A stretch of 64,000 nucleotides of DNA from a virus. The notes beneath the pieces were generated by a model that did no database searches, was not told the DNA's origin, and saw only the letters and a list, made by a program, of their open reading frames with translations. The stretch lies in the IMG/VR virus record IMGVR_UViG_3300045988_081419, positions 1 to 64,000 of that record. One strand, written 5' to 3'. This document shows positions 1 to 64,000 of the stretch, one piece after another; position 1 is the stretch's first letter, and every line of letters starts with the position of its first letter. Made by a program: the position numbers and the translations under genes.

Positions 1-47
1 CCAAAATGTTATATAAACACTTCCAGAACTGAGTACAGTGCCGTGAA

Positions 48-151
48 GTGGTCGCTGATATTACAATTACGATTAGAAGCCACATTATTCAGATTCCAAT
101 AGAACAACTCGGTATTCGTACCATTATTCCAATTCGTACCCAATAGGGTAA
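48..151 (-). repeat. DGR template repeat (TR), non-coding copy of VR
   Basis: Aligns to 396..499 at constant offset 348. 19 of 31 coding-strand A positions differ from VR but only 2 of 73 non-A positions. Reads as AAT-rich pseudo-codons. Confidence 0.8.
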
Positions 152-380
152 ATACTGGACTCTCTTTTTATTACCGAGAATCCAGTATTTCATGTGTACT
201 GTTGGTGGCAAAGAATACTCATGTGATAATGTCTTTGACCGCTTTAACCCGAAATTTTACCTGTCTTAGTGGAGCAGTACTCTGTTGCAACCACTAATGA
301 CATTATACCCTTAACAAAGCGTTTTGTAAAGAAGATTTCTTGTTTCTCCTTCCCTCAAATATTTAATTTTACAAATGATG

Positions 381-2270
381 TTACTTTCTGCAAAGGCGGC
401 CGCCGATACCCCAACTACGATGAGAAGCCACACCATTCAGACTCCAACCGAACAACCCGGCATTCGTACCACCATTCCAACGCGCACCCAATAGGGCAAT
501 ATAGTTGTTATTGCTACTCATATTGACATAATAGTAATCACCTACTGGTTTATTACTGTCACCACCTACTAAAGAAGTCATGTAAGCAAAATCACAGTCT
601 TCTGAGAAACCAAAGGCTTTTACATAACCTTCTTTCGTAGCACAACTAAATCCACAAGGAATGTAGTCTGTAATGGTATCAGAGAAAGCTTTACTTCCAT
701 CCTGCCAGTATGCTTCGTTACAATCACTTCCGGCAGAATGTTTTCTCATAAATCCATCAACAAACTTCCAGATATTTCCGAAAGGATTCTTAACACCACG
801 ATACACAGGAACTTTAACATCATACTGAGTACCATTAGAGTGTGTGTATTTAACATCAATAGTACCACTACCATTTCCAAGTTCTGTATTAACAGGGTTA
901 GGAACACTGTCATTCTTATTTGTTACATAGGGCATTCCTGTAACACCAGAACCGAATAAAGGAATGTTCTGGATATTAAATGAAGCAAACTCTACCAAGA
1001 ATAACATTTGCTCTGCACTTGCAATAGTGAAGTCAAGCTGTTGCCAACCTGTTCCTCTATTAGCACAAGTCTTTCTAATTGCGTCTCTTGTAAGAGAGTT
1101 ATTTTTTGTTGCTCCCTCAGTAGCACCACTAGCAGGTTTAGCACCTGCAATAGAAGAAAACTTAATACCAGTGTAAGGACTAGAGCCAAGTGTGATAGTG
1201 TTGTCATTCTTGTCATAACCAGAAGTGTTCTCAAGACAACCATCATTCTCACCAATTAAATAGTAAGGAACAATCTTATCACCTTTCTTAAATGTAGGGT
1301 GAACTTTAAAGCCACTTCTAGGTGTTGGACTAATAAGGTCTACCCACTTAGTCATGTGGTAACCTTTTACTTGATATGTTTCATCTACCTGCTTTTCAAG
1401 TCTGATAGGGATTCTCTTATAGAAAAACATAGGCTGTTTAACCATACACTGTACTTTTGTACCAATAGGGTCATCACCAATCTGTTTCTCTAAAGCACCT
1501 GTTTCTGTATATCCGTCTTCTCCAAAGTAAGCTAAAATTGTTCCGTCATCTTTTACGATACATCTTTTTCTCTCACCATATACAGGAGAATTGTCATAGT
1601 CTTTTCCACCAGACCAGTACTTGTTATCTCCAAGTCTTTTTATAGTGTTGTTATCAAGGTCTACTTCAACACCAAGAACTCCCTCTCCAAGTGTTCCCAT
1701 GTGAACACTGAGGTCAATTACTTGCTGAGAAAGGTTAGAGAAGTTTACCTCTTTACACAATCTTGTCATAATACCATTTGAAATACTTGCGATTGCAAGG
1801 TTATGTTTTCCACTATTTGTAGAAGTTGCAAGAGTGTACTTAACCACCTTACGCTTAGTTGTTTCAGCAGGTGAACGATTGTCTTTAAAGAAGTTTGCCA
1901 CTGTAGAAGAGGACTGTTGATTACCCTCCACTTTAAGTGTTTCATTATAAGACACTACATCTTCCCACACTTGCAAATACACTGTTCCACTTGTAGCAGG
2001 AATACTAAGACCTGTACACTCTACCATGAAACCATCAACTACTAAAGAACACTTATCTCCAATTTTTAATGTTCCATCAGCAAAAGTAATTTTACTAAGG
2101 TCTGTAATACCATCACCTAAAAGGTTTTTGATTGCTCTTCTAAGCATGGTCTTTTGTACTTCCTGCACTTCATTCATTTCTACCTCTAACAGAGGTTTTT
2201 CAGCACCAAAGACAACACTGGAAACTCCTGCGTTGTCTTTATAGTTTGAATATTTGTCAAAACTTGCCAT
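381..2270 (-). CDS. Tail fibre / receptor-binding protein, DGR target (C-type-lectin-like C-terminus)
   Basis: 629-aa ORF, last gene of the tail module. N-terminus has LLEVEMNEVQEVQ as seen in fibre/baseplate proteins. C-terminal W/G-rich segment is the VR. Confidence 0.75.
   Translation of the reverse strand: MASFDKYSNYKDNAGVSSVVFGAEKPLLEVEMNEVQEVQKTMLRRAIKNLLGDGITDLSKITFADGTLKIGDKCSLVVDGFMVECTGLSIPATSGTVYLQVWEDVVSYNETLKVEGNQQSSSTVANFFKDNRSPAETTKRKVVKYTLATSTNSGKHNLAIASISNGIMTRLCKEVNFSNLSQQVIDLSVHMGTLGEGVLGVEVDLDNNTIKRLGDNKYWSGGKDYDNSPVYGERKRCIVKDDGTILAYFGEDGYTETGALEKQIGDDPIGTKVQCMVKQPMFFYKRIPIRLEKQVDETYQVKGYHMTKWVDLISPTPRSGFKVHPTFKKGDKIVPYYLIGENDGCLENTSGYDKNDNTITLGSSPYTGIKFSSIAGAKPASGATEGATKNNSLTRDAIRKTCANRGTGWQQLDFTIASAEQMLFLVEFASFNIQNIPLFGSGVTGMPYVTNKNDSVPNPVNTELGNGSGTIDVKYTHSNGTQYDVKVPVYRGVKNPFGNIWKFVDGFMRKHSAGSDCNEAYWQDGSKAFSDTITDYIPCGFSCATKEGYVKAFGFSEDCDFAYMTSLVGGDSNKPVGDYYYVNMSSNNNYIALLGARWNGGTNAGLFGWSLNGVASHRSWGIGGRLCRK
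396..499 (-). repeat. DGR variable repeat (VR) inside the 3' end of CDS 381..2270
   Basis: Encodes ALLGARWNGGTNAGLFGWSLNGVASHRSWGIGG. All but 2 differences from TR fall at TR adenines (17 A>G, 2 A>C). GC-rich GGCGGCCGCC block at its 3' end (IMH-like). Confidence 0.8.
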
Positions 2271-2288
2271 CTTTAAATCCTCCTTTGA

Positions 2289-2873
2289 TTATACTAAGTT
2301 CAGAGTGAACCTCATGATTCTCTCAATCGTCATTTCCTCAGTTTTTGTAATAACTGCATGATGACGTTTGTTAATCATAATTCCAGAGTCTTTTGCAGTT
2401 GTAGCATTACCACCAAAGATACCAAACTCTCTCCAAACACCATTACAGTCAGCCGGACCGAAAGTGTGAGAGATTTGCAGAATGTTTGTAGGTGTCTGAG
2501 TCTCCTCAAATTCTGGTGTGAGGAACTTAATCTCGTCTGCTCCGATTGCTACACGACCTAACTCTGCTGTAAGTTTGTTGGCAGAAATGTCCGGGTTAGG
2601 AAGTGAAGAATCCCAACTTGAAGCACCACTACCAACAGCCCAGTACTGAATACCTTTGTAACCACTCTGCTGTTTAAGCAAACTCATTACAAGATTTAAG
2701 AAGCTGTTCACAACAAGGTTATGACCTACTCTCTCTTCCACTCTTCCATCAGCATAATGGATTCGGTCAAGAACCTCACCTGTCATGTGTACTTGATGAC
2801 CCTCTTTTGACATTGTTTTTAAATTCATGATTTCTTTGTCCTCCTGTTTAAAATTTGTATTATCATTAAACAT
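2289..2873 (-). CDS. Hypothetical tail/baseplate-associated protein
   Basis: 194-aa ORF between tailspike and fibre; AAGGAGG about 10 nt upstream of the ATG; no diagnostic motif. Confidence 0.5.
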   Translation of the reverse strand: MFNDNTNFKQEDKEIMNLKTMSKEGHQVHMTGEVLDRIHYADGRVEERVGHNLVVNSFLNLVMSLLKQQSGYKGIQYWAVGSGASSWDSSLPNPDISANKLTAELGRVAIGADEIKFLTPEFEETQTPTNILQISHTFGPADCNGVWREFGIFGGNATTAKDSGIMINKRHHAVITKTEEMTIERIMRFTLNLV

Positions 2874-2915
2874 AGTTTATTGATACCTCCTTTATTATAA
2901 TATATTACTTTAAAG

Positions 2916-4376
2916 TTATGCTATTTTTTTATAAAAGTAAATAGTAGAAGAACCAACTAGTTGACTTCCTATAAGTTCCCAAGTTCCTCCGTAAGACAAA
3001 CCTATTTGTTGTGCATTATTTATTGTAGAAGTAATAATAAACCCTATTTCTGGTTTTAAAAGAAGATTATATATATTTGTATTTTTATCTAAAACGTACA
3101 TTTTACCTTTAAGTACTTTAAGAAGGTAGTCTTTTTGGTCATATTCTGCTGTTACAATACCATTCTCTGAATAAATACCGCCATTTATAAATACATAAGT
3201 ACCAATAGAATGTATAAAAGTAAATCTACCTTTAGTGTTCGTAATAAAATCTAATGCAGGAAGACATTTTACAATAGAAGAATTTATCCCTTTTGGAGAA
3301 TTTATAAGATAATGTTTTGACTTGGTTACTCCTCCATCTGTCCAAATATCCTCATTTGTATTTAAAAGAGTTATATTAAGATTACTTGCATAGTCTTCCA
3401 CATAAATATATGAAAATCCACTTTCAATTCTATTAGGAAAACTGTTGAAATCTTCCTCAGTGAATCCAAAATAATATTGACAACACCTACTTAATTTACC
3501 TGTAAAAATTAAATCGCTTAAAGAAGTTTCTGCGTATAAACCTGCATATCCACACTGGTCTACTGTAATATTATTTAATTTATATTGTCCTGTTCCTGTA
3601 CATACTATTCCCCATTTAGAGTTTGATTCAATTCTAGTATTAGAAACAGTACCTCCTACTTGCAATTTTAATCCAACCTCGCAACCCCATGTTTTACTAT
3701 TGGTAAGAATACTATCCACACCTAAGTCTATTCCCACTTTACAACCAAAAACTACTATATTATCCAAAATAGAGTAGTATGGAACTTTAAAACCAATTCC
3801 AGAAAAGTTGCTAATAAAAATATTAGAGAATCTACTTAATCCCTCATTATTATTGCACACAATAGCATTTACATTCTCATATAAATGACTTAATTCATAA
3901 TGAAAATGTGGATTTATAGGAGAAGATTCTTCTTCATTAGTTATTACATGTGAACTATTAGAAAAGAAGCAGATACCTTCTATACTGAATTTACAAGTGC
4001 TTACTTCGATAAGAGTTATATTAGGAGTATTTTTTGTAATAAACTCAGTAGAACCGTACCCTAATCTTGGAATATTACTAACAATTTTAGTATCACCTAG
4101 TAAAGTCAAAGGCTTACTAATTTTAATACCTTTATTCATTAAATATTTTCCCTTTGGGAAATATAAAGTATCAAAGTCATTAGATTTATTTATAATATCC
4201 TGTAGTTTATCTGATATATCTGTATTTCCAGTATTATCTAAGTTAAAAGTATTAACTACATTTATCCAACCTGTATTGTGGTTAATAGCCTCCTCAACAC
4301 CATCTTGCAAATTGTCATAAAGGTCCTTATTCATAACAGTAACACCATCTTGTGTATCAATTCTTCTATAAGACAT
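2916..4376 (-). CDS. Right-handed beta-helix (pectate-lyase-fold) tailspike / depolymerase
   Basis: N-terminal NVVNTFNLDNTGNTDISDKLQDIINKS..LYFPKGKYL typical of the pectate_lyase_3 family, followed by periodic N/G/I-rich beta-helix-like repeats. Confidence 0.65.
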   Translation of the reverse strand: MSYRRIDTQDGVTVMNKDLYDNLQDGVEEAINHNTGWINVVNTFNLDNTGNTDISDKLQDIINKSNDFDTLYFPKGKYLMNKGIKISKPLTLLGDTKIVSNIPRLGYGSTEFITKNTPNITLIEVSTCKFSIEGICFFSNSSHVITNEEESSPINPHFHYELSHLYENVNAIVCNNNEGLSRFSNIFISNFSGIGFKVPYYSILDNIVVFGCKVGIDLGVDSILTNSKTWGCEVGLKLQVGGTVSNTRIESNSKWGIVCTGTGQYKLNNITVDQCGYAGLYAETSLSDLIFTGKLSRCCQYYFGFTEEDFNSFPNRIESGFSYIYVEDYASNLNITLLNTNEDIWTDGGVTKSKHYLINSPKGINSSIVKCLPALDFITNTKGRFTFIHSIGTYVFINGGIYSENGIVTAEYDQKDYLLKVLKGKMYVLDKNTNIYNLLLKPEIGFIITSTINNAQQIGLSYGGTWELIGSQLVGSSTIYFYKKIA

Positions 4377-4390
4377 TTCTTTACCTCCTT

Positions 4391-6217
4391 TTAATAATGA
4401 ATGGTGGTTACAACACCATTCCGAATAACTTTATCATACACCATTTCCTCAATTAGCACAAGTCCAACATCAGAGTTACTTATATTAGTCATAAGACCTT
4501 GATTAAGGACGTTTCCAGTGTTAAGACAAGGATAATACATAAAGAGTCCAACAGTTTGTTTCAATGCCTCTTTATCACCTGTTTTTTCAACCCTTGCACT
4601 CTCTTCTACAGAGTGAGTAATAAAATCTTCCACAGTATCAAGTTCCTCAAACTCATTTGTAATAAGACTGTCATTAAGTAAATCTTTTGTGTTTAAACTT
4701 TCACTCCAATTTTTAGTGAACTGTCTGTTAAGTTGTGCAACCTCTTTTTCTGTGTAAGAGATTGTGTCACTAAACTCTTCCGCAATTCCCTCACTGTCTT
4801 TATCAAACACAGCGTTTCCAAACACTGCTTGCATGAATCTTGATGTGCCGGGAGTAGGAAGTGCAATTCTAGGAATACTACCACTGACTTCAATAGATTG
4901 TGTTGTAGTAATACTCTCTTCGTCTTCCTCAACACTACTAATAACACCAATTTCTTCTTTCAAGTTCTCTACTACATAGTCTTCAAAATCATCTGACCTT
5001 GTTTCAATGTTAAAAGCAAACTTTTGATTGAGTAAAAAATCTGGGTTATTAAGGACAGGTCTGTAGGTCTTTGTAATATCAGAACAAATACTTCCACTCT
5101 CTTCCTTAATCTCTTTAATGGTGTCTGTGTAAGAGTCTGTAAACCACTTAAATCCCTCTTTGCCAAATATTGCGTTACCGAGAACACTATAAGCAAATAG
5201 GGAACTATCATCTTCTGGAACACCAATAGAATAAAATGTACCAGACTCTTTAAGGTTGTCATAAGCCTTTTCAATAATATTTTCAAAGACTCTGACCCTC
5301 ACTAAATCATCTACCGGGGAAGTGGTGATAGTGGTAGATACCAATTCATCAGTGTCCATATAATCACTTAGAAAGAGGTCATCATTTAATTCCATAAATG
5401 GGTCATTGAGTGTTGGTCTTAAATACTGGTGAGATTTCCTGCTGTCCATATTACCTTGTTCAAGAAAGTGATTGATAATCTTATCAGTAAACCAATCCAC
5501 ATCAACATCATAGTAATAAGACTCACTTAAAATAATACTTGAGTTAAGACCTAACTCAAAATTGTTAATTGTAGGGAAGAAACCCTCACCTTTTTGGCTT
5601 ACTACTCTTGCTTCTTCATTTCTTACATCTGTTACATAAATCATTTCCTCGTCTTTTGTTTTAAGCCTTGCAAGTTCATAAAACAGATAAGAAAAGATAA
5701 TTGTCACATTGATAAAGAAAGGAAGAAACTCCTTGATAATCCTTAAAAGCTGTTCTCTGTCTGGAATATCTCTTGCACCTTGTTGGTCGTAGTCCATTTC
5801 CAGATTAATATCAATGTGATAGTCCTCTAAAAAATCTGGACTAATAATTACCTCCGACTTTACATCAGAGATAATAGAGGTCAAGTATTCAATGACAGTA
5901 GTAGCACCTTTTCTGGCATAAAGGTCTCCGAGAATAGGTAACAGCTTTCTCAAGTACAGTTCTGGAAGACCATTAAAAATCTCAAGACCATACTGACTGA
6001 ATACTACACTCAAGACTTCTTTAGGGGTTTTCTCTGGGTCATTTAAGTCAAGGATTCCATTTACCTCCTCAATGACTTTAGAGAAACCTCCGTCACTAAG
6101 GACATTGAGGTATCTCTTTAAAGCAAAGTCCACCATTGAGTCGGCATTGTGATAAACCGGAGGGAGAGTGTTATACAGTTTTTCATTAAATTGTTCTCCT
6201 GCTAATAACTTTGACAT
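4391..6217 (-). CDS. Baseplate wedge protein (P2 gpI-like N-terminus) with long C-terminal extension
   Basis: Directly downstream of the gpJ-like gene. N-terminal LPPVYHNAD...DPEKTPKEVLSVVFSQYGLEI...LLPILGDLY resembles tail protein I. Confidence 0.5.
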   Translation of the reverse strand: MSKLLAGEQFNEKLYNTLPPVYHNADSMVDFALKRYLNVLSDGGFSKVIEEVNGILDLNDPEKTPKEVLSVVFSQYGLEIFNGLPELYLRKLLPILGDLYARKGATTVIEYLTSIISDVKSEVIISPDFLEDYHIDINLEMDYDQQGARDIPDREQLLRIIKEFLPFFINVTIIFSYLFYELARLKTKDEEMIYVTDVRNEEARVVSQKGEGFFPTINNFELGLNSSIILSESYYYDVDVDWFTDKIINHFLEQGNMDSRKSHQYLRPTLNDPFMELNDDLFLSDYMDTDELVSTTITTSPVDDLVRVRVFENIIEKAYDNLKESGTFYSIGVPEDDSSLFAYSVLGNAIFGKEGFKWFTDSYTDTIKEIKEESGSICSDITKTYRPVLNNPDFLLNQKFAFNIETRSDDFEDYVVENLKEEIGVISSVEEDEESITTTQSIEVSGSIPRIALPTPGTSRFMQAVFGNAVFDKDSEGIAEEFSDTISYTEKEVAQLNRQFTKNWSESLNTKDLLNDSLITNEFEELDTVEDFITHSVEESARVEKTGDKEALKQTVGLFMYYPCLNTGNVLNQGLMTNISNSDVGLVLIEEMVYDKVIRNGVVTTIHY

Positions 6218-6218
6218 A

Positions 6219-7697
6219 CTATCCCTCCTTTACTTTTCCACCAGTCACATTCAGTTTTAATTCCTTTAAGGTAATAATCTTACTGTCTTTGTCTGCTGTG
6301 ATAATATCACTATCTGGGGAAATGATACGGAATGACTCAACACCTGCAAAAGTCTGTTTTATCTCATGTTCAAGGTCAGACTTCACAAACTTGTCTCCAA
6401 ACACTAAATTGCCATAAGCAAAGAATGTGTTCTCTACATAATCAGTCACATATCCAACAATGGTCTCCTTATCATAGTCATCATCAATAATCAAGTTTGC
6501 AGTAATAGTGATAGGATATTCCTCATGCTTTTTAAACTCATAAGAAGTTCCCGGAATAATTCTTGAGTTGAAGAAGTCATTTACCCTTTTGAGAAGTGCT
6601 TCGTCCATAGTGTAACCCTCTCTCATAAGATAAAAGACATTCATCTTTAACTTCACAACTTCGTCTGAGATTCCTACAGAACTGAGAACCTCATAGAAGT
6701 TGATTCTTAAAAGGTCTGCATAGTCCTGTGCTGTGATTGCTCTGTCTTGAGTTCTGAAAGCCGCAGGAGCATTTTCCCGAATTTCTTCAATGCTCTCTTT
6801 TTCATGTCCTAAGACAGTCGGACCAGAGGGGTTAAATGTTCTGTCCACATAAGCAATGCTTTCGTCAAACTCTGTAATAGTGCTAGGCTTTACATTACCA
6901 ATAGAACCTCCACCTACTCTGTAAGAAGCAATAATACCATTGTCATATACATCTGGAATTTTACCTCTAGCACCACTACCAAACTCAATGTAGCAAGTAT
7001 CAAATTCGTCCACTGTCACTGTGTAGTGTCTGCTCTCTTCGTCACTGTCAATAAAGGTGTCTACTTGAGTCCACACTTCATATCCATCACCCTCGTTAAT
7101 CATCAACTGAATAGAGTTTGTAAGAACTTCCTTGTAGTTCAGCTTAAAGGACTGATAAGGCTGTCCATTAGAAGAACCTAAAAGGTCTTCATTAACTGAT
7201 GTACCTTGAATTACATTGACAGAGTACTTATAAGAGTCATCTTCATTCTTTTCATCACCCAACATTCCTGCCGGAATAATAAGGTCATCTTCTGTCTCAA
7301 AGTAAACAGTAACCATGTCAGTGCTATCTTTAGTGTGTACAACACTTCCTTTAGGAATTACAATGTCTCTGTCCATTTCATTACCAAGCACAAACACTTG
7401 AGGTACAACACTGGCAGTCTGGTTTTTTGCAATATACCTTAACTGTCTTGCAAGTAACACCGCAATTCTTCTATCTTGTGTGGTAGGAAGAAAACAGTCA
7501 TTTGCAATTACATCTGTGTATAAACTACAAATATCCAGACCATTTGCAAGGCACTCTAAAATAACAATACCTGCGTCAGTCTGGCTTGTGTCAGTGTACT
7601 CCGGCATACGCTTTTGTAATTCCTGTATAAGCATAGTTCTATATGCTTCATAATCTCTACTTGTGTAATCAATTCCTTGTGTTGGTTTTCTACTCAT
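6219..7697 (-). CDS. Baseplate J-like protein (gpJ / T4 gp6 family)
   Basis: 492 aa; follows the gp25-like gene with an 8-nt overlap; size and position typical of Baseplate_J. Confidence 0.65.
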   Translation of the reverse strand: MSRKPTQGIDYTSRDYEAYRTMLIQELQKRMPEYTDTSQTDAGIVILECLANGLDICSLYTDVIANDCFLPTTQDRRIAVLLARQLRYIAKNQTASVVPQVFVLGNEMDRDIVIPKGSVVHTKDSTDMVTVYFETEDDLIIPAGMLGDEKNEDDSYKYSVNVIQGTSVNEDLLGSSNGQPYQSFKLNYKEVLTNSIQLMINEGDGYEVWTQVDTFIDSDEESRHYTVTVDEFDTCYIEFGSGARGKIPDVYDNGIIASYRVGGGSIGNVKPSTITEFDESIAYVDRTFNPSGPTVLGHEKESIEEIRENAPAAFRTQDRAITAQDYADLLRINFYEVLSSVGISDEVVKLKMNVFYLMREGYTMDEALLKRVNDFFNSRIIPGTSYEFKKHEEYPITITANLIIDDDYDKETIVGYVTDYVENTFFAYGNLVFGDKFVKSDLEHEIKQTFAGVESFRIISPDSDIITADKDSKIITLKELKLNVTGGKVKEG

Positions 7698-8103
7698 TTG
7701 TTATCTCACCTACCTCAAATTTTGCTGTGTACCAAGTCTCATACTTGATGATTTTAAAAGTTATCGTTGCAAAAAGGAAACTACCTTTATTAGAGGTCTC
7801 TACCGAAAACTGAATATCGTCCTCAGTAGCTTGCACCCTCTCTTCAAGTCTTTCTATTGCGTCCACAATTCTAGCTTTTGCAATAGCTTGTAGTGTTTCA
7901 TCATTGGGTTCAAACACCACTGTAATGAGTTCTGAGTAAATATCGGGTTCCATTACCCTTTGGAGATAATGTGTTCCGAAAATCTGTTTCAGACTTTCAA
8001 CAATGTGTGTGGGGTTAGAAGCACTTGTAGTAGACATTACCACTCCCCCTTGTGGTCCGACTCTAAAAGGAAAACTGATTCCTGTATATCCACTCTTCGG
8101 CAT
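7690..8103 (-). CDS. Baseplate wedge protein, gp25/gpW-like
   Basis: 137 aa with GISFPFRV...GG and LQRVMEPDIYS, the gp25-like signature. Confidence 0.7.
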   Translation of the reverse strand: MPKSGYTGISFPFRVGPQGGVVMSTTSASNPTHIVESLKQIFGTHYLQRVMEPDIYSELITVVFEPNDETLQAIAKARIVDAIERLEERVQATEDDIQFSVETSNKGSFLFATITFKIIKYETWYTAKFEVGEITNE

Positions 8104-8120
8104 TTTAATGACCTCCTTTC

Positions 8121-8666
8121 TTATACATTAGGTGCGTCTACACGAACATCAGCGTGAACAACACCACCACCGTTTTTACCAACATAAGCACCAACATTAC
8201 CTGCACTAAGGTTATAGCAACTTACGTTACCTTGTACTTCAAGTGTACCGAGTATGGTTACTTTGCTATGCTCTATTTTTAAATCACACTCTCCTGCACC
8301 TACATTGATGCTGATAACACCGTCTTTCATAGTGATTGTACAGTCAGCATAATTTATGATTCTCACTTTGTCCTTAGAAGAACCATAGTTAGTACCTAAA
8401 GGTGTGGTGTTCTTCTGCCACCAGTTACCTAAATAAACTGGATAGTTTGGGTTGCCCTTTTCAAAAGCAATCCAAACTGTCTCTTTCTTCTGTGGTAAAC
8501 AAAAGTCTCCACCAGTGTCATAAGCTACTGGCACACATGGTTCACACCATGCACTTTCTACTGTACCACCTAAAACATCTGGTATCTGACACTTTATTCT
8601 ACCTCGTTTTTCTGGGTCATTGTTATTACTAACAATACCTTTATAAAATCCTGCGTATGTTGCCAT
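8121..8666 (-). CDS. Baseplate spike (gpV / gp5 OB-fold) protein
   Basis: YKGIVSNNNDPEKRGRIKCQIPDVLG..ESAWCEPCVP matches the phage_base_V / Gp5 OB-fold N-terminus. Confidence 0.7.
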   Translation of the reverse strand: MATYAGFYKGIVSNNNDPEKRGRIKCQIPDVLGGTVESAWCEPCVPVAYDTGGDFCLPQKKETVWIAFEKGNPNYPVYLGNWWQKNTTPLGTNYGSSKDKVRIINYADCTITMKDGVISINVGAGECDLKIEHSKVTILGTLEVQGNVSCYNLSAGNVGAYVGKNGGGVVHADVRVDAPNV

Positions 8667-8678
8667 ACTACCACCTCT

Positions 8679-9350
8679 TTACGGAATAATAAGTTTAAGA
8701 CCAATAGGTAATCTTCTGTACTGTGATGGACTGATACCATTGGCATTTGCAATCTTAGGATATTGTGCCCCACTACCATAATATTTAGCGGCAACACTCC
8801 ACAAACATTCACCTGCTTTAAGATAGTGGATTCTCTGGGAAACCGGAGCAGGTTTCTTAGCAGGTGGGTCTTTCTTCTTCTCTGGAACTTTTTTGTCCTT
8901 AGAAGATGTGGAAGTGTCCTTTAAAGAGTTTCCAAAGTCTGTCTTGATTAAAGTAGCAGAGTGTGAATATCCATCTTGACTTATCTGCCTTGTAACATCT
9001 TGAACATAATACAGACCAGACAGATACTTGCCAATACCATTGATTCTTACTGTATCTCCGGCAGTGAGTCTAATGGTCTCTTTGGTGGCAATAAACTTTA
9101 ACTGCCCCTCCAAAATATTATACTCAATAGTGTTGTACTTTTTCTCTGCACTACCCACAGAGGACTGAGGGTTTGAGTTACTGGCAGACATATTTCCACC
9201 TTTGTTACCAGAGGGTTTTGAAGAACCACTGCTTGAAGAGGGTTTTTTATTACTACCTCCATTATTACTTGTAGAACTTGAACCACTAGAACCACTGGAA
9301 GTCCATTTACCAGTAGAGGGGTCATAGGTCATTGAACCATTTCGAGCCAT
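8679..9350 (-). CDS. LysM-domain baseplate/tail protein with S/G-rich linker
   Basis: C-terminal YLKAGECLWSVAAKYYGSGAQYPKIANANGI..LPIGLKLIIP is a LysM motif; low-complexity SSGSS N-terminus. Confidence 0.6.
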   Translation of the reverse strand: MARNGSMTYDPSTGKWTSSGSSGSSSTSNNGGSNKKPSSSSGSSKPSGNKGGNMSASNSNPQSSVGSAEKKYNTIEYNILEGQLKFIATKETIRLTAGDTVRINGIGKYLSGLYYVQDVTRQISQDGYSHSATLIKTDFGNSLKDTSTSSKDKKVPEKKKDPPAKKPAPVSQRIHYLKAGECLWSVAAKYYGSGAQYPKIANANGISPSQYRRLPIGLKLIIP

Positions 9351-9368
9351 TAAATCTCACCTCTTTTC

Positions 9369-10208
9369 TTAGTTCCACTTTTTAGTGGTAGGGTTATAGG
9401 TATAAGACCTACCTGCATTATTTGAACCACTATTAGAATTTTTAGTCTTACTGTCTGTAGACCTTGTAGACTTAATCTTAGTGGTAGAAAGTTTCTTGTT
9501 GGAAGAATTGATAACAGAAGAACCAACTTCCACCTGTGCAGACTCTTTAGTAATCTTAGGACTAAAGCTGATTACCTCATGTGGGTAGTTAAGGTAAGTC
9601 AAATCCATTTTCGGAGTGGATAAGTGACCTTTCTTCACATAATAAAATGTGTTACCTACAAGTCTGGCTGTAAATGGATATACTTCATTACCTGCAAGCT
9701 GAGTAATGAAGTCAATATCTGTCTGCTGTGATTGTGTAATAGTCTCCTGCTTTTCAAAGTCATATCCACTCTCTACTACACACTTAAAACCATATTCTTT
9801 TACAATCTTTTGAACCACTTTTGCACTTGTTGTGTCTTTAAAGGTGTTGTCCTTTTTCTTGCGGTTCATTAAGTGAGTGTTATCCATGCAAGTGACAGTG
9901 AGTATAGGACACCCAGACTCTTGAAAGATAATGTCAATCGCCGAGATATATCCCTCAAACTTAACTCTATAGGTAACACCTACCCAACCAAGCTGTACTT
10001 TAATCTTGTTGTCCTCAATGAAGATGTTATCCTCAATATAAAGGAACTCTGGGTCTTGAATCTTGATAACACAAGTGTCAGACCCATCAACTGTTTCCTT
10101 TACTTCAATATTGTTAATACACTGTTTCTTTTCGATACCCAACTTGCTACCATTTATCCACACATCATATTCAATGGCAAGAAGTTCTCCGTTTTTGTAA
10201 CTGGACAC
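9369..10208 (-). CDS. Baseplate hub protein (gpD / gp27-like)
   Basis: 279 aa; sits between the tube-initiator/LysM genes and the spike gene, as in P2-like and CIS loci; call mainly positional. Confidence 0.5.
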   Translation of the reverse strand: MSSYKNGELLAIEYDVWINGSKLGIEKKQCINNIEVKETVDGSDTCVIKIQDPEFLYIEDNIFIEDNKIKVQLGWVGVTYRVKFEGYISAIDIIFQESGCPILTVTCMDNTHLMNRKKKDNTFKDTTSAKVVQKIVKEYGFKCVVESGYDFEKQETITQSQQTDIDFITQLAGNEVYPFTARLVGNTFYYVKKGHLSTPKMDLTYLNYPHEVISFSPKITKESAQVEVGSSVINSSNKKLSTTKIKSTRSTDSKTKNSNSGSNNAGRSYTYNPTTKKWN

Positions 10209-10219
10209 TTTCTCACCCC

Positions 10220-10516
10220 CTAAACACTCACAATCTCAAGAACCTCATTGAAGTCTGGAATAAAAATCTTGTCACCATACTCAATATCAAATTCAGTTCT
10301 GTATTTAGGGTTTGCGTCAAGAATAGCCCATCTTAAAGCACTGATACCATAATACTTATAAGAGATACCATCTAAGGTATCACCCTCTACCCACTCATGT
10401 AGTGTACAGTTTGAAAGGTTAAAACTAAACCTATCTCGCTTTTTGAGGATTGGACTATTGTTACCGTTAATAGTGTAGATAGGTGTATGCAGGTATCTTG
10501 AGTTTTCGTACATCAT
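10220..10516 (-). CDS. LysM-like tail protein X
   Basis: 98 aa; GDTLDGISYKYYGISALRWAILDANP...GDKIFIP is LysM-like. Confidence 0.55.
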   Translation of the reverse strand: MMYENSRYLHTPIYTINGNNSPILKKRDRFSFNLSNCTLHEWVEGDTLDGISYKYYGISALRWAILDANPKYRTEFDIEYGDKIFIPDFNEVLEIVSV

Positions 10517-10965
10517 ACCTTACCCACCTGCCTTAATGTAAGTGAGAACCTTGTCATGGTAGGTCTACCATTACTGTCAAGAATTTCATCATTTACTTTT
10601 AATTTTTTTAGTACACATACCTTTACAAAATACCCATAGGCAAATGTAAAGGTAGGTGGTTTTTTAAAACTTGAAGTATTTATTTCTGGTGGCATAAGTG
10701 CTTCAAAGAACTTCCTTGCAGTGTTTATCTTTCCACTATAAGGTTTATCATACATAAACACCTCTACGGAAAATTCTCTCACTTTACCACCAGAATATTG
10801 TGTTAAGGGGTAACTCATACCCGGTGAGTCAATGTCATTAAATTTAGCTTCCCTCTCATAAGGTACAGAGGTAGGGTTAAACTGGCAGACCAATTTTGCA
10901 TTGGTGCTGTTATTCACAAAATAACACTTTGTTTTAGCGTTACTGTTAGCATTAAATCTACTCAT
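10513..10965 (-). CDS. Tube-initiator-like protein (CIS tube protein N-terminal domain)
   Basis: CQFNPTSVPYEREAKFNDI..SYPLTQYSGGKVREFSVEVFMYD fits the FNP...G...L.L.fD tube-fold pattern; immediately after the tape measure. Confidence 0.6.
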   Translation of the reverse strand: MSRFNANSNAKTKCYFVNNSTNAKLVCQFNPTSVPYEREAKFNDIDSPGMSYPLTQYSGGKVREFSVEVFMYDKPYSGKINTARKFFEALMPPEINTSSFKKPPTFTFAYGYFVKVCVLKKLKVNDEILDSNGRPTMTRFSLTLRQVGKV

Positions 10966-10981
10966 GTATTAACCCTCCTCT

Positions 10982-13900
10982 CTAATAAGCTAACTCTAAA
11001 TCTGAGCCTTTTGCTGTCTTGTAATGAGTCATGTTATTTAATTGTCTTTTTCTTTCAATTATTTCCATGATTCTCTCCGCAAGTCTTTCCGCTTCTTGTT
11101 CAGAAGCTCCGTTTGCTTGAATTACAATAGCACCAGACTGGAAGACTACTGAGTTATCAACATTACCCTCTTGTGTGGTTTGTGTTGTGTTACTGTTTGT
11201 GGTGTAGTAGTTGCCCGGAATAACTGGACTACCACCATCACCATTAGGACTAGGTGTTGGAATGAAAGGCTCTGGGTTATCTGGGTCACTCTCTGGAATG
11301 AATCTAGGTACAGAACCCATAGCAGAAGCAACTCCTGTCAAAGCAGAGGTAAATGTACTTGCAATTCCTGTAAGGAAAGAAGTGTTCATTGAACTGTTAG
11401 AGTTAATGATATTACCTACTTTGTTAGCAAGAACTCCAATCCAACCAGTGTTCTTCTCTAAAGGCATTACTGCTTCTTGACCGTCTTCACCTACACCAAT
11501 GACACTCGGCTTTTCAAATACACCACCTTTAGCATACCATGAAACTCCAATATGAGGGATAGAAGGTGGATTCAAACTAAATGAACCACTGATACTAAAG
11601 TGAGGAAGTTTAATGTGTGGAAGTGATAAGTTAGCACCTGTGAATAAGCTTGAAATCTTACTTATTGCACTAGATACAATACTCTTTGCACTATCCATTA
11701 CACTACTGATTTTACTTTTAGCCGATTCAAATACACTTGAAACAGCACTCTTTATTCCTGCTCCTACACTTGTTATTGTACTCTTAACTGCGTTCCATCC
11801 AGTAGAGACAATACTCTTTATACCATTAGTAACATTTGAAATAGTTGATTTAATAGTATTCCAAATGTTGCTTACTGTACTGGAAATCCCATTTAGAATA
11901 CTTGAGATAGTATTCTTAATCCCATTCCAAGAAGAGGAAATGAAACTTGAGATTCCATTCACAACAGTCATAACAACACTTTTAATAGAGTTCCAGATTG
12001 AAGATACTACATTGTAAGCACTCTGTAATACCGTGCTAACAACATTAAAGATGGCATTAAGTGTAGTAGAGATTACATTCCAAATGCTCTGTAATATTGT
12101 ACTTACAAAGTTAAATATAGCACCAAAAATTGTTTGAACACCTTGCCATATTCTATCTAAATCCCCGGTAAAAATTCCTACAATAATATCAAGAATACCA
12201 CTAATGATGTTCATAATACCACTCATAGCAGAACTTATAATGTTCACTATGGTGTTTACTACAGTTACAATAAAGTTCCAAATTCCTTGAATGATAGAAG
12301 AGATAGTTGAGATAACACCTTGGACTAAAGGTACAAGGACATTTACTAAAAACTCTCCAATAGCAGAGATAGCATTGATGATACCTTGAAAAGCAGGAGT
12401 ACTTGCAATTTCTTGTGCTTTTTGTACTACCCAGTCTTTTACCTTTCCAAAAGCGTCCATAACCATTCCGGCTACTTCTACAACTTTGTCTTTCAAATTC
12501 AAGAAAGCGTCAATCACTGGCTGAATAGCTGTCTTTAAGTTATCCCAGATGGACTGTAATCCATCTTTAAGGGAGTTCCAGATATTCATGCCCTCTTCTT
12601 TCAGTGTTTCCCAAATGCCAGACACTTTCGCTTTAAATTCCTCCCAATGTGTCACAGCATAAGTGATAATAGGTGCTAACACTGCCACAATCGATGCAAC
12701 TACTGGTGCTGATAAACCTGCAAAGAAACTTACAATACCACTACCAATAGCTGACAGTCCAGACATTAAAGTACTTCCCAGTGTGGAAAGACCAGAAGTG
12801 ATTGCAGTACCTAAACCACTACTTAAAAAGGTCGTTACCATTCCACTAATCTTAGGGAAGATAGCACCCAACTTACTTGTTAAGCTACCCGGTGACATTA
12901 AAACACTAAAAGCAGATTTTATAAATCCACCTAACTTAGTAAATGTTGGGAACAGTTTTGATACAAACTTTCCGATACCACCGATAGCTTTACCTACACC
13001 TATAAAGGCTTTCCCGATACTTGCTACAACACCTACCACTTTTGCGAGTTTACCAATTACTGAGTCTAACACTTTAAATGCCCCAAAGAATATAACTGCT
13101 TTAGTAGCGAATTTACCAAAGGACTCACCAAAGGTGTACCATGCGTCAGCGTCTCCACTGGAAAGCAATGAGAAAAAGTCGGTCAACTTATCCAATGCTG
13201 TGTCAATAAAAGTACCCTCAAGGTTAGTCTGTAGACCAGATATAAAATTCTTGATACTCTCACTTACCTCTTTAAATCCTGCAATAAATCCCTCTTTAAA
13301 TAAACCGAATCTATATTTAAGGTCAAGAATTGCTTCAATCAAAGGAAGAACCCCTAACTCTTTCGCTTTTAAGAATGTGTCTTCACTTAGCGTAAATCCA
13401 TCTTCACTATTCCACAATTCTGCTAAGGCTCTACACACTACCATTAACTTCATAAGACCTACAGTAAGGTTATTCCAAAAACCACCCTTACTTTGTAAGT
13501 CTGTCACTACATTCATCATTCCCCCGACACTCATGTTAATAGCATTTTGGGCTGTAGCAAAAGAATTACCTAAATGCTGAACAAAACTTGTGACGAGAGT
13601 TCTCATACCTGCAAAGTCTGTTTTCCATGCTAAGTACATTCCACCCACAGCTAAACCAAGTGGCACTACTCTTGAAGCAATAGCTTTGATACCACCTACA
13701 AGAATACTTCTCATAGAAGCAAAGCTACCACCCATAGCAATGAATACTGTAGAAAGCCCGGACATTGAAGAAACTACTTTAAGTGCAAGACCTGTAAGTG
13801 TTAAAAGAACACCTGCAAATGCTACTAACTGCACTACAAACTTCGCAAGTTTAGGCTGTGTTGTTGTTAGCTTAGTAACCCACCTAATGAAGTTACCAAT

Positions 13901-14818
13901 AGCTTCTCCGGCTTTTACTAAAGGCTTTACAATAAAGCTGAGACTTTCTGCAAGCACTTGAGCAATGGTAGCCATTTGTGCTTCATCAATCTCAAAGATA
14001 GCTGTTGTAATACCTTGAAGAGCCGATTTCAAATCATTAAATACACCTGCGTCTCCTACTGCAAGGAATAGTCTGGTGAATTGGTCGGACACGTTAGAAA
14101 GTGTTTGAGACCATGTACCCATGTTCTTCATCATAAGACCTGCAACACCTAAGTTATCTGCTAAGTCTGCAAAGTCTTGTGCAATCTGTTCTGGTGTGTC
14201 ACCCCAAGAACGACCTAAAATACCCTCAACATCAACGTCAAGAGCATTTTTTAAGGAACGAACTTCACCACTAAATGCGTTTCGGATAGCTGTACCCCAC
14301 TGCATTGCAGGTACATCTGGTCTAAATGCCATCAAGTCTCCAATAAAGCCCATCATTTCTTGTTGGAAACCATTCTTAGCACTTGTCATTGTCGCAAAAG
14401 CGTCAAGACCATTCGCTGTAATAGTAGTGAACATACCAGATAGGTCATTGATTTCAAAAGGTGTTTTAGCGGCAAACTCCATGAGTTTACTTACTGCTTT
14501 TTGACCTTTTTCTGCGTCACCAGTTAAAGCATTTACAGTGATACGCAAGTTCTCAAACTGACTACCAGTATCTATCGTTCCTTGTAGTAACTTCTGGAAC
14601 ATTCCAGTTATTGTATTTCCCATACTTAGAAAGGTGTCACCTAACTGTCCTGTCATTACTGACAATGAACTTAAAGCAGTTATATCAGCCATTCTATTTA
14701 TGGAGTCTGTTGATTGTTCTGCCATCTGAGTCAGTCTTGTCAACTGATTCGCCGCATTATTGATTCCGGCAGTAGCATTGTCAGTAAAGGATAGGATTAG
14801 TCCTAAACCAAAATCCAT
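10982..14818 (-). CDS. Tape measure protein
   Basis: 1278 aa; hydrophobic/TM-rich centre; long run of about 11-aa periodic repeats (..IWNxIKSxISxV..); sits between chaperone and baseplate genes. Confidence 0.85.
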   Translation of the reverse strand: MDFGLGLILSFTDNATAGINNAANQLTRLTQMAEQSTDSINRMADITALSSLSVMTGQLGDTFLSMGNTITGMFQKLLQGTIDTGSQFENLRITVNALTGDAEKGQKAVSKLMEFAAKTPFEINDLSGMFTTITANGLDAFATMTSAKNGFQQEMMGFIGDLMAFRPDVPAMQWGTAIRNAFSGEVRSLKNALDVDVEGILGRSWGDTPEQIAQDFADLADNLGVAGLMMKNMGTWSQTLSNVSDQFTRLFLAVGDAGVFNDLKSALQGITTAIFEIDEAQMATIAQVLAESLSFIVKPLVKAGEAIGNFIRWVTKLTTTQPKLAKFVVQLVAFAGVLLTLTGLALKVVSSMSGLSTVFIAMGGSFASMRSILVGGIKAIASRVVPLGLAVGGMYLAWKTDFAGMRTLVTSFVQHLGNSFATAQNAINMSVGGMMNVVTDLQSKGGFWNNLTVGLMKLMVVCRALAELWNSEDGFTLSEDTFLKAKELGVLPLIEAILDLKYRFGLFKEGFIAGFKEVSESIKNFISGLQTNLEGTFIDTALDKLTDFFSLLSSGDADAWYTFGESFGKFATKAVIFFGAFKVLDSVIGKLAKVVGVVASIGKAFIGVGKAIGGIGKFVSKLFPTFTKLGGFIKSAFSVLMSPGSLTSKLGAIFPKISGMVTTFLSSGLGTAITSGLSTLGSTLMSGLSAIGSGIVSFFAGLSAPVVASIVAVLAPIITYAVTHWEEFKAKVSGIWETLKEEGMNIWNSLKDGLQSIWDNLKTAIQPVIDAFLNLKDKVVEVAGMVMDAFGKVKDWVVQKAQEIASTPAFQGIINAISAIGEFLVNVLVPLVQGVISTISSIIQGIWNFIVTVVNTIVNIISSAMSGIMNIISGILDIIVGIFTGDLDRIWQGVQTIFGAIFNFVSTILQSIWNVISTTLNAIFNVVSTVLQSAYNVVSSIWNSIKSVVMTVVNGISSFISSSWNGIKNTISSILNGISSTVSNIWNTIKSTISNVTNGIKSIVSTGWNAVKSTITSVGAGIKSAVSSVFESAKSKISSVMDSAKSIVSSAISKISSLFTGANLSLPHIKLPHFSISGSFSLNPPSIPHIGVSWYAKGGVFEKPSVIGVGEDGQEAVMPLEKNTGWIGVLANKVGNIINSNSSMNTSFLTGIASTFTSALTGVASAMGSVPRFIPESDPDNPEPFIPTPSPNGDGGSPVIPGNYYTTNSNTTQTTQEGNVDNSVVFQSGAIVIQANGASEQEAERLAERIMEIIERKRQLNNMTHYKTAKGSDLELAY

Positions 14819-14838
14819 GAGGTAAACCTCCTTTCTTC

Positions 14839-15078
14839 TTATCTACTTTCTTTATAAGAAGACCTTGGAGTATTACCACTATTATTCCCACTTTTAGCTT
14901 CGGCTTTACACTGTTGCTTGATTCTATCATTGAAGACTCCTCTTTCGTGACAAGGAATTTCCCAACACTCTTTTCTGCTCCAATGATAAAAATATGCAAG
15001 ATTGTGGACTTCCATCAATGTCACTTCAAGAGGGGAGAGAAGTAAAATCTCTTCCCCCAGAAATGACATGAACTCCAT
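14839..15078 (-). CDS. Tail assembly chaperone -1 frame extension (gpT-like part)
   Basis: ATG overlaps the upstream stop (TAATG). The ORF is in the -1 frame relative to 15078..15935, directly after a T_TTT_TTC slippery heptamer. Confidence 0.55.
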   Translation of the reverse strand: MEFMSFLGEEILLLSPLEVTLMEVHNLAYFYHWSRKECWEIPCHERGVFNDRIKQQCKAEAKSGNNSGNTPRSSYKESR

Positions 15079-15935
15079 TAGAAAAAATCGGAGCTACCCA
15101 CCTGTCCAGTAAGTTCTTCACCACACACATCACAAGTGATTTCAAGATTACTGTCAATACCGAAGACATTTTCCTTGATTAAATTCTCTAAGTACTCTCT
15201 GTCTCTTAAACTCATTTCCGCTACTCTGTCATTGAACACTGGTGTTCCGTCATCAAAACTCATTAAACGAGTTAAGAGCATTGTTGTACCAGAAGCCATG
15301 TTCTTCTTCATAATCGGGAAGATGATTTCTCTGTCAAGACCTGTAATCTGTTTAAGAGTACCTGTCTTATGTACAACTCCCTTTGTATCTTTGTAACCTC
15401 TTCCCGGCAATTCAAAAGATACTGTATAAAGACCACTGAAAGGAATGATTTCAAATTCATCAATACCTACAACAGTCTTTAAAGTTGCCTTACAGTTAGG
15501 ACACTTATGGGTAAAGGTAATGTCATTACCCTTAGAAAGCTGTCTTACTTTCATAGCCATGTAATCAAGGTCTGCACCTAACATGGACTTAATAAGTTCT
15601 CCCCAATTCTTCGGACCGAGTTCTTTTCGTGTTTTTCCTCCAATGTCAATCAGTGTTCTCTCAAGCAGAGTGTTCACCAGTTTAGCACCATTGGCACGAA
15701 CATCTGGTTTGTTGATTGCTTCTTCATCTTTACCGTTCATTTCACGATAAGAGAATGTTCTCAGCATATTCCCCTCATACTCAATACCTGCTAAAAGAGG
15801 TTCGTCTCTCACTACACCATCTTCGTCTGTAGGAATCTCACCCATTTGACGAATGTTCTCGTTTTCAATCTGCTCCACTACACTTGACATATCGTTTTTT
15901 TCAGCTTTTTTTAATGCCATGATAATTACCTCCAA
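15078..15935 (-). CDS. Tail assembly chaperone (gpG-like, Zn-ribbon containing)
   Basis: 285 aa between tube and tape-measure genes; CPNC...CDVC cysteine pairs; ends in the slippery site. Confidence 0.5.
   Translation of the reverse strand: MEVIIMALKKAEKNDMSSVVEQIENENIRQMGEIPTDEDGVVRDEPLLAGIEYEGNMLRTFSYREMNGKDEEAINKPDVRANGAKLVNTLLERTLIDIGGKTRKELGPKNWGELIKSMLGADLDYMAMKVRQLSKGNDITFTHKCPNCKATLKTVVGIDEFEIIPFSGLYTVSFELPGRGYKDTKGVVHKTGTLKQITGLDREIIFPIMKKNMASGTTMLLTRLMSFDDGTPVFNDRVAEMSLRDREYLENLIKENVFGIDSNLEITCDVCGEELTGQVGSSDFF
15081..15087 (-). promoter_or_regulatory. Candidate -1 programmed ribosomal frameshift slippery site (T TTT TTC)
   Basis: Minus strand reads GAT TTT TTC TAA TGG. X_XXY_YYZ heptamer at the last two codons; a -1 slip reads CTA ATG GAG into ORF 14839..15078. 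Confidence 0.55.
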
Positions 15936-15960
15936 ATTTTATTTGATAAGTATATAATAC

Positions 15961-15990
15961 AACAAAAACCTCCCTATTGCAATAGGGAGG
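15961..15990 (-). terminator. Rho-independent terminator after the tube gene
   Basis: Perfect 22-nt palindrome CCTCCCTATTGCAATAGGGAGG followed on the minus strand by UUUUUGUU. Confidence 0.7.
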
Positions 15991-16011
15991 TTTTCTGCTA
16001 TTCTTTTGCTC

Positions 16012-16488
16012 TTATAAGAAGTACTCAAACACCATAGTAAGTGTCTCAATGATTACGTCACTACTTGTAGCGTCCAAGTCGGCACATTCATACTTGCTGA
16101 ACCATGCTTCTGCACACTTAAACTCTCTACGGATTTTTCCGAATCTGTCACAAATCTGAATGACTACCGTATTACGAACTGTGTTGTTGTTAAACACTGT
16201 CTCATAAATACCTTGCAGGTAATCATCAGCATACATACCTCTTTCAAAGGTAACTTCTCCAACAGATTCTCTACCCGGAAGTTTGTGAGCGTGGTTGTAC
16301 ATATTTTCAAAGTACTCAACTACCTCAACTTCTCTGCTGAGACCACCGACTTTCTGGAATCCAACACCTGTCGGAAGACCCGGAATGGAAACCTTAAACA
16401 TGAAAGACTGTAATGGGTCAGCTTCAATAGTTCTGGAAGCGTGTGCCGATAAAGCAATACTCTTAAACATATTGTATAACTTATTCAT
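16012..16488 (-). CDS. Tail tube protein (T4 gp19-like fold)
   Basis: FMFKVSIPGLPTGVGFQKVGGLSREVEVVEYFE matches the conserved tube-protein motif. Confidence 0.8.
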   Translation of the reverse strand: MNKLYNMFKSIALSAHASRTIEADPLQSFMFKVSIPGLPTGVGFQKVGGLSREVEVVEYFENMYNHAHKLPGRESVGEVTFERGMYADDYLQGIYETVFNNNTVRNTVVIQICDRFGKIRREFKCAEAWFSKYECADLDATSSDVIIETLTMVFEYFL

Positions 16489-16505
16489 CTTTACTTCCTC
16501 CTTTA

Positions 16506-17939
16506 TTAAGACTGGCTATCCATTGAGTGAGCCAATTTAATGACTACAAACTCAGCAGGTTTAACCGGAGCATAACCGATTTCAACATACAAGAAGCCAT
16601 TGTTAATAGTTGCGTCTGTGTTGTTTGTAGCGTCACACTTCACATAGTACGCTTCATCAGAAGTACCTTTTAAAGCACCACTTAAACGAAGAGTCTCAAG
16701 GAAGTCTTGACAAGTAGCTGTTACCCTACTCCACAAGGTCTCGTCATTAGGTTCAAACACCGCAAACTGAGTTCCTGCATACAAGGACTTTTTGATATTG
16801 TAATTGATAATAACATCAGTTACATATCTCATATCCGCTTTTGGATTAAGACCTCTTGCTCCCCAGATAACAATACCTGCGTTTGTTCTAGGAACAATAC
16901 AGATAACACCAACTGGGTTTAACTGTGCTACATCAGAATCAGTAAGTTTCTTCTCCATAGAAATGAAACCTTTTACTACAGCGTCTACTCCGGCAGGTGC
17001 TTTCTTGATACCCTGTTGTCCAATGACTCTTGAGTACACACCCATCACATGACCTGCTGTTGGTACTAACTTAGTGCCATTTGTCAGAGGGTCACTCACA
17101 TAACCCCAAGGATAAGCTAAACAGCCACCATAAGCACTGATAGTCTTTCTGTACTCTTTTGTAGCTTTCACTGTACTTCCTACTGGCATATCCAAAATCG
17201 GGAATAACAAGTGAGCGTCACAGTAAGTCATAACACCGTCATTTACTGCTGTAGAAGTCTGACCCGGAATAGCAAGGAAACTTGCGTCATCAATGGTACT
17301 ACATACTTCCATAGCAGTAATATAGTCAGAATCTTGCAGGTCTTCAATACCATCTGCACCACCAGCTAAAGTGATTGTTTCCTCAGACAGCTTACTAACT
17401 GTTCCAGAAGCAACTACCCAGTTCTGAGTTGTAATGTTAGTATTGATTGCATTAACAATAGTGTCTTTTGTAACCTCAGTGATTGTAGCCACACCATCAT
17501 CTGAATTACTCATGGTAATAATTACATCAAACACCTCATTGTCACTTTCCTCCCAATCTGCACTCTTTTTAATCTGTACAGTAGGAGTGATTGCACCCTC
17601 ATACTTTGCTTCAATGGTAAGTCCGGCATTTGTTGTAGCTTCTTTCTTTGCTTTAGCCGCAGTCTTAGAAGCAACACGCACAACGTATAACTGATTTCCC
17701 CCATTAGCGAAAAATCCATACACAGAGTAAGGCAAATCACTGTTGGACATGAAAGGTGTTTCTAAACCATTGGCAAAGTTCTGAATAAATTCAGACCAAG
17801 AAGAAACTAAAACTGGCTCTCCCACAGGTCCACTCTTCATAGCACCTAACAGAATACCAATCGTGGAACTTGCTTGTTGAATAGGACTCGCACCTGTAGC
17901 AACGTCTTGAATATATACGTCTGGTCTGTTAAAATCCAT
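16506..17939 (-). CDS. Contractile tail sheath protein
   Basis: 477 aa; N-terminal RPDVYIQDV (PGVYxxE-like); directly upstream of the tube gene. Confidence 0.8.
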   Translation of the reverse strand: MDFNRPDVYIQDVATGASPIQQASSTIGILLGAMKSGPVGEPVLVSSWSEFIQNFANGLETPFMSNSDLPYSVYGFFANGGNQLYVVRVASKTAAKAKKEATTNAGLTIEAKYEGAITPTVQIKKSADWEESDNEVFDVIITMSNSDDGVATITEVTKDTIVNAINTNITTQNWVVASGTVSKLSEETITLAGGADGIEDLQDSDYITAMEVCSTIDDASFLAIPGQTSTAVNDGVMTYCDAHLLFPILDMPVGSTVKATKEYRKTISAYGGCLAYPWGYVSDPLTNGTKLVPTAGHVMGVYSRVIGQQGIKKAPAGVDAVVKGFISMEKKLTDSDVAQLNPVGVICIVPRTNAGIVIWGARGLNPKADMRYVTDVIINYNIKKSLYAGTQFAVFEPNDETLWSRVTATCQDFLETLRLSGALKGTSDEAYYVKCDATNNTDATINNGFLYVEIGYAPVKPAEFVVIKLAHSMDSQS

Positions 17940-17942
17940 TAT

Positions 17943-18203
17943 TTATTCCTCCTTATCTTTATTCTCTACTGTTTTCACAGCAGGTTTCTTTTTAACCGAT
18001 TTTGTATCGGAAACCTCTCTCAGTGTCAGAATCTTAACTGACACCAAACTCTTAATGTAGTCTGTACACTGCTTATCTGTCAATGTTACTTCCTTACCCG
18101 GAAAAAGTCTCAGTGTGGACTTATCACCAAGAGTACAAACTAGAGGTCTGTTTGTTGTTACATTCTTAATGATGAACATAATAAACCTCCTAACTCTCCT
18201 CAC
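17943..18203 (-). CDS. Hypothetical small structural-module protein
   Basis: 86-aa co-oriented ORF between the terminator-like and sheath genes. Confidence 0.4.
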   Translation of the reverse strand: MRRVRRFIMFIIKNVTTNRPLVCTLGDKSTLRLFPGKEVTLTDKQCTDYIKSLVSVKILTLREVSDTKSVKKKPAVKTVENKDKEE

Positions 18204-18792
18204 TCATAGGTTTACTATCAGCTTGAAGATTTCTTTCTGCAACCATGCTTACATTATAACCTACTTCGTCATCTAATTCTACCCATATCACATAAGAAAT
18301 TATAGAATGGAATAGTCTTTTCTGATTCTTTAAAAGGTCAGACTCCCTCATATTCTCATTTAACAATACATTTGAAGACCTTTCAACACCTCCGTCATCA
18401 ATCACTTTAAGATTGAATTGCCGGAAGTGTCTTCTTAACCATGAACTTGTCATAATGTTTATGTCTTCTTTATATCTCGACCAAAAATCAATCTGGTATG
18501 TGAGATTAAAGGGAATAGCTGAGTCCTGCATTTCGAGTGTATTCTCTTCTTTGTTCCTGCTTAAAATCACAGGGTTAGGGTTATACCTCTTAGGGTCAAA
18601 CTTAGGAAACAAAGGAGTAATTGTAATACATGGAATGTTTTCGTCCTTGAGGTCTTCTTCTGGGTCTCTTACAAACACCATTTCTTCTGTAACTGGCACT
18701 CTCTTACCAGAAATGTCAAGATAGGAGACTGTCTTTAAAATCTCTTCTTTCAAACCTCTCTCAACTTCTTCAAACCAAACATTAGCTGGCAT
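18190..18792 (-). CDS. Putative tail terminator / tail completion protein (DUF4255-like)
   Basis: 200 aa just upstream of the sheath; PFNLTYQIDFWSRYKEDINIMTSSWL resembles the DUF4255 core; weak. Confidence 0.4.
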   Translation of the reverse strand: MPANVWFEEVERGLKEEILKTVSYLDISGKRVPVTEEMVFVRDPEEDLKDENIPCITITPLFPKFDPKRYNPNPVILSRNKEENTLEMQDSAIPFNLTYQIDFWSRYKEDINIMTSSWLRRHFRQFNLKVIDDGGVERSSNVLLNENMRESDLLKNQKRLFHSIISYVIWVELDDEVGYNVSMVAERNLQADSKPMSEES

Positions 18793-18806
18793 ACTCTTTC
18801 ACCTCC

Positions 18807-19283
18807 TTATGGTTCAACTATATCTTTAAACAACTCAGTCCAACTCTTTTGCAAAAGGTCTTTTACCTCCTCAAAAGTCGGTCTTATGAGTGGTCTTGCA
18901 GGCATACGGTCTGTACCATATTCAATCCAAATCATCAAGTCACTCATTTTCATTCCACCCTCATGTGCTTTCCAAGGAGAAGCACCAACAAAAATTGTTG
19001 AGCCGGAAACAGTAGACTTAATTCTTCGGACTTCAAGACCATTCACTAACTGACCTTTCTCAATCAGAATAGTGGTGTCACCACCTTTAAGTTCAACAGT
19101 ATGGTCTGATAGAGGTGTCCACCCTAAATCTTGACTGTAGACATGACCTTTCATCTTCTCAAGTACCATCTGTCCATCTTCATAGAATTTGGCTTCAAAA
19201 GCAGGTTTTAATTTCACCGCCATGTTTCTCATGTGAATACCTGCTCTATTCCAATCTCCTGTCATCTGCATTTTCAGAGACAT
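18807..19283 (-). CDS. Neck / tail-completion protein (HK97 gp10-like)
   Basis: GTDRMPARPLIRP motif. Start moved to internal ATG (MSLKMQM) preceded by GAGGGTGG; the longer ORF overlaps the upstream gene by 110 nt. Confidence 0.5.
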   Translation of the reverse strand: MSLKMQMTGDWNRAGIHMRNMAVKLKPAFEAKFYEDGQMVLEKMKGHVYSQDLGWTPLSDHTVELKGGDTTILIEKGQLVNGLEVRRIKSTVSGSTIFVGASPWKAHEGGMKMSDLMIWIEYGTDRMPARPLIRPTFEEVKDLLQKSWTELFKDIVEP

Positions 19284-19767
19284 TAACACCACCCTCTTCT
19301 TCAATGTCATCAGTAACATAAACTGAGGTAACATCTTTCCGATACTCACATTCAAACAACACTGTTAAGAAAACGTCCTCAACGAATGTGTTTGGTTTCA
19401 CTGTCTTAACTTCATAGAAAGCACCATGAAACTCAATGTAGGCTCTTCTTAAAATATCCCAGTCTTTTTCTGTTTGACAAGCAACACCATTATCTCTCAA
19501 GGACTTAAAGGGAACAGTAAATTTAGGCAAATCTTTTACCTCAGACTCTACTACCTCTTCCTTTTTAATCTTCATGTTTGACTGTGCTTTTGCGACAAGA
19601 AGTACTGGTTTCCTATATTTCTTAACTTTAGACTCTTTATAGAACCCTCCGTCAGTTCTGGGGTCTAAGAGGTATAACTTAATACCATCATTAACCCCGT
19701 CAGTAAACATTATGGAATATACTTCATTAAGACCATCAACAAAAGCGTCTTGAATTTCTTTATCCAT
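19246..19767 (-). CDS. Head-tail adaptor / head closure protein
   Basis: 173 aa in the connector block; positional call. Confidence 0.4.
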   Translation of the reverse strand: MDKEIQDAFVDGLNEVYSIMFTDGVNDGIKLYLLDPRTDGGFYKESKVKKYRKPVLLVAKAQSNMKIKKEEVVESEVKDLPKFTVPFKSLRDNGVACQTEKDWDILRRAYIEFHGAFYEVKTVKPNTFVEDVFLTVLFECEYRKDVTSVYVTDDIEEEGGVNVSENADDRRLE

Positions 19768-20617
19768 TCAGTTTACCTCCAATATCTTCAATATCAACTT
19801 CTTCATCAGTCACTAAAGGCAAGGTCTGTACTGTAATCTCCTTATACCCAAAAAGCTGATTCCTCTCAATAGAGAAAACAGCAATATAATAAAGGGTGTC
19901 TGGTTTAAGTCCTGTCACTCTCTTAAAGGTGTTTCTAAAGTTCTGAGAAGATAAAACCAGTATAGCAGATTCTTCTACTTTATCCTCGGCTCTATATCCC
20001 TCTCGGTACAAGTCAACAATAGGCTTCTCACTGATATACACTAAGAACTTTCCAAAGTGGTCGTTATTAAAAGAAGACCAACTAAAGGACAAGGACTCAT
20101 TAGTGATTTCGCCTATTTTTATCCTTACGATAGGTTTCGGACCATATTCATAATTTCTTCTGGTATAGTGATTCTTTGAGCGAATTGTGTCATAGGTAGT
20201 AACACCTTGTATTCCAGTGTTAGGGTCTGTCATTCCTCCACCATTGTCTACCCAGTCTTCATACTCCCCTTGTGCTTCTTGTGCAAGAGCAATATAGTGT
20301 TTAAACCTCTGGTCTCGCTTCAACTGGTTATTGTTATCCGCTGTAAGGTCATACAGAGGTGCGGAAGTAACTGCCAGTTTCATATAGAGTTCTTTCTTAG
20401 ACAAGAGAATAACTGGATAATCAGAACCCGGTGGTAAATCAGTAAGGTCTTCCGCTGATGGGAAGACCTTTGACATACCTAACTTGAGGAACATGATAAG
20501 GTCTTCATCAGTCATGGTAAGAAAAGCCGGGTCTTTAATCTCAGCTTCTTCATTCTGTACATTTACTGCACTCCTTAAAAGTGCAATCAACTCATTAACT
20601 GTAAAAACCATTTTCAC
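19760..20617 (-). CDS. Head-tail connector protein with C-terminal Ig/FN3-like domain
   Basis: 285 aa; C-terminal SFSWSSF...YYIAVFS pattern is FN3-like; positional. Confidence 0.4.
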   Translation of the reverse strand: MKMVFTVNELIALLRSAVNVQNEEAEIKDPAFLTMTDEDLIMFLKLGMSKVFPSAEDLTDLPPGSDYPVILLSKKELYMKLAVTSAPLYDLTADNNNQLKRDQRFKHYIALAQEAQGEYEDWVDNGGGMTDPNTGIQGVTTYDTIRSKNHYTRRNYEYGPKPIVRIKIGEITNESLSFSWSSFNNDHFGKFLVYISEKPIVDLYREGYRAEDKVEESAILVLSSQNFRNTFKRVTGLKPDTLYYIAVFSIERNQLFGYKEITVQTLPLVTDEEVDIEDIGGKLNG

Positions 20618-20633
20618 TACCTCCTATCTCACA

Positions 20634-20993
20634 TTAAAGAGGAGACAAGATTCCTGCTCTGTTAAGAGTGTTCTTAACAAACTCTGGAACATTGTAACAC
20701 ATACCCTCTTTTAAATCATAGAGTTCACCACCAATGAAACATCTGTGGTCTCTCTTTGCTCTGATTCTTACATTCTTACTTGTTACTGTTTCATCTTTCA
20801 CTGCCTGTGTGTCAACTTCTACTTCCGGCTCTGCTGTGTCTTCTGTAGTAACCTCTACTTCTGGAACAGCGTCTACTTCAACCTGCTCTTCCTCAACAGT
20901 ATCTTCTACTGTCTCCTCAACAGCTACCTCTTCTTCTATAGTGATAGGTGTGTCCTTAACTTCTTCTTTCTTAGCAACTTTCTTAACTGCCAT
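20634..20993 (-). CDS. Acidic hypothetical protein
   Basis: 119 aa; E/V/T-rich acidic N-terminal half. Confidence 0.4.
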   Translation of the reverse strand: MAVKKVAKKEEVKDTPITIEEEVAVEETVEDTVEEEQVEVDAVPEVEVTTEDTAEPEVEVDTQAVKDETVTSKNVRIRAKRDHRCFIGGELYDLKEGMCYNVPEFVKNTLNRAGILSPL

Positions 20994-21011
20994 GATATAA
21001 TTCCTCCTTAA

Positions 21012-21052
21012 TATAAAAATAAAGGGAGGGAAGATGATATTCTTCCTCCCCT
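21012..21052 (-). terminator. Rho-independent terminator
   Basis: GGGGAGGAAGA..UCUUCCCUCCC hairpin followed by UUUAUUUUU on the minus strand, after CDS 21062..21388. Confidence 0.6.
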
Positions 21053-21061
21053 TTTGTTATT

Positions 21062-21388
21062 TTATGCCATAAGACCTGCTGTTTTCAACTTAGCAAGAAG
21101 ACTATTAAAATCTGTCTTTAAAGTGTCAACATCAGTTCCAGTAGCAGTAGAATCAGCCTGTGTTGGCATTTTGGTAGCTGACAACTTCTCTTTTAACTTA
21201 TCACCCACAACTTTTGCGTCTGCGGCTTGACCCGATTTTGTAAGAGTATTGTCAACAGTCACAGAACTACCTCCATCAGAAACACCCTCAAGGAGTGCAA
21301 CGATAGCGTCCACTGCTTCATCTGGATTCTGATTTGCATAAAACAAGGCTTTCTTAATTCTTTCTCTTTGTTGTGCTGTAATTGCCAT
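21062..21388 (-). CDS. Possible head decoration / head fibre protein
   Basis: 108 aa immediately after the capsid gene; TLTKSGQAADAKVVGDKL fibre-like motif. Confidence 0.35.
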   Translation of the reverse strand: MAITAQQRERIKKALFYANQNPDEAVDAIVALLEGVSDGGSSVTVDNTLTKSGQAADAKVVGDKLKEKLSATKMPTQADSTATGTDVDTLKTDFNSLLAKLKTAGLMA

Positions 21389-21407
21389 AATGATACCTCC
21401 TTAAAAC

Positions 21408-22445
21408 TTAGGCGGTTTCAATAACAACACCATACTCGTTATTGAGAATACCTGTACCCCAGATAGCGTACCATGCAAGAGACTGTTTACGTCCGAAGTC
21501 TTCAACTCCATTATCTCTCAGCTCTACAGGCAGAGACCAAGCAATACCGTAGTATTCATCACCAAAGATAACAGACTGGTAAACATCTACCTTGTTGTTA
21601 CTTGTACCTTTCTTGAGTTCAGCTTTGTGTGCCGGGTCACTCTCTGGTGCTTTTCCGTTACACATAAGAGTAGTCTCAATGAAACGTGTGTCATCAATTC
21701 TACCAATCTCACCATTGAAAAGCTGTTCTGGATTTCCATAGTTACTTGCGTTAATCCATGCTGGGTCATCACGCAGGTCTCTACTCTGGTGTGGGTGTAC
21801 AAAACAAATCCAGTATGCACCCTCACGTTTCGGAGCATTATTTGTAGCCAGAATCTCAATAGCGTCTTTGATAGTGCTGACTTTCATCTTACAAGTCTCG
21901 TCCAGATTTTCTCTGTCTGCAACAGCAACATCACCTGTCTTAGAAGCAAACACAATGTTAGTACCAGACAGTGCTGTGTCACGAAGTTCACAGTCAAGAA
22001 CCATAGCATAGTCACGACCCAGAAGAGTTGTAGTACTTGCCATAATGTCATCAAAACTGGACTCCATTAAAAGTCTACTGTTAGATACAGCGTTACCATG
22101 CTCTGTAACAGTAATCTGTTTCATGGAACTGCTGAGTGCCTGTGTTGTCATGTCAACCATTTCAGTCAGCTTACCACCAAGTTTCAGATTGGCATAAGTC
22201 ATCATAGAAATAGTCAGACCCGGCTCAACACCTAACTCTGTCTTTCTTGTTGCAAATTGAGCGAAACGCATAACTGGCAGTGCCTTAAACTCAATCTCTC
22301 TGGAATACACCATACGGATTGCGTCTGTAAGTTTAACACCATTTTCTGTAGAAGTGGCAGTAGTAACTGCTCCTGCCGCATGAGCCTTTAACATGGCTCT
22401 GTTAATAAAACTTGCAAAAATTGTCTTTTTTGCTTTATTCATCAC
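21408..22445 (-). CDS. Major capsid protein (HK97 fold)
   Basis: 345 aa; follows the scaffold gene; size and position typical; strong terminator downstream of the next gene. Confidence 0.75.
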   Translation of the reverse strand: MMNKAKKTIFASFINRAMLKAHAAGAVTTATSTENGVKLTDAIRMVYSREIEFKALPVMRFAQFATRKTELGVEPGLTISMMTYANLKLGGKLTEMVDMTTQALSSSMKQITVTEHGNAVSNSRLLMESSFDDIMASTTTLLGRDYAMVLDCELRDTALSGTNIVFASKTGDVAVADRENLDETCKMKVSTIKDAIEILATNNAPKREGAYWICFVHPHQSRDLRDDPAWINASNYGNPEQLFNGEIGRIDDTRFIETTLMCNGKAPESDPAHKAELKKGTSNNKVDVYQSVIFGDEYYGIAWSLPVELRDNGVEDFGRKQSLAWYAIWGTGILNNEYGVVIETA

Positions 22446-22496
22446 ACTATTACCTCCTTAATTTATTTTAATTGTGTGTGGTTGCAGATTCTTCTT

Positions 22497-23309
22497 TTAT
22501 CTTAACCCCAGTTTCTTACGAACTTCTTTGTATTCCGCAGAAGCCGGGTCTAAAGAAGCTAAGTATTCAAGAGAATACTCTCCGAATTTTTCCTCAGAAG
22601 CAGGAGCAGGAGATTTAGGAGTTCTCTTCTGCTGTGTTGTCTTCTTACCATCAGTAGAAACACCTAATGTCTTCTTAATCTCTTCACTTCTTGCAAGAGC
22701 AGTAGCAAGGTTCTTATCCAGTTCTTCAACTGTATCACCAAACACTAACTCCGGCAGTAACAAGTCATCTTTGTGTTCTGCTAAAATCTGTGTCTTATGG
22801 TTCTTAACCTCATATTCTTTCTCAAGTTCTTCCCGAACTTCCTTTTCTACTTCTGCTCTGTCAACTGGTTTGTTTTTCTCAAACTCAGCCACCTTGTCTT
22901 CTAAAGACTTCTTATCCTTAGTCAAGGTATCAATCTCAGCTTTGAGTGTTTTAATCTCTTCGCTGTCACCTTGTCCGGCAGTTTTCAGTTTGTCCTGTGC
23001 TTCTTTCAACTGCTTCTCAAGGTCTACCTTTTCTAAAAGGTCATTGTTGTGTTGCTGTGTAAGAGTGTCAACCTGTCCTTGAAGTTTCTCAATTTTCTTG
23101 TACTGTTTGTCTTTCTCTTCTTTTCTTGCTTTCAGAATGAGTTCCTCAAAGTTGACTGTAGGTGTAGTCTTTTTAGCACCATCACCCTCACCACCATTGT
23201 CTTCTGGATTCTCTTCTGCAAATGCTTTAAGAGTCAGACCTCCAAAAAGTCTTTTCACGATAGCTTCTGCTGTCATAGGTCCTGCAATAATACCACGTTT
23301 CTTAGTCAT
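22497..23309 (-). CDS. Scaffolding protein
   Basis: 270 aa; K/E-rich coiled-coil composition; between portal and capsid genes. Confidence 0.65.
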   Translation of the reverse strand: MTKKRGIIAGPMTAEAIVKRLFGGLTLKAFAEENPEDNGGEGDGAKKTTPTVNFEELILKARKEEKDKQYKKIEKLQGQVDTLTQQHNNDLLEKVDLEKQLKEAQDKLKTAGQGDSEEIKTLKAEIDTLTKDKKSLEDKVAEFEKNKPVDRAEVEKEVREELEKEYEVKNHKTQILAEHKDDLLLPELVFGDTVEELDKNLATALARSEEIKKTLGVSTDGKKTTQQKRTPKSPAPASEEKFGEYSLEYLASLDPASAEYKEVRKKLGLR

Positions 23310-23402
23310 AGTGTTACCTCCATACTTTTAATTATTGTTATCTTACCACATAAAAATCCCTAAGTAAAGTGGTCTCAGAGATTTTTATGGGTGTTACGAA
23401 TG

Positions 23403-25061
23403 TTATTGTACACTTCCTCCACCGTTTTGTCCAGTGGTTTCAGTACGAACTTGTTCAATAGGTGTCTGTCCATTCATCATACCACTATTCAACTGTGGTG
23501 ACTGTCCACCTTGTTGAAACTGGTTCTGATACCAAAGGGTCTGTAACATAGGGTTAAAGAGTTCTGGGTGTTCTGCTCTCTCCTTATCAATCTCAATCAG
23601 TTTCTTAGTAAGGTCTTCCCTACCCATTCTCTCTAATGCACCATGTCTACACTCAAGCCCCAGTTTCATTTCTGTCTCCAACTTCTGTAACTCAATGAGT
23701 TCATCTTTTGGAAGTGTGTCTGGAAGTGTGACCTCATTAAACAAGAAGTCTTTCTTACTAATGTTCTCCGGCTTTTCAATAAGACCCTCTAAGAGAGAAA
23801 TATGGAGAATCATTTTATTGATTTTCTCAAATCCGTCTTTTGTACAGTGTCTTTTTACCCTTGTCTTTTCAATCAGTGGGAGGTTCATATACTGTAATGC
23901 AACACCACTGGTATTACTAATAGCACTTGCACCTCCTAAAACTGTCTCTGGAACACCACCAATTTCACACATAGAGGTCTTTAAAGACTCGGTATAGTTA
24001 CTACTTGCACTTAAATCTCCCTGCAACTCAAGGTTTGCTACTTTAGCGTCTTTTGGAAGACCACCCCACACTTTGTTAGCACCTTTCTCAAGATTACCAA
24101 TTTTTGCACCAAACACACAAGTAATAGGGGCAGAGTGATAGTCAATGATTTCCGAAATATCACTTCTCTTAGTGTTCAGTTCCACATTCAGAGGGATAAT
24201 GTCATCAAGGTCTCCCATACCATAAGTTCTTCCTGCAATCGGGAAGTTCTTAATCTGTACAAAAGGAATAACACCATAAGGGTTCTCCATTCGGTCAACT
24301 TCTTCTTTATCTTGATACACTACAATTTCATCTTTTGTCCAGATTTCTTTATAGATAACTGTAGTGACAGAAGAGCGTTTCCACAAAATACCTGTATCTC
24401 TCTTAACTTCAATAGGATACATAATTAAAAGAGAGTCCAGTTTCTCCTTGTCATGTGGATTAAATTCCGGGAACACGAACTGGGTAGGAATACAAGTGAT
24501 TCTCATTCTACCATCTGGGTACTCTTCAAATGGGTCATCTGCGTCCTCTGGTGATTCATAGCTTACTTTAACCCATGCTTCACCTGTAATAGATTTTGTC
24601 TGCCCGATTTCAACACATAACTGTTCTCTATTGTTGGAGTTCCACACTGAATTTAAGAAGTCATTGATAGTCTTTTCAACAATCTTCTCTGGCTCACCAT
24701 CAAGTTCATCTGGGTCAATAACACCGTTCATATTTTCATCTTGAATAGAGGTGTCAATCTTAGTGTCACCTACAGTAACACCTTTTCCCTCAAGTTCCAT
24801 AGGTGTTTTAATGGTAAATCCCTTACCAAACTCAAAGGAAACAAACTTGTTTACAAAAGGTCTACAATAGTTAAAAGTCACTTGAGGACTGTCGAGGTCA
24901 TCAATTCCCTCCCAATGATACCCCTCATAAAAGTTCCATGCTTCTTTGATTTTTTCAAGTCTTAATATCTCAGTGTTTGTAAGGTCTCCTGCACTTACTA
25001 AACCATTGATATTCAGTGTTTCTTCTAACCCTGAATTATATCTGTGTTTAAAGTTATTCAT
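23403..25061 (-). CDS. Portal protein
   Basis: 552 aa directly downstream of the large terminase; Q/G-rich C-terminus. Confidence 0.7.
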   Translation of the reverse strand: MNNFKHRYNSGLEETLNINGLVSAGDLTNTEILRLEKIKEAWNFYEGYHWEGIDDLDSPQVTFNYCRPFVNKFVSFEFGKGFTIKTPMELEGKGVTVGDTKIDTSIQDENMNGVIDPDELDGEPEKIVEKTINDFLNSVWNSNNREQLCVEIGQTKSITGEAWVKVSYESPEDADDPFEEYPDGRMRITCIPTQFVFPEFNPHDKEKLDSLLIMYPIEVKRDTGILWKRSSVTTVIYKEIWTKDEIVVYQDKEEVDRMENPYGVIPFVQIKNFPIAGRTYGMGDLDDIIPLNVELNTKRSDISEIIDYHSAPITCVFGAKIGNLEKGANKVWGGLPKDAKVANLELQGDLSASSNYTESLKTSMCEIGGVPETVLGGASAISNTSGVALQYMNLPLIEKTRVKRHCTKDGFEKINKMILHISLLEGLIEKPENISKKDFLFNEVTLPDTLPKDELIELQKLETEMKLGLECRHGALERMGREDLTKKLIEIDKERAEHPELFNPMLQTLWYQNQFQQGGQSPQLNSGMMNGQTPIEQVRTETTGQNGGGSVQ

Positions 25062-25066
25062 TTCAC

Positions 25067-26806
25067 TTACCTCCGTCTTCTGGCAGTAAATCTATTTCTG
25101 CCCCTTTGTTGTGTTTGATAGTTTAAAGGCTTACTGTTTCTAAACAAGGTCTCCCTGTCTTTTGTTTCTGTTTCGTCTCTTGCTCCGGGTTCTCTTGCTC
25201 CCCATAAAGCTAAAGCCCAACTGTCCGGGTAGTCATCATGTGCCCCTCTTTCATCTGGGTGGCTTACTACTAGATTACTACCACTGTAACCTTTTTGCAA
25301 ATCTGCCATCTGCTGTATAAACTCTTTATACTCTTTAGACTCTTGCACCTCTTTGTTGTTTGGGTACTTCGCTCTACCAGAGTTAATCTCTTTGTCCAGA
25401 TTTTTATAGAGTTCAGACTTACTCTTTGTACTAAAGGTAAATAACTCTACCTCAAACTTCACATTCGCCCTAATTCTCTGACCCAGACTCGACTCTCTGG
25501 TAGCGTCTACAACCAGTTTTGAAATACGGAAATTCTTTAGGTAGTCCATAATGATTGCATACTGTTCTTCATAGTCTTTCGCAATCTCTGGGTTTATCTT
25601 CAACCAGTCTTTAATGTAAGTGTTGTAAGCAAGATACACTTCCTCCTCATGTGTTTCTTCATTGTAGGAAGACTCCATTAAAACTGGGTTCTCCCAGTCT
25701 ACTTCTACAATAGTCACTATAGTACTATCAGCGTCTTTACTGTTTTTTCCCTTTCTATCACTTCCACCACCTACATCAATACCTCCAACATGGTTTGCAA
25801 TGAGGTCTCTTTCAACTCTCTCTAAAAATGGGTCTCCGCAATTTGCTTCAAATTCATCAAGGTCAATGAACATACCTCTTGAGATAATCCACTCAAGGTT
25901 ATAGGACATACGGAACTCGTCACTATTCTCTCCCAGACTTCTCTTCTCTCTCTCAATGTATTTAGCATACCTCGGATTGTATTTCTGAACCACCTTGTAG
26001 TTATACTCAAAGTGATTTCTGATTTTAATTTTCTTCTCCTCATAGTCTTTTTTGTTTCTCTGAATTGCTTCGTAGAAGTCACCCTTAAAAGTGGTGGCAG
26101 TACCAATCTTACAGATAGTAGCATTGTAAGCCGCACCCATAGGGTGAATAGATTTTCTAATTTTATAGTTAGAAATATCTTGACACTCCTCACAGATAAT
26201 GAACTTAAAAGACTCACCCTCAATATTACTTCCATCACTGGCAGAGATAGCAGTTACAAATGAACCATTAGTAAGTGCTACAGTCTGACCGTTAGATGTT
26301 GAGAAGTCTAATCTAAAGTCCGGGTCTTCAAGGATTGCCATACTCTCTTTACACTGGATTCTTGATTTCATACGTCTGTATGTAATTTGTGCCTGTCTTT
26401 GACTTGGTGCGAAAATTCCCACCCAGAATCCGTCTTTAAACATTTGAAGTCTTGGGTCATCAGCAAACATAGGCATATTCGCCAACTGGGGAAGAATAAT
26501 CATAAGACCACCTACAGTGATAGCAATAGTCTCTGTCTTACCACTCTGACGAGCAAAAAGAGCAGTTATCTCTGCTCCATCATTTTCAAGTACAGACCTT
26601 ATAATTCTCTTTGAAAACTGTGTCTGGTATTTATACATCACTCTACCAGAGTACACTTCACAGAAATTATAAATCCTATCAACTAATTCAGTAGTGGAAA
26701 TTCTTCCTGCATGGGCTGTTTCTACATACCAATCTGTAAAAAAATCCATGATAATTGCAATAATGACTCTCACGTTAAATAAAACAATTTTTGCTATTCT
26801 CTTCAC
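25067..26806 (-). CDS. Terminase large subunit
   Basis: Walker A ARQSGKTETIA; C-terminal nuclease-type acidic residues; GTG start preceded by GAGGTG. Confidence 0.8.
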   Translation of the reverse strand: MKRIAKIVLFNVRVIIAIIMDFFTDWYVETAHAGRISTTELVDRIYNFCEVYSGRVMYKYQTQFSKRIIRSVLENDGAEITALFARQSGKTETIAITVGGLMIILPQLANMPMFADDPRLQMFKDGFWVGIFAPSQRQAQITYRRMKSRIQCKESMAILEDPDFRLDFSTSNGQTVALTNGSFVTAISASDGSNIEGESFKFIICEECQDISNYKIRKSIHPMGAAYNATICKIGTATTFKGDFYEAIQRNKKDYEEKKIKIRNHFEYNYKVVQKYNPRYAKYIEREKRSLGENSDEFRMSYNLEWIISRGMFIDLDEFEANCGDPFLERVERDLIANHVGGIDVGGGSDRKGKNSKDADSTIVTIVEVDWENPVLMESSYNEETHEEEVYLAYNTYIKDWLKINPEIAKDYEEQYAIIMDYLKNFRISKLVVDATRESSLGQRIRANVKFEVELFTFSTKSKSELYKNLDKEINSGRAKYPNNKEVQESKEYKEFIQQMADLQKGYSGSNLVVSHPDERGAHDDYPDSWALALWGAREPGARDETETKDRETLFRNSKPLNYQTQQRGRNRFTARRRR

Positions 26807-26894
26807 TTTCTCACCTCAATATCCAAAAATAAGGGTAAAGACTTCTCAATCTTTACCCAAATTATATATCATATCAAGTTAATTGTCCACAGCG

Positions 26895-27401
26895 TTATTT
26901 TCTTTTATATCCTCTGGTGTATCGTGGACGCTCCCGATATTTCTGTAGTGCTTTGTTATTCTGTTTATTACACACTTCGACTACTTTACCACAGGTCTTC
27001 ACATCAAACATTCCTATATGACACTCTTCTTGTGGTATTCTAAGCATAGCAGACAACCAGATATATGCTTCTTTTCTTGTCATTAACCCAGACTTCCAAA
27101 GAGGGTCAAATGCTTCATGTGCATTATGCTTTGCTCTCCTTAAAATACTATCTGCTAATCTTCCTAAAGGAATTGTCGTGCCGGGGTGACACCCTACATA
27201 AGAATCACACTGAGGAAAGTTACTACACACCCACATCTTTCCGTAGTCTTTGTTGTTATGGTACACATAATGAGAATCTCTCAACACCACAGGAGAACCA
27301 CAATAAGGACACTTTTTAGTGAATCCATAATTGTTGTTGTCATTCAACTTATATTTCTTTTTACTCATACTTATCTCTCCTACATAACGTGGTCTTTCCA
27401 C
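26895..27401 (-). CDS. Zinc-ribbon DNA-binding protein (DUF3268-like); small terminase only by position
   Basis: CPYCGSP...CSNFPQCDSYVGCHPG topoisomerase-type C4 zinc finger; lies just upstream of TerL. Confidence 0.45.
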   Translation of the reverse strand: MERPRYVGEISMSKKKYKLNDNNNYGFTKKCPYCGSPVVLRDSHYVYHNNKDYGKMWVCSNFPQCDSYVGCHPGTTIPLGRLADSILRRAKHNAHEAFDPLWKSGLMTRKEAYIWLSAMLRIPQEECHIGMFDVKTCGKVVEVCNKQNNKALQKYRERPRYTRGYKRK

Positions 27402-28942
27402 TTACACTCAAGAGCAGACTTGTCTGGTCTCATTCTAAAGAATCTAGGGTGTCTCATTTTACCTGTGTCTTTAAAGAGTTCATTGGCTTTCACTTCTACT
27501 ACTTCCCCGACAAAAGTTCTCTTGTACCAGTCTTTACTCTCTGTGATATGCTTATTATGTTTCTCCTCTTCTGGTGTAATTCTCACACACTCACCAGTTT
27601 TCTTATTCACCCATGAGAAAGAAAAGTCTAATCTAACATCATCACTAAATCCTGCACAGTCTCCCACTTCAAGAACTTTACACTCTTTTCCCTCAAGAGT
27701 CATTGTTTCTACTTCAAACTTTTTACCTTTCGGAAGGCTCTTTAATTCTTCGTCAGTGATAACAACACCATATCGGATATTACCAATCATTCTATAGTAG
27801 TGGAATCTGGTAACTGGTGTTAGTCCTCTGTTTAAAAGACTCTTTGCTGAGGTCTGGCTCATTATGTCCACATTCTGTCTTCTGTATTCTACGTCTATCC
27901 AATAATCCCATCTATCTTTCGGGAATTTACCCTCATACACATCAGTAGGTTCAGTGAATCCCATAATAACACATTCTCTGGTTAAAAACTTCTTGATTTT
28001 AAGATAGTTCTTACCTCTCTTGTGTTCATACTTGCCGGACTCTGGCTTTACAATACAACCCTCACCACCAGTAGATACTATAAGTTCATAGTAACCTCTA
28101 GGGGTAAGTCTGTCATTTCCACCATGCAAACACTCATAAATCTCTGAATAGACTTCTTTATTATTCTCTAACTCAAGTAAATACTGGTCTTCATCAAACT
28201 CACCGACTCTCTTAACCATTTCATTATAAGCAGAAACATGAGTCCTTGTGTTTGGGTCTATTAAATACTCTCCGCACACATAGTAAGGTACAAACTCTAT
28301 GTACTTACTGCCGATTTCTTCAATAGCCTGTTTCAGATAGTGCTTTCTCCTTGAGAGTGGCATATTTCTCAAATCAATACCTTTGTACTTGATAATATCA
28401 AAAGCATGGAGAGAGATAAACCCTTTCTCAAGCTGTCGGTCTACTGCTTTATCCCACAAACAGTTAAGTGTACTTGACACTTCTTTAAAAGGCTGACCGT
28501 TAATAAACATTTCACCATCAAGAATAGTTCCTGCAAGTTCTGGACAATCAATATCTCTTATCTGTGGAACACTGTCTGTATTCTCTGCATAGAACCCACT
28601 CTTCTTACTTATTCTCCGGCTGAACACTCTGGTATAACCTATCTTTGTACCATCAAGGTTTTCTTGACTAAAAAATTGCACGATACCTCTTGTACCATCA
28701 AACTTCTCTTCAAGCAAATTTGTGGTGTCTGCCAATTCTAAATCTTGGTCTTCTTCGCCCTCAATTTCTTTCGCTGTCATTGGTTCATAACCTCTAACAC
28801 CTGCAAATTTATATGCTTCTGGACAATCCCATTCTGATAATGGAAACATAGACACTAACTCTTCTGGCTCTCCATTCTCATTGTCAGCATACAGTCTATT
28901 GTCCTGTCCTCTGTACAGCTTTGGAAACATTTCTTGTTTCAA
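27380..28942 (-). CDS. ATP-dependent DNA ligase
   Basis: Nucleotidyltransferase motifs I EEKFDGTRG, III LDGEMF, IV EGCIVK, V YLKIKK. Confidence 0.8.
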   Translation of the reverse strand: MKQEMFPKLYRGQDNRLYADNENGEPEELVSMFPLSEWDCPEAYKFAGVRGYEPMTAKEIEGEEDQDLELADTTNLLEEKFDGTRGIVQFFSQENLDGTKIGYTRVFSRRISKKSGFYAENTDSVPQIRDIDCPELAGTILDGEMFINGQPFKEVSSTLNCLWDKAVDRQLEKGFISLHAFDIIKYKGIDLRNMPLSRRKHYLKQAIEEIGSKYIEFVPYYVCGEYLIDPNTRTHVSAYNEMVKRVGEFDEDQYLLELENNKEVYSEIYECLHGGNDRLTPRGYYELIVSTGGEGCIVKPESGKYEHKRGKNYLKIKKFLTRECVIMGFTEPTDVYEGKFPKDRWDYWIDVEYRRQNVDIMSQTSAKSLLNRGLTPVTRFHYYRMIGNIRYGVVITDEELKSLPKGKKFEVETMTLEGKECKVLEVGDCAGFSDDVRLDFSFSWVNKKTGECVRITPEEEKHNKHITESKDWYKRTFVGEVVEVKANELFKDTGKMRHPRFFRMRPDKSALECKWKDHVM

Positions 28943-29001
28943 TCAAAACACCTCTCTTTCATACAATTAGTATAGCACATATAAGACTTTAAGAAAAACA
29001 C

Positions 29002-29328
29002 CTACTCTTGAATATCATCTGGTGTTTCCTGCACTTGTGCGTCTCTTAACTCTTTGAGTTTATATGTCCTTAACTCTGAGAGAAGTTTATCTCTTTCTCC
29101 AATAACTCTGATAAGTTCTGCATATACTCTCCTTGTAGGTTGGTCCGTAGTTGAAGCAATGTACTGTACACAATAATTAGTCAACTGTTCAGAAGTTAAA
29201 GAAGCCGGAGGTGTTGGCTTTGTCTCCTCAATCTCTGGGAGGTCTACTTCTTTTAAAATATCACTCTGATTTCTTCCTCCTCTAAATGTTACATCAATCA
29301 CTTCATGCTTTCCCGGAATGTGTGGCAT
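29002..29328 (-). CDS. Hypothetical protein
   Basis: 108-aa co-oriented ORF. Confidence 0.4.
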   Translation of the reverse strand: MPHIPGKHEVIDVTFRGGRNQSDILKEVDLPEIEETKPTPPASLTSEQLTNYCVQYIASTTDQPTRRVYAELIRVIGERDKLLSELRTYKLKELRDAQVQETPDDIQE

Positions 29329-29329
29329 A

Positions 29330-29881
29330 TTACTTTTCCTCCTTTACAATAAGTACTTCATTTAACAGTGCTGACAGATTTCCCTTTCTGTTCATGTCTT
29401 TAATGGACACAAGCTGATTACCCTCAAGCAAGGCACTTTTCAGTGCTTCTAAATTATCGTCCTTGATAATCACATGGCTGTAAATTATAGGGTCACAAAT
29501 ACCGGGGTCTGGATTGTAAACACCTATAGGTGTGAACTGAGAATTAAACATCAGCTTGTGATTTTCTGGCAAGGTGCAATCAATCAATTTTGCTACTGCC
29601 AGACTGGAAAGATAAGCTACAAGGTCATACCCTTTATGTGGCAACGCTTGATTAAGATTTAAAGACACATAGTATCTCTTCCTGTCTGTCTCATGCTCTA
29701 CAACCATGTTTGTGTATGCAGTCCTCACAGAAGTACAGAAACACAATGGAACACACCCACTCTCATAGGCTTCTTCTCTGGTGTTAAAGAACTGTAGCTT
29801 ACTGAGAACTTCCTCCACGTCAACGTCTTTCTGAACTGACACTCTCACCTTTAATAAGGATTTATCAATACAAGCTATCAT
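29330..29881 (-). CDS. Hypothetical protein
   Basis: 183-aa co-oriented ORF, 1-nt gap to the next gene. Confidence 0.45.
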   Translation of the reverse strand: MIACIDKSLLKVRVSVQKDVDVEEVLSKLQFFNTREEAYESGCVPLCFCTSVRTAYTNMVVEHETDRKRYYVSLNLNQALPHKGYDLVAYLSSLAVAKLIDCTLPENHKLMFNSQFTPIGVYNPDPGICDPIIYSHVIIKDDNLEALKSALLEGNQLVSIKDMNRKGNLSALLNEVLIVKEEK

Positions 29882-29894
29882 TCATCTTACCTCC

Positions 29895-29935
29895 TTAAAA
29901 TAAATATAGGGAACAGATTTCTCTGCTCCCTATAT
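29895..29935 (-). terminator. Rho-independent terminator
   Basis: UAGGGAGCAG..CUGUUCCCUA hairpin then UAUUUAUUUU on the minus strand, after CDS 29964..31097. Confidence 0.6.
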
Positions 29936-29963
29936 ATTAGCATATCAAACTGCCCGATTCAAC

Positions 29964-31097
29964 TTATTCTGCTTCATACTCTGCACCACAATTCTCACAA
30001 ATGAACTTTTTGGACTTCTTCTCATATTTAAGTTTCTGTCCACAGCAGAAGTTATCTTCGCCAATCTCATAAGGCTCTTCTGCTTCATACTCTGCACCGT
30101 CATTGTCAATGAAGCGTTTCTTTGTCTCACAGAACAGTGCCACAAGGTCTTCAAATTCATACTCGTCACCAAGCATTTCAAGTTCGTCTTCTGTACAGAA
30201 AGTCTCACAAAATGTAGCCATGTCTTCTTCCTTAATGGACTCGTTCTCAATCTGCTCAAGAACTTCTTCCATCATGTTATGGACTGCTTCTTTTCTCTCG
30301 TCAGTCATATTGTCCGGGTCATTGATTCCCTCTGGGTCATAGTCAGCAAAGTAGGTGTCTGCATTGATTTCTTCGCCCTCTTCATCATCTGCAACATCTT
30401 CTTCTACCTGCTCTTCGACTTCTTCCTCTTCTTCGTCATCATCTTCAAACTCAACTTTTCCATCATCAATAGCCTGTGCTAACACTAAAACTACATCAGA
30501 CTTCTTACCGCTTGCTTTGATACCTAAATCTGCAAGGTAATCAATAATCTCTTTAGCAGTCATATCCTCAGACACTTCTTTTGCCATCTGGATAGCTTCT
30601 TCGGAGATTTCCGGCTCTTTCTCTTCTTCGGCTTCTGCTTCTTCTTTCTTAGCTTTTTTCAGTCCACCCTTTTTACCTTTGCTGATAGGAACAACTTTTC
30701 CTCTGTCTTCTTCATCAACTGGGTCTGCTGTAACCTCAATGTCTACTGCTAAAATTCTGGCTGTAATTTCATCACGCTTTCCAGTACAAGGAACACCTAA
30801 ACTAGCACCTAGTTTCTTTAAATCATTGTACTTCATAGCGTCAAGGTCTTCCTTAGAGAAACGTGCATTAGTTGTTGCAGGTGCTTCTGTCTCTTCCGGC
30901 TCATTCATAGCAGGAGCAGTCTCTTCTTTCTGTGCCTTTGTACGTTTGCCTACAGATTTTGTAGCTTTTCCATTGTCGGTAACAGGTGTTTCATTTTCTG
31001 CACCACTAGAGAGTTCGTCTCTCAGCATTGTTGCTCCCTCAATAATACGATTCAATCCCTCGATAATTGTTTCTTTCTTCATTGTGTTTTCCTCCAT
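29964..31097 (-). CDS. Highly acidic protein with two SAP-like motifs and C-terminal Zn-ribbon
   Basis: LKKLGASLGVPCTGKRDEITARIL and IIDYLADLGIKASGKKSDVVLVLAQAI; long D/E runs; duplicated GAEYEAE; CCGQ...CENC. Confidence 0.55.
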   Translation of the reverse strand: MEENTMKKETIIEGLNRIIEGATMLRDELSSGAENETPVTDNGKATKSVGKRTKAQKEETAPAMNEPEETEAPATTNARFSKEDLDAMKYNDLKKLGASLGVPCTGKRDEITARILAVDIEVTADPVDEEDRGKVVPISKGKKGGLKKAKKEEAEAEEEKEPEISEEAIQMAKEVSEDMTAKEIIDYLADLGIKASGKKSDVVLVLAQAIDDGKVEFEDDDEEEEEVEEQVEEDVADDEEGEEINADTYFADYDPEGINDPDNMTDERKEAVHNMMEEVLEQIENESIKEEDMATFCETFCTEDELEMLGDEYEFEDLVALFCETKKRFIDNDGAEYEAEEPYEIGEDNFCCGQKLKYEKKSKKFICENCGAEYEAE

Positions 31098-31147
31098 AGA
31101 TTCTTTAATTTTTGTTGAGCGTTGCTCTTCATGTTCTTAGTATATCA

Positions 31148-31450
31148 TCAGTGTTTATCAGTGTCAAACACCTGTGGAATGAGGTCTTTAGACCTTTTTT
31201 CTAAATAAGTTACTTTCTCTTCAATCTTGAGCATTTCTGCAAAAAGACCTTTCACAGCAGTTTCTTTATCCCCTAAAGGGATTGTTGGTGAAGCTAAAAC
31301 AGCTTCATGTCTTCCACTTAACTCTTGATATACACCATTAAGAGTTAAGATAAGACTTTTAATAACACCTACACTATAAGAGGACACTGCTTCTTCAAAG
31401 TCTTCTATAGAACAGTCAATCAGTACACCTAACTCACTCTTTTCATTCAT
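31148..31450 (-). CDS. Hypothetical protein
   Basis: 100-aa co-oriented ORF. Confidence 0.4.
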   Translation of the reverse strand: MNEKSELGVLIDCSIEDFEEAVSSYSVGVIKSLILTLNGVYQELSGRHEAVLASPTIPLGDKETAVKGLFAEMLKIEEKVTYLEKRSKDLIPQVFDTDKH

Positions 31451-31463
31451 TGTTCACACCTCC

Positions 31464-31712
31464 TTACTCTTGCAATTTATGATTAACAAAGACCATTGTG
31501 ACTAAGAAGAAACAAGCGGTAATCACTCTGGATACATCATAACATAAGAATAAATAGTAGACAACAAACAGAATACCTGCAACCATACTAAAAAAGGTCA
31601 ACAGCATAGCAAGTTTTCTAATAAAATTCATAACCTTAACCCAAAAGGGTACAAACTTATCTGTAACAAAAATATCAATCTTTATTCCAAGTCTCTTCAA
31701 TAAATATTTCAT
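31464..31712 (-). CDS. Small membrane protein
   Basis: 82 aa with two hydrophobic helices. Confidence 0.4.
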   Translation of the reverse strand: MKYLLKRLGIKIDIFVTDKFVPFWVKVMNFIRKLAMLLTFFSMVAGILFVVYYLFLCYDVSRVITACFFLVTMVFVNHKLQE

Positions 31713-32086
31713 ATCATCACCCTCTCTCTATCTAAAAGATTCAACTCTTCCGCTTTACTTATCTTCTCGTCAAGTATTCTGTAAAACTCTGGGTCGTGCA
31801 TAACACCTTTCTTTCTGACAAAGCCCGGAAGAGTAAACTGTATATGATGACACACCTCATGTATGGTGTGATATAAAATGGTCTGATAAGGAAACATCAC
31901 CTTATTTCCTTTAGTTCTGTAGGGGTAGACTCTCACTTGTGCTTTCTTACCATTATAAGCATAAAAGTATCTTCCCCAATAAGTCTTACTGTAGGGTCTT
32001 ATCACTAAATCGAACTCCTCAACTGGGAGTTCTAACAATCGTAAATCCGAAATTAAACTGTCATATAACTCTTCCTTGCGTAGCAT
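31709..32086 (-). CDS. SprT/DUF45-like zinc metallopeptidase
   Basis: HEVCHH (HExxH) plus downstream HDPEFY. Start set at the ATG (MLRKEEL) preceded by TAGGAGG rather than the longer overlapping ORF. Confidence 0.5.
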   Translation of the reverse strand: MLRKEELYDSLISDLRLLELPVEEFDLVIRPYSKTYWGRYFYAYNGKKAQVRVYPYRTKGNKVMFPYQTILYHTIHEVCHHIQFTLPGFVRKKGVMHDPEFYRILDEKISKAEELNLLDRERVMI

Positions 32087-32138
32087 ATTAAATAACCTCC
32101 TAACTCTGCAAGGAAGATTATACCACAGGTTACTTTCT

Positions 32139-33203
32139 CTAAGCAACCAACATTCCTCCGGCAATTTTCTCTAATTCTAATCGTCTCTCAAGTGTGAAGT
32201 CCTGTGCAACTTCTGTAATACTATTGATAAGACCCCATCTGCTGTCTGTGTACTTAGTGTTCATTAAATCAATGACCTTGCGTGAACTCTCTTCTGAAAG
32301 TTTAGTTTTATCTTTAATATAAGCCACAAACTCATTTATATCATCTTCATATTCACTTGCAGAACTCCAATGATTATCTCTATGCTGTGCCCTCCTAACC
32401 CACTCTACTGCATTTTCTGTGAGTAAATCTACATTCTGTAAAGACTTCACAAGTCCACTATGAAGTTCATCTACAGTAATACCAATGTGTTTCTGCTCAA
32501 ACAGTGTACCTCCTGCTCTGGCAATAACAAGACCGTTAGTACACACTTGTTTATAGATACCGAACTGTACTATCAAGGTATTTCTACCAACATCAGAACT
32601 GTCAATAAAAATACCCGGAAATAAGTCTTCGCCATCAATAGGCAACATTTCTTTACCCACTAAACGCAAATGAAGTCTTTCTTCATTTAAGAAAGAACCT
32701 TTCACTTTGTAGGTGTTTAAATCTACAGTGTCACTTAACACCTTTAAAATGTCTGGTGTATCACAGATTGCATATCTGTCACTTAAAACACCTCGAATAC
32801 TACCATTGTATTCTCTGATAAGCAGATTCTTGTCATACCCCTCAAGCCATGAGTTCATGTTGTCTTGTGCAAGTTCAATTCTGCCGGAATTGATACATCT
32901 TCTCATATACTCATGTGGAACACCAATCTTATTACACAACTGACCCATAGCGTGTCTTGAAATACTAGGACTTCTCACTTCACCCTCTTTTGTAATATAG
33001 GTAACACCTGCAAGGTCATTTAATCTTAAAATCTCGTTATTAACTTTAGGTACTACAAAATCCTCACATACTGACTGAATATTGTGTGCCTTATCAAGAA
33101 GCATTGTAAATGAAACTCCTCCTGTATCAAGAAGTTCTCTGGTATCTTCCTGCGGAACTGTTTCTACAACCTGTTGTGGCTGTGGTCTCTTTAATAATTT
33201 CAT
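32139..33203 (-). CDS. Hypothetical protein (possibly DUF932-like)
   Basis: 354-aa ORF; family assignment only by vague resemblance. Confidence 0.35.
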   Translation of the reverse strand: MKLLKRPQPQQVVETVPQEDTRELLDTGGVSFTMLLDKAHNIQSVCEDFVVPKVNNEILRLNDLAGVTYITKEGEVRSPSISRHAMGQLCNKIGVPHEYMRRCINSGRIELAQDNMNSWLEGYDKNLLIREYNGSIRGVLSDRYAICDTPDILKVLSDTVDLNTYKVKGSFLNEERLHLRLVGKEMLPIDGEDLFPGIFIDSSDVGRNTLIVQFGIYKQVCTNGLVIARAGGTLFEQKHIGITVDELHSGLVKSLQNVDLLTENAVEWVRRAQHRDNHWSSASEYEDDINEFVAYIKDKTKLSEESSRKVIDLMNTKYTDSRWGLINSITEVAQDFTLERRLELEKIAGGMLVA

Positions 33204-33254
33204 TGAAATTCTCCTTTCAGTGTTTTATTTAATAACTGAGTTCATTATACAGTG

Positions 33255-33281
33255 AAACAGAAAAGAGGTCAAAACACCTCT
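33255..33281 (-). terminator. Rho-independent terminator
   Basis: AGAGGU-GUUUUG-ACCUCU then UUUCUGUUU on the minus strand. Confidence 0.5.
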
Positions 33282-33300
33282 GTTCTAACCTCTTACTTTG

Positions 33301-33873
33301 CTATCTCTTCTGCTCTAATAGTATTCTCTTAAACACTTTCACTATTTTACCGGGCAAACTGTGTTTCTGCACATATTTCCATGCTTCGGTTTCATCATCA
33401 AACTGAACCCAGTTTACTAAATAATCTCCATGCACTATGTCTTTCATAGGAACACCACATACATAATCTCTCATAAACACTTCACTTTCTGCTCCCGGCA
33501 AGTCAAGGTCTCTGATAGGACTATCCTGTCTTTTAGTAAGTTCTCTCATAAGCTGTTCTGTTGATATAGAAGAAACTTGAAAACTCAAGTCTTCTACCCT
33601 CTCAAAACGATAAGTCTGACCTGTAGCATTATCAAGTCTATCTTTAATGTACAAAGTCATTTCATCACCAAACTGTTCACAAGTATCATGGTCTGCCACA
33701 AAGTCTTCAACTGGTCGCACAAAATTTCCATATTCTGGGTGGCACACATTAAAATAACTAACCATAAAGGTCTTTTCATCTAAAGCACTTTTTGAAATAC
33801 CTGTCACACAATAATATTGACCTTTAAAGTGTCTATACAATCCCGGCTTAACACTAACACTATTCATATTCAT
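33301..33873 (-). CDS. DUF1653-like N-terminal domain protein
   Basis: YRHFKGQYY motif near the N-terminus. Confidence 0.45.
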   Translation of the reverse strand: MNMNSVSVKPGLYRHFKGQYYCVTGISKSALDEKTFMVSYFNVCHPEYGNFVRPVEDFVADHDTCEQFGDEMTLYIKDRLDNATGQTYRFERVEDLSFQVSSISTEQLMRELTKRQDSPIRDLDLPGAESEVFMRDYVCGVPMKDIVHGDYLVNWVQFDDETEAWKYVQKHSLPGKIVKVFKRILLEQKR

Positions 33874-34529
33874 TCCTCCTCTGGTGCATAAGCAAATATA
33901 GTTCCCTCTACTGTGTCATAAGTCTTTAGAGTCTTTACCCAGTTATCTTCAACAAGACTTTCAGCATAGAAATACTGTACCTCAAAAGGTAAATCACTGC
34001 CAAACAATAACACTGAATACACATTGGCTAAAGTCTGGTATGTGACCTCTTGTGATTCAAGTGAACCATTGTAGGCTACACTAAACTGTATTCCTCCATC
34101 TTTCTGATAGATAACCTCTTCAATCGTATTCGGAAATTTAGGACTCACAACCCTATTTAGTATCACCTGAGTTATCATTTTCTGTGACTGATTATTCCCC
34201 TCACCTGCTTCTGCTTGAACACACTTTGCAAGTAATTGTACTTCCTCTTTTGAATAAGAGGACTTACCACTGTTCAATTCTTCTTCCATTCTTATTCTCA
34301 AGCTATACTCTTCTGCATACTTGTCAAAATTAGTTTCTGCCAAAGACCTCACTTCTTCTAGGTTCTCATTGTACGCTATCCTGTTACTATCTATGGCACT
34401 TTGCAAGTCCTCATTGATTTTCTCTAAATCCTCCATGTTCTTCATAGAGAATAAGAGTATCACTAAACACAAAATACCAAAGAAAACAGTGGTACAGAAA
34501 TACACCTTGTCTGCTCTAATTCCTTTCAT
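33870..34529 (-). CDS. Membrane-anchored cell-wall hydrolase, SleB/CwlJ family
   Basis: N-terminal TM helix, coiled coil, then LLAKCVQAEAGEG..QKMITQVILNRV..FPNTIEEVI (Hydrolase_2-type motif). Confidence 0.65.
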   Translation of the reverse strand: MKGIRADKVYFCTTVFFGILCLVILLFSMKNMEDLEKINEDLQSAIDSNRIAYNENLEEVRSLAETNFDKYAEEYSLRIRMEEELNSGKSSYSKEEVQLLAKCVQAEAGEGNNQSQKMITQVILNRVVSPKFPNTIEEVIYQKDGGIQFSVAYNGSLESQEVTYQTLANVYSVLLFGSDLPFEVQYFYAESLVEDNWVKTLKTYDTVEGTIFAYAPEEE

Positions 34530-34592
34530 TATGTACCTCCTAAATAAAATTAGTCTGCATGACTTTTACATCACACAGACTGATTTTAACAC

Positions 34593-36266
34593 TTATTTTC
34601 TTGTAGGTAAAGTCTCCACAATAGAGTCAATAATCTTTCTCACATCACTTGCCCCACTTCCGATTGAACTATACACATTGATAACGTCCACAACTCTCTC
34701 AGAGAATCCAGTAATAAGATTTTTTCTAAAGTCATCAGTGTTGACAATAGCAAAGCTGTTACCTAAGAGGTTATCCAGATACAGCTTCTTAATGACTTTC
34801 TTCTTAAAGAGGATATTCACCGCTTCGTCTGTGTTATAAGAAGAGTAATAACCTCTTACATACAGACGGAAAGAACTACCACTGGAAGAATAGCAATCTC
34901 CATCAGAAAGAATGATTAAGTTGTCATACTTAGTATTCTGACTTGCAAGTACATTGATTGCAGTGTCCAGATTCGTACAACTACCTACATTGTGGTTCAT
35001 AATAGTCTTCATAATGTCCATAACTGTAGACTTCTTAGAAATGTCAGTCACCTGCTCACATCTATCTGCGAACACATACACATCTGCAATTCCTTTCTTA
35101 AAGCAGATTGCACCTAACATACAAGCTACAATGTCTGCTGTTACATTAGAAGCACCAGATACAGAGTGTCTCATAGAACCAGAACGGTCAATAAGGATAG
35201 CACTGTAACCCTCAATATCCTGCAAGTTGTCAATAGAGAGGTCTAATGCTTCTACTAAAGCGTCCATGACTCTTCTCTTTCCGGCAGAATTACTCAGTTT
35301 AGACACCTCTTGATATGCACTGTAGAATCTGAAAGGTAACAGTCTGGACTTCTGTACCTCTTTCTTATTCGTGAGTTTTGCCACAATACTGTCTACTGCT
35401 TTAGAATCACTAAACATACCTGCTCTGTCAAGTGCTACAAGGTTCTTCACAATAGCCATGACTGTAGAGGTATCAATGGACTTCTTAACATCAGCCTTTG
35501 TGGTCTTACTGTTCTTGTTGTTCACTTTAGACAACTCAGCCTGCACCTGCTTAGTCTCTTCACTGCCACCAAACTCTACATTACCCTCAATGACTCTCTT
35601 ATAGAAGTCTTCACTGACCCTAGAGTTAGCCGGATTAGGTCTTAAAAGTTTGATACAGTCGGCAAGAGATACCTCTCTGTTATCTCCCAGTGCTTTAGAC
35701 AACTGATACTCGTTAAAAGACTCCAACTTCATTTTCAAGGACTTCCTTAACTGCATAGGGAGTGGCTGATTTCTGTGATTGGTCTTATTCTTTCCCCGAC
35801 CTTTTGTAGTCACGTCAAAACCAAACACATTCATCTGCATTGCCATAATATCAGTAATGTCTTTACCTCTTCTAACAATATAGTCTGTGTAGGTCTGCAA
35901 CTTGTTTCTTCCAGTCACTTCATCAATGAAGTTCTCACCCTTAAATCTAGGGTCATTAAAACAAGCTGTAAGCACTGCCAGAGGGTACTGAATCATATTA
36001 TACTCTCTGCCGATTCTGGCTACTTTTAAAGCATACTCTACATCAGACTCCGGGATTTCCGCAATAAGTCTCTGAATCTCTTTAAAGTCTTTCTCTGCTG
36101 TCCTCTTCTCATAATGAGTACCCTCACCAAAGAAAGAACTCAACACTTTACTAAACAGAATTTCAAGGGTGTCTAACTTATGTACTACACTACCCTCATG
36201 GTTCACTGTCTTTCTGGTGTCAGTCTTCATGTTCACTGCTCCACGTTTCTTGTTCATTGTTGCCAT
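34593..36266 (-). CDS. rsr: Ro60 (Rsr) orthologue: TROVE domain + vWA domain
   Basis: NHEGSVVHKLDTLEILFSKVLSSFFGEGTHY (TROVE N-terminal signature) and ILIDRSGSM MIDAS motif. Start at ATG (MATMNKK) 8 nt after AGGAGG. Confidence 0.7.
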   Translation of the reverse strand: MATMNKKRGAVNMKTDTRKTVNHEGSVVHKLDTLEILFSKVLSSFFGEGTHYEKRTAEKDFKEIQRLIAEIPESDVEYALKVARIGREYNMIQYPLAVLTACFNDPRFKGENFIDEVTGRNKLQTYTDYIVRRGKDITDIMAMQMNVFGFDVTTKGRGKNKTNHRNQPLPMQLRKSLKMKLESFNEYQLSKALGDNREVSLADCIKLLRPNPANSRVSEDFYKRVIEGNVEFGGSEETKQVQAELSKVNNKNSKTTKADVKKSIDTSTVMAIVKNLVALDRAGMFSDSKAVDSIVAKLTNKKEVQKSRLLPFRFYSAYQEVSKLSNSAGKRRVMDALVEALDLSIDNLQDIEGYSAILIDRSGSMRHSVSGASNVTADIVACMLGAICFKKGIADVYVFADRCEQVTDISKKSTVMDIMKTIMNHNVGSCTNLDTAINVLASQNTKYDNLIILSDGDCYSSSGSSFRLYVRGYYSSYNTDEAVNILFKKKVIKKLYLDNLLGNSFAIVNTDDFRKNLITGFSERVVDVINVYSSIGSGASDVRKIIDSIVETLPTRK

Positions 36267-36372
36267 AATACATTCCTCCTTTAATTTCATAAATGTGTGG
36301 ATATAATAAAAGACCTCACAATTCGGGAAGATTGTGAAGTCCTTTAATCTTAACAAGTGTAGGAAGAAAAGC

Positions 36373-36493
36373 GTTATTGTATGAAATCGTTTGCTTCATT
36401 AAAAGTGAAGTGCCTTAACCAATTAGGCTATCTGTCAAATTATTTGGCTGACGGAGTGGGAATCGAACCCACATAAATGATGTAAACAATAAC
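36373..36493 (-). ncRNA. Circularly permuted, acceptor-capped tRNA-Lys(UUU)-like RNA
   Basis: Order on the minus strand: leader helix, T arm GUGGG-UUCGAUU-CCCAC, UCCGUCA, 11-nt cap, UGACAGA, UA, D arm GCCU..AGGC, A, CUUCA-CUUUUAA-UGAAG, trailer. Leader GUUAUUGU pairs with trailer ACAAUAAC. Confidence 0.6.
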
Positions 36494-36542
36494 TGCACAA
36501 TCCTACCACAATAATTACTACGTTAAAATTTAGGAGTAAAGC

Positions 36543-36662
36543 CACTTAGCTGTAAATCTCTTAAAGAGTGTTTTCAAGACACTTGCGTATTCCAGTTTCG
36601 CCAAATTTCCAATCGGAAATTATAAGATTTGAACCTATATATTTTATGATGTAAGCTAAATG
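36543..36662 (-). ncRNA. Circularly permuted, acceptor-capped tRNA-Ser(UGA)-like RNA
   Basis: T arm AUAGG-UUCAAAU-CUUAU, AAUUUCC-GAUU-GGAAAUU capped acceptor, UG, D arm GCG..CGC, A, AGUGU-CUUGAAA-ACACU. Leader CAUUUAGCU pairs with trailer AGCUAAGUG. Confidence 0.6.
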
Positions 36663-36721
36663 TACACAACCCAAATTATTATATTCCTTTTAAAGTGGAG
36701 TAAAACGATAAAGTCTGTTTG

Positions 36722-36794
36722 TTATCACAACAGGAGTCGAACCTGCAATCTTTTTCTTGGAATGAAAACGTCTTAACCATTTGACTATATGATG
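36722..36794 (-). tRNA. tRNA-Gly(UCC)
   Basis: Acceptor CAUCAUA/UGUGAUA (C1-A72 mismatch), anticodon arm UUUUC-AUUCCAA-GAAAA, T arm GCAGG-UUCGACU-CCUGU; no encoded CCA. Confidence 0.75.
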
Positions 36795-36860
36795 TAAACT
36801 TTATCTACACAACCACTATAGTTACTCTATCATAAGGAAGAAAAACATAAAAGACTTCTT

Positions 36861-36933
36861 TTCATATTGTCGGAATCGAACCAACTACACTTATTTCCCA
36901 AAAATAATGCTCTACCTATTGAGCTAAACATGA
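36861..36933 (-). tRNA. tRNA-Pro(UGG)
   Basis: Acceptor UCAUGUU/AAUAUGA, D arm GCUC-AAUAGGUA-GAGC, anticodon arm UUAUU-UUUGGGA-AAUAA, T arm GUUGG-UUCGAUU-CCGAC. Confidence 0.85.
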
Positions 36934-37021
36934 TGTAATCTTTTATTACACAATCCTTATTTTCTTTAACACTGCTCTCAGCGTGTTTACACTATATCAC
37001 ACTTTCTAAAAGCTGTCAAAA

Positions 37022-37094
37022 CTGCCCTTACTGGATTTGAACCAGTGAAATGCAGGAGTCAAAGTCCTGTGCCTTACCACTTGGCGAAAGGGCA
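37022..37094 (-). tRNA. tRNA-Gln(UUG)
   Basis: Acceptor UGCCCUU/AAGGGCA 7/7, anticodon arm CAGGA-CUUUGAC-UCCUG, T arm ACUGG-UUCAAAU-CCAGU. Confidence 0.8.
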
Positions 37095-37282
37095 ATGAAG
37101 CAGACACTTTATCACGCATTTACCTTACCACTAATGACACTACTGATGTATCACAATGACCTCAGTATGTTATCACCAATGGAACAGTCGAGTGGAAGGG
37201 TAGTCTGCACACCCAATCGGCTTATCCACACATTCAAGTGTGAGAGTGTATGGTGTGGAGAAAGGATTCAAGCCACACCAAG

Positions 37283-37367
37283 TCGGTGAGGTAGGAATTG
37301 AACCTACGTTGTTTCTAATGTCACAGATTTACAGTCTGCTGTCTTCGCCTACTGGACACACTCACCG
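37283..37367 (-). tRNA. tRNA-Tyr(GUA), long-variable-region type
   Basis: Acceptor CGGUGAG/CUCACCG 7/7, anticodon arm GCAGA-CUGUAAA-UCUGU, T arm GUAGG-UUCAAUU-CCUAC. D region and the 15-nt variable region are irregular. Confidence 0.65.
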
Positions 37368-37594
37368 ATTTTAAGTCACTGTGATAGGAAAGTCCGGCTG
37401 TTATACTTCGTTCACACTTCATTGGATAGACTAAAGTGATTTCGGCAACTATCTCCTTGTCTGCTACTCATACATATCCGTCTCGTCTATCAAGACCTTT
37501 CGCTTTGGCAATCAACAAGTTCGTGACTATCAGCATTTTTATTGTAAGTCCTCCACTACTGGAATACCTTACTTAGTCGGCTGACAAGACTAAA

Positions 37595-37667
37595 CTGACT
37601 CAGCAGGACTCGAACCTGCGACTTTCTGATTAACAGTCAGACGTTCTACCAACTGAACTATGAGTCA
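37595..37667 (-). tRNA. tRNA-Asn(GUU)
   Basis: Acceptor UGACUCA/UGAGUCA, D arm GUUC-AGUUGGUA-GAAC, anticodon arm UCUGA-CUGUUAA-UCAGA, T arm GCAGG-UUCGAGU-CCUGC. Confidence 0.9.
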
Positions 37668-37762
37668 TCATGCACACTCATGTAGTTTCCGTTTTCCTAT
37701 TGCTAGCATTGGTCTCTGCACAACTGAGTGTGTGATATAGGAATTTCCTAGGATTCCTATAA

Positions 37763-37838
37763 CTGAGTAGGAAGGTATCGAACCTTCTTTACAACACTGT
37801 TGCAACACAGGTGTTTTCTTCCACAACAAAGCTACTCA
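37763..37838 (-). ncRNA. Aberrant tRNA-like element (canonical acceptor and T arm, degenerate D/anticodon core)
   Basis: Acceptor UGAGUAG/CUACUCA 7/7 and T arm GAAGG-UUCGAUA-CCUUC. The core has no 4-bp D stem, and only AACAC/GUGUU closes a 13-nt loop CUGUGUUGCAACA. Confidence 0.5.
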
Positions 37839-38120
37839 TTAAAGGTAAGTGTCTGTAGGCTTTCCACCTACTTGCAGGTTTGGTAGTTATCGTCTAACTC
37901 ACAAGACCTCTTTTACCCAGTGACTTTTCTGGCAACCTTACGGATTTGTTTCCACTGACTATTGCTACACAGTCTTAACCACATGGGAATATGGGCTGTA
38001 TAACTCATTTCACTTACCAATAGTGGTAAAGGGTACTATCACCTCGCCCTGTTATTATCGGGTGAATTTAGTAGGTACACGCATTACTGCATATTGTGTA
38101 TGACCTCTCTTACCACTAAA

Positions 38121-38208
38121 CGGAGTGTATAGGACTTGAACCTACGCTACGTCTTAACGTACTAGAAGATTAGCAATCTTCCCTCTTCACCAACTTGAGT
38201 AACACTCC
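38121..38208 (-). tRNA. tRNA-Ser(GCU)
   Basis: Acceptor GGAGUGU/ACACUCC, 3-bp D stem, anticodon arm GAAGA-UUGCUAA-UCUUC, variable arm UACGU-UAAG-ACGUA, T arm GUAGG-UUCAAGU-CCUAU. Confidence 0.9.
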
Positions 38209-38407
38209 ATGCTCCACCTTGTTATAGTCGTGGTGGACACCCTGACTTGCAAGTAAAGTTTCTTTCGCTAGGTGCTTCGCATGACTCCACTCGACTTCAT
38301 CACCCTGTAAGTTTTCATTTCTATATCCACCTTTCGATTGACTGCTTACCCAGTGGTGGAATAGGGGAGTTGTTTGTCTTCTCTTGAAGACGATTCACAG
38401 TATAGCA

Positions 38408-38761
38408 TTAAACGGAAGTTTCGTCAAGCAGTCCGTTTTCATCTAACACCTGCAAAATTGCATTGCTCATTTTCCTCCACACTTTCATATACCATGTGGC
38501 AAATAGCTCCTCAGTGTCATCATCAACAGCAAGACCACTCTCATTACAAAAAGCATGGAATATCTCATGTGCTACAATCTCCCTTGCTCTCTGCTCCGAC
38601 TCAGACACTAAAACACAATCGTCCATAGAGTCTAACACATTTATCTTTTTGGAATAAATTCTACACTCTCCCATATTCTCCTCTGAAAGACCAATTTCTT
38701 TTCTCTCACCTATGTTCACTAAATACTCAGTGTCTAATACTGAAACTTTTGACTGCTTCAT
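38408..38761 (-). CDS. Small HExxH metallopeptidase-like protein
   Basis: AHEIFHAF motif. Start at the ATG (MKQSKVS) preceded by GGAGGG. Confidence 0.45.
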   Translation of the reverse strand: MKQSKVSVLDTEYLVNIGERKEIGLSEENMGECRIYSKKINVLDSMDDCVLVSESEQRAREIVAHEIFHAFCNESGLAVDDDTEELFATWYMKVWRKMSNAILQVLDENGLLDETSV

Positions 38762-38762
38762 A

Positions 38763-38990
38763 CTACACCCTCCAAATGTACGGAACACCAAACACAATAA
38801 GTACTCCAATCATAACACTAATCACAAGGAACACTATCAAATAGAACACCTTGTATTTCAGTGCTGTAAACAAACCCTTGTCTGACATAACATTTGCAAT
38901 CGCTGTGACCCACACAAACACCAGAAATGCAATCAGAACACAAAACAAAATCTGCAATAACATCTTGCTACCTCTCTTTCTTTTTATCAA
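38763..38990 (-). CDS. Small membrane protein
   Basis: 75 aa; two to three hydrophobic helices; basic N-terminus. Confidence 0.45.
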   Translation of the reverse strand: MIKRKRGSKMLLQILFCVLIAFLVFVWVTAIANVMSDKGLFTALKYKVFYLIVFLVISVMIGVLIVFGVPYIWRV

Positions 38991-39199
38991 TGTACACTCA
39001 TTATATCACATCAGTTAAAACAGTCAATCACGCTCCGGCTTCGCCATTACTTCTGTAATAACTAAATTATATAACTATTTAATATTATTTATATTATATA
39101 ATAACATACCTAAAGGTATGTATAGTCCTGCGGACCAGTGCAAAGCACTGTTAAATTCAAGTGTTTCTCACTATTTACTCACGCATTTAAGGTATTTAA

Positions 39200-40000
39200 G
39201 GACCACTACCTCACTCACAAATTTACCTCACAGAATTTTAACACCTCACTTTCTCACCAGTTTCTCAGAACACCTCACTCACAAAGGGGTATGGGGTCGG
39301 TGTTTAAGGGTCACACACCTCACCGAAATTCTTACCTAGTTCTGAGGTACTAGGCGACACATCAGTGAACCTCTGTCCATTTAAGGGTGGGGTACACTAT
39401 GAAAAGGGTGTTTTCACTCAAAAATTTCAAGTTTTCAGCACCAAATCACTAACCAACACTACTATTTCAATAAAATTATTAGTTTTCAGTATCAAAGCAA
39501 TGAATTTTATTCAAAGTTTGATTATTTATACATAATGTGTATAGTGTATGTGCATAGTGTGTATATAGTATGTGTCTATACTATATGTAGTATGTATATA
39601 GTGTATATAGTACTATGTATATACAATATATTGTATGAATAATATGTGGATAGTATTGTATAATTATTACTTATTTATACAGTATATACATATAATATAC
39701 ATACTATTATAAAAGACCACACATATAGTACTAGGGTACATTACCAATTTTTAAGCACATATAGGAGTATAGCCCTACCTCATATATCCACTCTATATAA
39801 TCTATTATATACCTACCACCCCTCCCCAGTGTTCTCACTACACTCACTATACTCTCACCAACACCTCACTTGTGTTATATACATTTCCTTAAAACACCTC
39901 ACTCTTTCTCTAAACACAATTAAATACTTTCACTTCTCAGCGGAATTTCTTCTTTTGGCACACCTACACCTGTTCAAGCACCTTTAGTGACACCTCACTG
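39200..40000. repeat. Iteron-like (A)CACCTCAC(T) repeats flanking an AT-rich GTATATAG/TATAGTGT repeat block (candidate origin)
   Basis: At least 8 CCTCAC-core copies (near 39208, 39226, 39241, 39269, 39313, 39860, 39892, 39989). The 39480..39790 block is almost pure short TA/GT repeats. No credible ORF in 38991..40088. Confidence 0.55.
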
Positions 40001-40088
40001 TTTAGTGTTTTCTGGGGAATAACCAAAAAAGAAGAGGTATCACACTGGACACCTCTCCTCTTATTCACTCATTACTCACTATGGACAC

Positions 40089-40481
40089 CTAGAACTCAAT
40101 TCCGAGTTCTTCACATTTGTCACTGATTGTCTCAAGGTTTTCAAGTATGTCACCTAAAGCACTGATTGGGAAGTGGACTGTCTTCCCTTTTAAGTAACCT
40201 GTATATGCTTCACTCTCTCTGTACATTGTTATGAACACACAGGCAGGTGCTTCATCATCATCAAACCTTTTCACCGACATTTCAAGATAATCTCTATTGA
40301 TTTTCTCCGGCTTCTTATATGAGGGATATTCTCTCACTAAAAAGCGGATAGGTGGGAACATAGGTGTATAACCGTCTGGTGGAAGTTTGTTAGGCTTCTT
40401 CTCCCTCTTAGGTGTTTCCTTTGGCTGTTCAACTTCAATAGACTTCTTGAGTTCCTTTCTTTTGATTGGTTTCAGTTTCAT
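40089..40481 (-). CDS. Hypothetical protein
   Basis: ORF with AAAGGAG 10 nt upstream of the chosen ATG (MKLKPIK). Confidence 0.5.
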   Translation of the reverse strand: MKLKPIKRKELKKSIEVEQPKETPKREKKPNKLPPDGYTPMFPPIRFLVREYPSYKKPEKINRDYLEMSVKRFDDDEAPACVFITMYRESEAYTGYLKGKTVHFPISALGDILENLETISDKCEELGIEF

Positions 40482-40593
40482 ACTAAAACACTCCTTTCTC
40501 ACACTTGTTAATTGATAGGTAGAGTTTAAACCACTCTAGTGAACACTGGACACACTTGTGGTGTCCAATGCTCAAACAATGGTCTATAATGTG

Positions 40594-41067
40594 TTATTTA
40601 AGAATGTCTCCTAAAACTGAATGAATCTTAAACCTCCAAATCATCTTTGTCACTGCTTTAGTCGGAACAGTCTTTTCCTCCGTACAAAATTCATCTACTG
40701 CTTCAACCACCTGCTTTGTCATTTCATCAGTATGTGTATGTAACAGTGTATTCACCTGCACTAAAGCTGTCTGAATTTCATCTGCCACAATCATTGCATG
40801 GAGTCTTGCATAAGCATTAAGATTCTCCTTGTGTGCAAGTTCTGGTGCATTAGGAACAAGGTCTTTTACCTCACACAGAAGTTTTCTCACCTCAACAAGT
40901 TTGGTGAGGACCTCTGGTGGTACAAGTGTTGGGAAGTTATCAGTCTTGACAGGTGGATTATTCCAGTCAAAGTCATCTTTCTTCTCCTGCTTGTTAAAAT
41001 CGGTGAGGGAAGTAAGACCTAACAACATTTTCAGTTCCTCCGGCATTTCATCAAATAATCTTGACAT
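40594..41067 (-). CDS. Hypothetical protein
   Basis: 157-aa co-oriented ORF. Confidence 0.45.
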   Translation of the reverse strand: MSRLFDEMPEELKMLLGLTSLTDFNKQEKKDDFDWNNPPVKTDNFPTLVPPEVLTKLVEVRKLLCEVKDLVPNAPELAHKENLNAYARLHAMIVADEIQTALVQVNTLLHTHTDEMTKQVVEAVDEFCTEEKTVPTKAVTKMIWRFKIHSVLGDILK

Positions 41068-41203
41068 AGTAACACTCTCCTTTTCTTCACTCTTAATGTG
41101 TTTAGTTACTGAACCTGTAATGGGTTCACTCTCACCAACAAGGTGTGTAGTCTTGTTGGCAAGGTCAGCTCACTACCTATCAAGTGTGTTTTGGGGAGTG
41201 TTA

Positions 41204-41458
41204 TTAGTAATCTGTGTAGTGTTCTACCACCACATCACCATTACTGTCATAGATTGAGGTACAAAGTTTAGGTTTATCACCCACAACGGATTTATCTGTC
41301 TCCAAGTAACATTTTATACTAAAAGCAGTTGTAATCTCCCCATTGTCTCTTTGGGTTATCTCAACTGTCATACCTCCGTCTCTTCTAGCAGGTCCACCTG
41401 CAAGTGGAGTCTTTCTTCCATCAATATCTGCATTTATATAAAAAGGTCTTACTGGCAT
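41204..41458 (-). CDS. Hypothetical protein
   Basis: 84-aa ORF; start overlaps the upstream stop. Confidence 0.4.
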   Translation of the reverse strand: MPVRPFYINADIDGRKTPLAGGPARRDGGMTVEITQRDNGEITTAFSIKCYLETDKSVVGDKPKLCTSIYDSNGDVVVEHYTDY

Positions 41459-41862
41459 TATGATTCTCCTCTCAACTGGTTAAACAGTTCTTCATCAATG
41501 AAACACTTCTGTCCTGCTGTCCATTCACACCCAGTCATTTTACTAAAGGCTTCTGGTCTTATCACTAAGTAACCACCTAAAGGATAAACGTCTTTTCCCT
41601 CCATAGATTTCATTGGAGGTCTATTATCACCCGGCTGTGTATCACTAACAGGAATAAGTGCAACACCTAACTTCATCTGTTCCTTACATTTATCACATGG
41701 CTCATAGTCTAATACCATGTGTCTAGGTGCTTCAAGGTCTTCACTCTTACCACCAATCTTTCCTAACAATGCAATCTCTTGTTTTTCTTCACCACAGAAG
41801 AAACAAATAGGTATTGTAGGATTGACTCCATGCTTTGGACTTATCTTGATACTATTAGACAT
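41458..41862 (-). CDS. Hypothetical Cys-rich (Zn-binding?) protein
   Basis: CFFCGEE...CDKC pairs; AAAGGAG 8 nt upstream of the chosen ATG (MSNSIK). Confidence 0.5.
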   Translation of the reverse strand: MSNSIKISPKHGVNPTIPICFFCGEEKQEIALLGKIGGKSEDLEAPRHMVLDYEPCDKCKEQMKLGVALIPVSDTQPGDNRPPMKSMEGKDVYPLGGYLVIRPEAFSKMTGCEWTAGQKCFIDEELFNQLRGES

Positions 41863-41965
41863 ACTCAGTCTCCTTTCATTCACTAAACACTTCTCACACC
41901 ATTGTTATCAAGAGTACTTTAGTACTCATTCTTGCACACCACCTAAGTGATATGCAAGGTCAATA

Positions 41966-42403
41966 CTAAAGTGTTGCCATACAATACTGGTCGTACAACT
42001 GAATACCAATCTCATTGTGAATGTCGAGGTCTTCTCTGATAAGTCTCCTCACTAACATACTAATTGTTTTCAGTGCTGTCCATTTCATGTCTTGTATCAT
42101 CTGCATGGTCTGAAAATACACCTCTGGATTGTACTTATACTTTTCCTCTCTGGTCTTTCTCTCGTCAAGGTCTAACTGGCAGTACTGTTTCACCCGATAG
42201 TCAAGTCTTGCGTTGAGGTATGTCTCCTTGTCAACATAGAGAATACCAAACACTTCATAACCATTGGACTTGTACTGTTTCAGTTCTAAAAGTCTGTAAG
42301 CCATTCTTCTCAATCTGTCTTCATCATTCTCCGGCAGATAGAATAGAGTCTCTTCTTCACCTGTAGACTTTACAAGTTTGTAAATCATGTAGTTTCCTTT
42401 CAT
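41966..42403 (-). CDS. Hypothetical protein
   Basis: AAAGGAGAG upstream of the chosen ATG (MKGNYMI). Confidence 0.45.
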   Translation of the reverse strand: MKGNYMIYKLVKSTGEEETLFYLPENDEDRLRRMAYRLLELKQYKSNGYEVFGILYVDKETYLNARLDYRVKQYCQLDLDERKTREEKYKYNPEVYFQTMQMIQDMKWTALKTISMLVRRLIREDLDIHNEIGIQLYDQYCMATL

Positions 42404-42510
42404 CTGTACACACTCTCCTTTTTTACATTTACACACTCTTGATAGGAGTACCTTTCAGCACTCACTCTCACACACCACAAAAGGTGGTGTGCAAGGTCAA
42501 CACTGAATTA

Positions 42511-43278
42511 TTATTCAACTGCGTCCACAAGTCTATAGAGTTCAAACTCCATGTTGTTTGTGTATCTGAATCCATCCTCTGTGATTGCCATGTCTTTCGG
42601 CTGAATGAGGTATGGCTGTTCAGTGTAACTTGATACACCGATTGCAACTTTATCCTCGTCACTGATATAGATACAGGACACTAAATCCAAGTCATTCGGG
42701 AAGTTTTTCGGCTTTTTGATTTCATCAAGGCTACCTTTGTAGTCAAACTGTCTTAAAAGTCTTTCAGACCAGTACACTGCAAAGTAAACCTCTTCTTCAT
42801 TCTCAAGTGCTTTTCTGAGGTCAGCAAAGGTCTTAATGTCCTGTGCTTTCTCAAGTGTTCCGATTTCAGTTGTCACTTTTTCGGAAAAGGCACTTGCTAA
42901 ATCAAAAGCAACTCCCTTGTTTGTGGACTTCTCCACAGCAGAGGTCTTTGGAGTCTCTTTTTTACCAGATTTCTTAGGTGCAGGAGTCTTTTTCTCCGGT
43001 GTTTTAGGTGTTTCTTCCTGCTCTGTCTCAGTCTTTTCCGGCTTAGAAGACTTTTTCAAGGTCTTTTTAGCTGAATTTTCCGGGGCAGGTGCAGGAAGTG
43101 AATCAGCTACCTCTTTCACTAAAGGTCTGAGGTCTGTGATTTTAACACTGTCCGGGTCTTTCTTCCATGCGTTTGCGGTATAAGTGATTCTGTCCTTTAA
43201 AGACTTGTCAGATACCTCATTGAAATGCTCGTCAAGAAACTCCACCATCTGCTGTTTGTTCATTTTGTTAGTTGTCAT
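42511..43278 (-). CDS. Hypothetical protein with K/E/P/T-rich linker
   Basis: 255-aa ORF; low-complexity central region. Confidence 0.45.
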   Translation of the reverse strand: MTTNKMNKQQMVEFLDEHFNEVSDKSLKDRITYTANAWKKDPDSVKITDLRPLVKEVADSLPAPAPENSAKKTLKKSSKPEKTETEQEETPKTPEKKTPAPKKSGKKETPKTSAVEKSTNKGVAFDLASAFSEKVTTEIGTLEKAQDIKTFADLRKALENEEEVYFAVYWSERLLRQFDYKGSLDEIKKPKNFPNDLDLVSCIYISDEDKVAIGVSSYTEQPYLIQPKDMAITEDGFRYTNNMEFELYRLVDAVE

Positions 43279-44107
43279 AATAACACTCTCCTTTTCTTAA
43301 TTGTTTTGTAATGTGTTTTGGATAAGCCTATCCACTCGATACACTAAAATTTAATGTACTCAGTGCATAGGCTTATGCAAGTGCCAGACACTATAAAAGC
43401 TGTCTGACACCCACACTGCAATTAAGAGTGTGAGTAATGTTTTCACTTTCTCTTCCAGTTTACTATCAACAACTTTTGAGGTCGCATAATGCGTAACTAT
43501 CTCCGGCTGTCTCAAGTACTTAAAAGAGTACTTATTTACTTGTCAAGGTTCAAGACTATGTTTCATCACCTGTTTCTGTTCAGCGTTTCAACACGTTTTC
43601 GGTTACTCACTCAAGCGTTTCTGTCACTCGCTCTTGAGCTTGTCTATACTTTAGCACACGCAAAACAGCTTGTCAACACTTTTTTTCATAAATTCATAAA
43701 TTTCTTTTTGACGCTCATTTTAGGCGTTTTAAGGCTCTTTTTTGGTCTAGTGGGGAAATGTTCGGGTAAAGCTATAAAAACGCTTTAAAGGGCATTTCTA
43801 AGCGTTACAAGGGCATTTCATAGCTTGTCACTATAGCAGGCAGGACGGCAAAACATGAAAAACACGTTTCAAGGTCTTTTATTGACGTTTTCAGCGTCTT
43901 TTATAGGTTTATCGTCATTTTTATACAATAGGGGCATAAAATGGGCTTATTTAAGGCAATACGGAACTAAAAACACTATGAAAAGCAAGGGAATATTTAC
44001 GGCTCAAAAAATACATTGTACATATTTCACAAAAAGAAAAAAGAGTGATTTATAAACAATACATAAAAACACATTAAAACACTTGTGCAATCCTAACAAA
44101 ACACATA

Positions 44108-44141
44108 CTAAAAGGACACTCCCACATTACTAAGAGTGTCC
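44108..44141 (-). terminator. Rho-independent terminator
   Basis: GGACACUC..GAGUGUCC 8-bp hairpin followed by UUUUAG on the minus strand, after CDS 44192..44848. Confidence 0.6.
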
Positions 44142-44191
44142 TTTGTGTCACGTTTCTATATTGGCTTATCCTATATACATTACATTGAGTG

Positions 44192-44848
44192 TTATTTCTT
44201 CCCGAATTTCTTTATCTTCTTGAGTTTCATTCCACTGCTCGGTTCAGTGGTCTTTTCTGTCTTTTTCAAGGTCTTTTTAGGTGTTTCCTTTTCCTCTCCA
44301 TGAGGTGTTGCAATAGTGATTTTCTTGTGTCTCTTCATTCCTTTACTAAAAGGTCTGTCCTCTGCTATGGTCTTATAAGCACTGTCTTCCGCTTCTTCAA
44401 TCATATCTCTATAGTAATCACCATACACATCAAACACTGCTTTCTCCATGAGTTTCTGGTGTGGTGACACTCTAGGACACCTACCCTCTGCTTTCTTTGC
44501 TCTCTGTTCTGGTTTTAGTGGTGCATGACCTAAGTAGTGTTGCTCATAGTAGTCCTCACTTGTGATTTTACACACATACCTAAAGTAGTTCTTTCTGGTC
44601 TTACAGTGTACAATCATTCTTTTAATGGACTCCAAACACTTGTCTAAATCACTACCACAACAGATACAATGATAGGTCACGTTGTCTAACACTCTGTACC
44701 ACTCTGGGTTACTGGTGTCTTCTGGGTCATAACCTCCTAAGTACTTCTCTTCACCCTCTGGGTACACAACTGGTGCTTTCTTTCTATACTGTCCTCTTAC
44801 TATATAGAAAAGACCTCGTAAACTTTCTTCTTGTGTGATATGTGCCAT
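44192..44848 (-). CDS. Hypothetical protein, basic C-terminus
   Basis: 218-aa ORF; GAGAGGAGAA RBS. Confidence 0.5.
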   Translation of the reverse strand: MAHITQEESLRGLFYIVRGQYRKKAPVVYPEGEEKYLGGYDPEDTSNPEWYRVLDNVTYHCICCGSDLDKCLESIKRMIVHCKTRKNYFRYVCKITSEDYYEQHYLGHAPLKPEQRAKKAEGRCPRVSPHQKLMEKAVFDVYGDYYRDMIEEAEDSAYKTIAEDRPFSKGMKRHKKITIATPHGEEKETPKKTLKKTEKTTEPSSGMKLKKIKKFGKK

Positions 44849-44859
44849 ACTCTATTCTC

Positions 44860-45600
44860 CTCTCTATATAGTATATAGAGGGAGAGGAATGATTACCTCT
44901 TCTCTATATACTGTTTTCGCTTCACTGACTATAGTATAACACATATCACTAAACACCTCAAACACTTTATTTTCCGGGTGTTTTGGTGGTGTTTTGTGGT
45001 TTAAAAGGAGTTCCACACTGAGGACACTTAGTAACACCTTTCATAGTGATTTTAGTCACCTTACCACACTTCTCGCAAGTTCTTGTCTTGTTCATCTTTC
45101 TTCCTCCTCTATTACTATATAGAATAGTAGTATCATTCCCTCCCTATTCTATATAGAGAAAAGGGTATCAACCTCTGTCTAAACACTACACTGTAACAAC
45201 ACCTAACACTTGCTAAAATCGGTGTTAAAGGTGGTTCTTAGGTAGTCCTCAAACCTAAGAGATTTATTACTCTCCCTCTATATAGAAAATGGGTAGCCGG
45301 AAAGGATTTTCTACTGGTTTTAGTATAGCATAACACTACTGATAGTACAAGTAATGACTCCTCTAAACACTACCCCTATAACACCTTTAACCACACCTAA
45401 ACACTGATTTTACCGCCTTTTCGTCAGAGACCTGCCTTGGTGTCACTATAGTAAGACAGTAAACTGTCCTATTTTTAATGAGTATCAGAAACAGTCTTTC
45501 TCTATATACTTTCTCTATACTACTATCTATATTCTATTCTATATATTATTCTTTCTTCTATACTTCACTTTTAGCGACCCGATTTTTCTCTATAGTCATT
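44860..45600. repeat. Dispersed CTCTATATA(G) / CTATATAGAG motif family incl. two inverted-repeat pairs
   Basis: About 10 copies (e.g. 44863, 44872, 44901, 45115, 45150, 45277, 45500, 45516, 45546, 45588). 13-bp inverted repeat CTATATAGAATAG..CTATTCTATATAG at about 45114..45155. Confidence 0.6.
44967..45095 (-). CDS. 42-aa zinc-ribbon micro-protein
   Basis: MNKTRTCEKCGKVTKITMKGVTKCPQCGTPFKP..; GGAGGA RBS; below the ORF-track length cut-off. Confidence 0.5.
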   Translation of the reverse strand: MNKTRTCEKCGKVTKITMKGVTKCPQCGTPFKPQNTTKTPGK

Positions 45601-45644
45601 TCTTTCCCGGTTTATTTGGTAAAGGCTTAAACTTTTCCCCGGAA

Positions 45645-45821
45645 TTACTTCAACACTAAAGAGAGTACTGCCATTACTATTTGTCCTATTATATACACAA
45701 ATATTATTAGTTCTATTATATCTCCTACTCTCTTCCGCATTTTCTTTCTTCTCTCATACTGACGCTCATTATATTTCCGCAAAAATTCCATCTGTTCTCT
45801 GTCATCATTAAAGTCTCTCAT
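45645..45821 (-). CDS. 58-aa tail-anchored membrane protein
   Basis: MRDFNDDREQMEF...IIELIIFVYIIGQIVMAVLSLVLK; TAGGAGG RBS 5 nt upstream. Confidence 0.55.
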   Translation of the reverse strand: MRDFNDDREQMEFLRKYNERQYERRKKMRKRVGDIIELIIFVYIIGQIVMAVLSLVLK

Positions 45822-45832
45822 ACTCTTACCTC

Positions 45833-46126
45833 CTAGTAATGTATCTTATGAATAAAATCTGCAAAAAGTCTCCATAAACAATACTCATTCCAACAAATAG
45901 AAGTACCCTTATTTGGCACTCCTTTGTTATAATACCTATCTGCTTTAGTGATAATATATCTTATCTTTTTTCTATCTTCTTTCCTACTAAATTCCTCCGC
46001 AAACTTTCTTTTCACCGACTTATCTTCCCACTTACTACTATGTATGAAATTATATATTAACTTGTAAGGAAGTGTTTCAGCTTCTTCCTTAGTCATTTCA
46101 ATATAAGAATAATTAACAATCCTCAT
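45833..46126 (-). CDS. Hypothetical protein
   Basis: 97-aa ORF; start overlaps the upstream stop. Confidence 0.45.
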   Translation of the reverse strand: MRIVNYSYIEMTKEEAETLPYKLIYNFIHSSKWEDKSVKRKFAEEFSRKEDRKKIRYIITKADRYYNKGVPNKGTSICWNEYCLWRLFADFIHKIHY

Positions 46127-46416
46127 TATATAACCCCTTTTCTTGACATAGTAGCTTTCACTACTTTCACACCCAACAAACTACTCAAAACATCTTCCAG
46201 TTCATCAATCATAATCTGGTCCGGTCTCTCTTTAACGTCTCTAAGGTCACTGATAGTATAGACCTTAATGTTCATACCCATCTGCTGTGCTTGATATGTA
46301 ATATTATTTCTCCGGGTAACATTTGTGGTTAAAATAGGAACACCAGAGAAATAAGAATCCATAATAAGTGTTGTGGTCTTACCTGCTTGTCTGTTATCTA
46401 CATCAATAATCATCAC
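46126..46416 (-). CDS. Mini P-loop protein (Walker A/B-like)
   Basis: RQAGKTTT and IMIDELE motifs in only 96 aa. Confidence 0.4.
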   Translation of the reverse strand: MMIIDVDNRQAGKTTTLIMDSYFSGVPILTTNVTRRNNITYQAQQMGMNIKVYTISDLRDVKERPDQIMIDELEDVLSSLLGVKVVKATMSRKGVI

Positions 46417-46622
46417 TGCACCTCCACTAATTCAAAACATTCTTCTTTCCAGTTAAACACATTGTTTAAGTCATAAGAACTATAACCAATATCATAGTCT
46501 TCTTTACCGACTTCTTTGTATTTAATGTTAAAATATGGCTTCTCTTTTGTTCCAGTAACAACTATTTCTAACTCCGTTACTTTTACCTTTTCAATAGGGC
46601 TGTTGATAGTACTCTTCTCCAT
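46413..46622 (-). CDS. Hypothetical protein
   Basis: 69-aa ORF; 4-nt overlap with the next gene. Confidence 0.4.
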   Translation of the reverse strand: MEKSTINSPIEKVKVTELEIVVTGTKEKPYFNIKYKEVGKEDYDIGYSSYDLNNVFNWKEECFELVEVQ

Positions 46623-46633
46623 TTTCTTCCTCC

Positions 46634-46873
46634 TTAAAATCTCTTTGAATATAAATTGTAAATGTTTATGTGTTTCACATGACCTCTAATAAAAGCATTG
46701 CCATCTACCTCATTAAGAAATCTTGTATATTTCTCTGAGGACACTTTGCAGTACTTTATCTCACCTCTCACTAAAGAGTCTACCAACTGCCTCTTAGTGG
46801 TTATATCCAATAGTATTCCTCTGTTCTCACATTTCAAAGGAACTCTTTTCAGTATAATAAAATTCTCTTCCAT
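46634..46873 (-). CDS. Hypothetical protein
   Basis: ATG at 46873 after GAGGAGG; overlaps the upstream stop (ATGA). Confidence 0.45.
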   Translation of the reverse strand: MEENFIILKRVPLKCENRGILLDITTKRQLVDSLVRGEIKYCKVSSEKYTRFLNEVDGNAFIRGHVKHINIYNLYSKRF

Positions 46874-47037
46874 CAACTTTTTACCTCCTCACACTCATTT
46901 GCAGGTATGTATTGAAAACACTTCTTGCCGGATTTAAAGATTCCGTTCTTCTCACAGTACACCAAAAACTGTAACACTGGTCTTGGCTCTACATGATACA
47001 CTGTGAGTATTTGACCTTTGTATCTCACTTTAAACAT
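46873..47037 (-). CDS. 54-aa hypothetical protein
   Basis: MFKVRYKGQILTVYHVEPRP...; GAGG RBS; translationally coupled to the next ORF. Confidence 0.4.
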   Translation of the reverse strand: MFKVRYKGQILTVYHVEPRPVLQFLVYCEKNGIFKSGKKCFQYIPANECEEVKS

Positions 47038-47113
47038 AGGATAACCTCGCTTTCTATAATATTTATACTTAAATTATAATAGGACGCTAAACTTTCGTCA
47101 AACGTCCTTTCTT

Positions 47114-48028
47114 TCAAACCTCGCTATTAGCAGTGTTTGTAACCTTTTTCAGTTTCTTCTTAGGAGATTCCTCAATTTGGGGAACATAGACTGGTTCTTT
47201 TAAAATTGACTCTGGATTCTCCACAAGTGCCTGTTGTGCAATCTGGTACATCTTGTGTTGCATAAAGGCTTCAATTTCACCCTTACTTTCTGCAACAGTG
47301 TTATCCATCTGCTCATTAAACTGAGATAACTGAAACTCTTGATTAGTTCCAATGTTCTGACTTATTCTCCTTAGCATACTCAGAATTTCTTCCTGTTCTT
47401 TCTTGTTGAAAGACTTCTTTTCTTTAAACTTACCCTCAACTGTTTTAATGAGTTCCTTACTGTCAGAGTACACATCTTCAAGGTGTTCTTTATACTCCTC
47501 TCTATGTACATCTAAAGGATTGTGGTAGGGACATTCTGGCATAGCCTTGTGGTTCACTCTTTTAAGTGTTACTGGAACACCATCACCCATATTCATGTGA
47601 GTTATAAGTTCTACAAACTGAGTATAAGACATTTCAACCTCAAACAATTCTTCTGTACCAAAGTACCAATTCTGATTAAGGTGTCTGTCATACTCACCAC
47701 GCTTTAACACAAGATTGATTTTGTCATGGTGTTTAATACTTGACCCAAACAAATAAGGACTTCCACCAGACTGTCTGTTAAAACACAACATTCCAAAAGA
47801 GGGGTGGATATGTCTTTCTCCTCCAACAGTACTTCCCTCTTTAACAATTATCTCTTCGTCTCTCAGTTCTTGAGACAACACCCATCTTCTCAAATTATTA
47901 CACACATTTTCGCCGGAATAAACAGAGTCAATAAATTCACCAGAAAGAACACCAACACTGCAATATCCATTTTCGTCTAATTTATCACATTTAGACCTAC
48001 CACACTTATATCTAACTTCTTCCATCAC
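47114..48028 (-). CDS. Hypothetical protein
   Basis: 304-aa ORF; Cys-rich N-terminus; no recognised motif. Confidence 0.5.
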   Translation of the reverse strand: MMEEVRYKCGRSKCDKLDENGYCSVGVLSGEFIDSVYSGENVCNNLRRWVLSQELRDEEIIVKEGSTVGGERHIHPSFGMLCFNRQSGGSPYLFGSSIKHHDKINLVLKRGEYDRHLNQNWYFGTEELFEVEMSYTQFVELITHMNMGDGVPVTLKRVNHKAMPECPYHNPLDVHREEYKEHLEDVYSDSKELIKTVEGKFKEKKSFNKKEQEEILSMLRRISQNIGTNQEFQLSQFNEQMDNTVAESKGEIEAFMQHKMYQIAQQALVENPESILKEPVYVPQIEESPKKKLKKVTNTANSEV

Positions 48029-48038
48029 ATATCATCTC

Positions 48039-48707
48039 CTATATCATTAACTGTCTTAAAGTAAAGTCTCTAAAGTGTTTAACAAAATTCATAACACTAT
48101 TACTTCTAGCGTAAGAAAAAATTCCGTCATAAACACCCTCTTTTAACTCGTCTTGATAAAATTCGGAAACTGGGAAAACTTCTTCATACCTAAGAGACTG
48201 CAAAGGTCTTAAATTCAACCCCACTGTTTGATAATTAGGACGTTCCAACTCACTTGTTGCAGGTTTAAGAGTATTTACTTCTGGCACTGTAATTTTAAGT
48301 ACTGGAAGACCTTTCTGAACTAAATAATAGGAATCCCCAATCTTTAAAGATATATTCTCTAAATGGGAAGTCACCACTAGGTTACAACAAACAGTATCTT
48401 TAACAGTATAAAGTCTTTTCAACCTATTACCTTTTTTATGATAGTATTTTTCGTCCAGAAAAGTTCTACCCTCAATCTTAAACACTACGTCTGCTTCTAC
48501 ACACCCAGAACTAAAATGAGCCGGGGCAATTTTGTGGTCTACCTCAGTCCTCAATACATCTGTAATACTAAACTTATCTATTATTTTTAATCTATATAAT
48601 ATATTATATATTACAGAGGTAATGCGTTCCTTGACCTCTTGACAGAAAAGTCGGAGATTTCTAAAGGGAAGAGGTTTAGTCATGGAATAAAATTTAGCCT
48701 TGCTCAT
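48039..48707 (-). CDS. Hypothetical protein
   Basis: Start at the ATG (MSKAKFY) preceded by GAGGAGGAAG. Confidence 0.5.
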   Translation of the reverse strand: MSKAKFYSMTKPLPFRNLRLFCQEVKERITSVIYNILYRLKIIDKFSITDVLRTEVDHKIAPAHFSSGCVEADVVFKIEGRTFLDEKYYHKKGNRLKRLYTVKDTVCCNLVVTSHLENISLKIGDSYYLVQKGLPVLKITVPEVNTLKPATSELERPNYQTVGLNLRPLQSLRYEEVFPVSEFYQDELKEGVYDGIFSYARSNSVMNFVKHFRDFTLRQLMI

Positions 48708-48900
48708 TCTCTTCCTCCTCAATTTTAAAGAAGAACTCGTCTTCATGTAATTCTGTCATACATTGAATCACATTTGCCACAGCCATTTTACTTACCTCAC
48801 AAGTGGCTGTTTTAGATTTTTCTACTATAAGTCGAATAATTCTGGACTTACGACCTATTTCTGTTAAAAGGTCTTCCTTTTTAACTGGTGTTACTTTCAT
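48694..48900 (-). CDS. Hypothetical small protein
   Basis: Start at the ATG (MKVTPVK) preceded by AAAGGAGAG. Confidence 0.45.
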   Translation of the reverse strand: MKVTPVKKEDLLTEIGRKSRIIRLIVEKSKTATCEVSKMAVANVIQCMTELHEDEFFFKIEEEENEQG

Positions 48901-48975
48901 AATAACTCTCCTTTCATAATAAAAATGTGCTACATGACATATTTTATCACATAGCACATTTTAGTCAAATGACCC

Positions 48976-51042
48976 TTATAATTCAGCGTCCACGATATTA
49001 TCTTCATCTTCTTCTTTCTTGCCTAAGTCACCAAAAATCTTTTCAAGGATTCCTCCTCTTTGTGGGTTGGTAACTTGTGTTGTCATTTCTTGTGTTCCGT
49101 CACTTCTGAGAATTTTAGTCTGTCTTAACACCTCAGTATTTCCATTTTCATACATCTGTTTAAGCTGACCTAAATATCTCATGGACTGGTCCATCATAGA
49201 AGAAACATTCGGGTCTGGGAGTCCTCCCTCAAGAATTTCAAACATCATGGTTCTCTGTAAACGTCCTAAAGAGAAGTCTACAATACCTTGCATAGCTTGA
49301 ATAATGTCTCCCATGTCTCTTGTGTCGAACTTATCAAAAATCTTGTTGTAAGCACAAGCAAATCCGGCTTTATATTCTGGACATTTCTGAGCCGCATAAC
49401 AAGTATCACAAGCCATTTTAGGGAACTTCTTAGAGTACATTTTCTTAGGCTTCAACACTTGTCTTTGACCTTTAAGGAAATGACCCTTTTCATCACGAAT
49501 GGGTGTGATACCCTCTTCTGCAAAGATTTCATCATCTAAAGAGTCAATCTCCGGGGCAGTTCCATCTTCACTCTCCGGCAGGTACTTTGAAAGGACATTA
49601 AGGACTTCCATTTCAGTAACGTCCTCTGTCTCATACTCTTCATCAGTAATGTAGGTTTCACGTTCCTTTACTACTCTGTCAAAATTAGTGCCGAGGAGAA
49701 GAAGTTTATCACTCTCACCTAAAAGGTTCTCCTTGTAGAACTGAATAAGGTCTGCTACCCTTTCTTCATCAGTCTGGACAATTCTATTTATCCAAAGGTC
49801 GTGTAACTCTTTAATGAGTTCCGGGGTATAAACTCTGTTGATATAGTCTACATACTCTGGTTTATCCCAGTTCATAAAACAAGTCATATCAATAACACAG
49901 TTAAGAGCCTGTACTTTGTCCTCTTGAGACACATTAAACATTTCAGCGTATTTCTGCCACTCTGCGTCTTGTGTTTCTGGGGAGTCTAACCATTCTGGTG
50001 TTGGGTACTGGATTGAGTCAAGGTCTGCTTCTGTTCTCTTTTCTCCTTTAGGTCTTAACCAGTACATTCTTGCCCGACACTGCTTCTGAATGTATTTTTC
50101 GGCTTCAATAAAGGCAAACACATTGACCTTAATCATTTCAGTGTTATCCTCTTCTAACAGCTTATCTTCATCAAAGCCTAAAGAAACAAGTTTCGGGAGC
50201 ATATTTCCTTTCCACTTGTCTTTCTTTAGTCTTGTCATCTTCTTGCCAGTCCAATAGTTGACTTCTCCATATTGAAGACCAACAAGCCATGTAGTTGAGT
50301 CTACTGTGTAGAATGGGAGGGAGGTTAAAAGAGAAGTCTTTGTCATAGCCATTCCATGTACAACACTGTTGTACTTCTCTGCTATTCTAAGCCTTTCTCT
50401 TACAATCTTTTCTCCATTATTTGAATCAAACTCCCAAGGCATACCAATGTAGGGATAACGCTGTGCATATTGTTCCCAAGTTCTTGCTGTTTCACCCTCA
50501 TGGTAGATAAAACACACTGGAATACCAGTCTCTAGCATGAAAGGCTCAAAGTATTTCTCATTCCACTCTTGAACAATTTCCGGTTGAACATGACCCTCAA
50601 TGTCAAGGTTGGCAATAGCAAAGATAATGTCTTTGTGTCTTTTAGCCCACCTTAAATATCTTTGAATCTGTTCTTCCCACTGTTCCACTGTGTACTCTGC
50701 ATACTTAGAATCATTTCTGTATGTATAAGCACCAGAGTCTACAAAGAACTTTATACCAAGACCACTAAACTTATCAACGTCCATGTGTTTATTCTGTACA
50801 TACTGATAGGACACAAGGAAGTTTCTAATACCCAGTCCATACAGAATGTCAAAGTTTCTTTCATCTTCAACACCAGAGTACAACATATGAAAGTCCTGCT
50901 CTCTATCAACAATATCCCAGAGTGTCTTAGGTTTCTCATTCTCAGAATGGTCTTTCTGGTTCGTAATTTGACTAAATTTAGACTTTCCAATGCTTTCACT
51001 TGTATTTGTACTCTTAGCCTTTTTCAGCTTTAATTTAGGCAT
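48976..51042 (-). CDS. dpdA: DpdA-like DNA (7-deazaguanine) transglycosylase with long Cys-rich C-terminal extension
   Basis: TGT/DpdA-type core FDILYGLGIRNFLVSYQY...KFFVDSGAYTY; adjacent to folE-queC-queE-queD. 688 aa, which appears roughly twice the length I recall for DpdA proteins (from memory, not checked); CDTCYAAQKCPEYKAGFAC cluster. Confidence 0.65.
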   Translation of the reverse strand: MPKLKLKKAKSTNTSESIGKSKFSQITNQKDHSENEKPKTLWDIVDREQDFHMLYSGVEDERNFDILYGLGIRNFLVSYQYVQNKHMDVDKFSGLGIKFFVDSGAYTYRNDSKYAEYTVEQWEEQIQRYLRWAKRHKDIIFAIANLDIEGHVQPEIVQEWNEKYFEPFMLETGIPVCFIYHEGETARTWEQYAQRYPYIGMPWEFDSNNGEKIVRERLRIAEKYNSVVHGMAMTKTSLLTSLPFYTVDSTTWLVGLQYGEVNYWTGKKMTRLKKDKWKGNMLPKLVSLGFDEDKLLEEDNTEMIKVNVFAFIEAEKYIQKQCRARMYWLRPKGEKRTEADLDSIQYPTPEWLDSPETQDAEWQKYAEMFNVSQEDKVQALNCVIDMTCFMNWDKPEYVDYINRVYTPELIKELHDLWINRIVQTDEERVADLIQFYKENLLGESDKLLLLGTNFDRVVKERETYITDEEYETEDVTEMEVLNVLSKYLPESEDGTAPEIDSLDDEIFAEEGITPIRDEKGHFLKGQRQVLKPKKMYSKKFPKMACDTCYAAQKCPEYKAGFACAYNKIFDKFDTRDMGDIIQAMQGIVDFSLGRLQRTMMFEILEGGLPDPNVSSMMDQSMRYLGQLKQMYENGNTEVLRQTKILRSDGTQEMTTQVTNPQRGGILEKIFGDLGKKEEDEDNIVDAEL

Positions 51043-51047
51043 TTCAC

Positions 51048-51617
51048 TTACCCCTTTCTTCTTTCTTTAAACTCTTGATAAGAGTCCTCAAATCCGGGAT
51101 TCACTCTCTTAAAATATGTGATAGTACTGCAATCACTCTCAGCACCTCTACACTTTACACATTGATGTGTTGCTTCTACCTCTACAAACAGTGCATGAGG
51201 TTCAAGCATTTCAATTAAAAACTCGCCAATCTCTGTAGTAAGTTTCTCCTGCAACTGTGGTCTTTTACTAAAGTATTTTACTACTCTAGGAAGTTTTGAC
51301 AAACCAATGATGTTATCACTAGGAACATAACCAATGGTGACTTTGCCGGAGAAAGGTAAAAAGTGGTGTTCACAAGTAGAATTAAAGTCAATGTCTCTTA
51401 CAATCACCATGTCACTTCCATACTCATTAGGAAAGGTAGTCATGGTCTCCTTTAACTCTTTCATGTGTGCATCATTTACATTAGCAAATAACTCATTCAC
51501 CCACATCTTAGAAATTCTAAGTGACGTATTTTTGTTGCTCTCCGTCTTTTCAATCTCAAGAATTTTCATAATTTCTTCAAGATGTTCCTTAATCTTTTCT
51601 ACTTTGTTATTTATCAT
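51048..51617 (-). CDS. folE: GTP cyclohydrolase I
   Basis: CEHHFLPFSGKVTIGYVP and QCVKCRG motifs. Confidence 0.9.
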   Translation of the reverse strand: MINNKVEKIKEHLEEIMKILEIEKTESNKNTSLRISKMWVNELFANVNDAHMKELKETMTTFPNEYGSDMVIVRDIDFNSTCEHHFLPFSGKVTIGYVPSDNIIGLSKLPRVVKYFSKRPQLQEKLTTEIGEFLIEMLEPHALFVEVEATHQCVKCRGAESDCSTITYFKRVNPGFEDSYQEFKERRKG

Positions 51618-51653
51618 AGTAAGTACCTCCTTTATCTTGTTACTCCATTATAA

Positions 51654-51686
51654 CACAAAAAAGCCCTCGGTCAATAACCGAGAGCC
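51654..51686 (-). terminator. Rho-independent terminator
   Basis: GGCUCUCGG..CCGAGGGCU hairpin followed by UUUUUUGUG on the minus strand. Confidence 0.65.
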
Positions 51687-51711
51687 TTTTCGTCTTTTAG
51701 GAAGAGTAGGA

Positions 51712-51864
51712 TTAACGTCCTCTCACACGATTTGCAACATTCTGGATACCATTACGAACAGCTCGTCCTGCTCTTTGAAGAATGTTACCACCTCTGTTGC
51801 CACCTCTCTGAGAGTTACCGCCACCTCTTGCTCCTCTACTGGAACCTGCGTATGCTTTCATCAT
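51712..51864 (-). CDS. 50-aa RGG-rich micro-protein
   Basis: MMKAYAGSSRGARGGGNSQRGGNRGGNILQRAGRAVRNG..; GGAGGA RBS; own terminator. Confidence 0.5.
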   Translation of the reverse strand: MMKAYAGSSRGARGGGNSQRGGNRGGNILQRAGRAVRNGIQNVANRVRGR

Positions 51865-51989
51865 AGCTGTGTCCTCCTTTTTCGTATATTTGGTTAAGGG
51901 GTGTCATCATAATAGGGGAATATACTAAACGCCTATCAGAGTACAGTTGGCTTAACCTGTATATAATATACCAAAACACATATAGGAAG

Positions 51990-52604
51990 TCAATAGGTTT
52001 CACCATAAATTTCTTCCAGTGCTTTACAGTCTGGACACCTTTTACATGGCAGGACTCCTAACACTGGCTCATTACAAGAGAAAAAGTCTTTCGGGGTAAT
52101 ATTGTGTTTTAAAGCAATCTCTTTAAAATCCCACTTATCCACGTCAATGAAAGGTGTTTTAATCTCAATATGGCTGTCCTTTAAGACTGTTTCAAGTGCA
52201 TTAAAGAACTCACCTTTACAATCAATGTATTCGTGTCCGTCAAAAGATTTGATAACTGCTACATAAATCACTGTACTACCAATACTCTGAGCCAAAGAAG
52301 AAGCATAGGACATGAAAATAAGATTGCGGTACTCAAGGTACTGTTCATCACCATATTCATTAGAGGTCTTTCTACCATACAGTGTACTCTGAGACCACTT
52401 AATAGGTTTGAGTTTCACTACATGGTTTATCATATTCAACTTCTTACACACCCTCTTAGCCCGATTTGTTTCCATAAGATGGTTTCTGTTTCCATATTCA
52501 AAATGGAGGGAGTGAATTTCTGCGTCTGGGTTATTATCCCTAACCCAGTGACACAGACACACACTGTCAAAACCTCCGCTGTTCAGTACTACAATCTTTT
52601 TCAT
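51990..52604 (-). CDS. queC: 7-cyano-7-deazaguanine synthase
   Basis: PP-loop VLNSGGFDS and C-terminal CNEP..CKRCPDC zinc cluster. Confidence 0.9.
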   Translation of the reverse strand: MKKIVVLNSGGFDSVCLCHWVRDNNPDAEIHSLHFEYGNRNHLMETNRAKRVCKKLNMINHVVKLKPIKWSQSTLYGRKTSNEYGDEQYLEYRNLIFMSYASSLAQSIGSTVIYVAVIKSFDGHEYIDCKGEFFNALETVLKDSHIEIKTPFIDVDKWDFKEIALKHNITPKDFFSCNEPVLGVLPCKRCPDCKALEEIYGETY

Positions 52605-52615
52605 GTGTGTACCTC

Positions 52616-52942
52616 CTAGCGTCTAAAAATATCCGGCACATCAGATGGGAGAGCATTTCTTGTAGGTCTTGCCTTATTCTCTGTAGAGTGGTATAAAGGT
52701 TGACCCACACTTCTCTGCTGTCTCTCTTCTGTCTTAGGTGTTTTAGCAGGTCTTCTTCCGGCTACTTTGTTAAGTCCATTGAGTCTTGCTGTCTCTTCTT
52801 CTAAGATTTCTTTTGCACCAAGTTTTGCTCCGTCATATCTGTCTTTGTCTGCTTTAATCTCTTCTGCCCTTGCAAGTGTTCTTGCGTCATCACGTCTCTG
52901 CCATCTTGCTTCTTCTGGGTCAATAGGTCTTCTATTCATCAT
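52616..52942 (-). CDS. Hypothetical basic protein
   Basis: 108-aa R/K/E-rich ORF inside the que cluster. Confidence 0.45.
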   Translation of the reverse strand: MMNRRPIDPEEARWQRRDDARTLARAEEIKADKDRYDGAKLGAKEILEEETARLNGLNKVAGRRPAKTPKTEERQQRSVGQPLYHSTENKARPTRNALPSDVPDIFRR

Positions 52943-53010
52943 TACTTTTTACCTCCTTTTTTGCTACCTTTCTTAGTACTCTTACTACCTTTTTTAGTTC
53001 CACAAGCCAT
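52942..53010 (-). CDS. 22-aa K/G/S-rich micro-ORF (tentative)
   Basis: MACGTKKGSKSTKKGSKKGGKK; GGAGGTG RBS; start and stop each overlap neighbours by 1 nt (TAATG). Confidence 0.3.
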   Translation of the reverse strand: MACGTKKGSKSTKKGSKKGGKK

Positions 53011-53204
53011 TATGTGTCACCTCCTACATCTAAAAGCTGACCTGTCTCAATCACACCACCTTGTTTCTGGCAGTTAGGACATTTAAGGTCTTTTAAAAGG
53101 GTTTCCACTGGTCTAACAGAAATCCATCTGTGAACACAGTGAACACAGAGGACTTCTGATACCATGTGAGGTTTGTTTGCGTCAATATCAACAACCTTTG
53201 ACAT
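53010..53204 (-). CDS. Small zinc-ribbon protein
   Basis: CVHCVHRW...CPNC in 64 aa. Confidence 0.5.
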   Translation of the reverse strand: MSKVVDIDANKPHMVSEVLCVHCVHRWISVRPVETLLKDLKCPNCQKQGGVIETGQLLDVGGDT

Positions 53205-53855
53205 TTACTGTACCTCCAAAATCTTATGCAACTGAATCTGGACTCTGACGTTTAAATGGTCTTCAAGAATCCACTCAACAAGTTCTTTTCCAATGTAGGC
53301 TTTTCCATTCGGGTCAAACATAGGACTGACAAGAATACTTGCAGAAGTAGGGTACTTTTTCATAACCCCTTTCATAAACTCATAATCTTCTCTGTCCTTG
53401 ATAACATACTTAACCTCGTCATTGTTTTGCAATTTTAAAAGGTTCTCATAAATGTTTTTGTGCTTTACTCCACTGGACGGACCTTTAATGTCCATCACAT
53501 ATTTGTAACTTCTTCTGTAACTAGGTTCTTCCAAAGGAACACAACCACTTGTCTCAATAGACACATTAAATCCGAGGGATTGTAACTCATATACCAGTGG
53601 AAGTGCTTCTTCATGGATAAGTGGCTCACCACCTGTCAGACAAATGTTCTTACACCACTTATAGTCTTTAAGGACTGCTTGAACTAAGTTACCTACAGAA
53701 ATTCTTTTTCTGTCCTCTTTCTTTTGGGGTTGGTCGCAATAGGAACAACCTACTGGACAGCCAAACAAACGAATAAAGACACAAGGGAGACCAGTATCAC
53801 TTGATTCTCCCTGTATGCTACAAAAGATTTCATCATAGTATAACATAGTCTCCAC
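53205..53855 (-). CDS. queE: 7-carboxy-7-deazaguanine synthase (radical SAM)
   Basis: CPVGCSYCDQ CxxxCxxC cluster; 216 aa; between queD and queC. Confidence 0.85.
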   Translation of the reverse strand: METMLYYDEIFCSIQGESSDTGLPCVFIRLFGCPVGCSYCDQPQKKEDRKRISVGNLVQAVLKDYKWCKNICLTGGEPLIHEEALPLVYELQSLGFNVSIETSGCVPLEEPSYRRSYKYVMDIKGPSSGVKHKNIYENLLKLQNNDEVKYVIKDREDYEFMKGVMKKYPTSASILVSPMFDPNGKAYIGKELVEWILEDHLNVRVQIQLHKILEVQ

Positions 53856-53859
53856 CTCC

Positions 53860-54264
53860 TTATGTCGCAGGTTGCAGAATATTTCTTAAACTCTCATAGC
53901 TTGGAATGTATTCTGCATAACTGTCTTCTGTCTCCCACAATTTCACGCTTACAAGATAAACATTATCCGGGAGGTTTTGCATAATTGTTTTTCCAATGTC
54001 AACCACCATAATTTCTGCGGTAGGGTTAGGGTAATGGTTATTTAAGTCCTCATGGTCTAATTTATCAACCACATAGTCTTTGACAATCTTCTTGAGGTCT
54101 TTAAAATCCATAATCATTCCTTGCTTCGGACCATCTTTAATGATGGAACCTCCTACTGTAACATCAAGTTTGTAGGAGTGTCCATGAAGATTGTGGCAAG
54201 CACCCTTATAATGAGGTAAGTGGTGACACGCTTCAAATCCAAAGTGTTTTGTAATTGTAAGCAT
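53860..54264 (-). CDS. queD: 6-carboxytetrahydropterin synthase
   Basis: FEACHHLPHYKGACHNLHGHSY His-triad motif. Confidence 0.9.
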   Translation of the reverse strand: MLTITKHFGFEACHHLPHYKGACHNLHGHSYKLDVTVGGSIIKDGPKQGMIMDFKDLKKIVKDYVVDKLDHEDLNNHYPNPTAEIMVVDIGKTIMQNLPDNVYLVSVKLWETEDSYAEYIPSYESLRNILQPAT

Positions 54265-54266
54265 AA

Positions 54267-54524
54267 CTACACCTCCTCTAAATCAATACCCTCAACTTCT
54301 GCTCTAACTTCAAGGGTTCTAAGGTAATTACCCATATAGCCTTTCTGCTCTTTCAGCAATTCAAGACTACATTTAGGGGTAAAGTTAAGTGTTCCTGCTT
54401 CGTATCTGATAGTCATTTTATGAAGTTTGTCGTACCTCATTTTAGTCTGCCAGTACTCAGCTTTAAATCTGTCTACATAGTTATCACTATACATAAGTTT
54501 AGTAATTCTGTTTAAATCTACCAT
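54267..54524 (-). CDS. Hypothetical protein
   Basis: 85-aa co-oriented ORF. Confidence 0.4.
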   Translation of the reverse strand: MVDLNRITKLMYSDNYVDRFKAEYWQTKMRYDKLHKMTIRYEAGTLNFTPKCSLELLKEQKGYMGNYLRTLEVRAEVEGIDLEEV

Positions 54525-54536
54525 AATAAATCCTCC

Positions 54537-54812
54537 TTAATCTACTACGATTCTTGCAATCATAACTGTTTTGTCTCCATCTACATCAGCAGTGTCATAC
54601 CCCGGTCTGATATAGAGAATCTTACCTTTCTGTGCAAAGATACTACTAGCAGTAGCAACAGCCTTAAACATCTGGTTTACACTAGACGCTCCAATGGCTC
54701 TTAACTCAATGTTATGATAACCTGCTTCGTAGGTCTTTACAATACTTCCGGCAGTCTGTCTTGTTGGGGAAGAGCCGGAAACTTTAAGGACTTTTACTTC
54801 TTCTCTAGCCAC
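54537..54812 (-). CDS. SpoVS-family protein (stage V sporulation protein S homologue)
   Basis: LKVSGSSPTRQTAGSI...LRAIGASSVNQMFKAVATA...DVDGDKTVMIARIV aligns along the full length with the pattern of Bacillus SpoVS. Confidence 0.75.
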   Translation of the reverse strand: MAREEVKVLKVSGSSPTRQTAGSIVKTYEAGYHNIELRAIGASSVNQMFKAVATASSIFAQKGKILYIRPGYDTADVDGDKTVMIARIVVD

Positions 54813-54829
54813 GATTATTACCTCCTTTT

Positions 54830-55375
54830 CTACAACTTTACTGCATACTGGTTATCAGAAGCAAGGGTAACACCTAACACTTCATCAAACCTGTTTGGTC
54901 TATCTGGAATGTATCTACCATACTTGATAACTACATTTTCCAACTTCTTTAACACCTCTAAAGTGTCTTTGCTTATTTCTTCTGGATAGTACCCAGTGTA
55001 GATAACAAAGTCATTTTTAACTCCTCTGTCTCTAAAGTAGTGAATAAGCTGTACTACTTCATCAGCCTGTAAAAATGGTTCAAGACCACCTATTACAATA
55101 GCTTCACTTAAAAGTGAGTTCTGGAACATTTTGAAAATGTTCTCATAGTCAACAATAATATCCTCTTGAGAATTAACCCCAGAATTTTGACAAGTACTGC
55201 AAGGAAGATTTACTTCCCTACAGCACTTAAAATCACAAGTAGAAACACCTATGAACATGGAGCATTTCTTGTAATCTTGAAACACCTCTGATTTAATATC
55301 TTTCACTTTGATACTGGCATAGAAGACATTATCACTTAACTTACCCACATTAGAATAAGTCATCATTGAGGTCAT
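54830..55375 (-). CDS. nrdG: Anaerobic ribonucleotide reductase activating protein
   Basis: Small radical-SAM-like protein with Cys cluster TCDFKCC; overlaps and follows nrdD. Confidence 0.65.
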   Translation of the reverse strand: MTSMMTYSNVGKLSDNVFYASIKVKDIKSEVFQDYKKCSMFIGVSTCDFKCCREVNLPCSTCQNSGVNSQEDIIVDYENIFKMFQNSLLSEAIVIGGLEPFLQADEVVQLIHYFRDRGVKNDFVIYTGYYPEEISKDTLEVLKKLENVVIKYGRYIPDRPNRFDEVLGVTLASDNQYAVKL

Positions 55376-57329
55376 AGAAATATCTCCTCCCAGATTCCTT
55401 TTTACGAGCGTCAGAGTAAGAACTTCTTGGTGTGAGGAATCCTACAATTCTCATAACTTCATCTGATTTAGGTTCTCCACACTGAGGACACACATCACCA
55501 AAGAATCCATGTCCATTCTTACATACACTGATAATCTTATTAAAGGCAAAGTAGATAACTCCTTGTGCAACAATCTTATTCAGAATAGACCATGCTTGCT
55601 GTTCATCTACAAAATCTCCACTGATATTAACGTGCATGATTTGTCCACCACCACATTTCTTATCAAGGATAGACCCCAGACGAATCTTCTCACTGATAGA
55701 ACACTGTTCATCAAGAGGAATCCACTGGTTTCCATAGAGATTAGCGTTAGTCACTTGGTCTCCGTAAATAAGTCTGTCTTTTGTTAAAAGAATGACTGCA
55801 CACCTCTCTGCCGGAACTGCTTCAATGTTGATAGAATAGTCAAACCCATAAGAGTCTTTTTGCTCATTGATAAAATCAAGAATCTTGCAGGAGAAGTAAT
55901 CTCCATATTCATTATAGCTGATATTACCTAAAGAGTCAGTCTGTGTTCCATTCATGTGTCTCACAGCTTCAAACATACCATTGATACCAATAGTGTTGTA
56001 CTGGTTCTTTAATTCAATCAGCTTGTAGGTGTAGTTAGGAAGAATACCTTTCTCCACATTTCTCTGAATAATGTGTCTGATTCTGTCCAGTGCTTTTACA
56101 CAAGTATCTACTCTCTCCTTGAGTATCTCAAAGTACTTCTCCTCGTCTCCATTTGCTTCTAAAGCAATTCGGGCAAGGTTGATAGTGTTTACTTTTACTG
56201 ACCCGATTTTTAACTGTGTTCCACCAATGGAGTTAATAAATCCAGTCAGCTTAGAGAAGTCATTTACCAGTCTACAACAAGAACTCAGTGAGGTTACATT
56301 CACATCACTAAAGAAGTTGCTGTCAGCCCAGAGCATATTGTGTTTACTACACCTCTTTGCATACTCTTCATCTTCAAAGACACTGTAATCCCAGTCACCT
56401 ACTCTGCTCATGTCAATGTCCTTTTTCTTTAACAGAGAGAAAGTAAGTACCGGGAAAGTAAACATGGTCTTGCTTCGTGTTCTTGATACTTCCTCAAGGA
56501 AAGCAATCTGGTAGTCCAAAATGTCATCAATGTAATCAATGACCCATGTACCATCTGGGAACTGCCTGTCACCAAACATTTCTGTGAGATAGTATCTGTC
56601 CATAATTGTGAAGTTAGTAAATGCACTCTGATTTACCCGGAGATATGGTTGGTTAAGACCATAAATAATCTCTTGGAATCCTTGGTCTCTGTAGTACTCT
56701 GGACTCTTCAAGAAATAGTTGTTTTCTACATCATGTTTCCAGAAATAGAAGTGATAAATCAAAAAGTCTGGAAGACCACAAGCACCACTTGTTCTGTTGG
56801 AAGTCCATGACACAAACTCCAAAACGTCTCTGGTGTAGGTTAAAAGATGTTTAGGTGCTTCTGACTTAAAATCCGTTACAAAGTAAAGACCTCTGTTCAC
56901 TAAGTCTTCCAGTGTGTAAGCGAAACAATAAGGTTTAAAAGAAGCGGAATATGAATCATGTAAATAAGAAGCACCATTCCACTCTTCTTCTAACCATCTG
57001 TCTGCTGTCTCAACACCATACTTTTTGTAAATCTCATAGTAGATTTTATGGAGTGATAACAGCTTTTTGTGTGGCTTATCCATTTCAGTGTCCATAGAAC
57101 AAATGTCTTTTACAGAAGCATTGGCATTACCATCAATGGTAACATCTGCTAATGTGTTATCCTGCGTAAAATTGCTGATAAATGTAGTGAAGTTTAAATT
57201 GTCTTCATGTAACCCATTCAGTCTGCTAAACTCTTCCGGGTATTTATTGTAGAGACTCTGCATTTTCTCCACAAAAGGACTAAACAACTTCACGTTAATA
57301 GGAAACAATGATGTGTCCTGTTCTCTCAT
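55350..57329 (-). CDS. nrdD: Anaerobic ribonucleoside-triphosphate reductase
   Basis: 659 aa; C-terminal CKNGH..CPQCG zinc site and glycyl-radical-type MRIVGF motif. Confidence 0.85.
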   Translation of the reverse strand: MREQDTSLFPINVKLFSPFVEKMQSLYNKYPEEFSRLNGLHEDNLNFTTFISNFTQDNTLADVTIDGNANASVKDICSMDTEMDKPHKKLLSLHKIYYEIYKKYGVETADRWLEEEWNGASYLHDSYSASFKPYCFAYTLEDLVNRGLYFVTDFKSEAPKHLLTYTRDVLEFVSWTSNRTSGACGLPDFLIYHFYFWKHDVENNYFLKSPEYYRDQGFQEIIYGLNQPYLRVNQSAFTNFTIMDRYYLTEMFGDRQFPDGTWVIDYIDDILDYQIAFLEEVSRTRSKTMFTFPVLTFSLLKKKDIDMSRVGDWDYSVFEDEEYAKRCSKHNMLWADSNFFSDVNVTSLSSCCRLVNDFSKLTGFINSIGGTQLKIGSVKVNTINLARIALEANGDEEKYFEILKERVDTCVKALDRIRHIIQRNVEKGILPNYTYKLIELKNQYNTIGINGMFEAVRHMNGTQTDSLGNISYNEYGDYFSCKILDFINEQKDSYGFDYSINIEAVPAERCAVILLTKDRLIYGDQVTNANLYGNQWIPLDEQCSISEKIRLGSILDKKCGGGQIMHVNISGDFVDEQQAWSILNKIVAQGVIYFAFNKIISVCKNGHGFFGDVCPQCGEPKSDEVMRIVGFLTPRSSYSDARKKESGRRYFYDLNDDLF

Positions 57330-57550
57330 ACCTCTTCCTCCACTCTCGCTGATATTTCATTTACTTTATTGATTGCTACAGAAAAGTTCATAAGTTCTCC
57401 GTCAACAGATAACATAGGTGCTGACATGATACCTAACTCTTTCATGGTGTCAAGGTCAGTCACCTCTTCATAAGGAATACCCATTGATTGAAGTTTGTTC
57501 TCTAAGACCTTACATCTGGGGCAATGTGTACTGTAAAGAATAACTTTCAT
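57326..57550 (-). CDS. Glutaredoxin/NrdH-like redoxin
   Basis: 74 aa with the CPRC active site at the N-terminus. Confidence 0.7.
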   Translation of the reverse strand: MKVILYSTHCPRCKVLENKLQSMGIPYEEVTDLDTMKELGIMSAPMLSVDGELMNFSVAINKVNEISARVEEEV

Positions 57551-57553
57551 AAA

Positions 57554-57931
57554 CTATACCTCTTTTCTTCTTGGTTTAATTACTTTAGAAACAAGGTCTT
57601 CCACAAGGACATAGCCAAAATTTCTACTGTCATAACTATCTGGTGCATTATCCCCTAAAAAGAAGATAGACTGCACTTTTCCGTCCTTATCTCTAAATAC
57701 TTCACTGACTCTTTTTATCAAGAGTCTTTCTTTATCATAGGGTTGTTTAAACACCATTATGTCTCCCGGCTTGATGTTATCTACTTTATAAATTCTTCTG
57801 GAAAGTACGACTTCACCATTAAGATATGTAGGTAACATACTGCAACCACACACTTCAACAAGCGGAAAGAAATAGTGGAGAATTACAATAACCACTACAA
57901 TAAAGAAAAGCCACTTCAAAATTGTTATCAT
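57554..57931 (-). CDS. Signal peptidase I (S26 family)
   Basis: N-terminal TM, catalytic SMLPT box and GDNAPDSYDSR box. Confidence 0.7.
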   Translation of the reverse strand: MITILKWLFFIVVVIVILHYFFPLVEVCGCSMLPTYLNGEVVLSRRIYKVDNIKPGDIMVFKQPYDKERLLIKRVSEVFRDKDGKVQSIFFLGDNAPDSYDSRNFGYVLVEDLVSKVIKPRRKEV

Positions 57932-58377
57932 TTCTTAAACACCCTCTTTCCAACTACTTTGTCTTTTGGAACGATATTTAAGAAGTCTTCTAACCTTAAA
58001 GTGACGTAATCATTTGATGTATTATGTTCATGGAAAATAACAATAGGGAGTCTACCCTCTGGACAGTCACTTTCAGCTTGTTTCAGCCACTTAGGAAGAG
58101 ACCATTTCTGTTGATTCTTACATTCAATGTGGAGTAACAACATCTGCTTTGTGTCCACTATCGTAATGTCTCCTCTGTAGTCATCTGCCTTATCAGACTT
58201 CTTTGCAAAACCACCAGACTGAGGTGTGCGTTTTAACTCAACACCATACTTGTCTTGGAATTTCTTTGCAATTACACGCTCATACTGACCACCTTTTCTT
58301 TTGGCATTTCTACCTTGTCTTGAAAGTTGCTCCTGCTTTGTCATTTGACCTTGTTCTACTTTTTTCTTTAATTTCAT
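57928..58377 (-). CDS. Putative PD-(D/E)XK nuclease (Holliday-junction-resolvase-like)
   Basis: D...IECK motif and basic N-terminus; weak. Confidence 0.4.
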   Translation of the reverse strand: MKLKKKVEQGQMTKQEQLSRQGRNAKRKGGQYERVIAKKFQDKYGVELKRTPQSGGFAKKSDKADDYRGDITIVDTKQMLLLHIECKNQQKWSLPKWLKQAESDCPEGRLPIVIFHEHNTSNDYVTLRLEDFLNIVPKDKVVGKRVFKK

Positions 58378-58460
58378 CTTTACATACTCCTTTACTGCTA
58401 TGATATTTACTGCAAAAATGCTGTAACCTTAGTATAGTCCAAAGCACAATTTTAGTCAAC

Positions 58461-58490
58461 AATAAAAAACAGGGCAGAAAACTCTGCCCT
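58461..58490 (-). terminator. Rho-independent terminator
   Basis: AGGGCAG..CUGCCCU hairpin followed by GUUUUUUAUU on the minus strand. Confidence 0.7.
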
Positions 58491-58499
58491 ATCTCTTAC

Positions 58500-58871
58500 T
58501 TATTCATCTGTGTATTCTAAAGACCCCTTGCTATTATCTACTCCATCATAGAGTATCATATCCATAGCTTCTTGTGTTTCTTCACTTATAGTCAGCTTCA
58601 TCTTTCCACAAGGAAGTTCTAAGTCAACCACTTCTTCAATAGTATTTGGATATTCTGGACTCCACACTCTATTTAAAGCAACAAGAATATTGTAGCACCT
58701 GTCTTCTACTGAGCCACCTTTATTTTCTGCAAGAAGCATTAAAAGATTGCTTTCTTCGCTATCCCAGTCCATAGAGTGTTTATCTTGAAATTTTACATAC
58801 TCCTCTGACTTGTCTTCTTTAGAACACCCACATAAGAATAGACACAGAATTAAAATACCTACTTTCTTCAT
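58500..58871 (-). CDS. Lipoprotein with partial SleB/CwlJ-like domain
   Basis: Lipobox LFLCGCS; LLAENKGGSVEDRCYNILVALNRVWSPEYPNTIEEVV parallels 33870..34529. Confidence 0.55.
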   Translation of the reverse strand: MKKVGILILCLFLCGCSKEDKSEEYVKFQDKHSMDWDSEESNLLMLLAENKGGSVEDRCYNILVALNRVWSPEYPNTIEEVVDLELPCGKMKLTISEETQEAMDMILYDGVDNSKGSLEYTDE

Positions 58872-58879
58872 ACCTACCT

Positions 58880-59821
58880 CTAATGTTTGTTGTTATAAAG
58901 ACTGTAAAGGCTACTCCAATCCTCACAAATTCTTTCCATAACTTTCTTCTCTTGTGCAACTCTTTCTTTTATGGAATCCATAATCTCTTCATTTGCATAA
59001 ATGGAGACTTCATCATCAATGAGTTTTCTGATAACCTTTGGTTCTAAAGCGTCAAGTTCCCAACTTTCATCACCATAGTTTTCCATGTAGCTTTTACATC
59101 TAGTATCAGTAATCTTAGCCGGGTTAGGAGGTGGGTTGAAAAGTTTAATCTGGTCCATGTTAAGAGCAATTCTACTAAGACCCAAAAACTTATCAGAGAA
59201 AAGACCATAATCATGTGTTCCAAACATAGTAAGTCTTTCTTCAATATCCCTACTCATATCAATACCACTAGGGTCATGGTCTCCTAAATGGATAATTTTA
59301 CAATACTTACCCTGTTTAGCATAATCTATGAGTCTTTGTGAAGCCTGCCACATTTCACTCTGAGACACATAACCTCTACAACAGAAAAAAGGAATATCCC
59401 AAGGAATACACGCTCTTTCAACTACTTCTGCAAGTGCTTCTTTTTCCACCCACACTTCAAGGTGGTAATCTTGTGTAGCCCATAAGTCTTTCTTATACTG
59501 ACTTGAAGCACTCTTAATAATCTCCTCTGGACTTTCCCAATGTGACAATCTCTTTAAATTTCTGGTTCTGTCTTCAAGAGAACTCCAATCAATCAGTCCT
59601 GCTAAACGAGCGTCATTGATAAGAACACCAGTATTCTTATAGCTTCTCTGGGAGTTCTCAATAATACCTCTTGCTACTAACTGATAGTAAAGCTGACGGA
59701 GGGTAAGAGTGTACCCCTGCTCCATGTACTCTTCAACTACTGTGTTTATGTGGTCTATAAGTTCTAATTTCTCGTCCTTAAAATTCTTATATTGATAACA
59801 TATACAAGGCATATTAAACAC
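58880..59821 (-). CDS. Spo11 / topoisomerase VI-A-like protein (Mini-A type)
   Basis: LTLRQLYYQLV (catalytic Tyr region) plus Toprim VWVEKEA, CRGYVSQ, LGDHDPSGIDM. Only 313 aa; no B subunit seen. Confidence 0.6.
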   Translation of the reverse strand: MFNMPCICYQYKNFKDEKLELIDHINTVVEEYMEQGYTLTLRQLYYQLVARGIIENSQRSYKNTGVLINDARLAGLIDWSSLEDRTRNLKRLSHWESPEEIIKSASSQYKKDLWATQDYHLEVWVEKEALAEVVERACIPWDIPFFCCRGYVSQSEMWQASQRLIDYAKQGKYCKIIHLGDHDPSGIDMSRDIEERLTMFGTHDYGLFSDKFLGLSRIALNMDQIKLFNPPPNPAKITDTRCKSYMENYGDESWELDALEPKVIRKLIDDEVSIYANEEIMDSIKERVAQEKKVMERICEDWSSLYSLYNNKH

Positions 59822-59824
59822 CTC

Positions 59825-60451
59825 CTACTTAATCATGGTAGTATCTAAAATAACATAGTTTGCCCGGTGGATATAAAGTGCTTTTCCATCTACAACCAAT
59901 TTCGTCATCTTAGGTAGGTCATCTGGAATTTCATAATATACTTCATCACCGCCATACACCGCAATAGGAACACCAAGCTGAGAAGAAATAACAACTACTT
60001 TAGGTGTACCAATCATATTCTTAATAGAGTTGATATTTCTGTCCAAAAGGTTAAATGTACCACCAGAAGTCTCAATGTCCGTAGGAAGTTCAAAATCGGT
60101 AATTTTGTTAAGACCCTTTTCTGCATAGATAACAGTGTTTCCTACTTGCTCCATATTACTTCCGTCAATCGTATTAGTGGTAACAGAAGACATTTCGTAT
60201 GTAGTAGACCATGTTCCATCAGAGTCAACACTCTTTACTTTCACCACATTTGCGTCTACTTGAACTTTATCGCCGGAAATATTAAGTGTATTATTTCCAA
60301 AGTTATCATAGATAGAAATGTCAAAGCTGTTACCAATTAACTCACCCTTAATGTCTTTAATCTTACTGTCTAAATAAGAACAGCCAGTCAAAGAAGTAAC
60401 ACCTAACATAAACACTAACACTAAACACAACACTTTCTTATTTCTCTTCAT
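59825..60451 (-). CDS. Lipoprotein
   Basis: MKRNKKVLCLVLVFMLGVTSLTGCS lipobox; start at the ATG preceded by GGAGG. Confidence 0.6.
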   Translation of the reverse strand: MKRNKKVLCLVLVFMLGVTSLTGCSYLDSKIKDIKGELIGNSFDISIYDNFGNNTLNISGDKVQVDANVVKVKSVDSDGTWSTTYEMSSVTTNTIDGSNMEQVGNTVIYAEKGLNKITDFELPTDIETSGGTFNLLDRNINSIKNMIGTPKVVVISSQLGVPIAVYGGDEVYYEIPDDLPKMTKLVVDGKALYIHRANYVILDTTMIK

Positions 60452-60776
60452 CTTTCCAACCTCCGTTTGCAATGTAATCGTTAATATCAATTTGAAGATT
60501 ATTTAATCTATGGTACATAGTAACTGTATCTTCGTTAAGGTCTTCATTTCTTTCCATGTAGTGAAGTACATGGTCTAAGTACCACCTTGCTTTGCTTACA
60601 TCTTCTTTTCCATTTTTGTTTTTGTACCTCCACAAATATTTAAAAGCATTGCAAAGACAAAAATCTGCTACTGCTTGTTTCCCCATTGTTACTTCCATAC
60701 ACTGAATACACTCTAAGGAAGTAGACCCCTCATAATGAGAGGGGTGGTTTACGTTATCTACTTTACCCAATTTCAA
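60438..60776 (-). CDS. DUF3310-like protein
   Basis: NHPSHY...ECI...NAFKYLWRYKNK...KARWYL pattern. Confidence 0.6.
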   Translation of the reverse strand: MKLGKVDNVNHPSHYEGSTSLECIQCMEVTMGKQAVADFCLCNAFKYLWRYKNKNGKEDVSKARWYLDHVLHYMERNEDLNEDTVTMYHRLNNLQIDINDYIANGGWKDEEK

Positions 60777-61125
60777 ACACCTCTTCCATAGTCTTATACA
60801 TTTTCTTCAAGAACTTTTTATTAAAAGTAGTATCAAGAATCTTTCTACCTCCATCACAAAAGACCAACAATTCATACTCATTGTCTTTAATGCACTGGAA
60901 ACGCAAAACTCCTGTACTCATATTTCCATCAAGGTCTACTCTTATTTTAATCTCTGGAATACTACCAACAGTCTTAAAAGCTGATACTACTTCTTTCGCC
61001 TTTTTACTGGAAATTCTAAAGGTGTATGTATTCTTGCCACTTACAACAAACAGACACACTCTAGGACTAACCTTTTCAACTGTCAGCTTCATTCTGTCCT
61101 TTAATCTAAATGTAAACTTGTTCAT
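60763..61125 (-). CDS. Hypothetical protein
   Basis: 120-aa co-oriented ORF. Confidence 0.4.
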   Translation of the reverse strand: MNKFTFRLKDRMKLTVEKVSPRVCLFVVSGKNTYTFRISSKKAKEVVSAFKTVGSIPEIKIRVDLDGNMSTGVLRFQCIKDNEYELLVFCDGGRKILDTTFNKKFLKKMYKTMEEVFEIG

Positions 61126-62159
61126 TACTTAATTCTCCCCTCTGATAACTCTTTCAACTCTTCATACCAAGGACACATGATTTCTTTCATCTGAGGGTGA
61201 GCCGGACCAGTAACATCTTTTGCTCTAAGGTCAACAATGTGTTGCCACTCTTTCTCATTGCAGGTCATAACAATTTCCGTCTTTAAAGAGTTAGGAAGTA
61301 CTGTTCTTGCTTCTTGTGGGGTAGCACCATAACTTAAAAGTTCCATGTACTTTCTCTCGGCAACTTCGCATGAATACTTCCATGCTTCAAACACAAGACT
61401 ATTAGACTGCTCTCCCATTCCAGTGTCAAAGAAAAATGGAAGAATAACTGTAATCTCTTCTTCAAATTTACCTTTAGAATAGTTACAGTATCTTGTACTC
61501 TCCTGTGCAAAACTGCAAGGTCTGTGTCTTACAAGTTCATGTGAAACACCTCTGTCACAAGTGAATAAAACAGTATGTGTTTTGTGTTTCATAAGCTCCT
61601 TATCAATATCCGAGTGTGAACAGTCATACATTTCATTGATAAGTTCACCACAAAACTCTTCTTCTTCCACTACCTCAAAGTGTCGGGTAAGTCTGTAAGA
61701 GAGTTGTAATGGAAAAATCTCCGAGTAGGCATTTGCCACACAAGAAAGCATTTCATCTACAAGAGCCGGAATAGGATTAGCGTTTAAATTAGATATACTA
61801 TCTGCCATTTCCATAAACACTCTTAAAGGTGCTGAAATATAAGTATTACCAAAGAAAGTAATCTCCATGTACTTTGTAAGGTCATAAGAATTACCCTTTG
61901 TTCTGCAATCGTGTATTGCATAAATATTAAGAGCATTGATAAGGTCTTCTGATGAACCAGTGTACAAAATATGTACCCAATGATGTTCTGTCATAGCATA
62001 ATGCTTTCTCTTACACAGACCTTTTACAAAAGGCACTGCACTTTCTGGTGTCACCTTATCCTCAGATTTGTAACACAGTCTACCGATTTTCTCAATAAAC
62101 TGGTAAGGTGTAAGTCCTGCTTTAGATAAGTGTTCATGTTTTGGTTTAATGATTTTCAT
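61125..62159 (-). CDS. thyX: FAD-dependent thymidylate synthase-like protein
   Basis: ThyX motif HELVRHRPCSFAQESTRY; 344 aa with an extended N-terminal region. Confidence 0.75.
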   Translation of the reverse strand: MKIIKPKHEHLSKAGLTPYQFIEKIGRLCYKSEDKVTPESAVPFVKGLCKRKHYAMTEHHWVHILYTGSSEDLINALNIYAIHDCRTKGNSYDLTKYMEITFFGNTYISAPLRVFMEMADSISNLNANPIPALVDEMLSCVANAYSEIFPLQLSYRLTRHFEVVEEEEFCGELINEMYDCSHSDIDKELMKHKTHTVLFTCDRGVSHELVRHRPCSFAQESTRYCNYSKGKFEEEITVILPFFFDTGMGEQSNSLVFEAWKYSCEVAERKYMELLSYGATPQEARTVLPNSLKTEIVMTCNEKEWQHIVDLRAKDVTGPAHPQMKEIMCPWYEELKELSEGRIK

Positions 62160-62170
62160 TGATTTTCCTC

Positions 62171-62347
62171 CTATCTCTCATAAAACTGTCCGTCATTCAT
62201 AACTCTGTAGGTAATAGTATCTCCACCCATTTTACCCACAACTTCAACAAAATCTGGTGTACTGACTACATCAATCACATAATCAAGACCACCCTCATTT
62301 AAAGCAATGTCCTGTGCTTTATCAATTCTGTCATTTTCTTTACTCAT
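62171..62347 (-). CDS. 58-aa hypothetical protein
   Basis: MSKENDRIDKAQDIALNEGG...; AAGGAGG RBS; below the ORF-track cut-off. Confidence 0.45.
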   Translation of the reverse strand: MSKENDRIDKAQDIALNEGGLDYVIDVVSTPDFVEVVGKMGGDTITYRVMNDGQFYER

Positions 62348-62405
62348 GGTTACCTCCTTAAAACATAATGTGGTTACTCTATCATAAAACTGACCTAATG
62401 TAAAA

Positions 62406-63785
62406 TCAGTTCATTATGATTAAATTCTCCTCTGCTCTTGTAACAGCTACATACATTACTTTTCTTTCTTCCTCGTCTTTCATGTATCTAGGACACTGGA
62501 CCGGGAAATTTCCATACAGAAGAACATTCTTTACTTCAAGACCTTTTGAAACATGAACTGTAAGAATCTTTACTCTGTTAGAATCCATGTGTTTCTTTAA
62601 ATCTGCAAGAGACATTCCCTCTCTTTTAAATGTGGTGAAAGGTACTTCATTCTCCTCACAAATCTCCTGCATTTTAAAGAGGTCTTTATTGGTTCTTACA
62701 AGAATAAAATAGTCTCTGAAATTTCCGTCTTTCTTAATACTGTCTAACACCACTGGAAGTGTTCTCTTAGAGAGAATCTGTACTGACCCCTCTTTATCTG
62801 AAACCTGCACAATAGATTTGTCAATTTTACTGTACACTTGACTGATTACTGTATCAGCAATCTCCAACACTGCCTTACTGTTTCTATAATTATTCGTAAG
62901 GTAGAACACAGTAAACAGTCCGTCTTCAATCAGCTTCAAGAAGATTTTTACATTACCTCCTTTAAAGCTATAAATACTCTGCCAATCGTCTCCCACTAGG
63001 AAGTAGTTCTCAGCTTGTAATGAGTCAATAAAATTAAACTCAAGTGAACCCACATCTTGAAACTCGTCTACCAGAACGTGTTCAATCTCAGCGTTGATAC
63101 TTCTAAAATAGTTCTCCGCTTTTATCAACAACTCCTCAAAAGTAATGACGTTTCTTGCCTTACATAAAGTATCAATACTTTCTGGGAACTGGGTACTTCC
63201 TGCTACTGAAATCTCATACTCAATGTCCTCCTGCTTTCTTTCTATGAGTCTTAACTCACCATTCTCACTAGGAAGAAGATAGTCATTGAGTTCTTTCTCA
63301 GAAATCTTACCCATCATTTCTTGTGTCTTCATATCCTTATACTCAAGGTATCTGTCAAAAGTTAAAGACTTACAGTACTTTGTGATAAGTTCCCGGTGGA
63401 AGTCATTGTCTATACTATCATCATAAATCCTATAGTTCTCGCCGGAAAGTTTCATAACTCTATTTGCAAAGGAATGTATAGTACCAATGAAAGCATCTCC
63501 AATTCCCTCTACATCATAAAGTCTTTCTTTCATTTCCTCTGCCGCCATATTTGTGAATGTGATTGCTACAATATTACAAGGTGGAACACCTTTTTCTAAA
63601 AGAAATTTAATTCTCTCAGTAAGTACTCTGGTCTTACCCGAACCTGCACCTGCAACTACTAAAATGTTGCTGTCTTGAGAATGAACAGCTAAGTCCTGCT
63701 GAGAATCTAAAGTAATAGGAGTTATATCTTTCTGTAGTGGCTTTTCATAACCCCTCTTAAACATGGATTTTCTTTTTAACTTCAA
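62406..63785 (-). CDS. UvrD/Rep-family (SF1) helicase, short form
   Basis: AGAGSGKT (motif I), LVDEFQD (II), YVAVTRAEENL (VI). Confidence 0.8.
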   Translation of the reverse strand: MKLKRKSMFKRGYEKPLQKDITPITLDSQQDLAVHSQDSNILVVAGAGSGKTRVLTERIKFLLEKGVPPCNIVAITFTNMAAEEMKERLYDVEGIGDAFIGTIHSFANRVMKLSGENYRIYDDSIDNDFHRELITKYCKSLTFDRYLEYKDMKTQEMMGKISEKELNDYLLPSENGELRLIERKQEDIEYEISVAGSTQFPESIDTLCKARNVITFEELLIKAENYFRSINAEIEHVLVDEFQDVGSLEFNFIDSLQAENYFLVGDDWQSIYSFKGGNVKIFLKLIEDGLFTVFYLTNNYRNSKAVLEIADTVISQVYSKIDKSIVQVSDKEGSVQILSKRTLPVVLDSIKKDGNFRDYFILVRTNKDLFKMQEICEENEVPFTTFKREGMSLADLKKHMDSNRVKILTVHVSKGLEVKNVLLYGNFPVQCPRYMKDEEERKVMYVAVTRAEENLIIMN

Positions 63786-63840
63786 ACCTTTATGCTCCTT
63801 TCTTCTTTCATAAATTTATTACTTTATGATTTTATTATAT

Positions 63841-63874
63841 AATAAAAGACAGGACTTGTAAAATATCCTGTCTT
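63841..63874 (-). terminator. Rho-independent terminator
   Basis: AAGACAGGA..UCCUGUCUU hairpin followed by a U-rich tract. Confidence 0.6.
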
Positions 63875-63880
63875 TTACCC

Positions 63881-64000
63881 TTACTTATTCACGTTGTAGT
63901 TTCTTGTGTCATTGTTGAAATCACCAGTTCTTCTACTTACTTCCCGGCTTATCATAAAGATTGCTTCTTCAATACTTGAGATATTCAACTCCAATAACAT
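63881..64000 (-). CDS. 3' end of a hypothetical gene truncated by the window edge
   Basis: Open frame from the window edge to TAA at 63881..63883, followed by a terminator. Confidence 0.4.
   Translation of the reverse strand: MLLELNISSIEEAIFMISREVSRRTGDFNNDTRNYNVNK

Follow-up and report, generated by a model that had tools for sequence, protein, structure and literature searches.

The left end of the 64,000-nucleotide stretch of viral DNA analysed here (the window) carries, on the minus strand, the gene for a 629-aa tail protein, the last gene of a baseplate/tail-fibre module whose upstream members encode tape measure, tube, spike (Phage_base_V), gp25, Baseplate_J and a pectate-lyase-like protein. 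The 3' end of this gene recurs downstream as a non-coding copy, and the two copies are described below as the variable repeat (VR) and template repeat (TR) of a probable diversity-generating retroelement (DGR). The features of the repeat region are:

381..2270, minus strand: target gene, 629-aa tail protein, with a predicted C-type-lectin-fold domain at residues ~380-629
396..499, minus strand: VR, codons 591-625 of the target, a 104-nt ungapped match to TR
395..404, minus strand: GC-rich palindrome GGCGGCCGCC at the VR 3' end, codons Gly-Gly-Arg, a candidate IMH-like element
48..151, minus strand: TR, non-coding, with 31 adenines, mostly AAT triplets in the VR frame
1..47, minus strand: start of the TR-RT spacer, the remaining 191 nt lying off-window

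The target ORF ends in ...ALLGARWNGGTNAGLFGWSLNGVASHRSWGIGGRLCRK, and translation of TR in the corresponding frame gives GTNWNNGTNTELFYWNLNNVASNRNCNISDH. TR is overlapped by ORFs of 40 and 44 aa only, and the interval between VR and TR contains no ORF. A base-by-base recount of 48..151 against 396..499 reproduced the repeat coordinates, the 244-nt gap and the substitution counts of a preliminary description of this DNA: 19 of the 31 TR adenines are substituted in VR (17 A>G, 2 A>C) versus 2 of the 73 non-adenines (Fisher exact p = 7.4e-11), bearing out the adenine-specific mismatch claimed there. Both non-adenine changes are T>G, at 449 and 411. A repeat search returned a single direct repeat of 102 nt (50-151 / 398-499, spacing 348). 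No second VR was found when the window and the near-identical public contig L001 were scanned on both strands with an adenine-masked TR; the next-best match in the window agreed at 37 of 73 non-A positions, versus 71 of 73 for VR.

The same base specificity is seen in related phages. When 13 related TR/VR pairs were pooled, 253 of 404 adenines were changed versus 8 of 948 other bases, none of the 506 C and G positions was altered, and the commonest outcome at TR adenines was A>G. Across these 13 lineages TR is nearly constant, with few variable positions (columns 204-211 and 254-255) at which VR tracks TR, while every VR is distinct.

At the 3' end of VR, GGCGGCCGCC corresponds to AGCGACCAC in TR, and all three differences fall at adenines. 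Among the 13 relatives these three A sites read G in 38 of 39 cells, with the TR base or another base found in rare relatives. Given these exceptions, selection for Gly-Gly-Arg and a fixed IMH/IMH* boundary explain GGCGGCCGCC equally well. TR/VR homology stops 0-3 nt past the last adenine. An IMH-like function of GGCGGCCGCC is an inference.

T>G changes adjoining adenines form a signature in VR. Seven TR adenines read G in VR throughout.

The preliminary description had reported no reverse transcriptase (RT) in the window and had predicted one beyond coordinate 1 on the minus strand. Both statements hold: the window encodes no RT (tblastn best E = 3.9), and a 370-aa RVT_1 gene lies at the predicted position in two public 86.5-kb contigs, L001 and L002, whose identities to the window are 99.99% and 99.97%. 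Apart from one mismatch, window positions 1..12270 correspond to L001 12270..1. Sequence outside the window, comprising the RT gene, the greater part of the spacer and the 3' arms of the long-range helices described below, was read from these near-identical contigs. The RT gene (L001 12462-13574) starts 192 nt past window coordinate 1, at a distance of 238 nt from TR. Its product matches RVT_1 with E = 1.5e-15 and contains IGNYLSQ, which fits the DGR signature IGxxxSQ, together with YMDD. In the DGR RT clade [I/V/L]GxxxSQ replaces QGxxxSP and is accompanied by YxDD, and residues R74 and I181 of bRT are significant (PMC7826257); residues equivalent to both are present here. The best PDB match was 8ub7 (a 328-aa 'Reverse transcriptase' chain; E = 1.3e-34), versus 2.6e-13 for a group II intron RT. 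From the R74/I181 numbering in PMC7826257 we take 8ub7 to be the Bordetella phage bRT, to which the similarity, as scored by phmmer, is remote. Judged by its motifs and matches, the RT belongs to the DGR clade. The nearest GenBank phage RT is that of Psychrobacillus phage Perkons, at 51% identity, and a search of 185,579 representative genomes found no close relative, the best match being a Clostridiales MAG at 54%.

The target protein matches PHROG 5302 'tail protein' (E = 1.5e-75). It has no match in Pfam or NCBIfam, and a direct search of the full-length protein against PDB sequences returned nothing meaningful. A profile search matched TaqVP, the Thermus aquaticus variable protein (5vf4), with E = 1.3e-7, the alignment including the VR segment (...GG.W..G..AG...GxR). 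An AF2 model of residues 380-629, built on a 122-sequence alignment, reached a pLDDT of 90.5, while the full-length protein with a shallow alignment gave 34.5. Foldseek placed TaqVP first among PDB structures for the C-terminal model (E = 1e-6, prob 1.00), followed by Mtd (1yu4) and others, and the best BFVD matches were phage 'tail collar fiber' proteins with TMq 0.8. The C-type-lectin look first noted in VR is confirmed by profile and fold matches to TaqVP and by a fold match to Mtd, and the C-terminal domain, confidently modelled, resembles DGR variable proteins of this fold and no other solved structures significantly.

The non-coding sequence around TR contains a putative promoter and a set of predicted RNA helices:

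302..330, minus strand: sigma-70-type promoter for a TR RNA, TTTACA-17 nt-TATAAT (-35 at 330-325, -10 at 307-302)
275..283, minus strand: 5' arm of long-range helix 1, AGAGUACUG; partner UGGUACUCU off-window, L001 12365-12373
254..262, minus strand: 5' arm of long-range helix 2, AGGUAAAAU; partner AUUUUACCU off-window, L001 12293-12301
194..198, minus strand: 5' arm of long-range helix 3, UACAC; partner GUGUA off-window, L001 12284-12288 (RNAalifold prediction)
150..190, minus strand: hairpin AAAUACUGGA...UCCAGUAUUU, abutting the TR 5' edge; 9 pairs, 100% of cells paired
18..50, minus strand: hairpin CACUUCACGG ... CUGGAAGUG, at the TR 3' edge; 9 pairs, 100% of cells paired

The promoter hexamers match the consensus at 11 of 12 positions, and the hexamers and their 17-nt spacing are identical in 14 of 14 related loci examined, the spacer sequence itself being variable. 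Of the 9 pairs of helix 1, 5 show compensatory double changes, and 97% of cells are paired; of the 8 pairs of helix 2, 3 show compensatory changes, and 100% of cells are paired. The 5' arm of helix 3 sits in an invariant 19-mer, TTGCCACCAACAGTACACA, so covariation lends this helix no support. In relatives, the hairpin at the TR 5' edge carries a matched insertion in both arms (ACTTGGA / TCCAAGT), and two pairs of the hairpin at the 3' edge show one-sided G-C/G-U changes. In all, 15 base pairs are compensatory, versus 0-4 in slid controls, over about 5 distinct lineages. More distant RT relatives do not share the sequence of the leader and spacer motifs, and the RNA model accordingly rests on one phage family; the TR/spacer RNA has no match in Rfam. 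DGR RNAs have been described with distal upstream/downstream duplexes and with stem-loops after TR (bioRxiv 10.1101/2023.10.23.563531). We infer that the leader-spacer helices found here would be equivalent to the 'cPRT Stop' duplex of BPP-1.

The preliminary description had suggested extending the sequence leftward in search of both an RT and avd. The RT is present in L001 and L002, but no Avd family was found among the matches listed: none occurs among the best 25 of 36 Pfam families listed (down to E = 0.0012) for the RT-flanking ORFs and 49 small ORFs drawn from the window and from 9.6 kb beyond it in L001, nor among the Pfam matches listed for candidate small ORFs from relatives (n=10). 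The cassette also contains no HRDC, MSL or CH1 gene. With no Avd in the cassette, its layout is an accessory-less target-TR-RT. Because Avd is poorly conserved, a very divergent Avd may be encoded elsewhere in the genome.

A gene for a 97-aa acidic protein (L001 13561-13854, off-window) overlaps the RT stop codon and might encode a new accessory factor that replaces Avd. Homologs of this protein (phrog_18126) follow the RT in many loci, even where RT identity is only 41-54%, and among 79 IMG/VR loci retrieved with a 5-sequence alignment of the protein, 56 have the RT directly upstream. In 21 of the 79, however, there is no RT, and the gene directly follows an RT-less homolog of the same C-type-lectin tail protein, at a distance of about 12 nt among the loci listed. 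The protein is moreover acidic (pI 4.3), unlike the nucleic-acid-binding Avd, whose mean pI is 9.5 (PMC5758913). Its presence in RT-less loci implies that the gene travels with the tail gene and that TR and RT were inserted between them. We consider a role as DGR accessory improbable, and the ORF was rejected as a candidate on the ground that its homologs follow an RT-less tail gene in those 21 loci.

The cassette could also be an inactive relic, in which the TR/VR pair and the RT are remnants of a DGR that has ceased to function in this phage. Relatives do show decay: only the last ~70 RT codons are left in L110-L113, L172, L175 and L178, and in L191 the RT is split. Two contigs with exactly the window VR, moreover, come from different samples. 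Against these observations stand an intact RT ORF with its catalytic motifs, an intact TR, promoter and set of RNA helices, and a contig from another sample, L193. Over 3,889 aligned nucleotides L193 has 19 mismatches to this genome, all within VR, of which 17 lie at TR adenines and 2 at the T>G sites of the window; its 3,785 flanking bases are identical. Identical flanks around 19 VR changes indicate that diversification postdates any other mutation in that stretch. At the protein level, P0017 has 11 differing residues, all in VR, and when columns are ranked by entropy over the full length of 81 sister-clade proteins, the top 12 are the A-containing TR codons. As read from these sequences, natural VR divergence between otherwise identical genomes falls almost only at TR-adenine positions. 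The population variation thus follows the TR adenines as the preliminary description had anticipated, with 19 of 19 differences in L193 and 11 of 11 in P0017 inside VR, the opposite of an invariant VR or of changes unrelated to adenines. A relic is, on this evidence, very improbable. Ordinary duplication of the 3' end of the gene, followed by divergence through drift or fibre-allele recombination and with a coincidental adenine bias, would suit a downstream copy in non-coding DNA and the standing of phage fibre genes as recombination hotspots, but it is refuted by the base-specific statistics (0/506 C and G versus 253/404 A changed in 13 pairs). A near-constant TR beside a VR hypervariable at TR-A codons only, and the adjacent DGR-clade RT, also speak against it, and we regard its probability as negligible.

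We therefore read this region, with a probability of about 96%, as the target end of an active DGR with the layout target-TR-RT and no Avd, in an uncultivated contractile-tailed phage of ~86.5 kb. By analogy with BPP-1, the promoter, 150 nt upstream of TR, would drive transcription of some 450-500 nt of RNA, and TR would be enclosed in it by pairing of the upstream leader with the downstream spacer. The RT would copy TR into cDNA, misincorporating opposite adenines, and the cDNA would replace VR. Some 12 codons would be re-randomised in this way, most of them AAT, a codon whose adenine changes can yield as many as 15 amino acids but never a stop; these codons would lie on the face of the fibre tip predicted to bind the ligand, and their replacement could change receptor specificity. 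bRT, the only DGR RT with a biochemical characterisation in the papers cited here, works as a bRT-Avd complex, and since the cassette here has no known accessory gene, this ribonucleoprotein mechanism is an extrapolation.

The cassette shares several features with the BPP-1 DGR (mtd-avd-TR-brt). In both, a phage receptor-binding protein would be diversified at a C-terminal C-type-lectin-fold tip, TR follows VR and precedes the RT gene, the substitutions are specific to adenines, [I/V/L]GxxxSQ and counterparts of R74 and I181 are found in the RT, the VR 3' end is GC-rich, and RNA upstream of TR is predicted to pair with RNA downstream of it. The two systems differ in that avd lies between VR and TR in BPP-1, where the present phage has a non-coding interval of 244 nt that contains its own promoter, and in that no long IMH homology extends past the last adenine here. 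The fold shared by Mtd and the target is weakly matched (Foldseek prob 0.2-0.66, TMq ~0.37). The mutational outcomes also differ, A>G being the commonest here versus dATP misincorporation (A>T) for bRT-Avd in vitro (PMC7826257), a difference in spectrum that selection may have shaped.

By layout, the cassette resembles Architecture A, the TR-RT core without avd, in having its target, TR and RT on a single strand and no Avd, HRDC, MSL or CH1 gene; this architecture accounts for 29% of 372 DGRs, and an RT lineage without avd was noted in the same survey (Wu et al. 2018, NAR 46:11, PMC5758913). Architecture B of that survey, the Avd-dependent BPP-1 type, is marked by a small basic four-helix-bundle avd, of which the cassette here holds none. 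The avd-less lineage 3A was reported from Bacteroides (PMC5758913), whereas the present phage has Firmicutes-like traits: its SpoVS and its CHAP/CW_7/LysM endolysin hint indirectly at a Firmicutes-type host.

Among solved structures, TaqVP is the closest to the target C-terminal domain and the only one with a significant match, but its identity is 12-14% and its TM only ~0.5, and it is a bacterial chromosomal protein whereas the target is a phage fibre. The same C-terminal fold is found, with TMq 0.80-0.82, in DGR tail (collar) fibres of uncultured gut phages, including crAss-like phages (cr55_1, cr6_1, cr7_1 and others), and the DGR RTs of crAss-like phages are 40-44% identical to the RT described here. 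These systems differ in residing on other phage backbones. A megablast search of window positions 1-6000 against 50,697 GenBank phage records gave no DNA match.

A more far-reaching proposal is that this RT clade carries out its mutagenic retrohoming without a protein partner, with a large RNA scaffold of three nested leader-spacer duplexes around TR taking over the role of Avd, and that it makes distinct errors, predominantly A>G and secondarily T>G at a template U read just after an adenine, while a viable fibre requires seven adenines to become G. We consider this proposal speculative and rather unlikely to be correct as a whole; if true, it would amount to a compact DGR chassis that needs a single protein and follows different mutational rules.

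DGRs are common in phage tail fibres, especially in gut viromes, and the existence of one here is consequently unsurprising. The cassette is a new example of this well-known system, of its Avd-less type. The isogenic contig pair differing in VR alone makes it an unusually clean natural example of a DGR, and dozens of related VRs set against one nearly invariant TR provide a post-selection map of the residues tolerated at the fibre tip. With its promoter, covariation-supported RNA of ~450 nt and 370-aa RT, the compact Avd-less cassette could help to explain Avd-free DGR RTs and could help to build smaller targeted-mutagenesis tools.

A repeat search of the first 3 kb of the window revealed a single long direct repeat, one copy of which, the variable repeat (VR), lies at the end of an open reading frame, and the other, the template repeat (TR), downstream of it. 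These and the associated features are listed here, with positions beyond the left end of the window taken from L001, a public ~86.5-kb contig near-identical to it.

Features of the repeat locus (window coordinates unless stated otherwise)
381..2270, minus strand: target ORF, 629 aa
396..499, minus strand: VR, last ~35 codons of the 629-aa ORF
48..151, minus strand: TR, a non-coding copy of VR, 244 nt downstream of it
330..302, minus strand: near-consensus promoter, TTTACA-17-TATAAT
283..275 with L001 12365-12373: helix 1, 9 bp, 5 with compensatory double changes
262..254 with L001 12293-12301: helix 2, 8 bp, 3 compensatory
From 192 nt past window coordinate 1 (238 nt after TR), minus strand: reverse transcriptase (RT) gene, 370 aa, RVT_1, read from the public contigs
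L001 13561-13854, ~1.3 kb past window coordinate 1, minus strand: 97-aa acidic ORF (pI 4.3, phrog_18126), overlapping the RT stop codon

Base-by-base comparison showed that 19 of the 31 TR adenines are substituted in VR (17 A>G, 2 A>C) as against 2 of the 73 other bases, both T>G (Fisher p = 7.4e-11). The preliminary description, which proposed a diversity-generating retroelement (DGR), had given exactly these counts, and its placement of VR in the C-terminal codons with TR at this distance was confirmed by ORF calling and the repeat search. No second VR was found when both strands of the window were scanned with the TR adenines masked. When the 104-nt TR/VR pairs of 13 related loci were pooled, changes were present at 253/404 A, 0/221 C, 0/285 G and 8/442 T. 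A>G was the commonest outcome at adenines (181 G, 40 T, 32 C), in contrast to bRT-Avd, the RT and accessory protein of the Bordetella phage BPP-1 DGR, for which dATP misincorporation (A>T) is most frequent in vitro (PMC7826257).

Within this phage family, T>G is the sole type of non-adenine change (8/442 T versus 0/506 C+G, p = 0.002). It occurs in the related loci L005, L006, L190-L192 and L194, with one in L194 additional to the eight; those in the window are at VR 449 and 411 (TR 101 and 63). In seven of the eight, the altered T is the direct 5' neighbour of a TR adenine (Fisher p = 0.003). During copying, the RT meets this adenine first and the U next, and mis-extension past a mismatch is a possible cause. 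The TR adenines at window 149, 137, 113, 109, 56, 52 and 49 are G in 90/91 VR cells of the 13 relatives, although every lineage keeps A there in its TR, and correspond to the conserved scaffold codons Ala592, Ala596, Ala604, Gly605, Gly623, Gly624 and Arg625. Selection after mutagenesis can explain this pattern, in which case few cDNAs would give viable fibres and a large fraction would be non-viable. The 3' end of VR is a GC palindrome, GGCGGCCGCC, where TR has AGCGACCAC; the three differences are all at adenines, and CAC, AGC or GCC is found at this end in rare relatives. This may reflect an IMH/IMH* boundary or selection for Gly-Gly-Arg.

Natural variation is likewise concentrated at TR adenines. 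Homologs with 95-98% identity to the target show differences almost exclusively within residues 592-622, and all 11 residue differences between the target and one homolog, P0017, lie in 597-622. L193, a contig from another sample, can be aligned to the genome along 3,889 nt, and the mismatches, 19 in number, all fall inside the 104-nt VR (chance ~1e-30 by our own arithmetic); 17 of these are at TR adenines, and the other two are the T>G sites of the window, at which L193 keeps the TR base. In a sister clade, represented by 81 proteins of 640 aa, the 12 columns of highest entropy over the whole protein are the A-containing TR codons, and the residues seen in them are those that mutation of AAT can give (N, S, D, T, Y, G, H, A, R, V, I, C, F, L). 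Over the 13 related loci every VR is different, while TR is nearly constant, and at the few positions where TR does vary the VR base equals the TR base. These four comparisons are the opposite of an invariant VR, or of one varying away from TR adenines, which the preliminary description had named as evidence against a DGR. Judged from sequence comparison, the DGR is real and evidently active, in support of that interpretation.

No RT was detected in the window by tblastn. The exact 629-aa target protein is present on two public contigs (86,613 and 86,517 nt) that overlap the window by 12,270 nt and 3,217 nt, each overlap containing one mismatch; the window is therefore one part of that ~86.5-kb phage genome. 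An RT had been predicted just beyond coordinate 1 on the minus strand, its absence from the complete genome being the other outcome held to contradict a DGR, and the 370-aa gene of these same-phage contigs occupies that place; of the two genes to be sought there, RT and avd, only the former was recovered. Its motifs are GIPIGNYLSQ and YMDD; [I/V/L]GxxxSQ is the DGR RT signature, the counterpart in retroviral and group II RTs being QGxxxSP (PMC7826257). Alignment to bRT (PDB 8ub7) showed conservation of the equivalents of R74 and I181, the two residues known to promote adenine mutagenesis in bRT (PMC7826257). By far the best solved relative is bRT itself (E = 1.3e-34); a group II intron RT scores E = 2.6e-13 and retron RTs less well still, and matches to the NCBIfam group II, retron and Drt models fall far under the model cut-offs. 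The highest identity among RTs of GenBank phages and representative genomes is 51-54%, and the relatives include RTs of crAss-like phages with tail fibres of similar fold.

The interval between VR and TR contains no ORF, and the ORFs after the RT gave no relevant Pfam match. The Pfam matches listed for 49 small ORFs, taken from the window and from 9.6 kb adjoining it, did not include the Avd family, nor did those listed for candidate small ORFs of ten relatives. The target-TR-RT layout is already known, since TR-RT cassettes without accessory genes constitute the 'Architecture A' of Wu et al. 2018, 29% of 372 DGRs, where an RT lineage without avd was also noted (PMC5758913).

Homologs of the 97-aa protein follow the RT in many distant relatives, raising the candidacy of this protein as a new DGR accessory. 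A search of IMG/VR with the phrog_18126 family alone retrieved 79 loci, 56 with an RT directly upstream and 21 without RT, in which the gene directly follows (by ~12 nt in the listed loci) an RT-less C-type-lectin tail homolog. The accessory role was therefore rejected: the small gene always stands behind a C-type-lectin tail-protein gene and belongs with it, TR and RT being an insertion between the two. Decayed DGRs in L110-L113, L172, L175 and L178 retain only the last ~70 RT codons between the tail gene and the acidic gene, and in L191 the RT is split into two ORFs.

The promoter hexamers and their spacing are identical in 14/14 related loci with a variable spacer sequence, and ~500 nt separate the promoter from the RT start. 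RNAalifold analysis of 12 sequences predicted that the leader pairs with the post-TR spacer in nested long-range helices enclosing TR, together with an invariant UACAC/GUGUA pairing and hairpins abutting both TR edges. On this structure 98.4% of cells are paired, and 15 pairs show two-sided changes, compared with 0-4 in controls with the partners shifted by 1-3 columns; this covariation is drawn from a single phage family, in which about five lineages are distinct. No sequence conservation of the leader and spacer motifs was seen in more distant relatives, and no Rfam family matches the TR/spacer RNA. In the cryo-EM structure of the BPP-1 complex, RNA upstream and downstream of TR wraps bRT-Avd; for most DGRs that contain Avd, a distal duplex between the upstream and downstream RNA has been predicted (10.1101/2023.10.23.563531). 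The leader-spacer helices would be the natural counterpart of this duplex, with a role proposed by analogy.

The target gene is the last of a contractile-tail baseplate module, preceded by genes for tape measure, tube, a LysM protein, spike, gp25, Baseplate_J, two large proteins (one pectate-lyase-like) and a 194-aa protein. The target matches PHROG 5302 'tail protein' (E = 1.5e-75); Pfam, NCBIfam and direct PDB sequence searches gave no match. When 26 diverse C-terminal domains encoded by related DGR loci were combined into a profile, this matched TaqVP, a DGR variable protein of Thermus aquaticus (PDB 5vf4; bioRxiv 10.1101/432187, also the fold-search table), at E = 1.3e-7 with the VR segment included. 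AF2 gave no usable model of the full target from a shallow alignment (pLDDT 34.5); the last 250 residues with a 122-sequence alignment reached pLDDT 90.5 and pTM 0.88. With this model, only three Foldseek matches in the PDB had E <= 0.001, all TaqVP chains (prob 1.00), followed by variants of Mtd, the BPP-1 variable protein (prob 0.2-0.66), with classical C-type lectins at noise level; the best matches among predicted viral structures were 'tail collar fiber' proteins from uncultured gut phages and crAss-like phage tail fibres (TMq 0.8). Sequence profile and predicted fold thus support a C-type-lectin fold for the C-terminal domain, bearing out the earlier impression from the VR protein sequence.

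All 76 likely-gene ORFs of the window are on the minus strand (~88% coding density, 37.6% G+C). Same-phage public contigs begin at different points of the ~86.5-kb genome, a pattern that a circularly permuted genome or a circular map could give. A SpoVS (stage V sporulation protein S) homolog (window 54540-54812, minus) and an endolysin with Glucosaminidase, CHAP, CW_7 and LysM domains (L001 15421-16854) suggest, from gene content, a spore-forming Firmicutes host. Genes for GTP cyclohydrolase I (51051-51617), a QueD-like 6-pyruvoyl-tetrahydropterin synthase (53863-54264) and a QueE-like radical-SAM 4Fe-4S protein (54833-55375), all minus, form a 7-deazaguanine precursor set suggestive of modified phage DNA. 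Six clustered tRNA genes (36721-38209, minus) encode Gly(tcc), Pro(tgg), Gln(ttg), Tyr(gta), Asn(gtt) and Ser(gct); the Asn, Ser and Tyr tRNAs match residues frequent at diversified AAT-derived codons, perhaps by coincidence, and Gly(tcc) reads GGA/GGG, not the GGT arising there.

The phage has no DNA-level match among GenBank phages, which, with the limited RT identity, makes this a newly found DGR of an established type; phage tail-fibre DGRs, Avd-less ones included, are already well documented. The locus combines a repeat pair and adenine-specific, population-level variation with an adjoining intact DGR-clade RT, a promoter, covarying helices and a target of C-type-lectin fold. By analogy with BPP-1, a leader-TR-spacer RNA would be transcribed, TR would be reverse transcribed by cis-priming with misincorporation opposite adenines, and the cDNA would replace VR, re-randomising ~12 codons of the fibre tip and so altering receptor specificity. 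Of modest interest overall, the locus offers clean evidence from isogenic natural genomes, and a compact cassette that lacks Avd and has an RNA scaffold supported by covariation.

What the first reader, a model, noticed from the sequence alone, without database searches (positions are those of the whole stretch)
34593..36266. Phage-encoded Ro60 (TROVE + vWA) orthologue placed directly downstream of the RNA-gene cluster
The protein has the Ro60 N-terminal signature (NHEGSVVHKLD...FFGEGTHY) and a C-terminal MIDAS (IDRSGSM). In bacteria, Rsr works with Y RNAs that are usually encoded next to it and often with RNA-repair genes. Here the gene is preceded on the same strand by tRNAs, two capped tRNA mimics and long structured spacers. 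Its RNA partners are therefore very likely among these. The cluster suggests phage manipulation of RNA quality control or tRNA surveillance.
Basis: partly seen in the sequence, partly recalled or inferred. Interest (0 to 1): 0.7.

Follow-up and report, generated by a model that had tools for sequence, protein, structure and literature searches.

The report
Phage Ro60 with tRNA-shaped Y RNAs
A human-gut phage encodes a genuine Ro60/Rsr RNA-binding ring protein directly downstream of an array of four small RNAs (two tRNA mimics, two real tRNAs) on one conserved stalk; phage Ro60 with upstream Y RNAs is already known, but this RNA design is a new variant.

Summary
ORF 34593-36266 (minus strand) is a divergent Ro60/Rsr protein. 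TROVE and Ro60-type vWA pass Pfam's cut-offs, the MIDAS residues are invariant in relatives, and the 13 best PDB fold matches are all Ro60/Rsr/TROVE.

Chen et al. 2014 found Y RNAs beside Ro60 in 22 phages. Hu et al. 2025 showed that Thermus phage phiLo Ro60 binds two upstream Y-like RNAs and host PNPase.

The RNA design is what is new. Between a strong promoter (36991-37019) and a terminator hairpin (36307-36346) lie four tandem units. All share a two-helix stalk with conserved internal loops (UUGUGYA / GYUUUYCU, then UUAC). Covariation support is strong (96% paired against 42-54% in controls). The stalk occurs only in this Rsr clade.

Two units carry capped, circularly permuted tRNA mimics that weakly match Rfam YrlA. 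Unlike YrlA, they keep a closed anticodon arm and lack the GNCGAA motif. Two units carry ordinary tRNAs (Pro, Gly).

I infer that the stalk is the Rsr-binding site. No binding was tested. No RNA-repair gene was found among the ORFs tested.

The parts
34593..36266 (-). rsr/Ro60 coding sequence (557 aa): TROVE HEAT-repeat ring plus C-terminal vWA domain with MIDAS (D360-x-S362-x-S364, T431, D455)
36275..36280 (-). Shine-Dalgarno AGGAGG, 8 nt before the ATG
   Evidence: read directly from the sequence
36300..36346 (-). Intrinsic-terminator-like hairpin (paired 36307-36346, -18.9 kcal/mol, z -5.2) followed by UUUUAUUAU. It lies between the RNA array and rsr. Relatives have a hairpin plus U-run at the same place with different sequences.
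36357..36508 (-). Unit A, Y RNA-like. The stalk is: outer helix, loop UUGUGCA/GCUUUUCU, 8-bp helix GUUAUUGU/ACAAUAAC, loop UUAC, 3-bp AUC/GAU. It carries a permuted tRNA mimic: T arm, 7-bp capped acceptor, D arm, and an anticodon-like arm with loop CUUUUAA.
36527..36677 (-). Unit B, second Y RNA-like capped tRNA mimic on the same stalk (8-bp helix CAUUUAGC/GCUAAGUG; anticodon-like loop CUUGAAA)
36691..36820 (-). tRNA-Gly(UCC) (36721-36794), normal topology, seated on the same stalk (8-bp helix GAUAAAGU/ACUUUAUC). It has a C1.A72 mismatch and no encoded CCA.
36831..36961 (-). tRNA-Pro(UGG) (36861-36933), normal topology, seated on the same stalk (8-bp helix AUAAAAGA/UCUUUUAU)
36991..37019 (-). 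Sigma-70-type promoter with extended -10 (TTGACA-17-TGATATAGT, 11 of 12 matches), immediately upstream of the first stalk-bearing unit. Equivalent promoters precede the array in relatives.
37021..38209 (-). Upstream RNA block without the stalk module: tRNA-Gln, Tyr, Asn and Ser separated by conserved spacers. S4 is 37096-37281, S3 is 37368-37594, S2 is 37668-38119. They have predicted structure and no Rfam match, and may be further non-coding RNAs.
38399..38427 (-). Second promoter-like site (TTGACG-17-TGCTATACT, 10 of 12 matches) ahead of the upstream RNA block

Best explanation
The gene encodes a phage Ro60/Rsr ring protein, and its RNA partners are the small RNAs encoded directly upstream.

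Proposed transcription: a strong promoter at 36991-37019 drives four tandem units, and a hairpin terminator ends most transcripts just before rsr. Rsr would then be made from read-through, at a lower level than the RNAs.

Proposed RNA design: each unit folds into a long stalk made by its own 5' and 3' ends. The order is outer helix, conserved asymmetric loop UUGUGYA/GYUUUYCU, 8-bp helix, UUAC loop, short AUC/GAU helix. The stalk carries a variable apical module.

Proposed function: by analogy with all studied Y RNAs, the constant stalk docks on the outer surface of the Rsr ring. The apical module (a capped tRNA look-alike in units A and B, a real tRNA in the Pro and Gly units) presents a tRNA shape to a second factor. 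That factor could be host PNPase, as in the Deinococcus, Salmonella and phiLo complexes, or a tRNA-binding enzyme or nuclease. The result would be to redirect or blunt host RNA turnover or tRNA surveillance during infection.

Shown here: the protein family and fold, the RNA secondary structures and their covariation, the restriction of the stalk to this Rsr clade, and the conserved promoter-array-terminator-rsr layout.

Inferred: that Rsr binds the stalk, that the terminator is leaky, and the identity of the effector.
For: Protein. TROVE and vWA_Ro60 score above Pfam's gathering scores. A profile search of the PDB hits phiLo Ro60, Xenopus and human Ro60 and D. radiodurans Rsr. The AF2 model's top 13 Foldseek hits are all Ro60/Rsr/TROVE, aligned over 504-575 columns, with target-normalised TM 0.50-0.71. 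The MIDAS residues are invariant.

RNA. The Rfam YrlA model aligns to the T arm, capped acceptor and D arm of unit A (26.5 bits). It aligns end to end in the orthologous positions of L002 (32.4 bits) and L004 (28.7 bits). The stalk's two helices are 96.2% paired over 28 distinct units, against 42-54% in the slid controls. 15 of 16 pairs change on both sides, and the covariation score is 0.92 against 0.21 or less. The four arms of the mimics are 94.7% paired against 34-45%, with a score of 0.78 against 0.19 or less. The unconstrained minimum-energy fold of unit A gives the same architecture. The universal tRNA tertiary-contact nucleotides are present.

Association. In IMG/VR, all 10 contigs with a complete module encode this Rsr, and 70 single-motif hits have neither. 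Strict modules occur in 33 clade loci, against one chance hit in 1.5 Mb of other loci that include about 140 distant Rsr loci. The promoter, array, terminator, rsr order is kept down to 52% Rsr identity, with different terminator sequences.

Precedent. Y RNAs lie within 4 kb on the same strand as Ro60 in 254 bacteria and 22 phages (PMC4201824). phiLo Ro60 binds two upstream Y-like RNAs and host PNPase (PMC12135203).
Against: There is no binding or expression data.

The stalk lacks the GNCGAAN0-1G / CGAA motif that marks the Ro60-binding site of characterised bacterial and phiLo Y RNAs (PMC4201824, PMC12135203; alignment).

The YrlA hits are far below Rfam's gathering score of 69 bits.

The co-occurrence of stalk and Rsr is confounded by common descent. 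All carriers belong to one phage lineage, and no rsr-less relative was found.

Two stalk-bearing units are ordinary-looking tRNAs, so the stalk could serve tRNA processing instead.

Helix 2 of the stalk and two arms of the mimics were located by maximising pairing, which inflates the paired percentages somewhat.

The protein model is of moderate quality (pLDDT 64, pTM 0.58), so ring closure is not directly shown.
Confidence: 0.68

Rival explanations
1. The stalks are precursor-processing helices unrelated to Rsr. Leader-trailer pairing would mark each tRNA or tRNA-like unit for endonucleolytic release, for example by RNase III or a phage nuclease. Rsr would act separately as a general quality-control factor for misfolded RNAs. 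It would sit next to the RNA genes only because this is the phage's RNA-gene region.
For: Two of the four stalk-bearing units are standard tRNAs scoring 58 bits. The stalk lacks the known CGAA Ro-binding motif. Several distant Rsr loci also lie downstream of ordinary tRNA arrays, with no YrlA at Rfam's threshold.
Against: The four tRNAs further upstream in the same cluster (Gln, Tyr, Asn, Ser) have no stalk, so the stalk is not needed for tRNA maturation in this phage. RNase III-type processing helices do not need invariant internal-loop sequences, yet UUGU-A, UUAC-AUC and the --U---CU trailer are invariant or nearly so across 28 distinct units. Capped mimics cannot be matured into tRNAs, yet they are conserved with compensatory changes. 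Some relatives have stalks with almost no apical module (L019/L020 unit of 86 nt), so nothing useful would be released by processing.
Confidence: 0.17
2. The stalk-bearing units are anticodon-loop decoys or spare parts aimed at host tRNA-targeting defences or tRNA-modifying enzymes. Rsr would serve mainly to stabilise or deliver them. On this reading the anticodon loop, not PNPase tethering, is the working end.
For: Unlike canonical YrlA, units A and B keep a closed 5-bp/7-nt anticodon-like arm with U33 and R37 (contrast with 10.1101/312249). The triplet differs between close relatives: UUU, GUU, GCU, UGU, UGA, ACG in unit A. In the tRNA slot, 6 of 18 differences between near-identical units fall in the 3-nt anticodon (odds ratio 35, Fisher p 8e-7). 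Many of the triplets are GUN, the class recognised by TGT enzymes, and the phage encodes a 688-aa TGT-like protein.
Against: In unit A the triplet columns are more variable than average but are not the most variable columns. The close pairs are few and not independent. No anticodon nuclease, target or defence context was identified. Anticodon shifts could also reflect ordinary retuning of decoding tRNAs.
Confidence: 0.1
3. The protein is a TROVE/vWA family member with a role other than Ro60-like RNA handling, and the adjacent RNAs are irrelevant to it.
For: It falls far below the NCBIfam Rsr equivalog cut-off (42 bits against 900). Identity to any characterised Ro60 is only 16-19% in the structural alignments.
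Against: The full-length fold matches are exclusively Ro60/Rsr proteins. The Ro60-specific vWA model passes its threshold. The locus organisation matches characterised Ro60 loci (PMC4201824, PMC12135203).
Confidence: 0.05

Closest known systems
Thermus phage phiLo Ro60 with Yrl1 and Yrl2 (Hu et al. 2025, PMC12135203; PDB 9KOP, 9L5Y)
   Same: A phage-encoded Ro60 ring with a vWA domain. Two Y-like RNA genes lie directly upstream on the same strand. It is the best sequence and structure match in the PDB.
   Different: The phiLo Yrls are stem-bulge-stem RNAs identified through a CGAA motif. Here the stalk has different conserved loops (UUGUGYA/GYUUUYCU, UUAC), the apical modules are full tRNA look-alikes, and two real tRNAs share the stalk. 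Identity between the proteins is about 19% in the structural alignment. phiLo binding to its RNAs and to PNPase is experimental. Nothing was tested here.
Bacterial and mycobacteriophage Rsr with YrlA (Chen et al. 2014, PMC4201824; Wang et al. 2018, bioRxiv 10.1101/312249; Rfam RF02553)
   Same: The RNA lies within a few hundred nt of rsr on the same strand. The tRNA-like module has the order T arm, loop-capped acceptor stem, D arm, with the tRNA tertiary-contact nucleotides including an A15:U48 Levitt pair. A long stem formed by the 5' and 3' ends is the presumed protein-binding part.
   Different: In canonical YrlA the terminal stem takes the place of the anticodon stem and there is no anticodon loop. 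Here a closed anticodon-like arm is kept. The stalk joins at the variable-arm position in units A and B, or between the D and anticodon arms in L019/L115 units. The GNCGAAN0-1G motif is absent from the stalk. Rfam scores are 26-32 bits against a threshold of 69.
Deinococcus radiodurans Rsr, Yrn1 and PNPase (RYPER), as summarised in PMC4201824 and PMC12135203
   Same: It is the model for the mechanism: a Y RNA stem on the Ro ring, with an apical module that tethers an effector.
   Different: Yrn1 has only partial tRNA-like features. No PNPase link was examined here, and no PNPase gene was found among the window ORFs tested.
Listeria phage CKA15 (P100-like) Rsr-like gene downstream of three highly transcribed non-coding regions (PMC12282133)
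   Same: A Firmicutes phage with an Rsr-like gene within 2 kb downstream of abundant same-strand non-coding transcripts, which the authors proposed to be Y RNAs.
   Different: That Rsr was detected only by HHpred, and the RNAs were not characterised structurally. I made no sequence comparison with it.

Membership tests
Ro60/Rsr (TROVE + vWA) proteins | TROVE domain detected above the curated threshold | tested here: met
   PF05731 E 4.7e-13, 49.5 bits against a cut-off of 23. The precomputed Pfam domains of 120 homologues agree.
Ro60/Rsr (TROVE + vWA) proteins | C-terminal Ro60-type von Willebrand A domain with a MIDAS motif (DxSxS, T, D) | tested here: met
   PF25045 scores 32.6 bits against 27.7. 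D360, S362, S364, T431 and D455 are invariant in 15 homologues. This is the high-confidence part of the AF2 model.
Ro60/Rsr (TROVE + vWA) proteins | Overall Ro60 fold (HEAT-repeat ring closed by the vWA domain) | tested here: met
   Foldseek top 13 PDB hits are all Ro60/Rsr/TROVE, E 2e-12 to 9e-9, aligned over 504-575 columns. Caveat: model pLDDT is 64 and pTM 0.58, so closure of the ring is not itself shown.
Ro60/Rsr (TROVE + vWA) proteins | Equivalog of bacterial Rsr by the NCBIfam NF041674 cut-off | tested here: not met
   42 bits against a cut-off of 900. It is a divergent member, not a close orthologue of characterised bacterial Rsr.
Ro60/Rsr (TROVE + vWA) proteins | Binds Y RNA on the outer surface and single-stranded RNA ends in the central cavity | not testable with these tools
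   Needs biochemistry or a structure of the complex.
YrlA Y RNAs (Rfam RF02553) | Score at or above Rfam's gathering threshold (69 bits) | tested here: not met
   26.5 bits (partial, window), 32.4 bits (L002) and 28.7 bits (L004), the last two full-length.
YrlA Y RNAs (Rfam RF02553) | Encoded near the Ro60 gene on the same strand (within 4 kb; PMC4201824) | tested here: met
   Unit A ends 91 nt and unit B 261 nt upstream of the rsr ATG, on the same strand.
YrlA Y RNAs (Rfam RF02553) | tRNA-like module in the order T arm, loop-capped acceptor stem, D arm, with tRNA tertiary-contact nucleotides | tested here: met
   Parsed in 26 orthologues. Covariation: 94.7% paired against 34-45% in the controls. 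Reproduced by the minimum-energy fold.
YrlA Y RNAs (Rfam RF02553) | The terminal stem replaces the anticodon stem, with no anticodon loop (10.1101/312249) | tested here: not met
   Units A and B have a closed 5-bp/7-nt anticodon-like arm, 100% paired, with all 5 pairs covarying. The stalk joins between this arm and the T arm.
YrlA Y RNAs (Rfam RF02553) | GNCGAAN0-1G motif in the terminal stem, the presumed Rsr-binding site (PMC4201824) | tested here: not met
   Absent from all 28 distinct stalks. The GGCGAAA in unit B lies in the D arm and does not fit the motif's spacing.
tRNA (RF00005), for the Pro and Gly units | Cloverleaf scoring above threshold, with a free acceptor end | tested here: met
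   58.3 and 58.4 bits against 29, also called by ARAGORN. Whether they are released from the stalk and aminoacylated cannot be tested here.

The most novel reading that the evidence does not exclude
This clade of abundant human-gut phages may have evolved a modular Y RNA system. One Rsr-docking stalk with a new recognition motif would be fused interchangeably to real tRNAs, to two differently permuted capped tRNA mimics, to lone arms, or to nothing. The anticodon triplet would be swapped freely between close relatives. If so, Rsr would display a changing panel of anticodon loops to host tRNA-targeting nucleases or modification enzymes, acting as a decoy or escort system. Alternatively it would chaperone the phage's own tRNAs. 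Either way the Ro60/Y RNA system would be tied directly to tRNA biology.
Probability: 0.2. Interest if true: 0.8.

Novelty: new variant of a known kind. Interest (0 to 1): 0.55.

Why it matters
What the tRNA-like domain of bacterial Y RNAs is for remains an open question. The YrlA structure paper calls its interaction partner an unknown factor.

This lineage offers natural variants that bear on that question. The same stalk carries true tRNAs, full cloverleaf mimics that keep their anticodon loops, and nearly empty versions. The lineage is common enough to appear in dozens of human-gut assemblies.

If Rsr binds the stalk, three things follow. A second, non-CGAA type of Ro60 recognition site would be defined. 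A compact test system would exist: one protein and four RNAs within 2.4 kb. And the idea that Ro60 particles engage tRNA-handling machinery would gain support.

If Rsr does not bind the stalk, the stalk is still a well-supported, undescribed conserved RNA element flanking phage tRNAs.

Tried and rejected
1. Reading the TTGTGYA-N8-TTACATCAT leader as a promoter. Rejected: the implied -10 would fall inside the tRNA body. The leader also pairs with a trailer, with compensatory changes.

2. Natural-knockout test. I looked for relatives that lack rsr through the downstream hydrolase and DUF932 genes. Only contigs already known to carry rsr came back, so there is no answer.

3. Canonical YrlA in distant Rsr loci, as a reference. 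None of 18 loci reached Rfam's threshold. A sub-threshold score here is therefore not unusual for metagenomic or phage Rsr loci.

4. GNCGAA in unit B. The conserved GGCGAAA lies in the D arm, not in the terminal stem, and misses the motif's spacing. Not counted.

5. Exceptional hypervariability of the unit A anticodon triplet. Only partly borne out: entropies are 0.62 and 0.99 against a mean of 0.27, but the cap loop and linker columns vary more. The enrichment is clear only in the tRNA slot.

6. The MAFFT alignment of full unit A (A3) shifted the anticodon arm of L007 and L008 by two columns. It was not used for counting. Fixed-length trimmed alignments (A2, A4) were used instead.

7. RtcB, RNA ligase or PNPase in the window. 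None was found among about 30 ORFs scanned. The ligase at 27380-28942 is of the ATP-dependent DNA-ligase type. Not every ORF was scanned, and the window covers only part of the roughly 86-kb genome.

8. The longer TTG start at 36356. Rejected because it would run through the terminator hairpin.

9. Two Wolin-lab reviews (PMC10870794, PMC6047535) were not available.
Full report
**Observation.** The minus-strand ORF from ATG 36266 to the stop at 34593 encodes 557 aa and is preceded by AGGAGG at 36275-36280.

- Pfam finds TROVE (E 4.7e-13, 49.5 bits against a cut-off of 23) and the Ro60-specific vWA domain PF25045 (32.6 bits against 27.7).
- PHROGs places it in phrog_850, 'RNA-binding protein' (E 1e-31).
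- A profile of 15 homologues hits Thermus phage phiLo Ro60 (4e-18), Xenopus Ro60 (1.8e-10), human RO60 (5e-8) and D. radiodurans Rsr (2.5e-7) among PDB sequences.
- The AlphaFold model is of moderate quality (pLDDT 64.4, pTM 0.58). Even so, its 13 best Foldseek matches in the PDB are all Ro60/Rsr/TROVE structures, aligned over 504-575 columns. Isolated vWA domains follow only at E above 1e-3.
- MIDAS residues D360, S362, S364, T431 and D455 are invariant in the family alignment.
- The protein is divergent: it scores 42 bits against the 900-bit cut-off of NCBI's bacterial Rsr equivalog model.

**Genome context.** The window is a tailed phage with tape measure, portal, large terminase, baseplate and tail proteins. 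It also carries an anaerobic ribonucleotide reductase, ThyX, a UvrD-type helicase, an ATP-dependent DNA ligase and a 688-aa TGT-like protein.

Close relatives (Rsr 66-99% identical) are contigs of about 81-88 kb, several of them named human-gut metagenome assemblies. The nearest cellular Rsr homologues, at 25-29% identity, are mostly gut or rumen Clostridia. Strong Shine-Dalgarno sites, extended -10 promoters and a SleB-like cell-wall hydrolase next to rsr fit a Firmicutes host. The host assignment is inference.

**What lies upstream.** ARAGORN and Rfam find six tRNAs on the same strand. A permissive Rfam scan adds two things directly upstream of rsr:

- a borderline tRNA hit;
- a partial YrlA (RF02553) hit at 36412-36473, covering a T arm, a loop-capped acceptor-like hairpin and a D arm.

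In relatives L002 and L004 the YrlA model aligns end to end at the orthologous place, at 32.4 and 28.7 bits against a gathering score of 69.

Comparing the upstream regions of relatives showed a repeated design. Four tandem units in the window share it: 36831-36961, 36691-36820, 36527-36677 and 36357-36508.

- 5' side: outer-helix strand, UUGUGYA, 8 nt, UUAC, AUC.
- 3' side: GAU, a linker, the complement of the 8 nt, GYUUUYCU, outer-helix strand.

The 8-nt blocks differ between units and always pair: AUAAAAGA, GAUAAAGU, CAUUUAGC, GUUAUUGU.

**Support for the stalk.** Across the window and 27 loci of the clade I found 69 units, 49 of them distinct, using about 14 different 8-nt helices. All pair 8 of 8, although the search required only 7 of 8 or better.

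I built a trimmed alignment of 28 distinct stalks, with each apical part replaced by a fixed linker. On it:

- the two helices are 96.2% paired, against 42-54% when the partners are slid;
- 15 of 16 pairs show changes on both sides;
- the covariation score is 0.92, against 0.21 or less;
- no shuffle out of 500 reaches the observed values.

The inner helix was selected for pairing, so its 100% is inflated. The outer helix was used only to break ties and is still 92% paired. The internal-loop sequences are invariant or nearly so.

**The apical modules.** Units A and B carry, in order:

- a T arm with loop UUCRAnY;
- a 7-bp acceptor-like stem closed by a loop;
- two nucleotides starting with U;
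- a D arm with A14, A15 and GG;
- one A;
- a 5-bp stem with a 7-nt loop that has U33 and R37.

A U precedes the T stem and can form the Levitt pair with A15. On 19 distinct sequences these four arms are 94.7% paired against 34-45% in the slid controls, and every helix has compensatory changes. The positions of two arms were chosen by maximising pairing within short windows. RNAfold without constraints returns the same architecture for unit A (z -2.9) and a cloverleaf on the stalk for the Pro unit (z -3.0).

These are circularly permuted, capped tRNA mimics, as in YrlA. They differ from YrlA in one respect. In canonical YrlA the terminal stem stands in for the anticodon stem and there is no anticodon loop (10.1101/312249). 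Here the anticodon-like arm is closed and the stalk joins between it and the T arm, at the variable-arm position.

Some relatives use another break point: anticodon arm, T arm, capped acceptor, D arm (L019 unit at 1176, L115 unit at 7605). Others carry only a D arm or almost nothing on the stalk (L019 units at 392 and 1321).

The other two window units carry ordinary tRNA-Pro(UGG) and tRNA-Gly(UCC). Their acceptor stems continue the AUC/GAU helix.

**Specificity and layout.**

- The leader pattern occurs on 80 listed IMG/VR stretches. The 10 with two or more copies and a pairing trailer are exactly the 10 that encode this Rsr. The 70 single hits have neither.
- A strict unit finder on all 258 fetched loci finds modules in 33 loci of the clade (Rsr 52% identity or more). 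It finds one obvious chance hit in 1.5 Mb of other sequence, which includes about 140 distant Rsr loci. L175, which the script labelled 'other', is a further contig of the same clade.
- In the window the leader occurs only in the four units next to rsr.
- A strong extended -10 promoter (TTGACA-17-TGATATAGT) lies just before the first unit.
- A stable hairpin (-18.9 kcal/mol, z -5.2) followed by a U-run lies between unit A and the rsr ribosome-binding site.
- Relatives down to 52% Rsr identity keep promoter, array, hairpin and rsr in that order, with different hairpin sequences.

I infer that the RNAs form their own highly expressed unit and that rsr is translated from read-through transcripts.

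**Comparison with what is known.** Chen et al. 2014 (PMC4201824) reported YrlA-like RNAs within 4 kb, on the same strand as Ro60, in 254 bacterial species and 22 phages. They noted a GNCGAAN0-1G motif at the presumed binding site.

Hu et al. 2025 (PMC12135203) solved phiLo Ro60. They showed that it binds two Y-like RNAs encoded directly upstream of its gene, forms a complex with host PNPase and attenuates that enzyme's activity.

A Listeria phage study (PMC12282133) proposed the same kind of arrangement from transcriptomics.

Five things are not described in these sources:

- the stalk motif, which lacks GNCGAA;
- the retained anticodon arm;
- the alternative permutation points;
- the sharing of one stalk by mimics and genuine tRNAs;
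- the four-unit array.

I class it as a new variant of a known kind. By Rfam's criteria the RNAs are not members of RF02553. They work like YrlA in layout and tRNA mimicry.

**Mechanism.** The best-supported reading (confidence about 0.68) is that the stalk docks on Rsr and the tRNA-shaped module engages a second factor, as in the Deinococcus, Salmonella and phiLo particles.

The main rival (about 0.17) is that the stalks are processing helices for tRNA-like precursors, unrelated to Rsr. Four points argue against it:

- four tRNAs in the same cluster lack stalks;
- the loop sequences are invariant;
- capped mimics cannot mature into tRNAs;
- near-empty stalks exist.

A more speculative reading (about 0.10 as the main function) is that the anticodon loops are the working ends. 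In the tRNA slot, near-identical units differ preferentially in the anticodon: 6 of 18 differences fall in 3 of about 130 positions, Fisher p 8e-7 (GUU/GUC, UCA/GCA, GUA/UCC). The unit A triplet also varies among close relatives, though not exceptionally.

No RNA-repair or PNPase gene was found among the ORFs scanned.

**Limits.**

- There are no expression or binding data.
- The association of stalk and Rsr is confounded by shared ancestry.
- No rsr-less relative was found.
- The structure model is moderate.
- Parts of the pairing statistics are inflated by the way the elements were located.

Noticed in passing
window 37368-37594 (-), spacer S3 between tRNA-Asn and tRNA-Tyr: A conserved non-coding stretch, 88% identical in L002/L006/L012 and 78% in L008. 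RNAalifold predicts a multi-helix structure of 54 pairs, 13 with compensatory changes. It has no Rfam match and no stalk module. It is probably an undescribed structured RNA.
   Followed up: partly
window 37096-37281 (-) S4 and 37668-38119 (-) S2: Two further long spacers between tRNAs fold more stably than mononucleotide-shuffled controls (z -4.3 and -3.6). Both are conserved in relatives. S4 has 37 predicted pairs, 3 of them compensatory. S2 contains a T-arm-like GAAGGUUCGAUACCUUC near 37790 and a lone UUGUGCA at 37723. Neither has an Rfam match.
   Followed up: partly
window 36721-36794 and the orthologous slot in L002-L017, L150: The stalk-embedded tRNA in this slot keeps the same acceptor stem (CAUCAUA/UnUGAUA, with a C1.A72 mismatch and A73) while its anticodon differs between relatives: UCC, GUU, GUC, AAC, GCA, UCA, GUA. 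Near-identical pairs differ mainly in the anticodon (Fisher p 8e-7). UCA would read the UGA stop codon.
   Followed up: partly
window 48976-51042 (-): A 688-aa protein matches PHROG 887 'queuine tRNA-ribosyltransferase' (E 3e-74) and has no Pfam hit. Many anticodon-like loops in the stalk-bearing units are GUN, the class that TGT enzymes recognise. Whether this protein acts on DNA, as DpdA-type enzymes do, or on these RNAs was not examined.
   Followed up: no
L019/L020 units at about 1176/3173 and L115 unit at 7605: In relatives with 62% Rsr identity the capped tRNA mimic is permuted at a different point: anticodon arm, T arm, capped acceptor, D arm. The same clade therefore holds two permutation types plus unpermuted tRNAs on one stalk.
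   Followed up: partly
loci L027, L039, L042, L053, L075 (distant Rsr, 25-29% identity): Several distant Rsr genes in metagenomic contigs also lie downstream of large same-strand tRNA arrays (up to about 20 tRNAs), with no YrlA hit at Rfam's threshold. Rsr next to tRNA arrays may be a wider pattern in phage-like contigs.
   Followed up: no
window 33870-34529, 33301-33873, 32139-33203 (-): The genes immediately downstream of rsr are a SleB-like cell-wall hydrolase (Hydrolase_2), a DUF1653 protein and a DUF932 protein. None has an evident RNA function.
   Followed up: yes
window 36290 (-): An in-frame ATG lies 8 codons upstream of the proposed start, and one JGI gene call uses it (565 aa). In L002 and L007 an in-frame ATG lies 5 codons upstream. 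The AGGAGG site and the invariant MATMN N-terminus favour the start at 36266.
   Followed up: yes

What the first reader, a model, noticed from the sequence alone, without database searches (positions are those of the whole stretch)
36373..36662. Two circularly permuted, acceptor-capped tRNA-like genes (Lys-UUU and Ser-UGA bodies) whose ends exit through an extended variable-arm helix
On the minus strand, two adjacent ~120-nt units contain every tRNA element in permuted order: leader strand, T arm, 3' acceptor strand, short cap, 5' acceptor strand, N8N9, D arm, N26, complete anticodon arm, trailer strand. Unit A (36493 to 36373) reads GUUAUUGU-UUAC-AUCAUUU-AU-[GUGGG UUCGAUU CCCAC]-UCCGUCA-GCCAAAUAAUU-UGACAGA-UA-[GCCU AAUUGGUUA AGGC]-A-[CUUCA CUUUUAA UGAAG]-C-AAACGAU-UUCAU-ACAAUAAC. 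Unit B (36662 to 36543) reads CAUUUAGCU-UACAUCAUAAAAUAU-[AUAGG UUCAAAU CUUAU]-AAUUUCC-GAUU-GGAAAUU-UG-[GCG AAACUGGAAUA CGC]-A-[AGUGU CUUGAAA ACACU]-CUUUAAGAGAUUUAC-AGCUAAGUG. Unit B has a GGAA start, a 3-bp D stem and G73, as in bacterial tRNA-Ser. The acceptor strands pair 6/7 and 7/7 across the cap. The outer leader and trailer segments are complementary (8/8, and 9/9 with one G-U) but differ in sequence between the units, i.e. compensatory covariation. The acceptor end is therefore closed, and the RNA termini emerge from a ~20-bp helix at the variable-arm position. Three readings are possible. (1) Y-RNA-type tRNA mimics: bacterial YrlA RNAs lack a free CCA end and sit next to rsr, but here a true anticodon loop is kept and the exit is via the variable arm. 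(2) Genuinely permuted or two-piece tRNAs, matured by cutting the cap, as for permuted tRNA genes of Cyanidioschyzon merolae and two-piece tmRNAs from permuted ssrA. (3) Decoys for anticodon nucleases, since tRNA-Lys is the PrrC and PARIS target. I know of no description of this architecture in a phage.
Basis: partly seen in the sequence, partly recalled or inferred. Interest (0 to 1): 0.92.

Follow-up and report, generated by a model that had tools for sequence, protein, structure and literature searches.

The report
Phage Y RNAs shaped like permuted tRNAs
Next to its Ro60 gene, this gut phage encodes two real RNAs built like tRNAs with the acceptor end looped shut and a full anticodon arm; they are an undescribed variant of the known Ro60-partner "YrlA" Y RNAs and sit in an array with two ordinary tRNAs on the same conserved stem.

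Summary
Units A (36506-36359) and B (36677-36527), minus strand, are conserved paralogous RNA genes in about 20 independent contigs of one phage clade. All major helices covary: 95% of cells pair against 32-45% in slid controls. ARAGORN of 54 un-permuted versions tRNA and 0 of 27 native ones. Corrections: the "20-bp variable-arm helix" is P2 (3 bp, invariant), P1 (8-9 bp), a conserved 7x8-nt internal loop and an outer helix P0. Unit A's "Lys" anticodon is not conserved (UUU, GUU, GCU, UGU, UGA, ACG). The same P0-loop-P1-UUAC platform also flanks tRNA-Pro and tRNA-Gly just upstream, giving four modules between one promoter-like site and one terminator-like hairpin, directly upstream of Ro60. 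Best explanation: phage Y RNAs of the YrlA type (tRNA mimic on a Ro60-docking stem), known in bacteria and 22 phages. They differ from the described family by keeping a complete anticodon arm, exiting at the variable-arm position, and lacking the GNCGAA motif. The platform geometry recurs around tRNAs at Ro60 loci of crAss-like phages, where the anticodon also switches between close relatives. Ro60 binding, cap cleavage and any decoy role are inferred, not shown. New variant of a known kind.

The parts
36991..37019 (-). Sigma-70-type promoter-like site TTGACA-17-TGnTATAGT in front of the four-module array
   Evidence: 11 of 12 consensus matches with an extended -10 TG. By eye, the same sequence precedes the array in L146 and L003. 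Consensus match only; not proof of function.
36832..36960 (-). Module M1: P0 (36960-36954 / 36838-36832), conserved loop (UUGUGUA / GUUUUUCU), P1 (36946-36939 / 36854-36847), UUACA, and an ordinary tRNA-Pro(UGG) at 36933-36861
   Evidence: tRNA called by ARAGORN and Rfam at 58.3 bits. Platform helices covary. Coordinates checked.
36694..36817 (-). Module M2: P0 (5 bp), conserved loop, P1 (36805-36798 / 36714-36707), UUA, and an ordinary-topology tRNA (Gly-UCC here) at 36794-36721 with a C1.A72 mismatch and A73
   Evidence: In relatives the same body carries anticodons GUU, AAC, GCA, GUC, GUA and UCA.
36527..36677 (-). Unit B (whole): P0 36677-36670 / 36534-36527; loop UUGUGUA 36669-36663 / GCUUUACU 36542-36535; P1 36662-36654 / 36551-36543; linker with UACAUCAU; T arm 36638-36622; acceptor 3' strand 36621-36615; cap GAUU 36614-36611; acceptor 5' strand 36610-36604; UG; D arm 36601-36585; A26; anticodon arm 36583-36567 (UGA); 15-nt linker
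   Evidence: The unit A model R1 matches it full length at 73.9 bits. The acceptor covaries: GGAAAUU/AAUUUCC, GAGAAUU/AAUUCUC, AGCAAUU/AAUUGCU, GCCGAUU/AUUCGGC. The rotated form is called tRNA-Ser(UGA). Coordinates checked.
36359..36506 (-). Unit A (whole): P0 36506-36501 / 36364-36359; loop UUGUGCA 36500-36494 / GCUUUUCU 36372-36365; P1 36493-36486 / 36380-36373; UUAC 36485-36482; P2 AUC 36481-36479 / GAU 36388-36386; T arm 36472-36456; acceptor 3' strand 36455-36449; cap GCCAAAUAAUU 36448-36438; acceptor 5' strand 36437-36431; UA; D arm 36428-36412; A26; anticodon arm 36410-36394 (UUU at 36403-36401)
   Evidence: Covariation. MFE fold equals the model. Rfam YrlA matches model positions 30-81 on 36473-36412, and Rfam tRNA scores 29.1 bits on 36437-36377. 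The rotated form is called tRNA. Coordinates checked.
36438..36448 (-). Cap of unit A, beginning G-CCA (discriminator plus CCA) followed by a 7-nt linker
   Evidence: NCCA opens the cap in most unit A homologs (GCCA, ACCA, CCCA) while the rest of the cap varies in length and sequence. Exceptions are GCCG, GCG and GCA.
36298..36346 (-). Terminator-like hairpin (16-bp stem, 8-nt loop) with a U-rich tail, between unit A and Ro60
   Evidence: dG -18.9 kcal/mol, z = -4.5, 0 of 200 shuffles as stable. Not flagged by the simple terminator scan.
34593..36266 (-). Ro60 ortholog (557 aa, TROVE + Ro60 vWA domains), with a Shine-Dalgarno AAAGGAGG upstream
   Evidence: Pfam TROVE 4.7e-13 and vWA_Ro60 9.7e-08. 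PHROG 850 'RNA-binding protein' 1.2e-31. PDB best hits are phiLo Ro60 9L5Y/9KOP at 2.7e-12, then 1YVP and 2NVO.

Best explanation
Units A and B are two paralogous phage Y RNAs of the YrlA kind. Each is a tRNA-shaped head carried on a stem formed by the RNA's own 5' and 3' ends, encoded directly upstream of, and on the same strand as, the phage's Ro60 protein.

Shown by sequence and comparison:
- Each unit folds into a T arm, a 7-bp acceptor stem closed by a loop, U8, a D arm, and a complete 5-bp/7-nt anticodon arm. All nucleotides needed for the tRNA L-shape are present: U8, A14, A15-U48, G18G19, A21, and the G53-UUCRA-C61 T loop.
- The chain ends leave between the anticodon arm and the T arm. 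They pass through P2 (3 bp), an internal loop starting UUAC, P1 (8-9 bp), a 7x8-nt internal loop of nearly fixed sequence, and P0 (6-8 bp).
- The same platform carries two ordinary tRNAs immediately upstream. The four modules lie between one promoter-like site and one terminator-like hairpin.

Inferred:
- The array is transcribed as one precursor and cut between modules.
- The platform, which has the same layout as the Ro60-binding module of canonical YrlA, docks on Ro60.
- The tRNA-like head, here including a genuine anticodon loop, recruits one or more tRNA-binding proteins to the Ro60 particle. [quoted passage not shown]
- Because the acceptor stem is 7 bp, RNase P may cut the cap, as it does in M. 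smegmatis YrlA.
For: Ro60 identity and adjacency.

Partial Rfam YrlA match over the T arm, capped acceptor and D arm.

Layout parallel with the Rfam YrlA consensus seen on CcrColossus (H1 - internal loop - H2 - CUAc - H3 - T - AS - UA - D), with UUAC matching the conserved YUAY: and for the literature.

Covariation of all helices except P2.

Rotation test.

RNA-level selection on this strand (G.U 26 against A.C 3 in the platform).

Only the four Ro60-proximal modules in 64 kb carry the platform; the other four tRNAs of the cluster do not.

The platform geometry recurs around a tRNA at Ro60 loci of crAss-like phages whose Ro60 is about 24% identical. There, 4 of 6 motif sites satisfy strict geometry, against 0 of 109 in 1.04 Mb of unrelated contigs, with 3 compensatory changes in P0.

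A second lineage (L174) has a T-AS-D-anticodon-like-arm RNA 45 nt upstream of its Ro60.

Against: The motif defined for Ro60 recognition in YrlA (GNCGAAN0-1G) is absent. The conserved loop reads GG(A/U)(A/U)UGUGYA, which is only loosely similar.

The Rfam YrlA score is 26.5 bits against a gathering score of 69, and covers only model positions 30-81.

A platform-only covariance model found nothing at other Ro60 loci, so the cross-clade link rests on a geometric search with only two independent sequences.

The platform also flanks ordinary tRNAs, which a pure processing signal would explain equally well.

There is no expression, binding or processing data. P2 has no covariation.
Confidence: 0.7

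Rival explanations
1. Split (two-piece) tRNAs. RNase P cuts the cap at the 5' side of the acceptor 5' strand. The 3' overhang is trimmed to, or rebuilt as, CCA. The two pieces stay together through the platform and acceptor helices and act as an aminoacylatable tRNA with a very long open 'variable arm'. This could coexist with Ro60 binding.
For: The 7-bp acceptor is strictly kept with compensatory changes. Seven base pairs is what made M. smegmatis YrlA an RNase P substrate in vivo, with CCA completion. Unit A's cap starts with N73-CCA in most homologs although the phage's ordinary tRNAs do not encode CCA. Rotated sequences are called tRNAs with canonical anticodon loops.
Against: Unit B has no CCA and a variable 'discriminator' (G, A, C, U). 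Unit A's anticodon changes between close relatives without matching changes in the body, so a constant amino-acid identity is implausible. CCA is lost in three unit A variants. It is unknown whether a platform of about 20 bp, possibly with Ro60 bound, fits on a ribosome or synthetase.
Confidence: 0.15
2. Anticodon-loop decoys or baits. The capped units, and perhaps the platform-borne tRNAs, present anticodon loops to host tRNA-cleaving defence nucleases. They would act as competitive inhibitors, sponges or tethers, possibly delivering the nuclease to the Ro60 particle.
For: The anticodon loops keep Y32, U33, R37 and the 7-nt size, while the triplet itself changes. In module M2 and unit A the three anticodon columns took 10 and 9 inferred changes against 0.7-0.8 per column elsewhere (Poisson P 5e-5 to 1e-3). 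In close relatives the RNA body differs by about 1%, while the anticodon differs at 1-2 of 3 positions and Ro60 4-fold sites differ by 8-16%. The same switch (Ile-GAU to Lys-UUU on one body) occurs in the platform-borne tRNA of crAss-like phages. Hughes et al. 2020 proposed YrlA as a competitive inhibitor of an anticodon nuclease.
Against: The anticodon rate is at least neutral but not shown to exceed neutral: about 5 changes against about 2 expected in the close subclades by my estimate. Relaxed constraint explains it as well. Unit B (UGA) and M1 (UGG) are fixed. The host and any nuclease are unknown. None of the 38 ORFs scanned against Pfam or PHROGs is an RNA-repair or nuclease-inhibitor gene.
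Confidence: 0.25
3. The platform is only an RNA-processing or stability signal, for example an RNase III-type site like the stem-internal loop-stem signals of T7 early RNAs (my own knowledge). It would excise each RNA from the polycistronic transcript, and units A and B would be stable tRNA-derived RNAs with no functional link to Ro60.
For: The same platform flanks ordinary tRNAs. All four modules lie in one putative transcript and must be separated. The published Ro60 motif is absent.
Against: Only the four Ro60-proximal RNAs carry the platform; tRNA-Gln, Tyr, Asn and Ser in the same cluster do not. The internal loop is conserved in sequence and exact size (7x8) across all modules, which suggests specific recognition. 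The geometry recurs beside Ro60 in crAss-like phages, which presumably infect a different host phylum. The layout parallels the YrlA Ro60-binding module.
Confidence: 0.12
4. Artefact: broken or chimeric tRNA genes, a tandem-tRNA junction misread as a unit, or DNA-level inverted repeats.
For: Closely spaced tandem tRNAs (Thr+Gln, 6-7 nt apart) give partial matches to the unit model (36 bits, model positions 39-119).
Against: About 20 independent assemblies hold the same units with compensatory changes in the acceptor and platform. Real units score 74-185 bits full length. G.U far exceeds A.C, so selection acts on RNA of this strand.
Confidence: 0.01

Closest known systems
YrlA (Y RNA-like A; Rfam RF02553; Chen et al. 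2014, PMC4201824; structure in Wang et al. 2018, bioRxiv 10.1101/312249)
   Same: Encoded beside Ro60 on the same strand, including in phages. The order is T arm, closed acceptor-like stem, UA, D arm, with the tRNA tertiary-interaction nucleotides. The termini form a two-helix stem with an internal loop, followed by a conserved YUAY (here UUAC). There are several Y RNAs per locus, made from one precursor. A 7-bp acceptor occurs, as in the M. smegmatis YrlA that RNase P cleaves.
   Different: [quoted passage not shown] There is no separate V hairpin 5' of the T arm. The GNCGAAN0-1G motif is replaced by GG(A/U)(A/U)UGUGYA. The Rfam score is well below the gathering threshold. The same stem also carries ordinary tRNAs.
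Deinococcus radiodurans Yrn1 (Y RNA)
   Same: A Ro60-bound RNA with a T arm and an 'anticodon-like' 5-bp arm whose ends exit through the acceptor position. That is the topology of modules M1 and M2 here.
   Different: Yrn1 has a 6-nt loop, no full D arm, and is not a functional-looking tRNA. M1 and M2 score 58 bits as tRNAs. Units A and B have the opposite (permuted) topology.
Thermus phage phiLo Yrl1/Yrl2 with phiRo60 (PMC12135203)
   Same: Two Y-RNA-like genes directly upstream of a phage Ro60, which is the closest solved relative of this Ro60. They were shown to bind Ro60 and to form complexes with host PNPase.
   Different: The phiLo RNAs were picked by a CGAA motif and a stem-bulge-stem shape and are not described as tRNA-like. 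Rfam and my model found nothing tRNA-like upstream of phiLo Ro60.
Circularly permuted tRNA genes (Cyanidioschyzon merolae) and split tRNAs (Nanoarchaeum); my own knowledge
   Same: The 3' half precedes the 5' half, and rotation restores a normal cloverleaf. A leader-trailer helix holds the ends together.
   Different: Those precursors are joined at a bulge-helix-bulge motif by the archaeal/eukaryal splicing endonuclease and ligase. Here the helix between the two internal loops is 8 bp rather than 4, and the loops are 7x8 and about 4x5 nt. The junction is in the variable region, and the same platform also flanks non-permuted tRNAs.
Permuted (two-piece) tmRNA
   Same: A tRNA-like domain encoded in permuted order and processed into two base-paired pieces.
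   Different: There is no tag reading frame. ARAGORN finds no tmRNA, and Rfam tmRNA matches are only the T arm.

Membership tests
YrlA Y RNA (Chen 2014 / Rfam RF02553) | Encoded next to a Ro60 (TROVE) gene on the same strand | tested here: met
   Unit A ends 93 nt upstream of the Ro60 ATG, same strand.
YrlA Y RNA (Chen 2014 / Rfam RF02553) | tRNA-like module in the order T arm - closed acceptor-like stem - UA - D arm, with conserved tertiary nucleotides | tested here: met
   Rfam YrlA model positions 30-81 match. U8, A14, A15/U48, G18G19 and the UUCRA T loop are invariant.
YrlA Y RNA (Chen 2014 / Rfam RF02553) | Termini exit through the stem that takes the place of the anticodon stem; no anticodon loop | tested here: not met
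   A full 5-bp/7-nt anticodon arm follows N26, with 5 of 5 pairs covarying. The exit lies between that arm and the T arm.
YrlA Y RNA (Chen 2014 / Rfam RF02553) | GNCGAAN0-1G motif near the 5' end (proposed Ro60 contact) | tested here: not met
   The invariant 5' loop is (U/A)UGUGYA preceded by GG or GGA. GGAAUG in most M1 modules resembles CGAAUG of the Rfam consensus only loosely.
YrlA Y RNA (Chen 2014 / Rfam RF02553) | Conserved YUAY after the second helix of the stem | tested here: met
   UUAC is present after P1 in nearly all of the 34 distinct platform sequences; one M2 copy (L005) reads AUAC. It sits in the position of CUAc in the Rfam consensus.
YrlA Y RNA (Chen 2014 / Rfam RF02553) | Reaches the Rfam gathering score (69 bits) | tested here: not met
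   26.5 bits, local match only. The three YrlA-like RNAs of phage CcrColossus, a phage the phiLo paper cites among those with Y-RNA-like ncRNAs, also score only 30-42 bits.
YrlA Y RNA (Chen 2014 / Rfam RF02553) | Bound by Ro60; modified by TruB/DusA | not testable with these tools
   Needs immunoprecipitation or gel shifts, and modification mapping.
Functional tRNA (RF00005) | Contiguous cloverleaf with free 5' and 3' acceptor ends | tested here: not met
   ARAGORN of 27 native units and 54 of 54 only after rotation. Rfam tRNA scores of 29.1 and 23.3 bits arise from forced alignments lacking a T arm.
Functional tRNA (RF00005) | Anticodon conserved among orthologs | tested here: inconclusive
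   Unit B keeps UGA, with one UAA variant. Unit A does not: six different anticodons.
Permuted tRNA gene (C. merolae type) | Bulge-helix-bulge motif (3-nt bulge, 4-bp helix, 3-nt bulge) at the leader-trailer junction | tested here: not met
   The junction is an 8-9-bp helix between a 7x8-nt loop and a loop of about 4x5 nt. The motif definition is from my own knowledge.
Permuted / two-piece tmRNA | Tag-peptide reading frame with resume codon, plus a tRNA-Ala-like acceptor | tested here: not met
   ARAGORN reports no tmRNA in the window.

The most novel reading that the evidence does not exclude
The four modules are a Ro60-docked panel of anticodon loops: two real tRNAs and two capped mimics on one protein-binding platform. 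Their anticodons turn over quickly because they track the specificities of host tRNA-cleaving defence nucleases. The Ro60 particle would act as decoy, sponge or tether, possibly handing the nuclease or the damaged RNA to an exonuclease. This would give the long-unexplained tRNA-like domain of bacterial and phage Y RNAs a concrete function, and it would define a new RNA-based anti-defence strategy shared by unrelated gut phages.
Probability: 0.2. Interest if true: 0.9.

Novelty: new variant of a known kind. Interest (0 to 1): 0.64.

Why it matters
Y RNAs with tRNA-like domains have been known since 2014, but what the tRNA-like part does is still open. This variant bears on that question in three ways.

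1. It keeps a full anticodon stem-loop and, in unit A, what looks like a discriminator plus CCA. This is what the published model predicts if YrlA arose from a dimeric tRNA transcript, so the units look like a less-reduced or independently evolved intermediate.
2. The Ro60-type stem can carry ordinary tRNAs as well as capped mimics. This links phage tRNA arrays to Ro60 biology in at least two unrelated gut phage groups.
3. The anticodon is the fastest-changing part of an otherwise tightly constrained RNA. That points experiments at anticodon-loop-binding partners such as nucleases, modification enzymes and synthetases.

The system is small, the phage Ro60 family has a solved structure, and every prediction can be tested with standard RNA biochemistry.

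Tried and rejected
- **Loose pattern scan.** It was useless except later as a control set.
- **DNA similarity to deposited phages.** No match.
- **Genome-collection scan.** Only chance matches, so no host or prophage was identified.
- **Extra model R1 hits at positions 39-119.** These are tandem tRNA pairs (Thr+Gln), not further units.
- **cr111_1 cargo-less hairpin (L166:1732-1813).** It resembles the platform, but its 16-24 bits lie within the noise of 868 kb of controls (up to 28 bits). The platform-only model R2 found nothing at other Ro60 loci. I do not count it as evidence. The crAss-like link rests on the strict geometric search instead.
- **Positive selection on the anticodon.** Not demonstrated. 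Ro60 4-fold sites are 8-16% diverged in 'close' pairs and 35-55% between subclades, so the anticodon rate is at least neutral but not provably higher.
Not maintained. The unit B linker hairpins are idiosyncratic and were left unpaired.
- **DNA-level inverted repeats.** Rejected by the G.U against A.C asymmetry.
- **RNA-repair genes.** None (RtcB, Rnl, Pnk) among the 38 ORFs scanned against Pfam or PHROGs. Not every ORF of the window was scanned.
- **L174-type RNA.** Not found in that phage's relatives, so there is no covariation for it.
- **Literature access.** Chen et al.'s supplementary alignments and two Wolin-lab reviews are not held. I therefore could not check whether an anticodon-arm-bearing phage YrlA appears in a supplementary figure.
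Full report
**What is there.**
On the minus strand the window holds a cluster of six ordinary tRNA genes: Ser, Asn, Tyr, Gln, Pro and Gly. Two units of about 150 nt follow, and then a 557-aa ORF. Pfam assigns that ORF to Ro60 (TROVE plus the Ro60 vWA domain). Its closest solved relative is the Ro60 of Thermus phage phiLo, followed by Xenopus Ro60 and Deinococcus Rsr. The window is a phage with an SPP1-type portal, a terminase, an anaerobic NrdD and ThyX. It has no close relative among deposited phages but has about 20 related contigs in IMG/VR and metagenomes, some from human gut.

**Checking the observation.**
- Homologs of unit A are present in every related contig, and homologs of unit B in most.
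- On a plain MAFFT alignment of 13 distinct unit A sequences, my structure pairs 94.3% of cells. When the 3' partners are slid by 1-3 columns, only 35-53% pair. Nine pairs change on both sides, and 0 of 500 shuffles reach any measure.
- A covariance model built from unit A finds unit B full length at 74-93 bits, so the two are paralogs of one design.
- On the joint model-fitted alignment, 95.2% of cells pair against 32-45% slid, and 24 of 39 pairs change on both sides. Compensatory changes occur in the T stem (3 of 5 pairs), capped acceptor (6 of 7), anticodon stem (5 of 5), P1 (5 of 8) and P0 (4 of 6).
- ARAGORN calls all 54 un-permuted constructs tRNAs and none of the 27 native sequences.
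- The minimum-energy fold of unit A alone reproduces the whole model (z = -3.1). Unit B reproduces all but the anticodon arm.
- The nucleotides that build the tRNA L-shape are invariant: U8, A14, A15 with U48, G18G19, A21 and GGUUCRA...CC.

The units are therefore real, selected RNA structures. They are not chimeras or tandem-tRNA junctions; those junctions give only 36-bit partial matches.

**Corrections to the observation.**
- The inner 7-bp 'variable-arm' helix is not maintained. Only AUC/GAU (3 bp, invariant) is kept, and in unit B that region is an irregular linker.
P0 differs between units and covaries.
- The anticodon of unit A is UUU, GUU, GCU, UGU, UGA or ACG in different relatives. 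Unit B keeps UGA, with one UAA, but not the tRNA-Ser-like acceptor start or discriminator.

**Four modules, not two.**
The same P0 - loop - P1 - UUAC(AUCAU) platform brackets tRNA-Pro (36960-36832) and tRNA-Gly (36817-36694) immediately upstream.
- I replaced the cargo with a tetraloop and aligned the result. The 34 distinct platforms from all four module classes align without a single gap. In that alignment 97.8% of cells pair against 40-55% slid, and 14 of 15 pairs change on both sides.
- G.U pairs outnumber A.C by 26 to 3, so selection acts on RNA of this strand and not on DNA repeats.
- In the whole 64-kb window the model finds only these four modules. The four tRNAs further upstream lack the platform.
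- A near-consensus promoter-like site (TTGACA-17-TGnTATAGT) precedes the first module. A 16-bp hairpin with a U-rich tail (z = -4.5) follows unit A. The array therefore looks like one transcription unit ending just before Ro60.

**What it is.**
Chen et al. 2014 described YrlA RNAs encoded beside Ro60 in 254 bacteria and 22 phages. They have a T arm, a closed 'acceptor' stem and a D arm in this permuted order, and a stem formed by the termini that carries a GNCGAAN0-1G motif and a conserved YUAY. The crystal-structure paper states that YrlA lacks the anticodon loop and that the stem to the Ro60-binding module takes the place of the anticodon stem.
- Rfam's YrlA model matches unit A over exactly the T arm, capped acceptor and D arm (26.5 bits, below the gathering score of 69).
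- Seen on phage CcrColossus, the Rfam consensus is outer helix - internal loop - second helix - CUAc - short third helix - T - AS - UA - D. That is the layout P0 - loop - P1 - UUAC - P2 - T - AS - UA - D found here.
- What differs is an extra, fully canonical anticodon arm between the D arm and the 3' strand of the exit stem, and a different loop sequence in place of GNCGAA.

I therefore file the units as a new structural variant of the YrlA kind, not as members by the published definition.

**Evidence that the platform belongs with Ro60.** This is inferred, not shown.
- The platform-only model R2 found nothing at Ro60 loci of other phages. CM scores for a platform-like hairpin in crAss-like phage cr111_1 lie within control noise.
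- I then ran a strict geometric search requiring six features:
  - 6 of 6 pairs in P0;
  - a 5' loop matching T[AT]GTGNN;
  - 8 of 8 pairs in P1;
  - TTAC immediately after P1;
  - any cargo of 6-230 nt;
  - an 8-nt 3' loop ending CT.
- This search found 4 hits among 6 motif sites in 136 kb of other phages' Ro60 loci. It found 0 among 109 motif sites in 1.04 Mb of unrelated contigs.
- The hits are two independent sequences in crAss-like phages whose Ro60 is about 24% identical to this one. Each flanks a tRNA 0.5-1.5 kb upstream of Ro60, with three compensatory changes in P0 between them.
- A further lineage (L174, a 235-kb contig) has a T arm - 7-bp capped acceptor - UA - D arm - 5-bp arm with a 9-nt loop. 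It lies between a Bacteroidetes-type promoter and a U run, 45 nt upstream of its Ro60. It is a single example.

**Fast-changing anticodons.**
- In module M2 the tRNA body is almost constant, but the anticodon is UCC, GUU, AAC, GCA, GUC, GUA or UCA in different relatives. Its acceptor has a C1.A72 mismatch and A73.
- By parsimony, the three anticodon columns of M2 and of unit A took 10 and 9 changes against 0.7-0.8 per column elsewhere (P between 5e-5 and 1e-3).
- The adjacent Ro60 gene is 8-16% diverged at 4-fold sites in the closest pairs. The anticodon therefore evolves at least as fast as neutral sites inside an RNA that is otherwise about 1% diverged. I cannot show that it is faster than neutral.
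- The crAss-like platform-borne tRNA does the same. It is Ile-GAU in L170 and Lys-UUU in L172 on one body, and Arg-UCU in L185 and L194.
- M1 (Pro-UGG) and unit B (UGA) are fixed.

**How it most likely works.**
- Shown: the fold, the conservation, the array and the linkage to Ro60.
- Inferred: the array is transcribed as one precursor and separated into modules. The platform docks on Ro60, as the terminal stem of other Y RNAs does. The tRNA-shaped head recruits tRNA-binding proteins.
- The 7-bp acceptor and the N73-CCA that opens most unit A caps make RNase P cleavage of the cap plausible. The precedent is M. smegmatis YrlA, which is cut and completed to CCA in vivo.
- The free-running anticodon and the published suggestion that YrlA competes with an anticodon nuclease make a decoy role the most interesting open possibility.
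- A pure processing-signal role for the platform is not excluded.

**Novelty.**
Phage Ro60 with Y RNAs, and tRNA mimicry by Y RNAs, are known. In the literature I could search, three things are not described:
- a Y RNA that keeps a complete anticodon arm and exits at the variable-arm position;
- ordinary tRNAs mounted on the same platform;
- anticodon turnover in such RNAs.

The architecture fits the published dimeric-tRNA origin model for YrlA as a less-reduced form.

Noticed in passing
window 36721-36794 (-), with homologs in L002-L007, L134, L142-L146, L154: The 'tRNA-Gly' of module M2 keeps a near-identical body across relatives but carries anticodons UCC, GUU, AAC, GCA, GUC, GUA or UCA (opal-reading). 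It always has a C1.A72 mismatch and A73, features of bacterial initiator tRNA by my own knowledge, and no encoded CCA.
   Followed up: partly
L170:1377-1498, L172:1665-1787, L185:842-971, L194:841-970: In crAss-like phages that encode Ro60, one tRNA upstream of Ro60 is flanked by the same platform geometry: 7-nt loop UAGUGAN, 8-bp P1, UUAC, 8-nt loop ending CU, and an outer helix. Its anticodon differs between close relatives: Ile-GAU, Lys-UUU, Arg-UCU.
   Followed up: partly
L174:2817-2955 (IMGVR_UViG_3300021431_004524): A single YrlA-like RNA with a T arm, a 7-bp capped acceptor, a D arm and an anticodon-like arm (5 bp, 9-nt loop), 45 nt upstream of a Ro60 gene. It sits between a Bacteroidetes-type promoter and a U run, and is absent from that phage's relatives.
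   Followed up: partly
window 48976-53855 (-): A 7-deazaguanine (preQ0) gene set: a TGT/DpdA-family transglycosylase (48976-51042), GTP cyclohydrolase I (51048-51617), QueC (51990-52604) and a radical-SAM protein (53205-53855). In phages this is usually a DNA-modification system. A possible link to the Q-family anticodons (GUN) seen in M2 was not examined.
   Followed up: no
window 37100-38120 (-), e.g. 37787-37771: The upstream tRNAs are separated by 150-450-nt spacers with no ORF and no Rfam match. One spacer holds an isolated T-arm-like hairpin, GAAGGUUCGAUACCUUC. Their nature is unexplained.
   Followed up: no
L141:110-300 (OMCF01005999.1): A metagenome contig carries unit A with a deletion running from the anticodon loop to the 3' internal loop (...CACUUUU|CUUCCUACAC). 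It looks like recombination between two CUUUUC repeats or an assembly error.
   Followed up: no
L164:1546-2157 (Caulobacter phage CcrColossus): Three sub-threshold Rfam YrlA matches (42, 30 and 30 bits) lie upstream of Ro60. The record's annotated 68-nt 'tRNA-Gln' (L164:1709-1776) overlaps the 5' part of the second one and may be a mis-annotated piece of a Y RNA.
   Followed up: no
L167:2172-2390 (phage csAssE-Sib); L166 and L185 about 100 nt upstream of Ro60: Other gut phages place tRNAs (Tyr, Lys) directly upstream of Ro60. The crAss-like clade has a conserved T-arm-like element (GAGGGUUCGAAUCCCUUC / GAGAGUUCGAAUCUCUUG) just before Ro60. Both suggest further uncharacterised Y RNAs.
   Followed up: no
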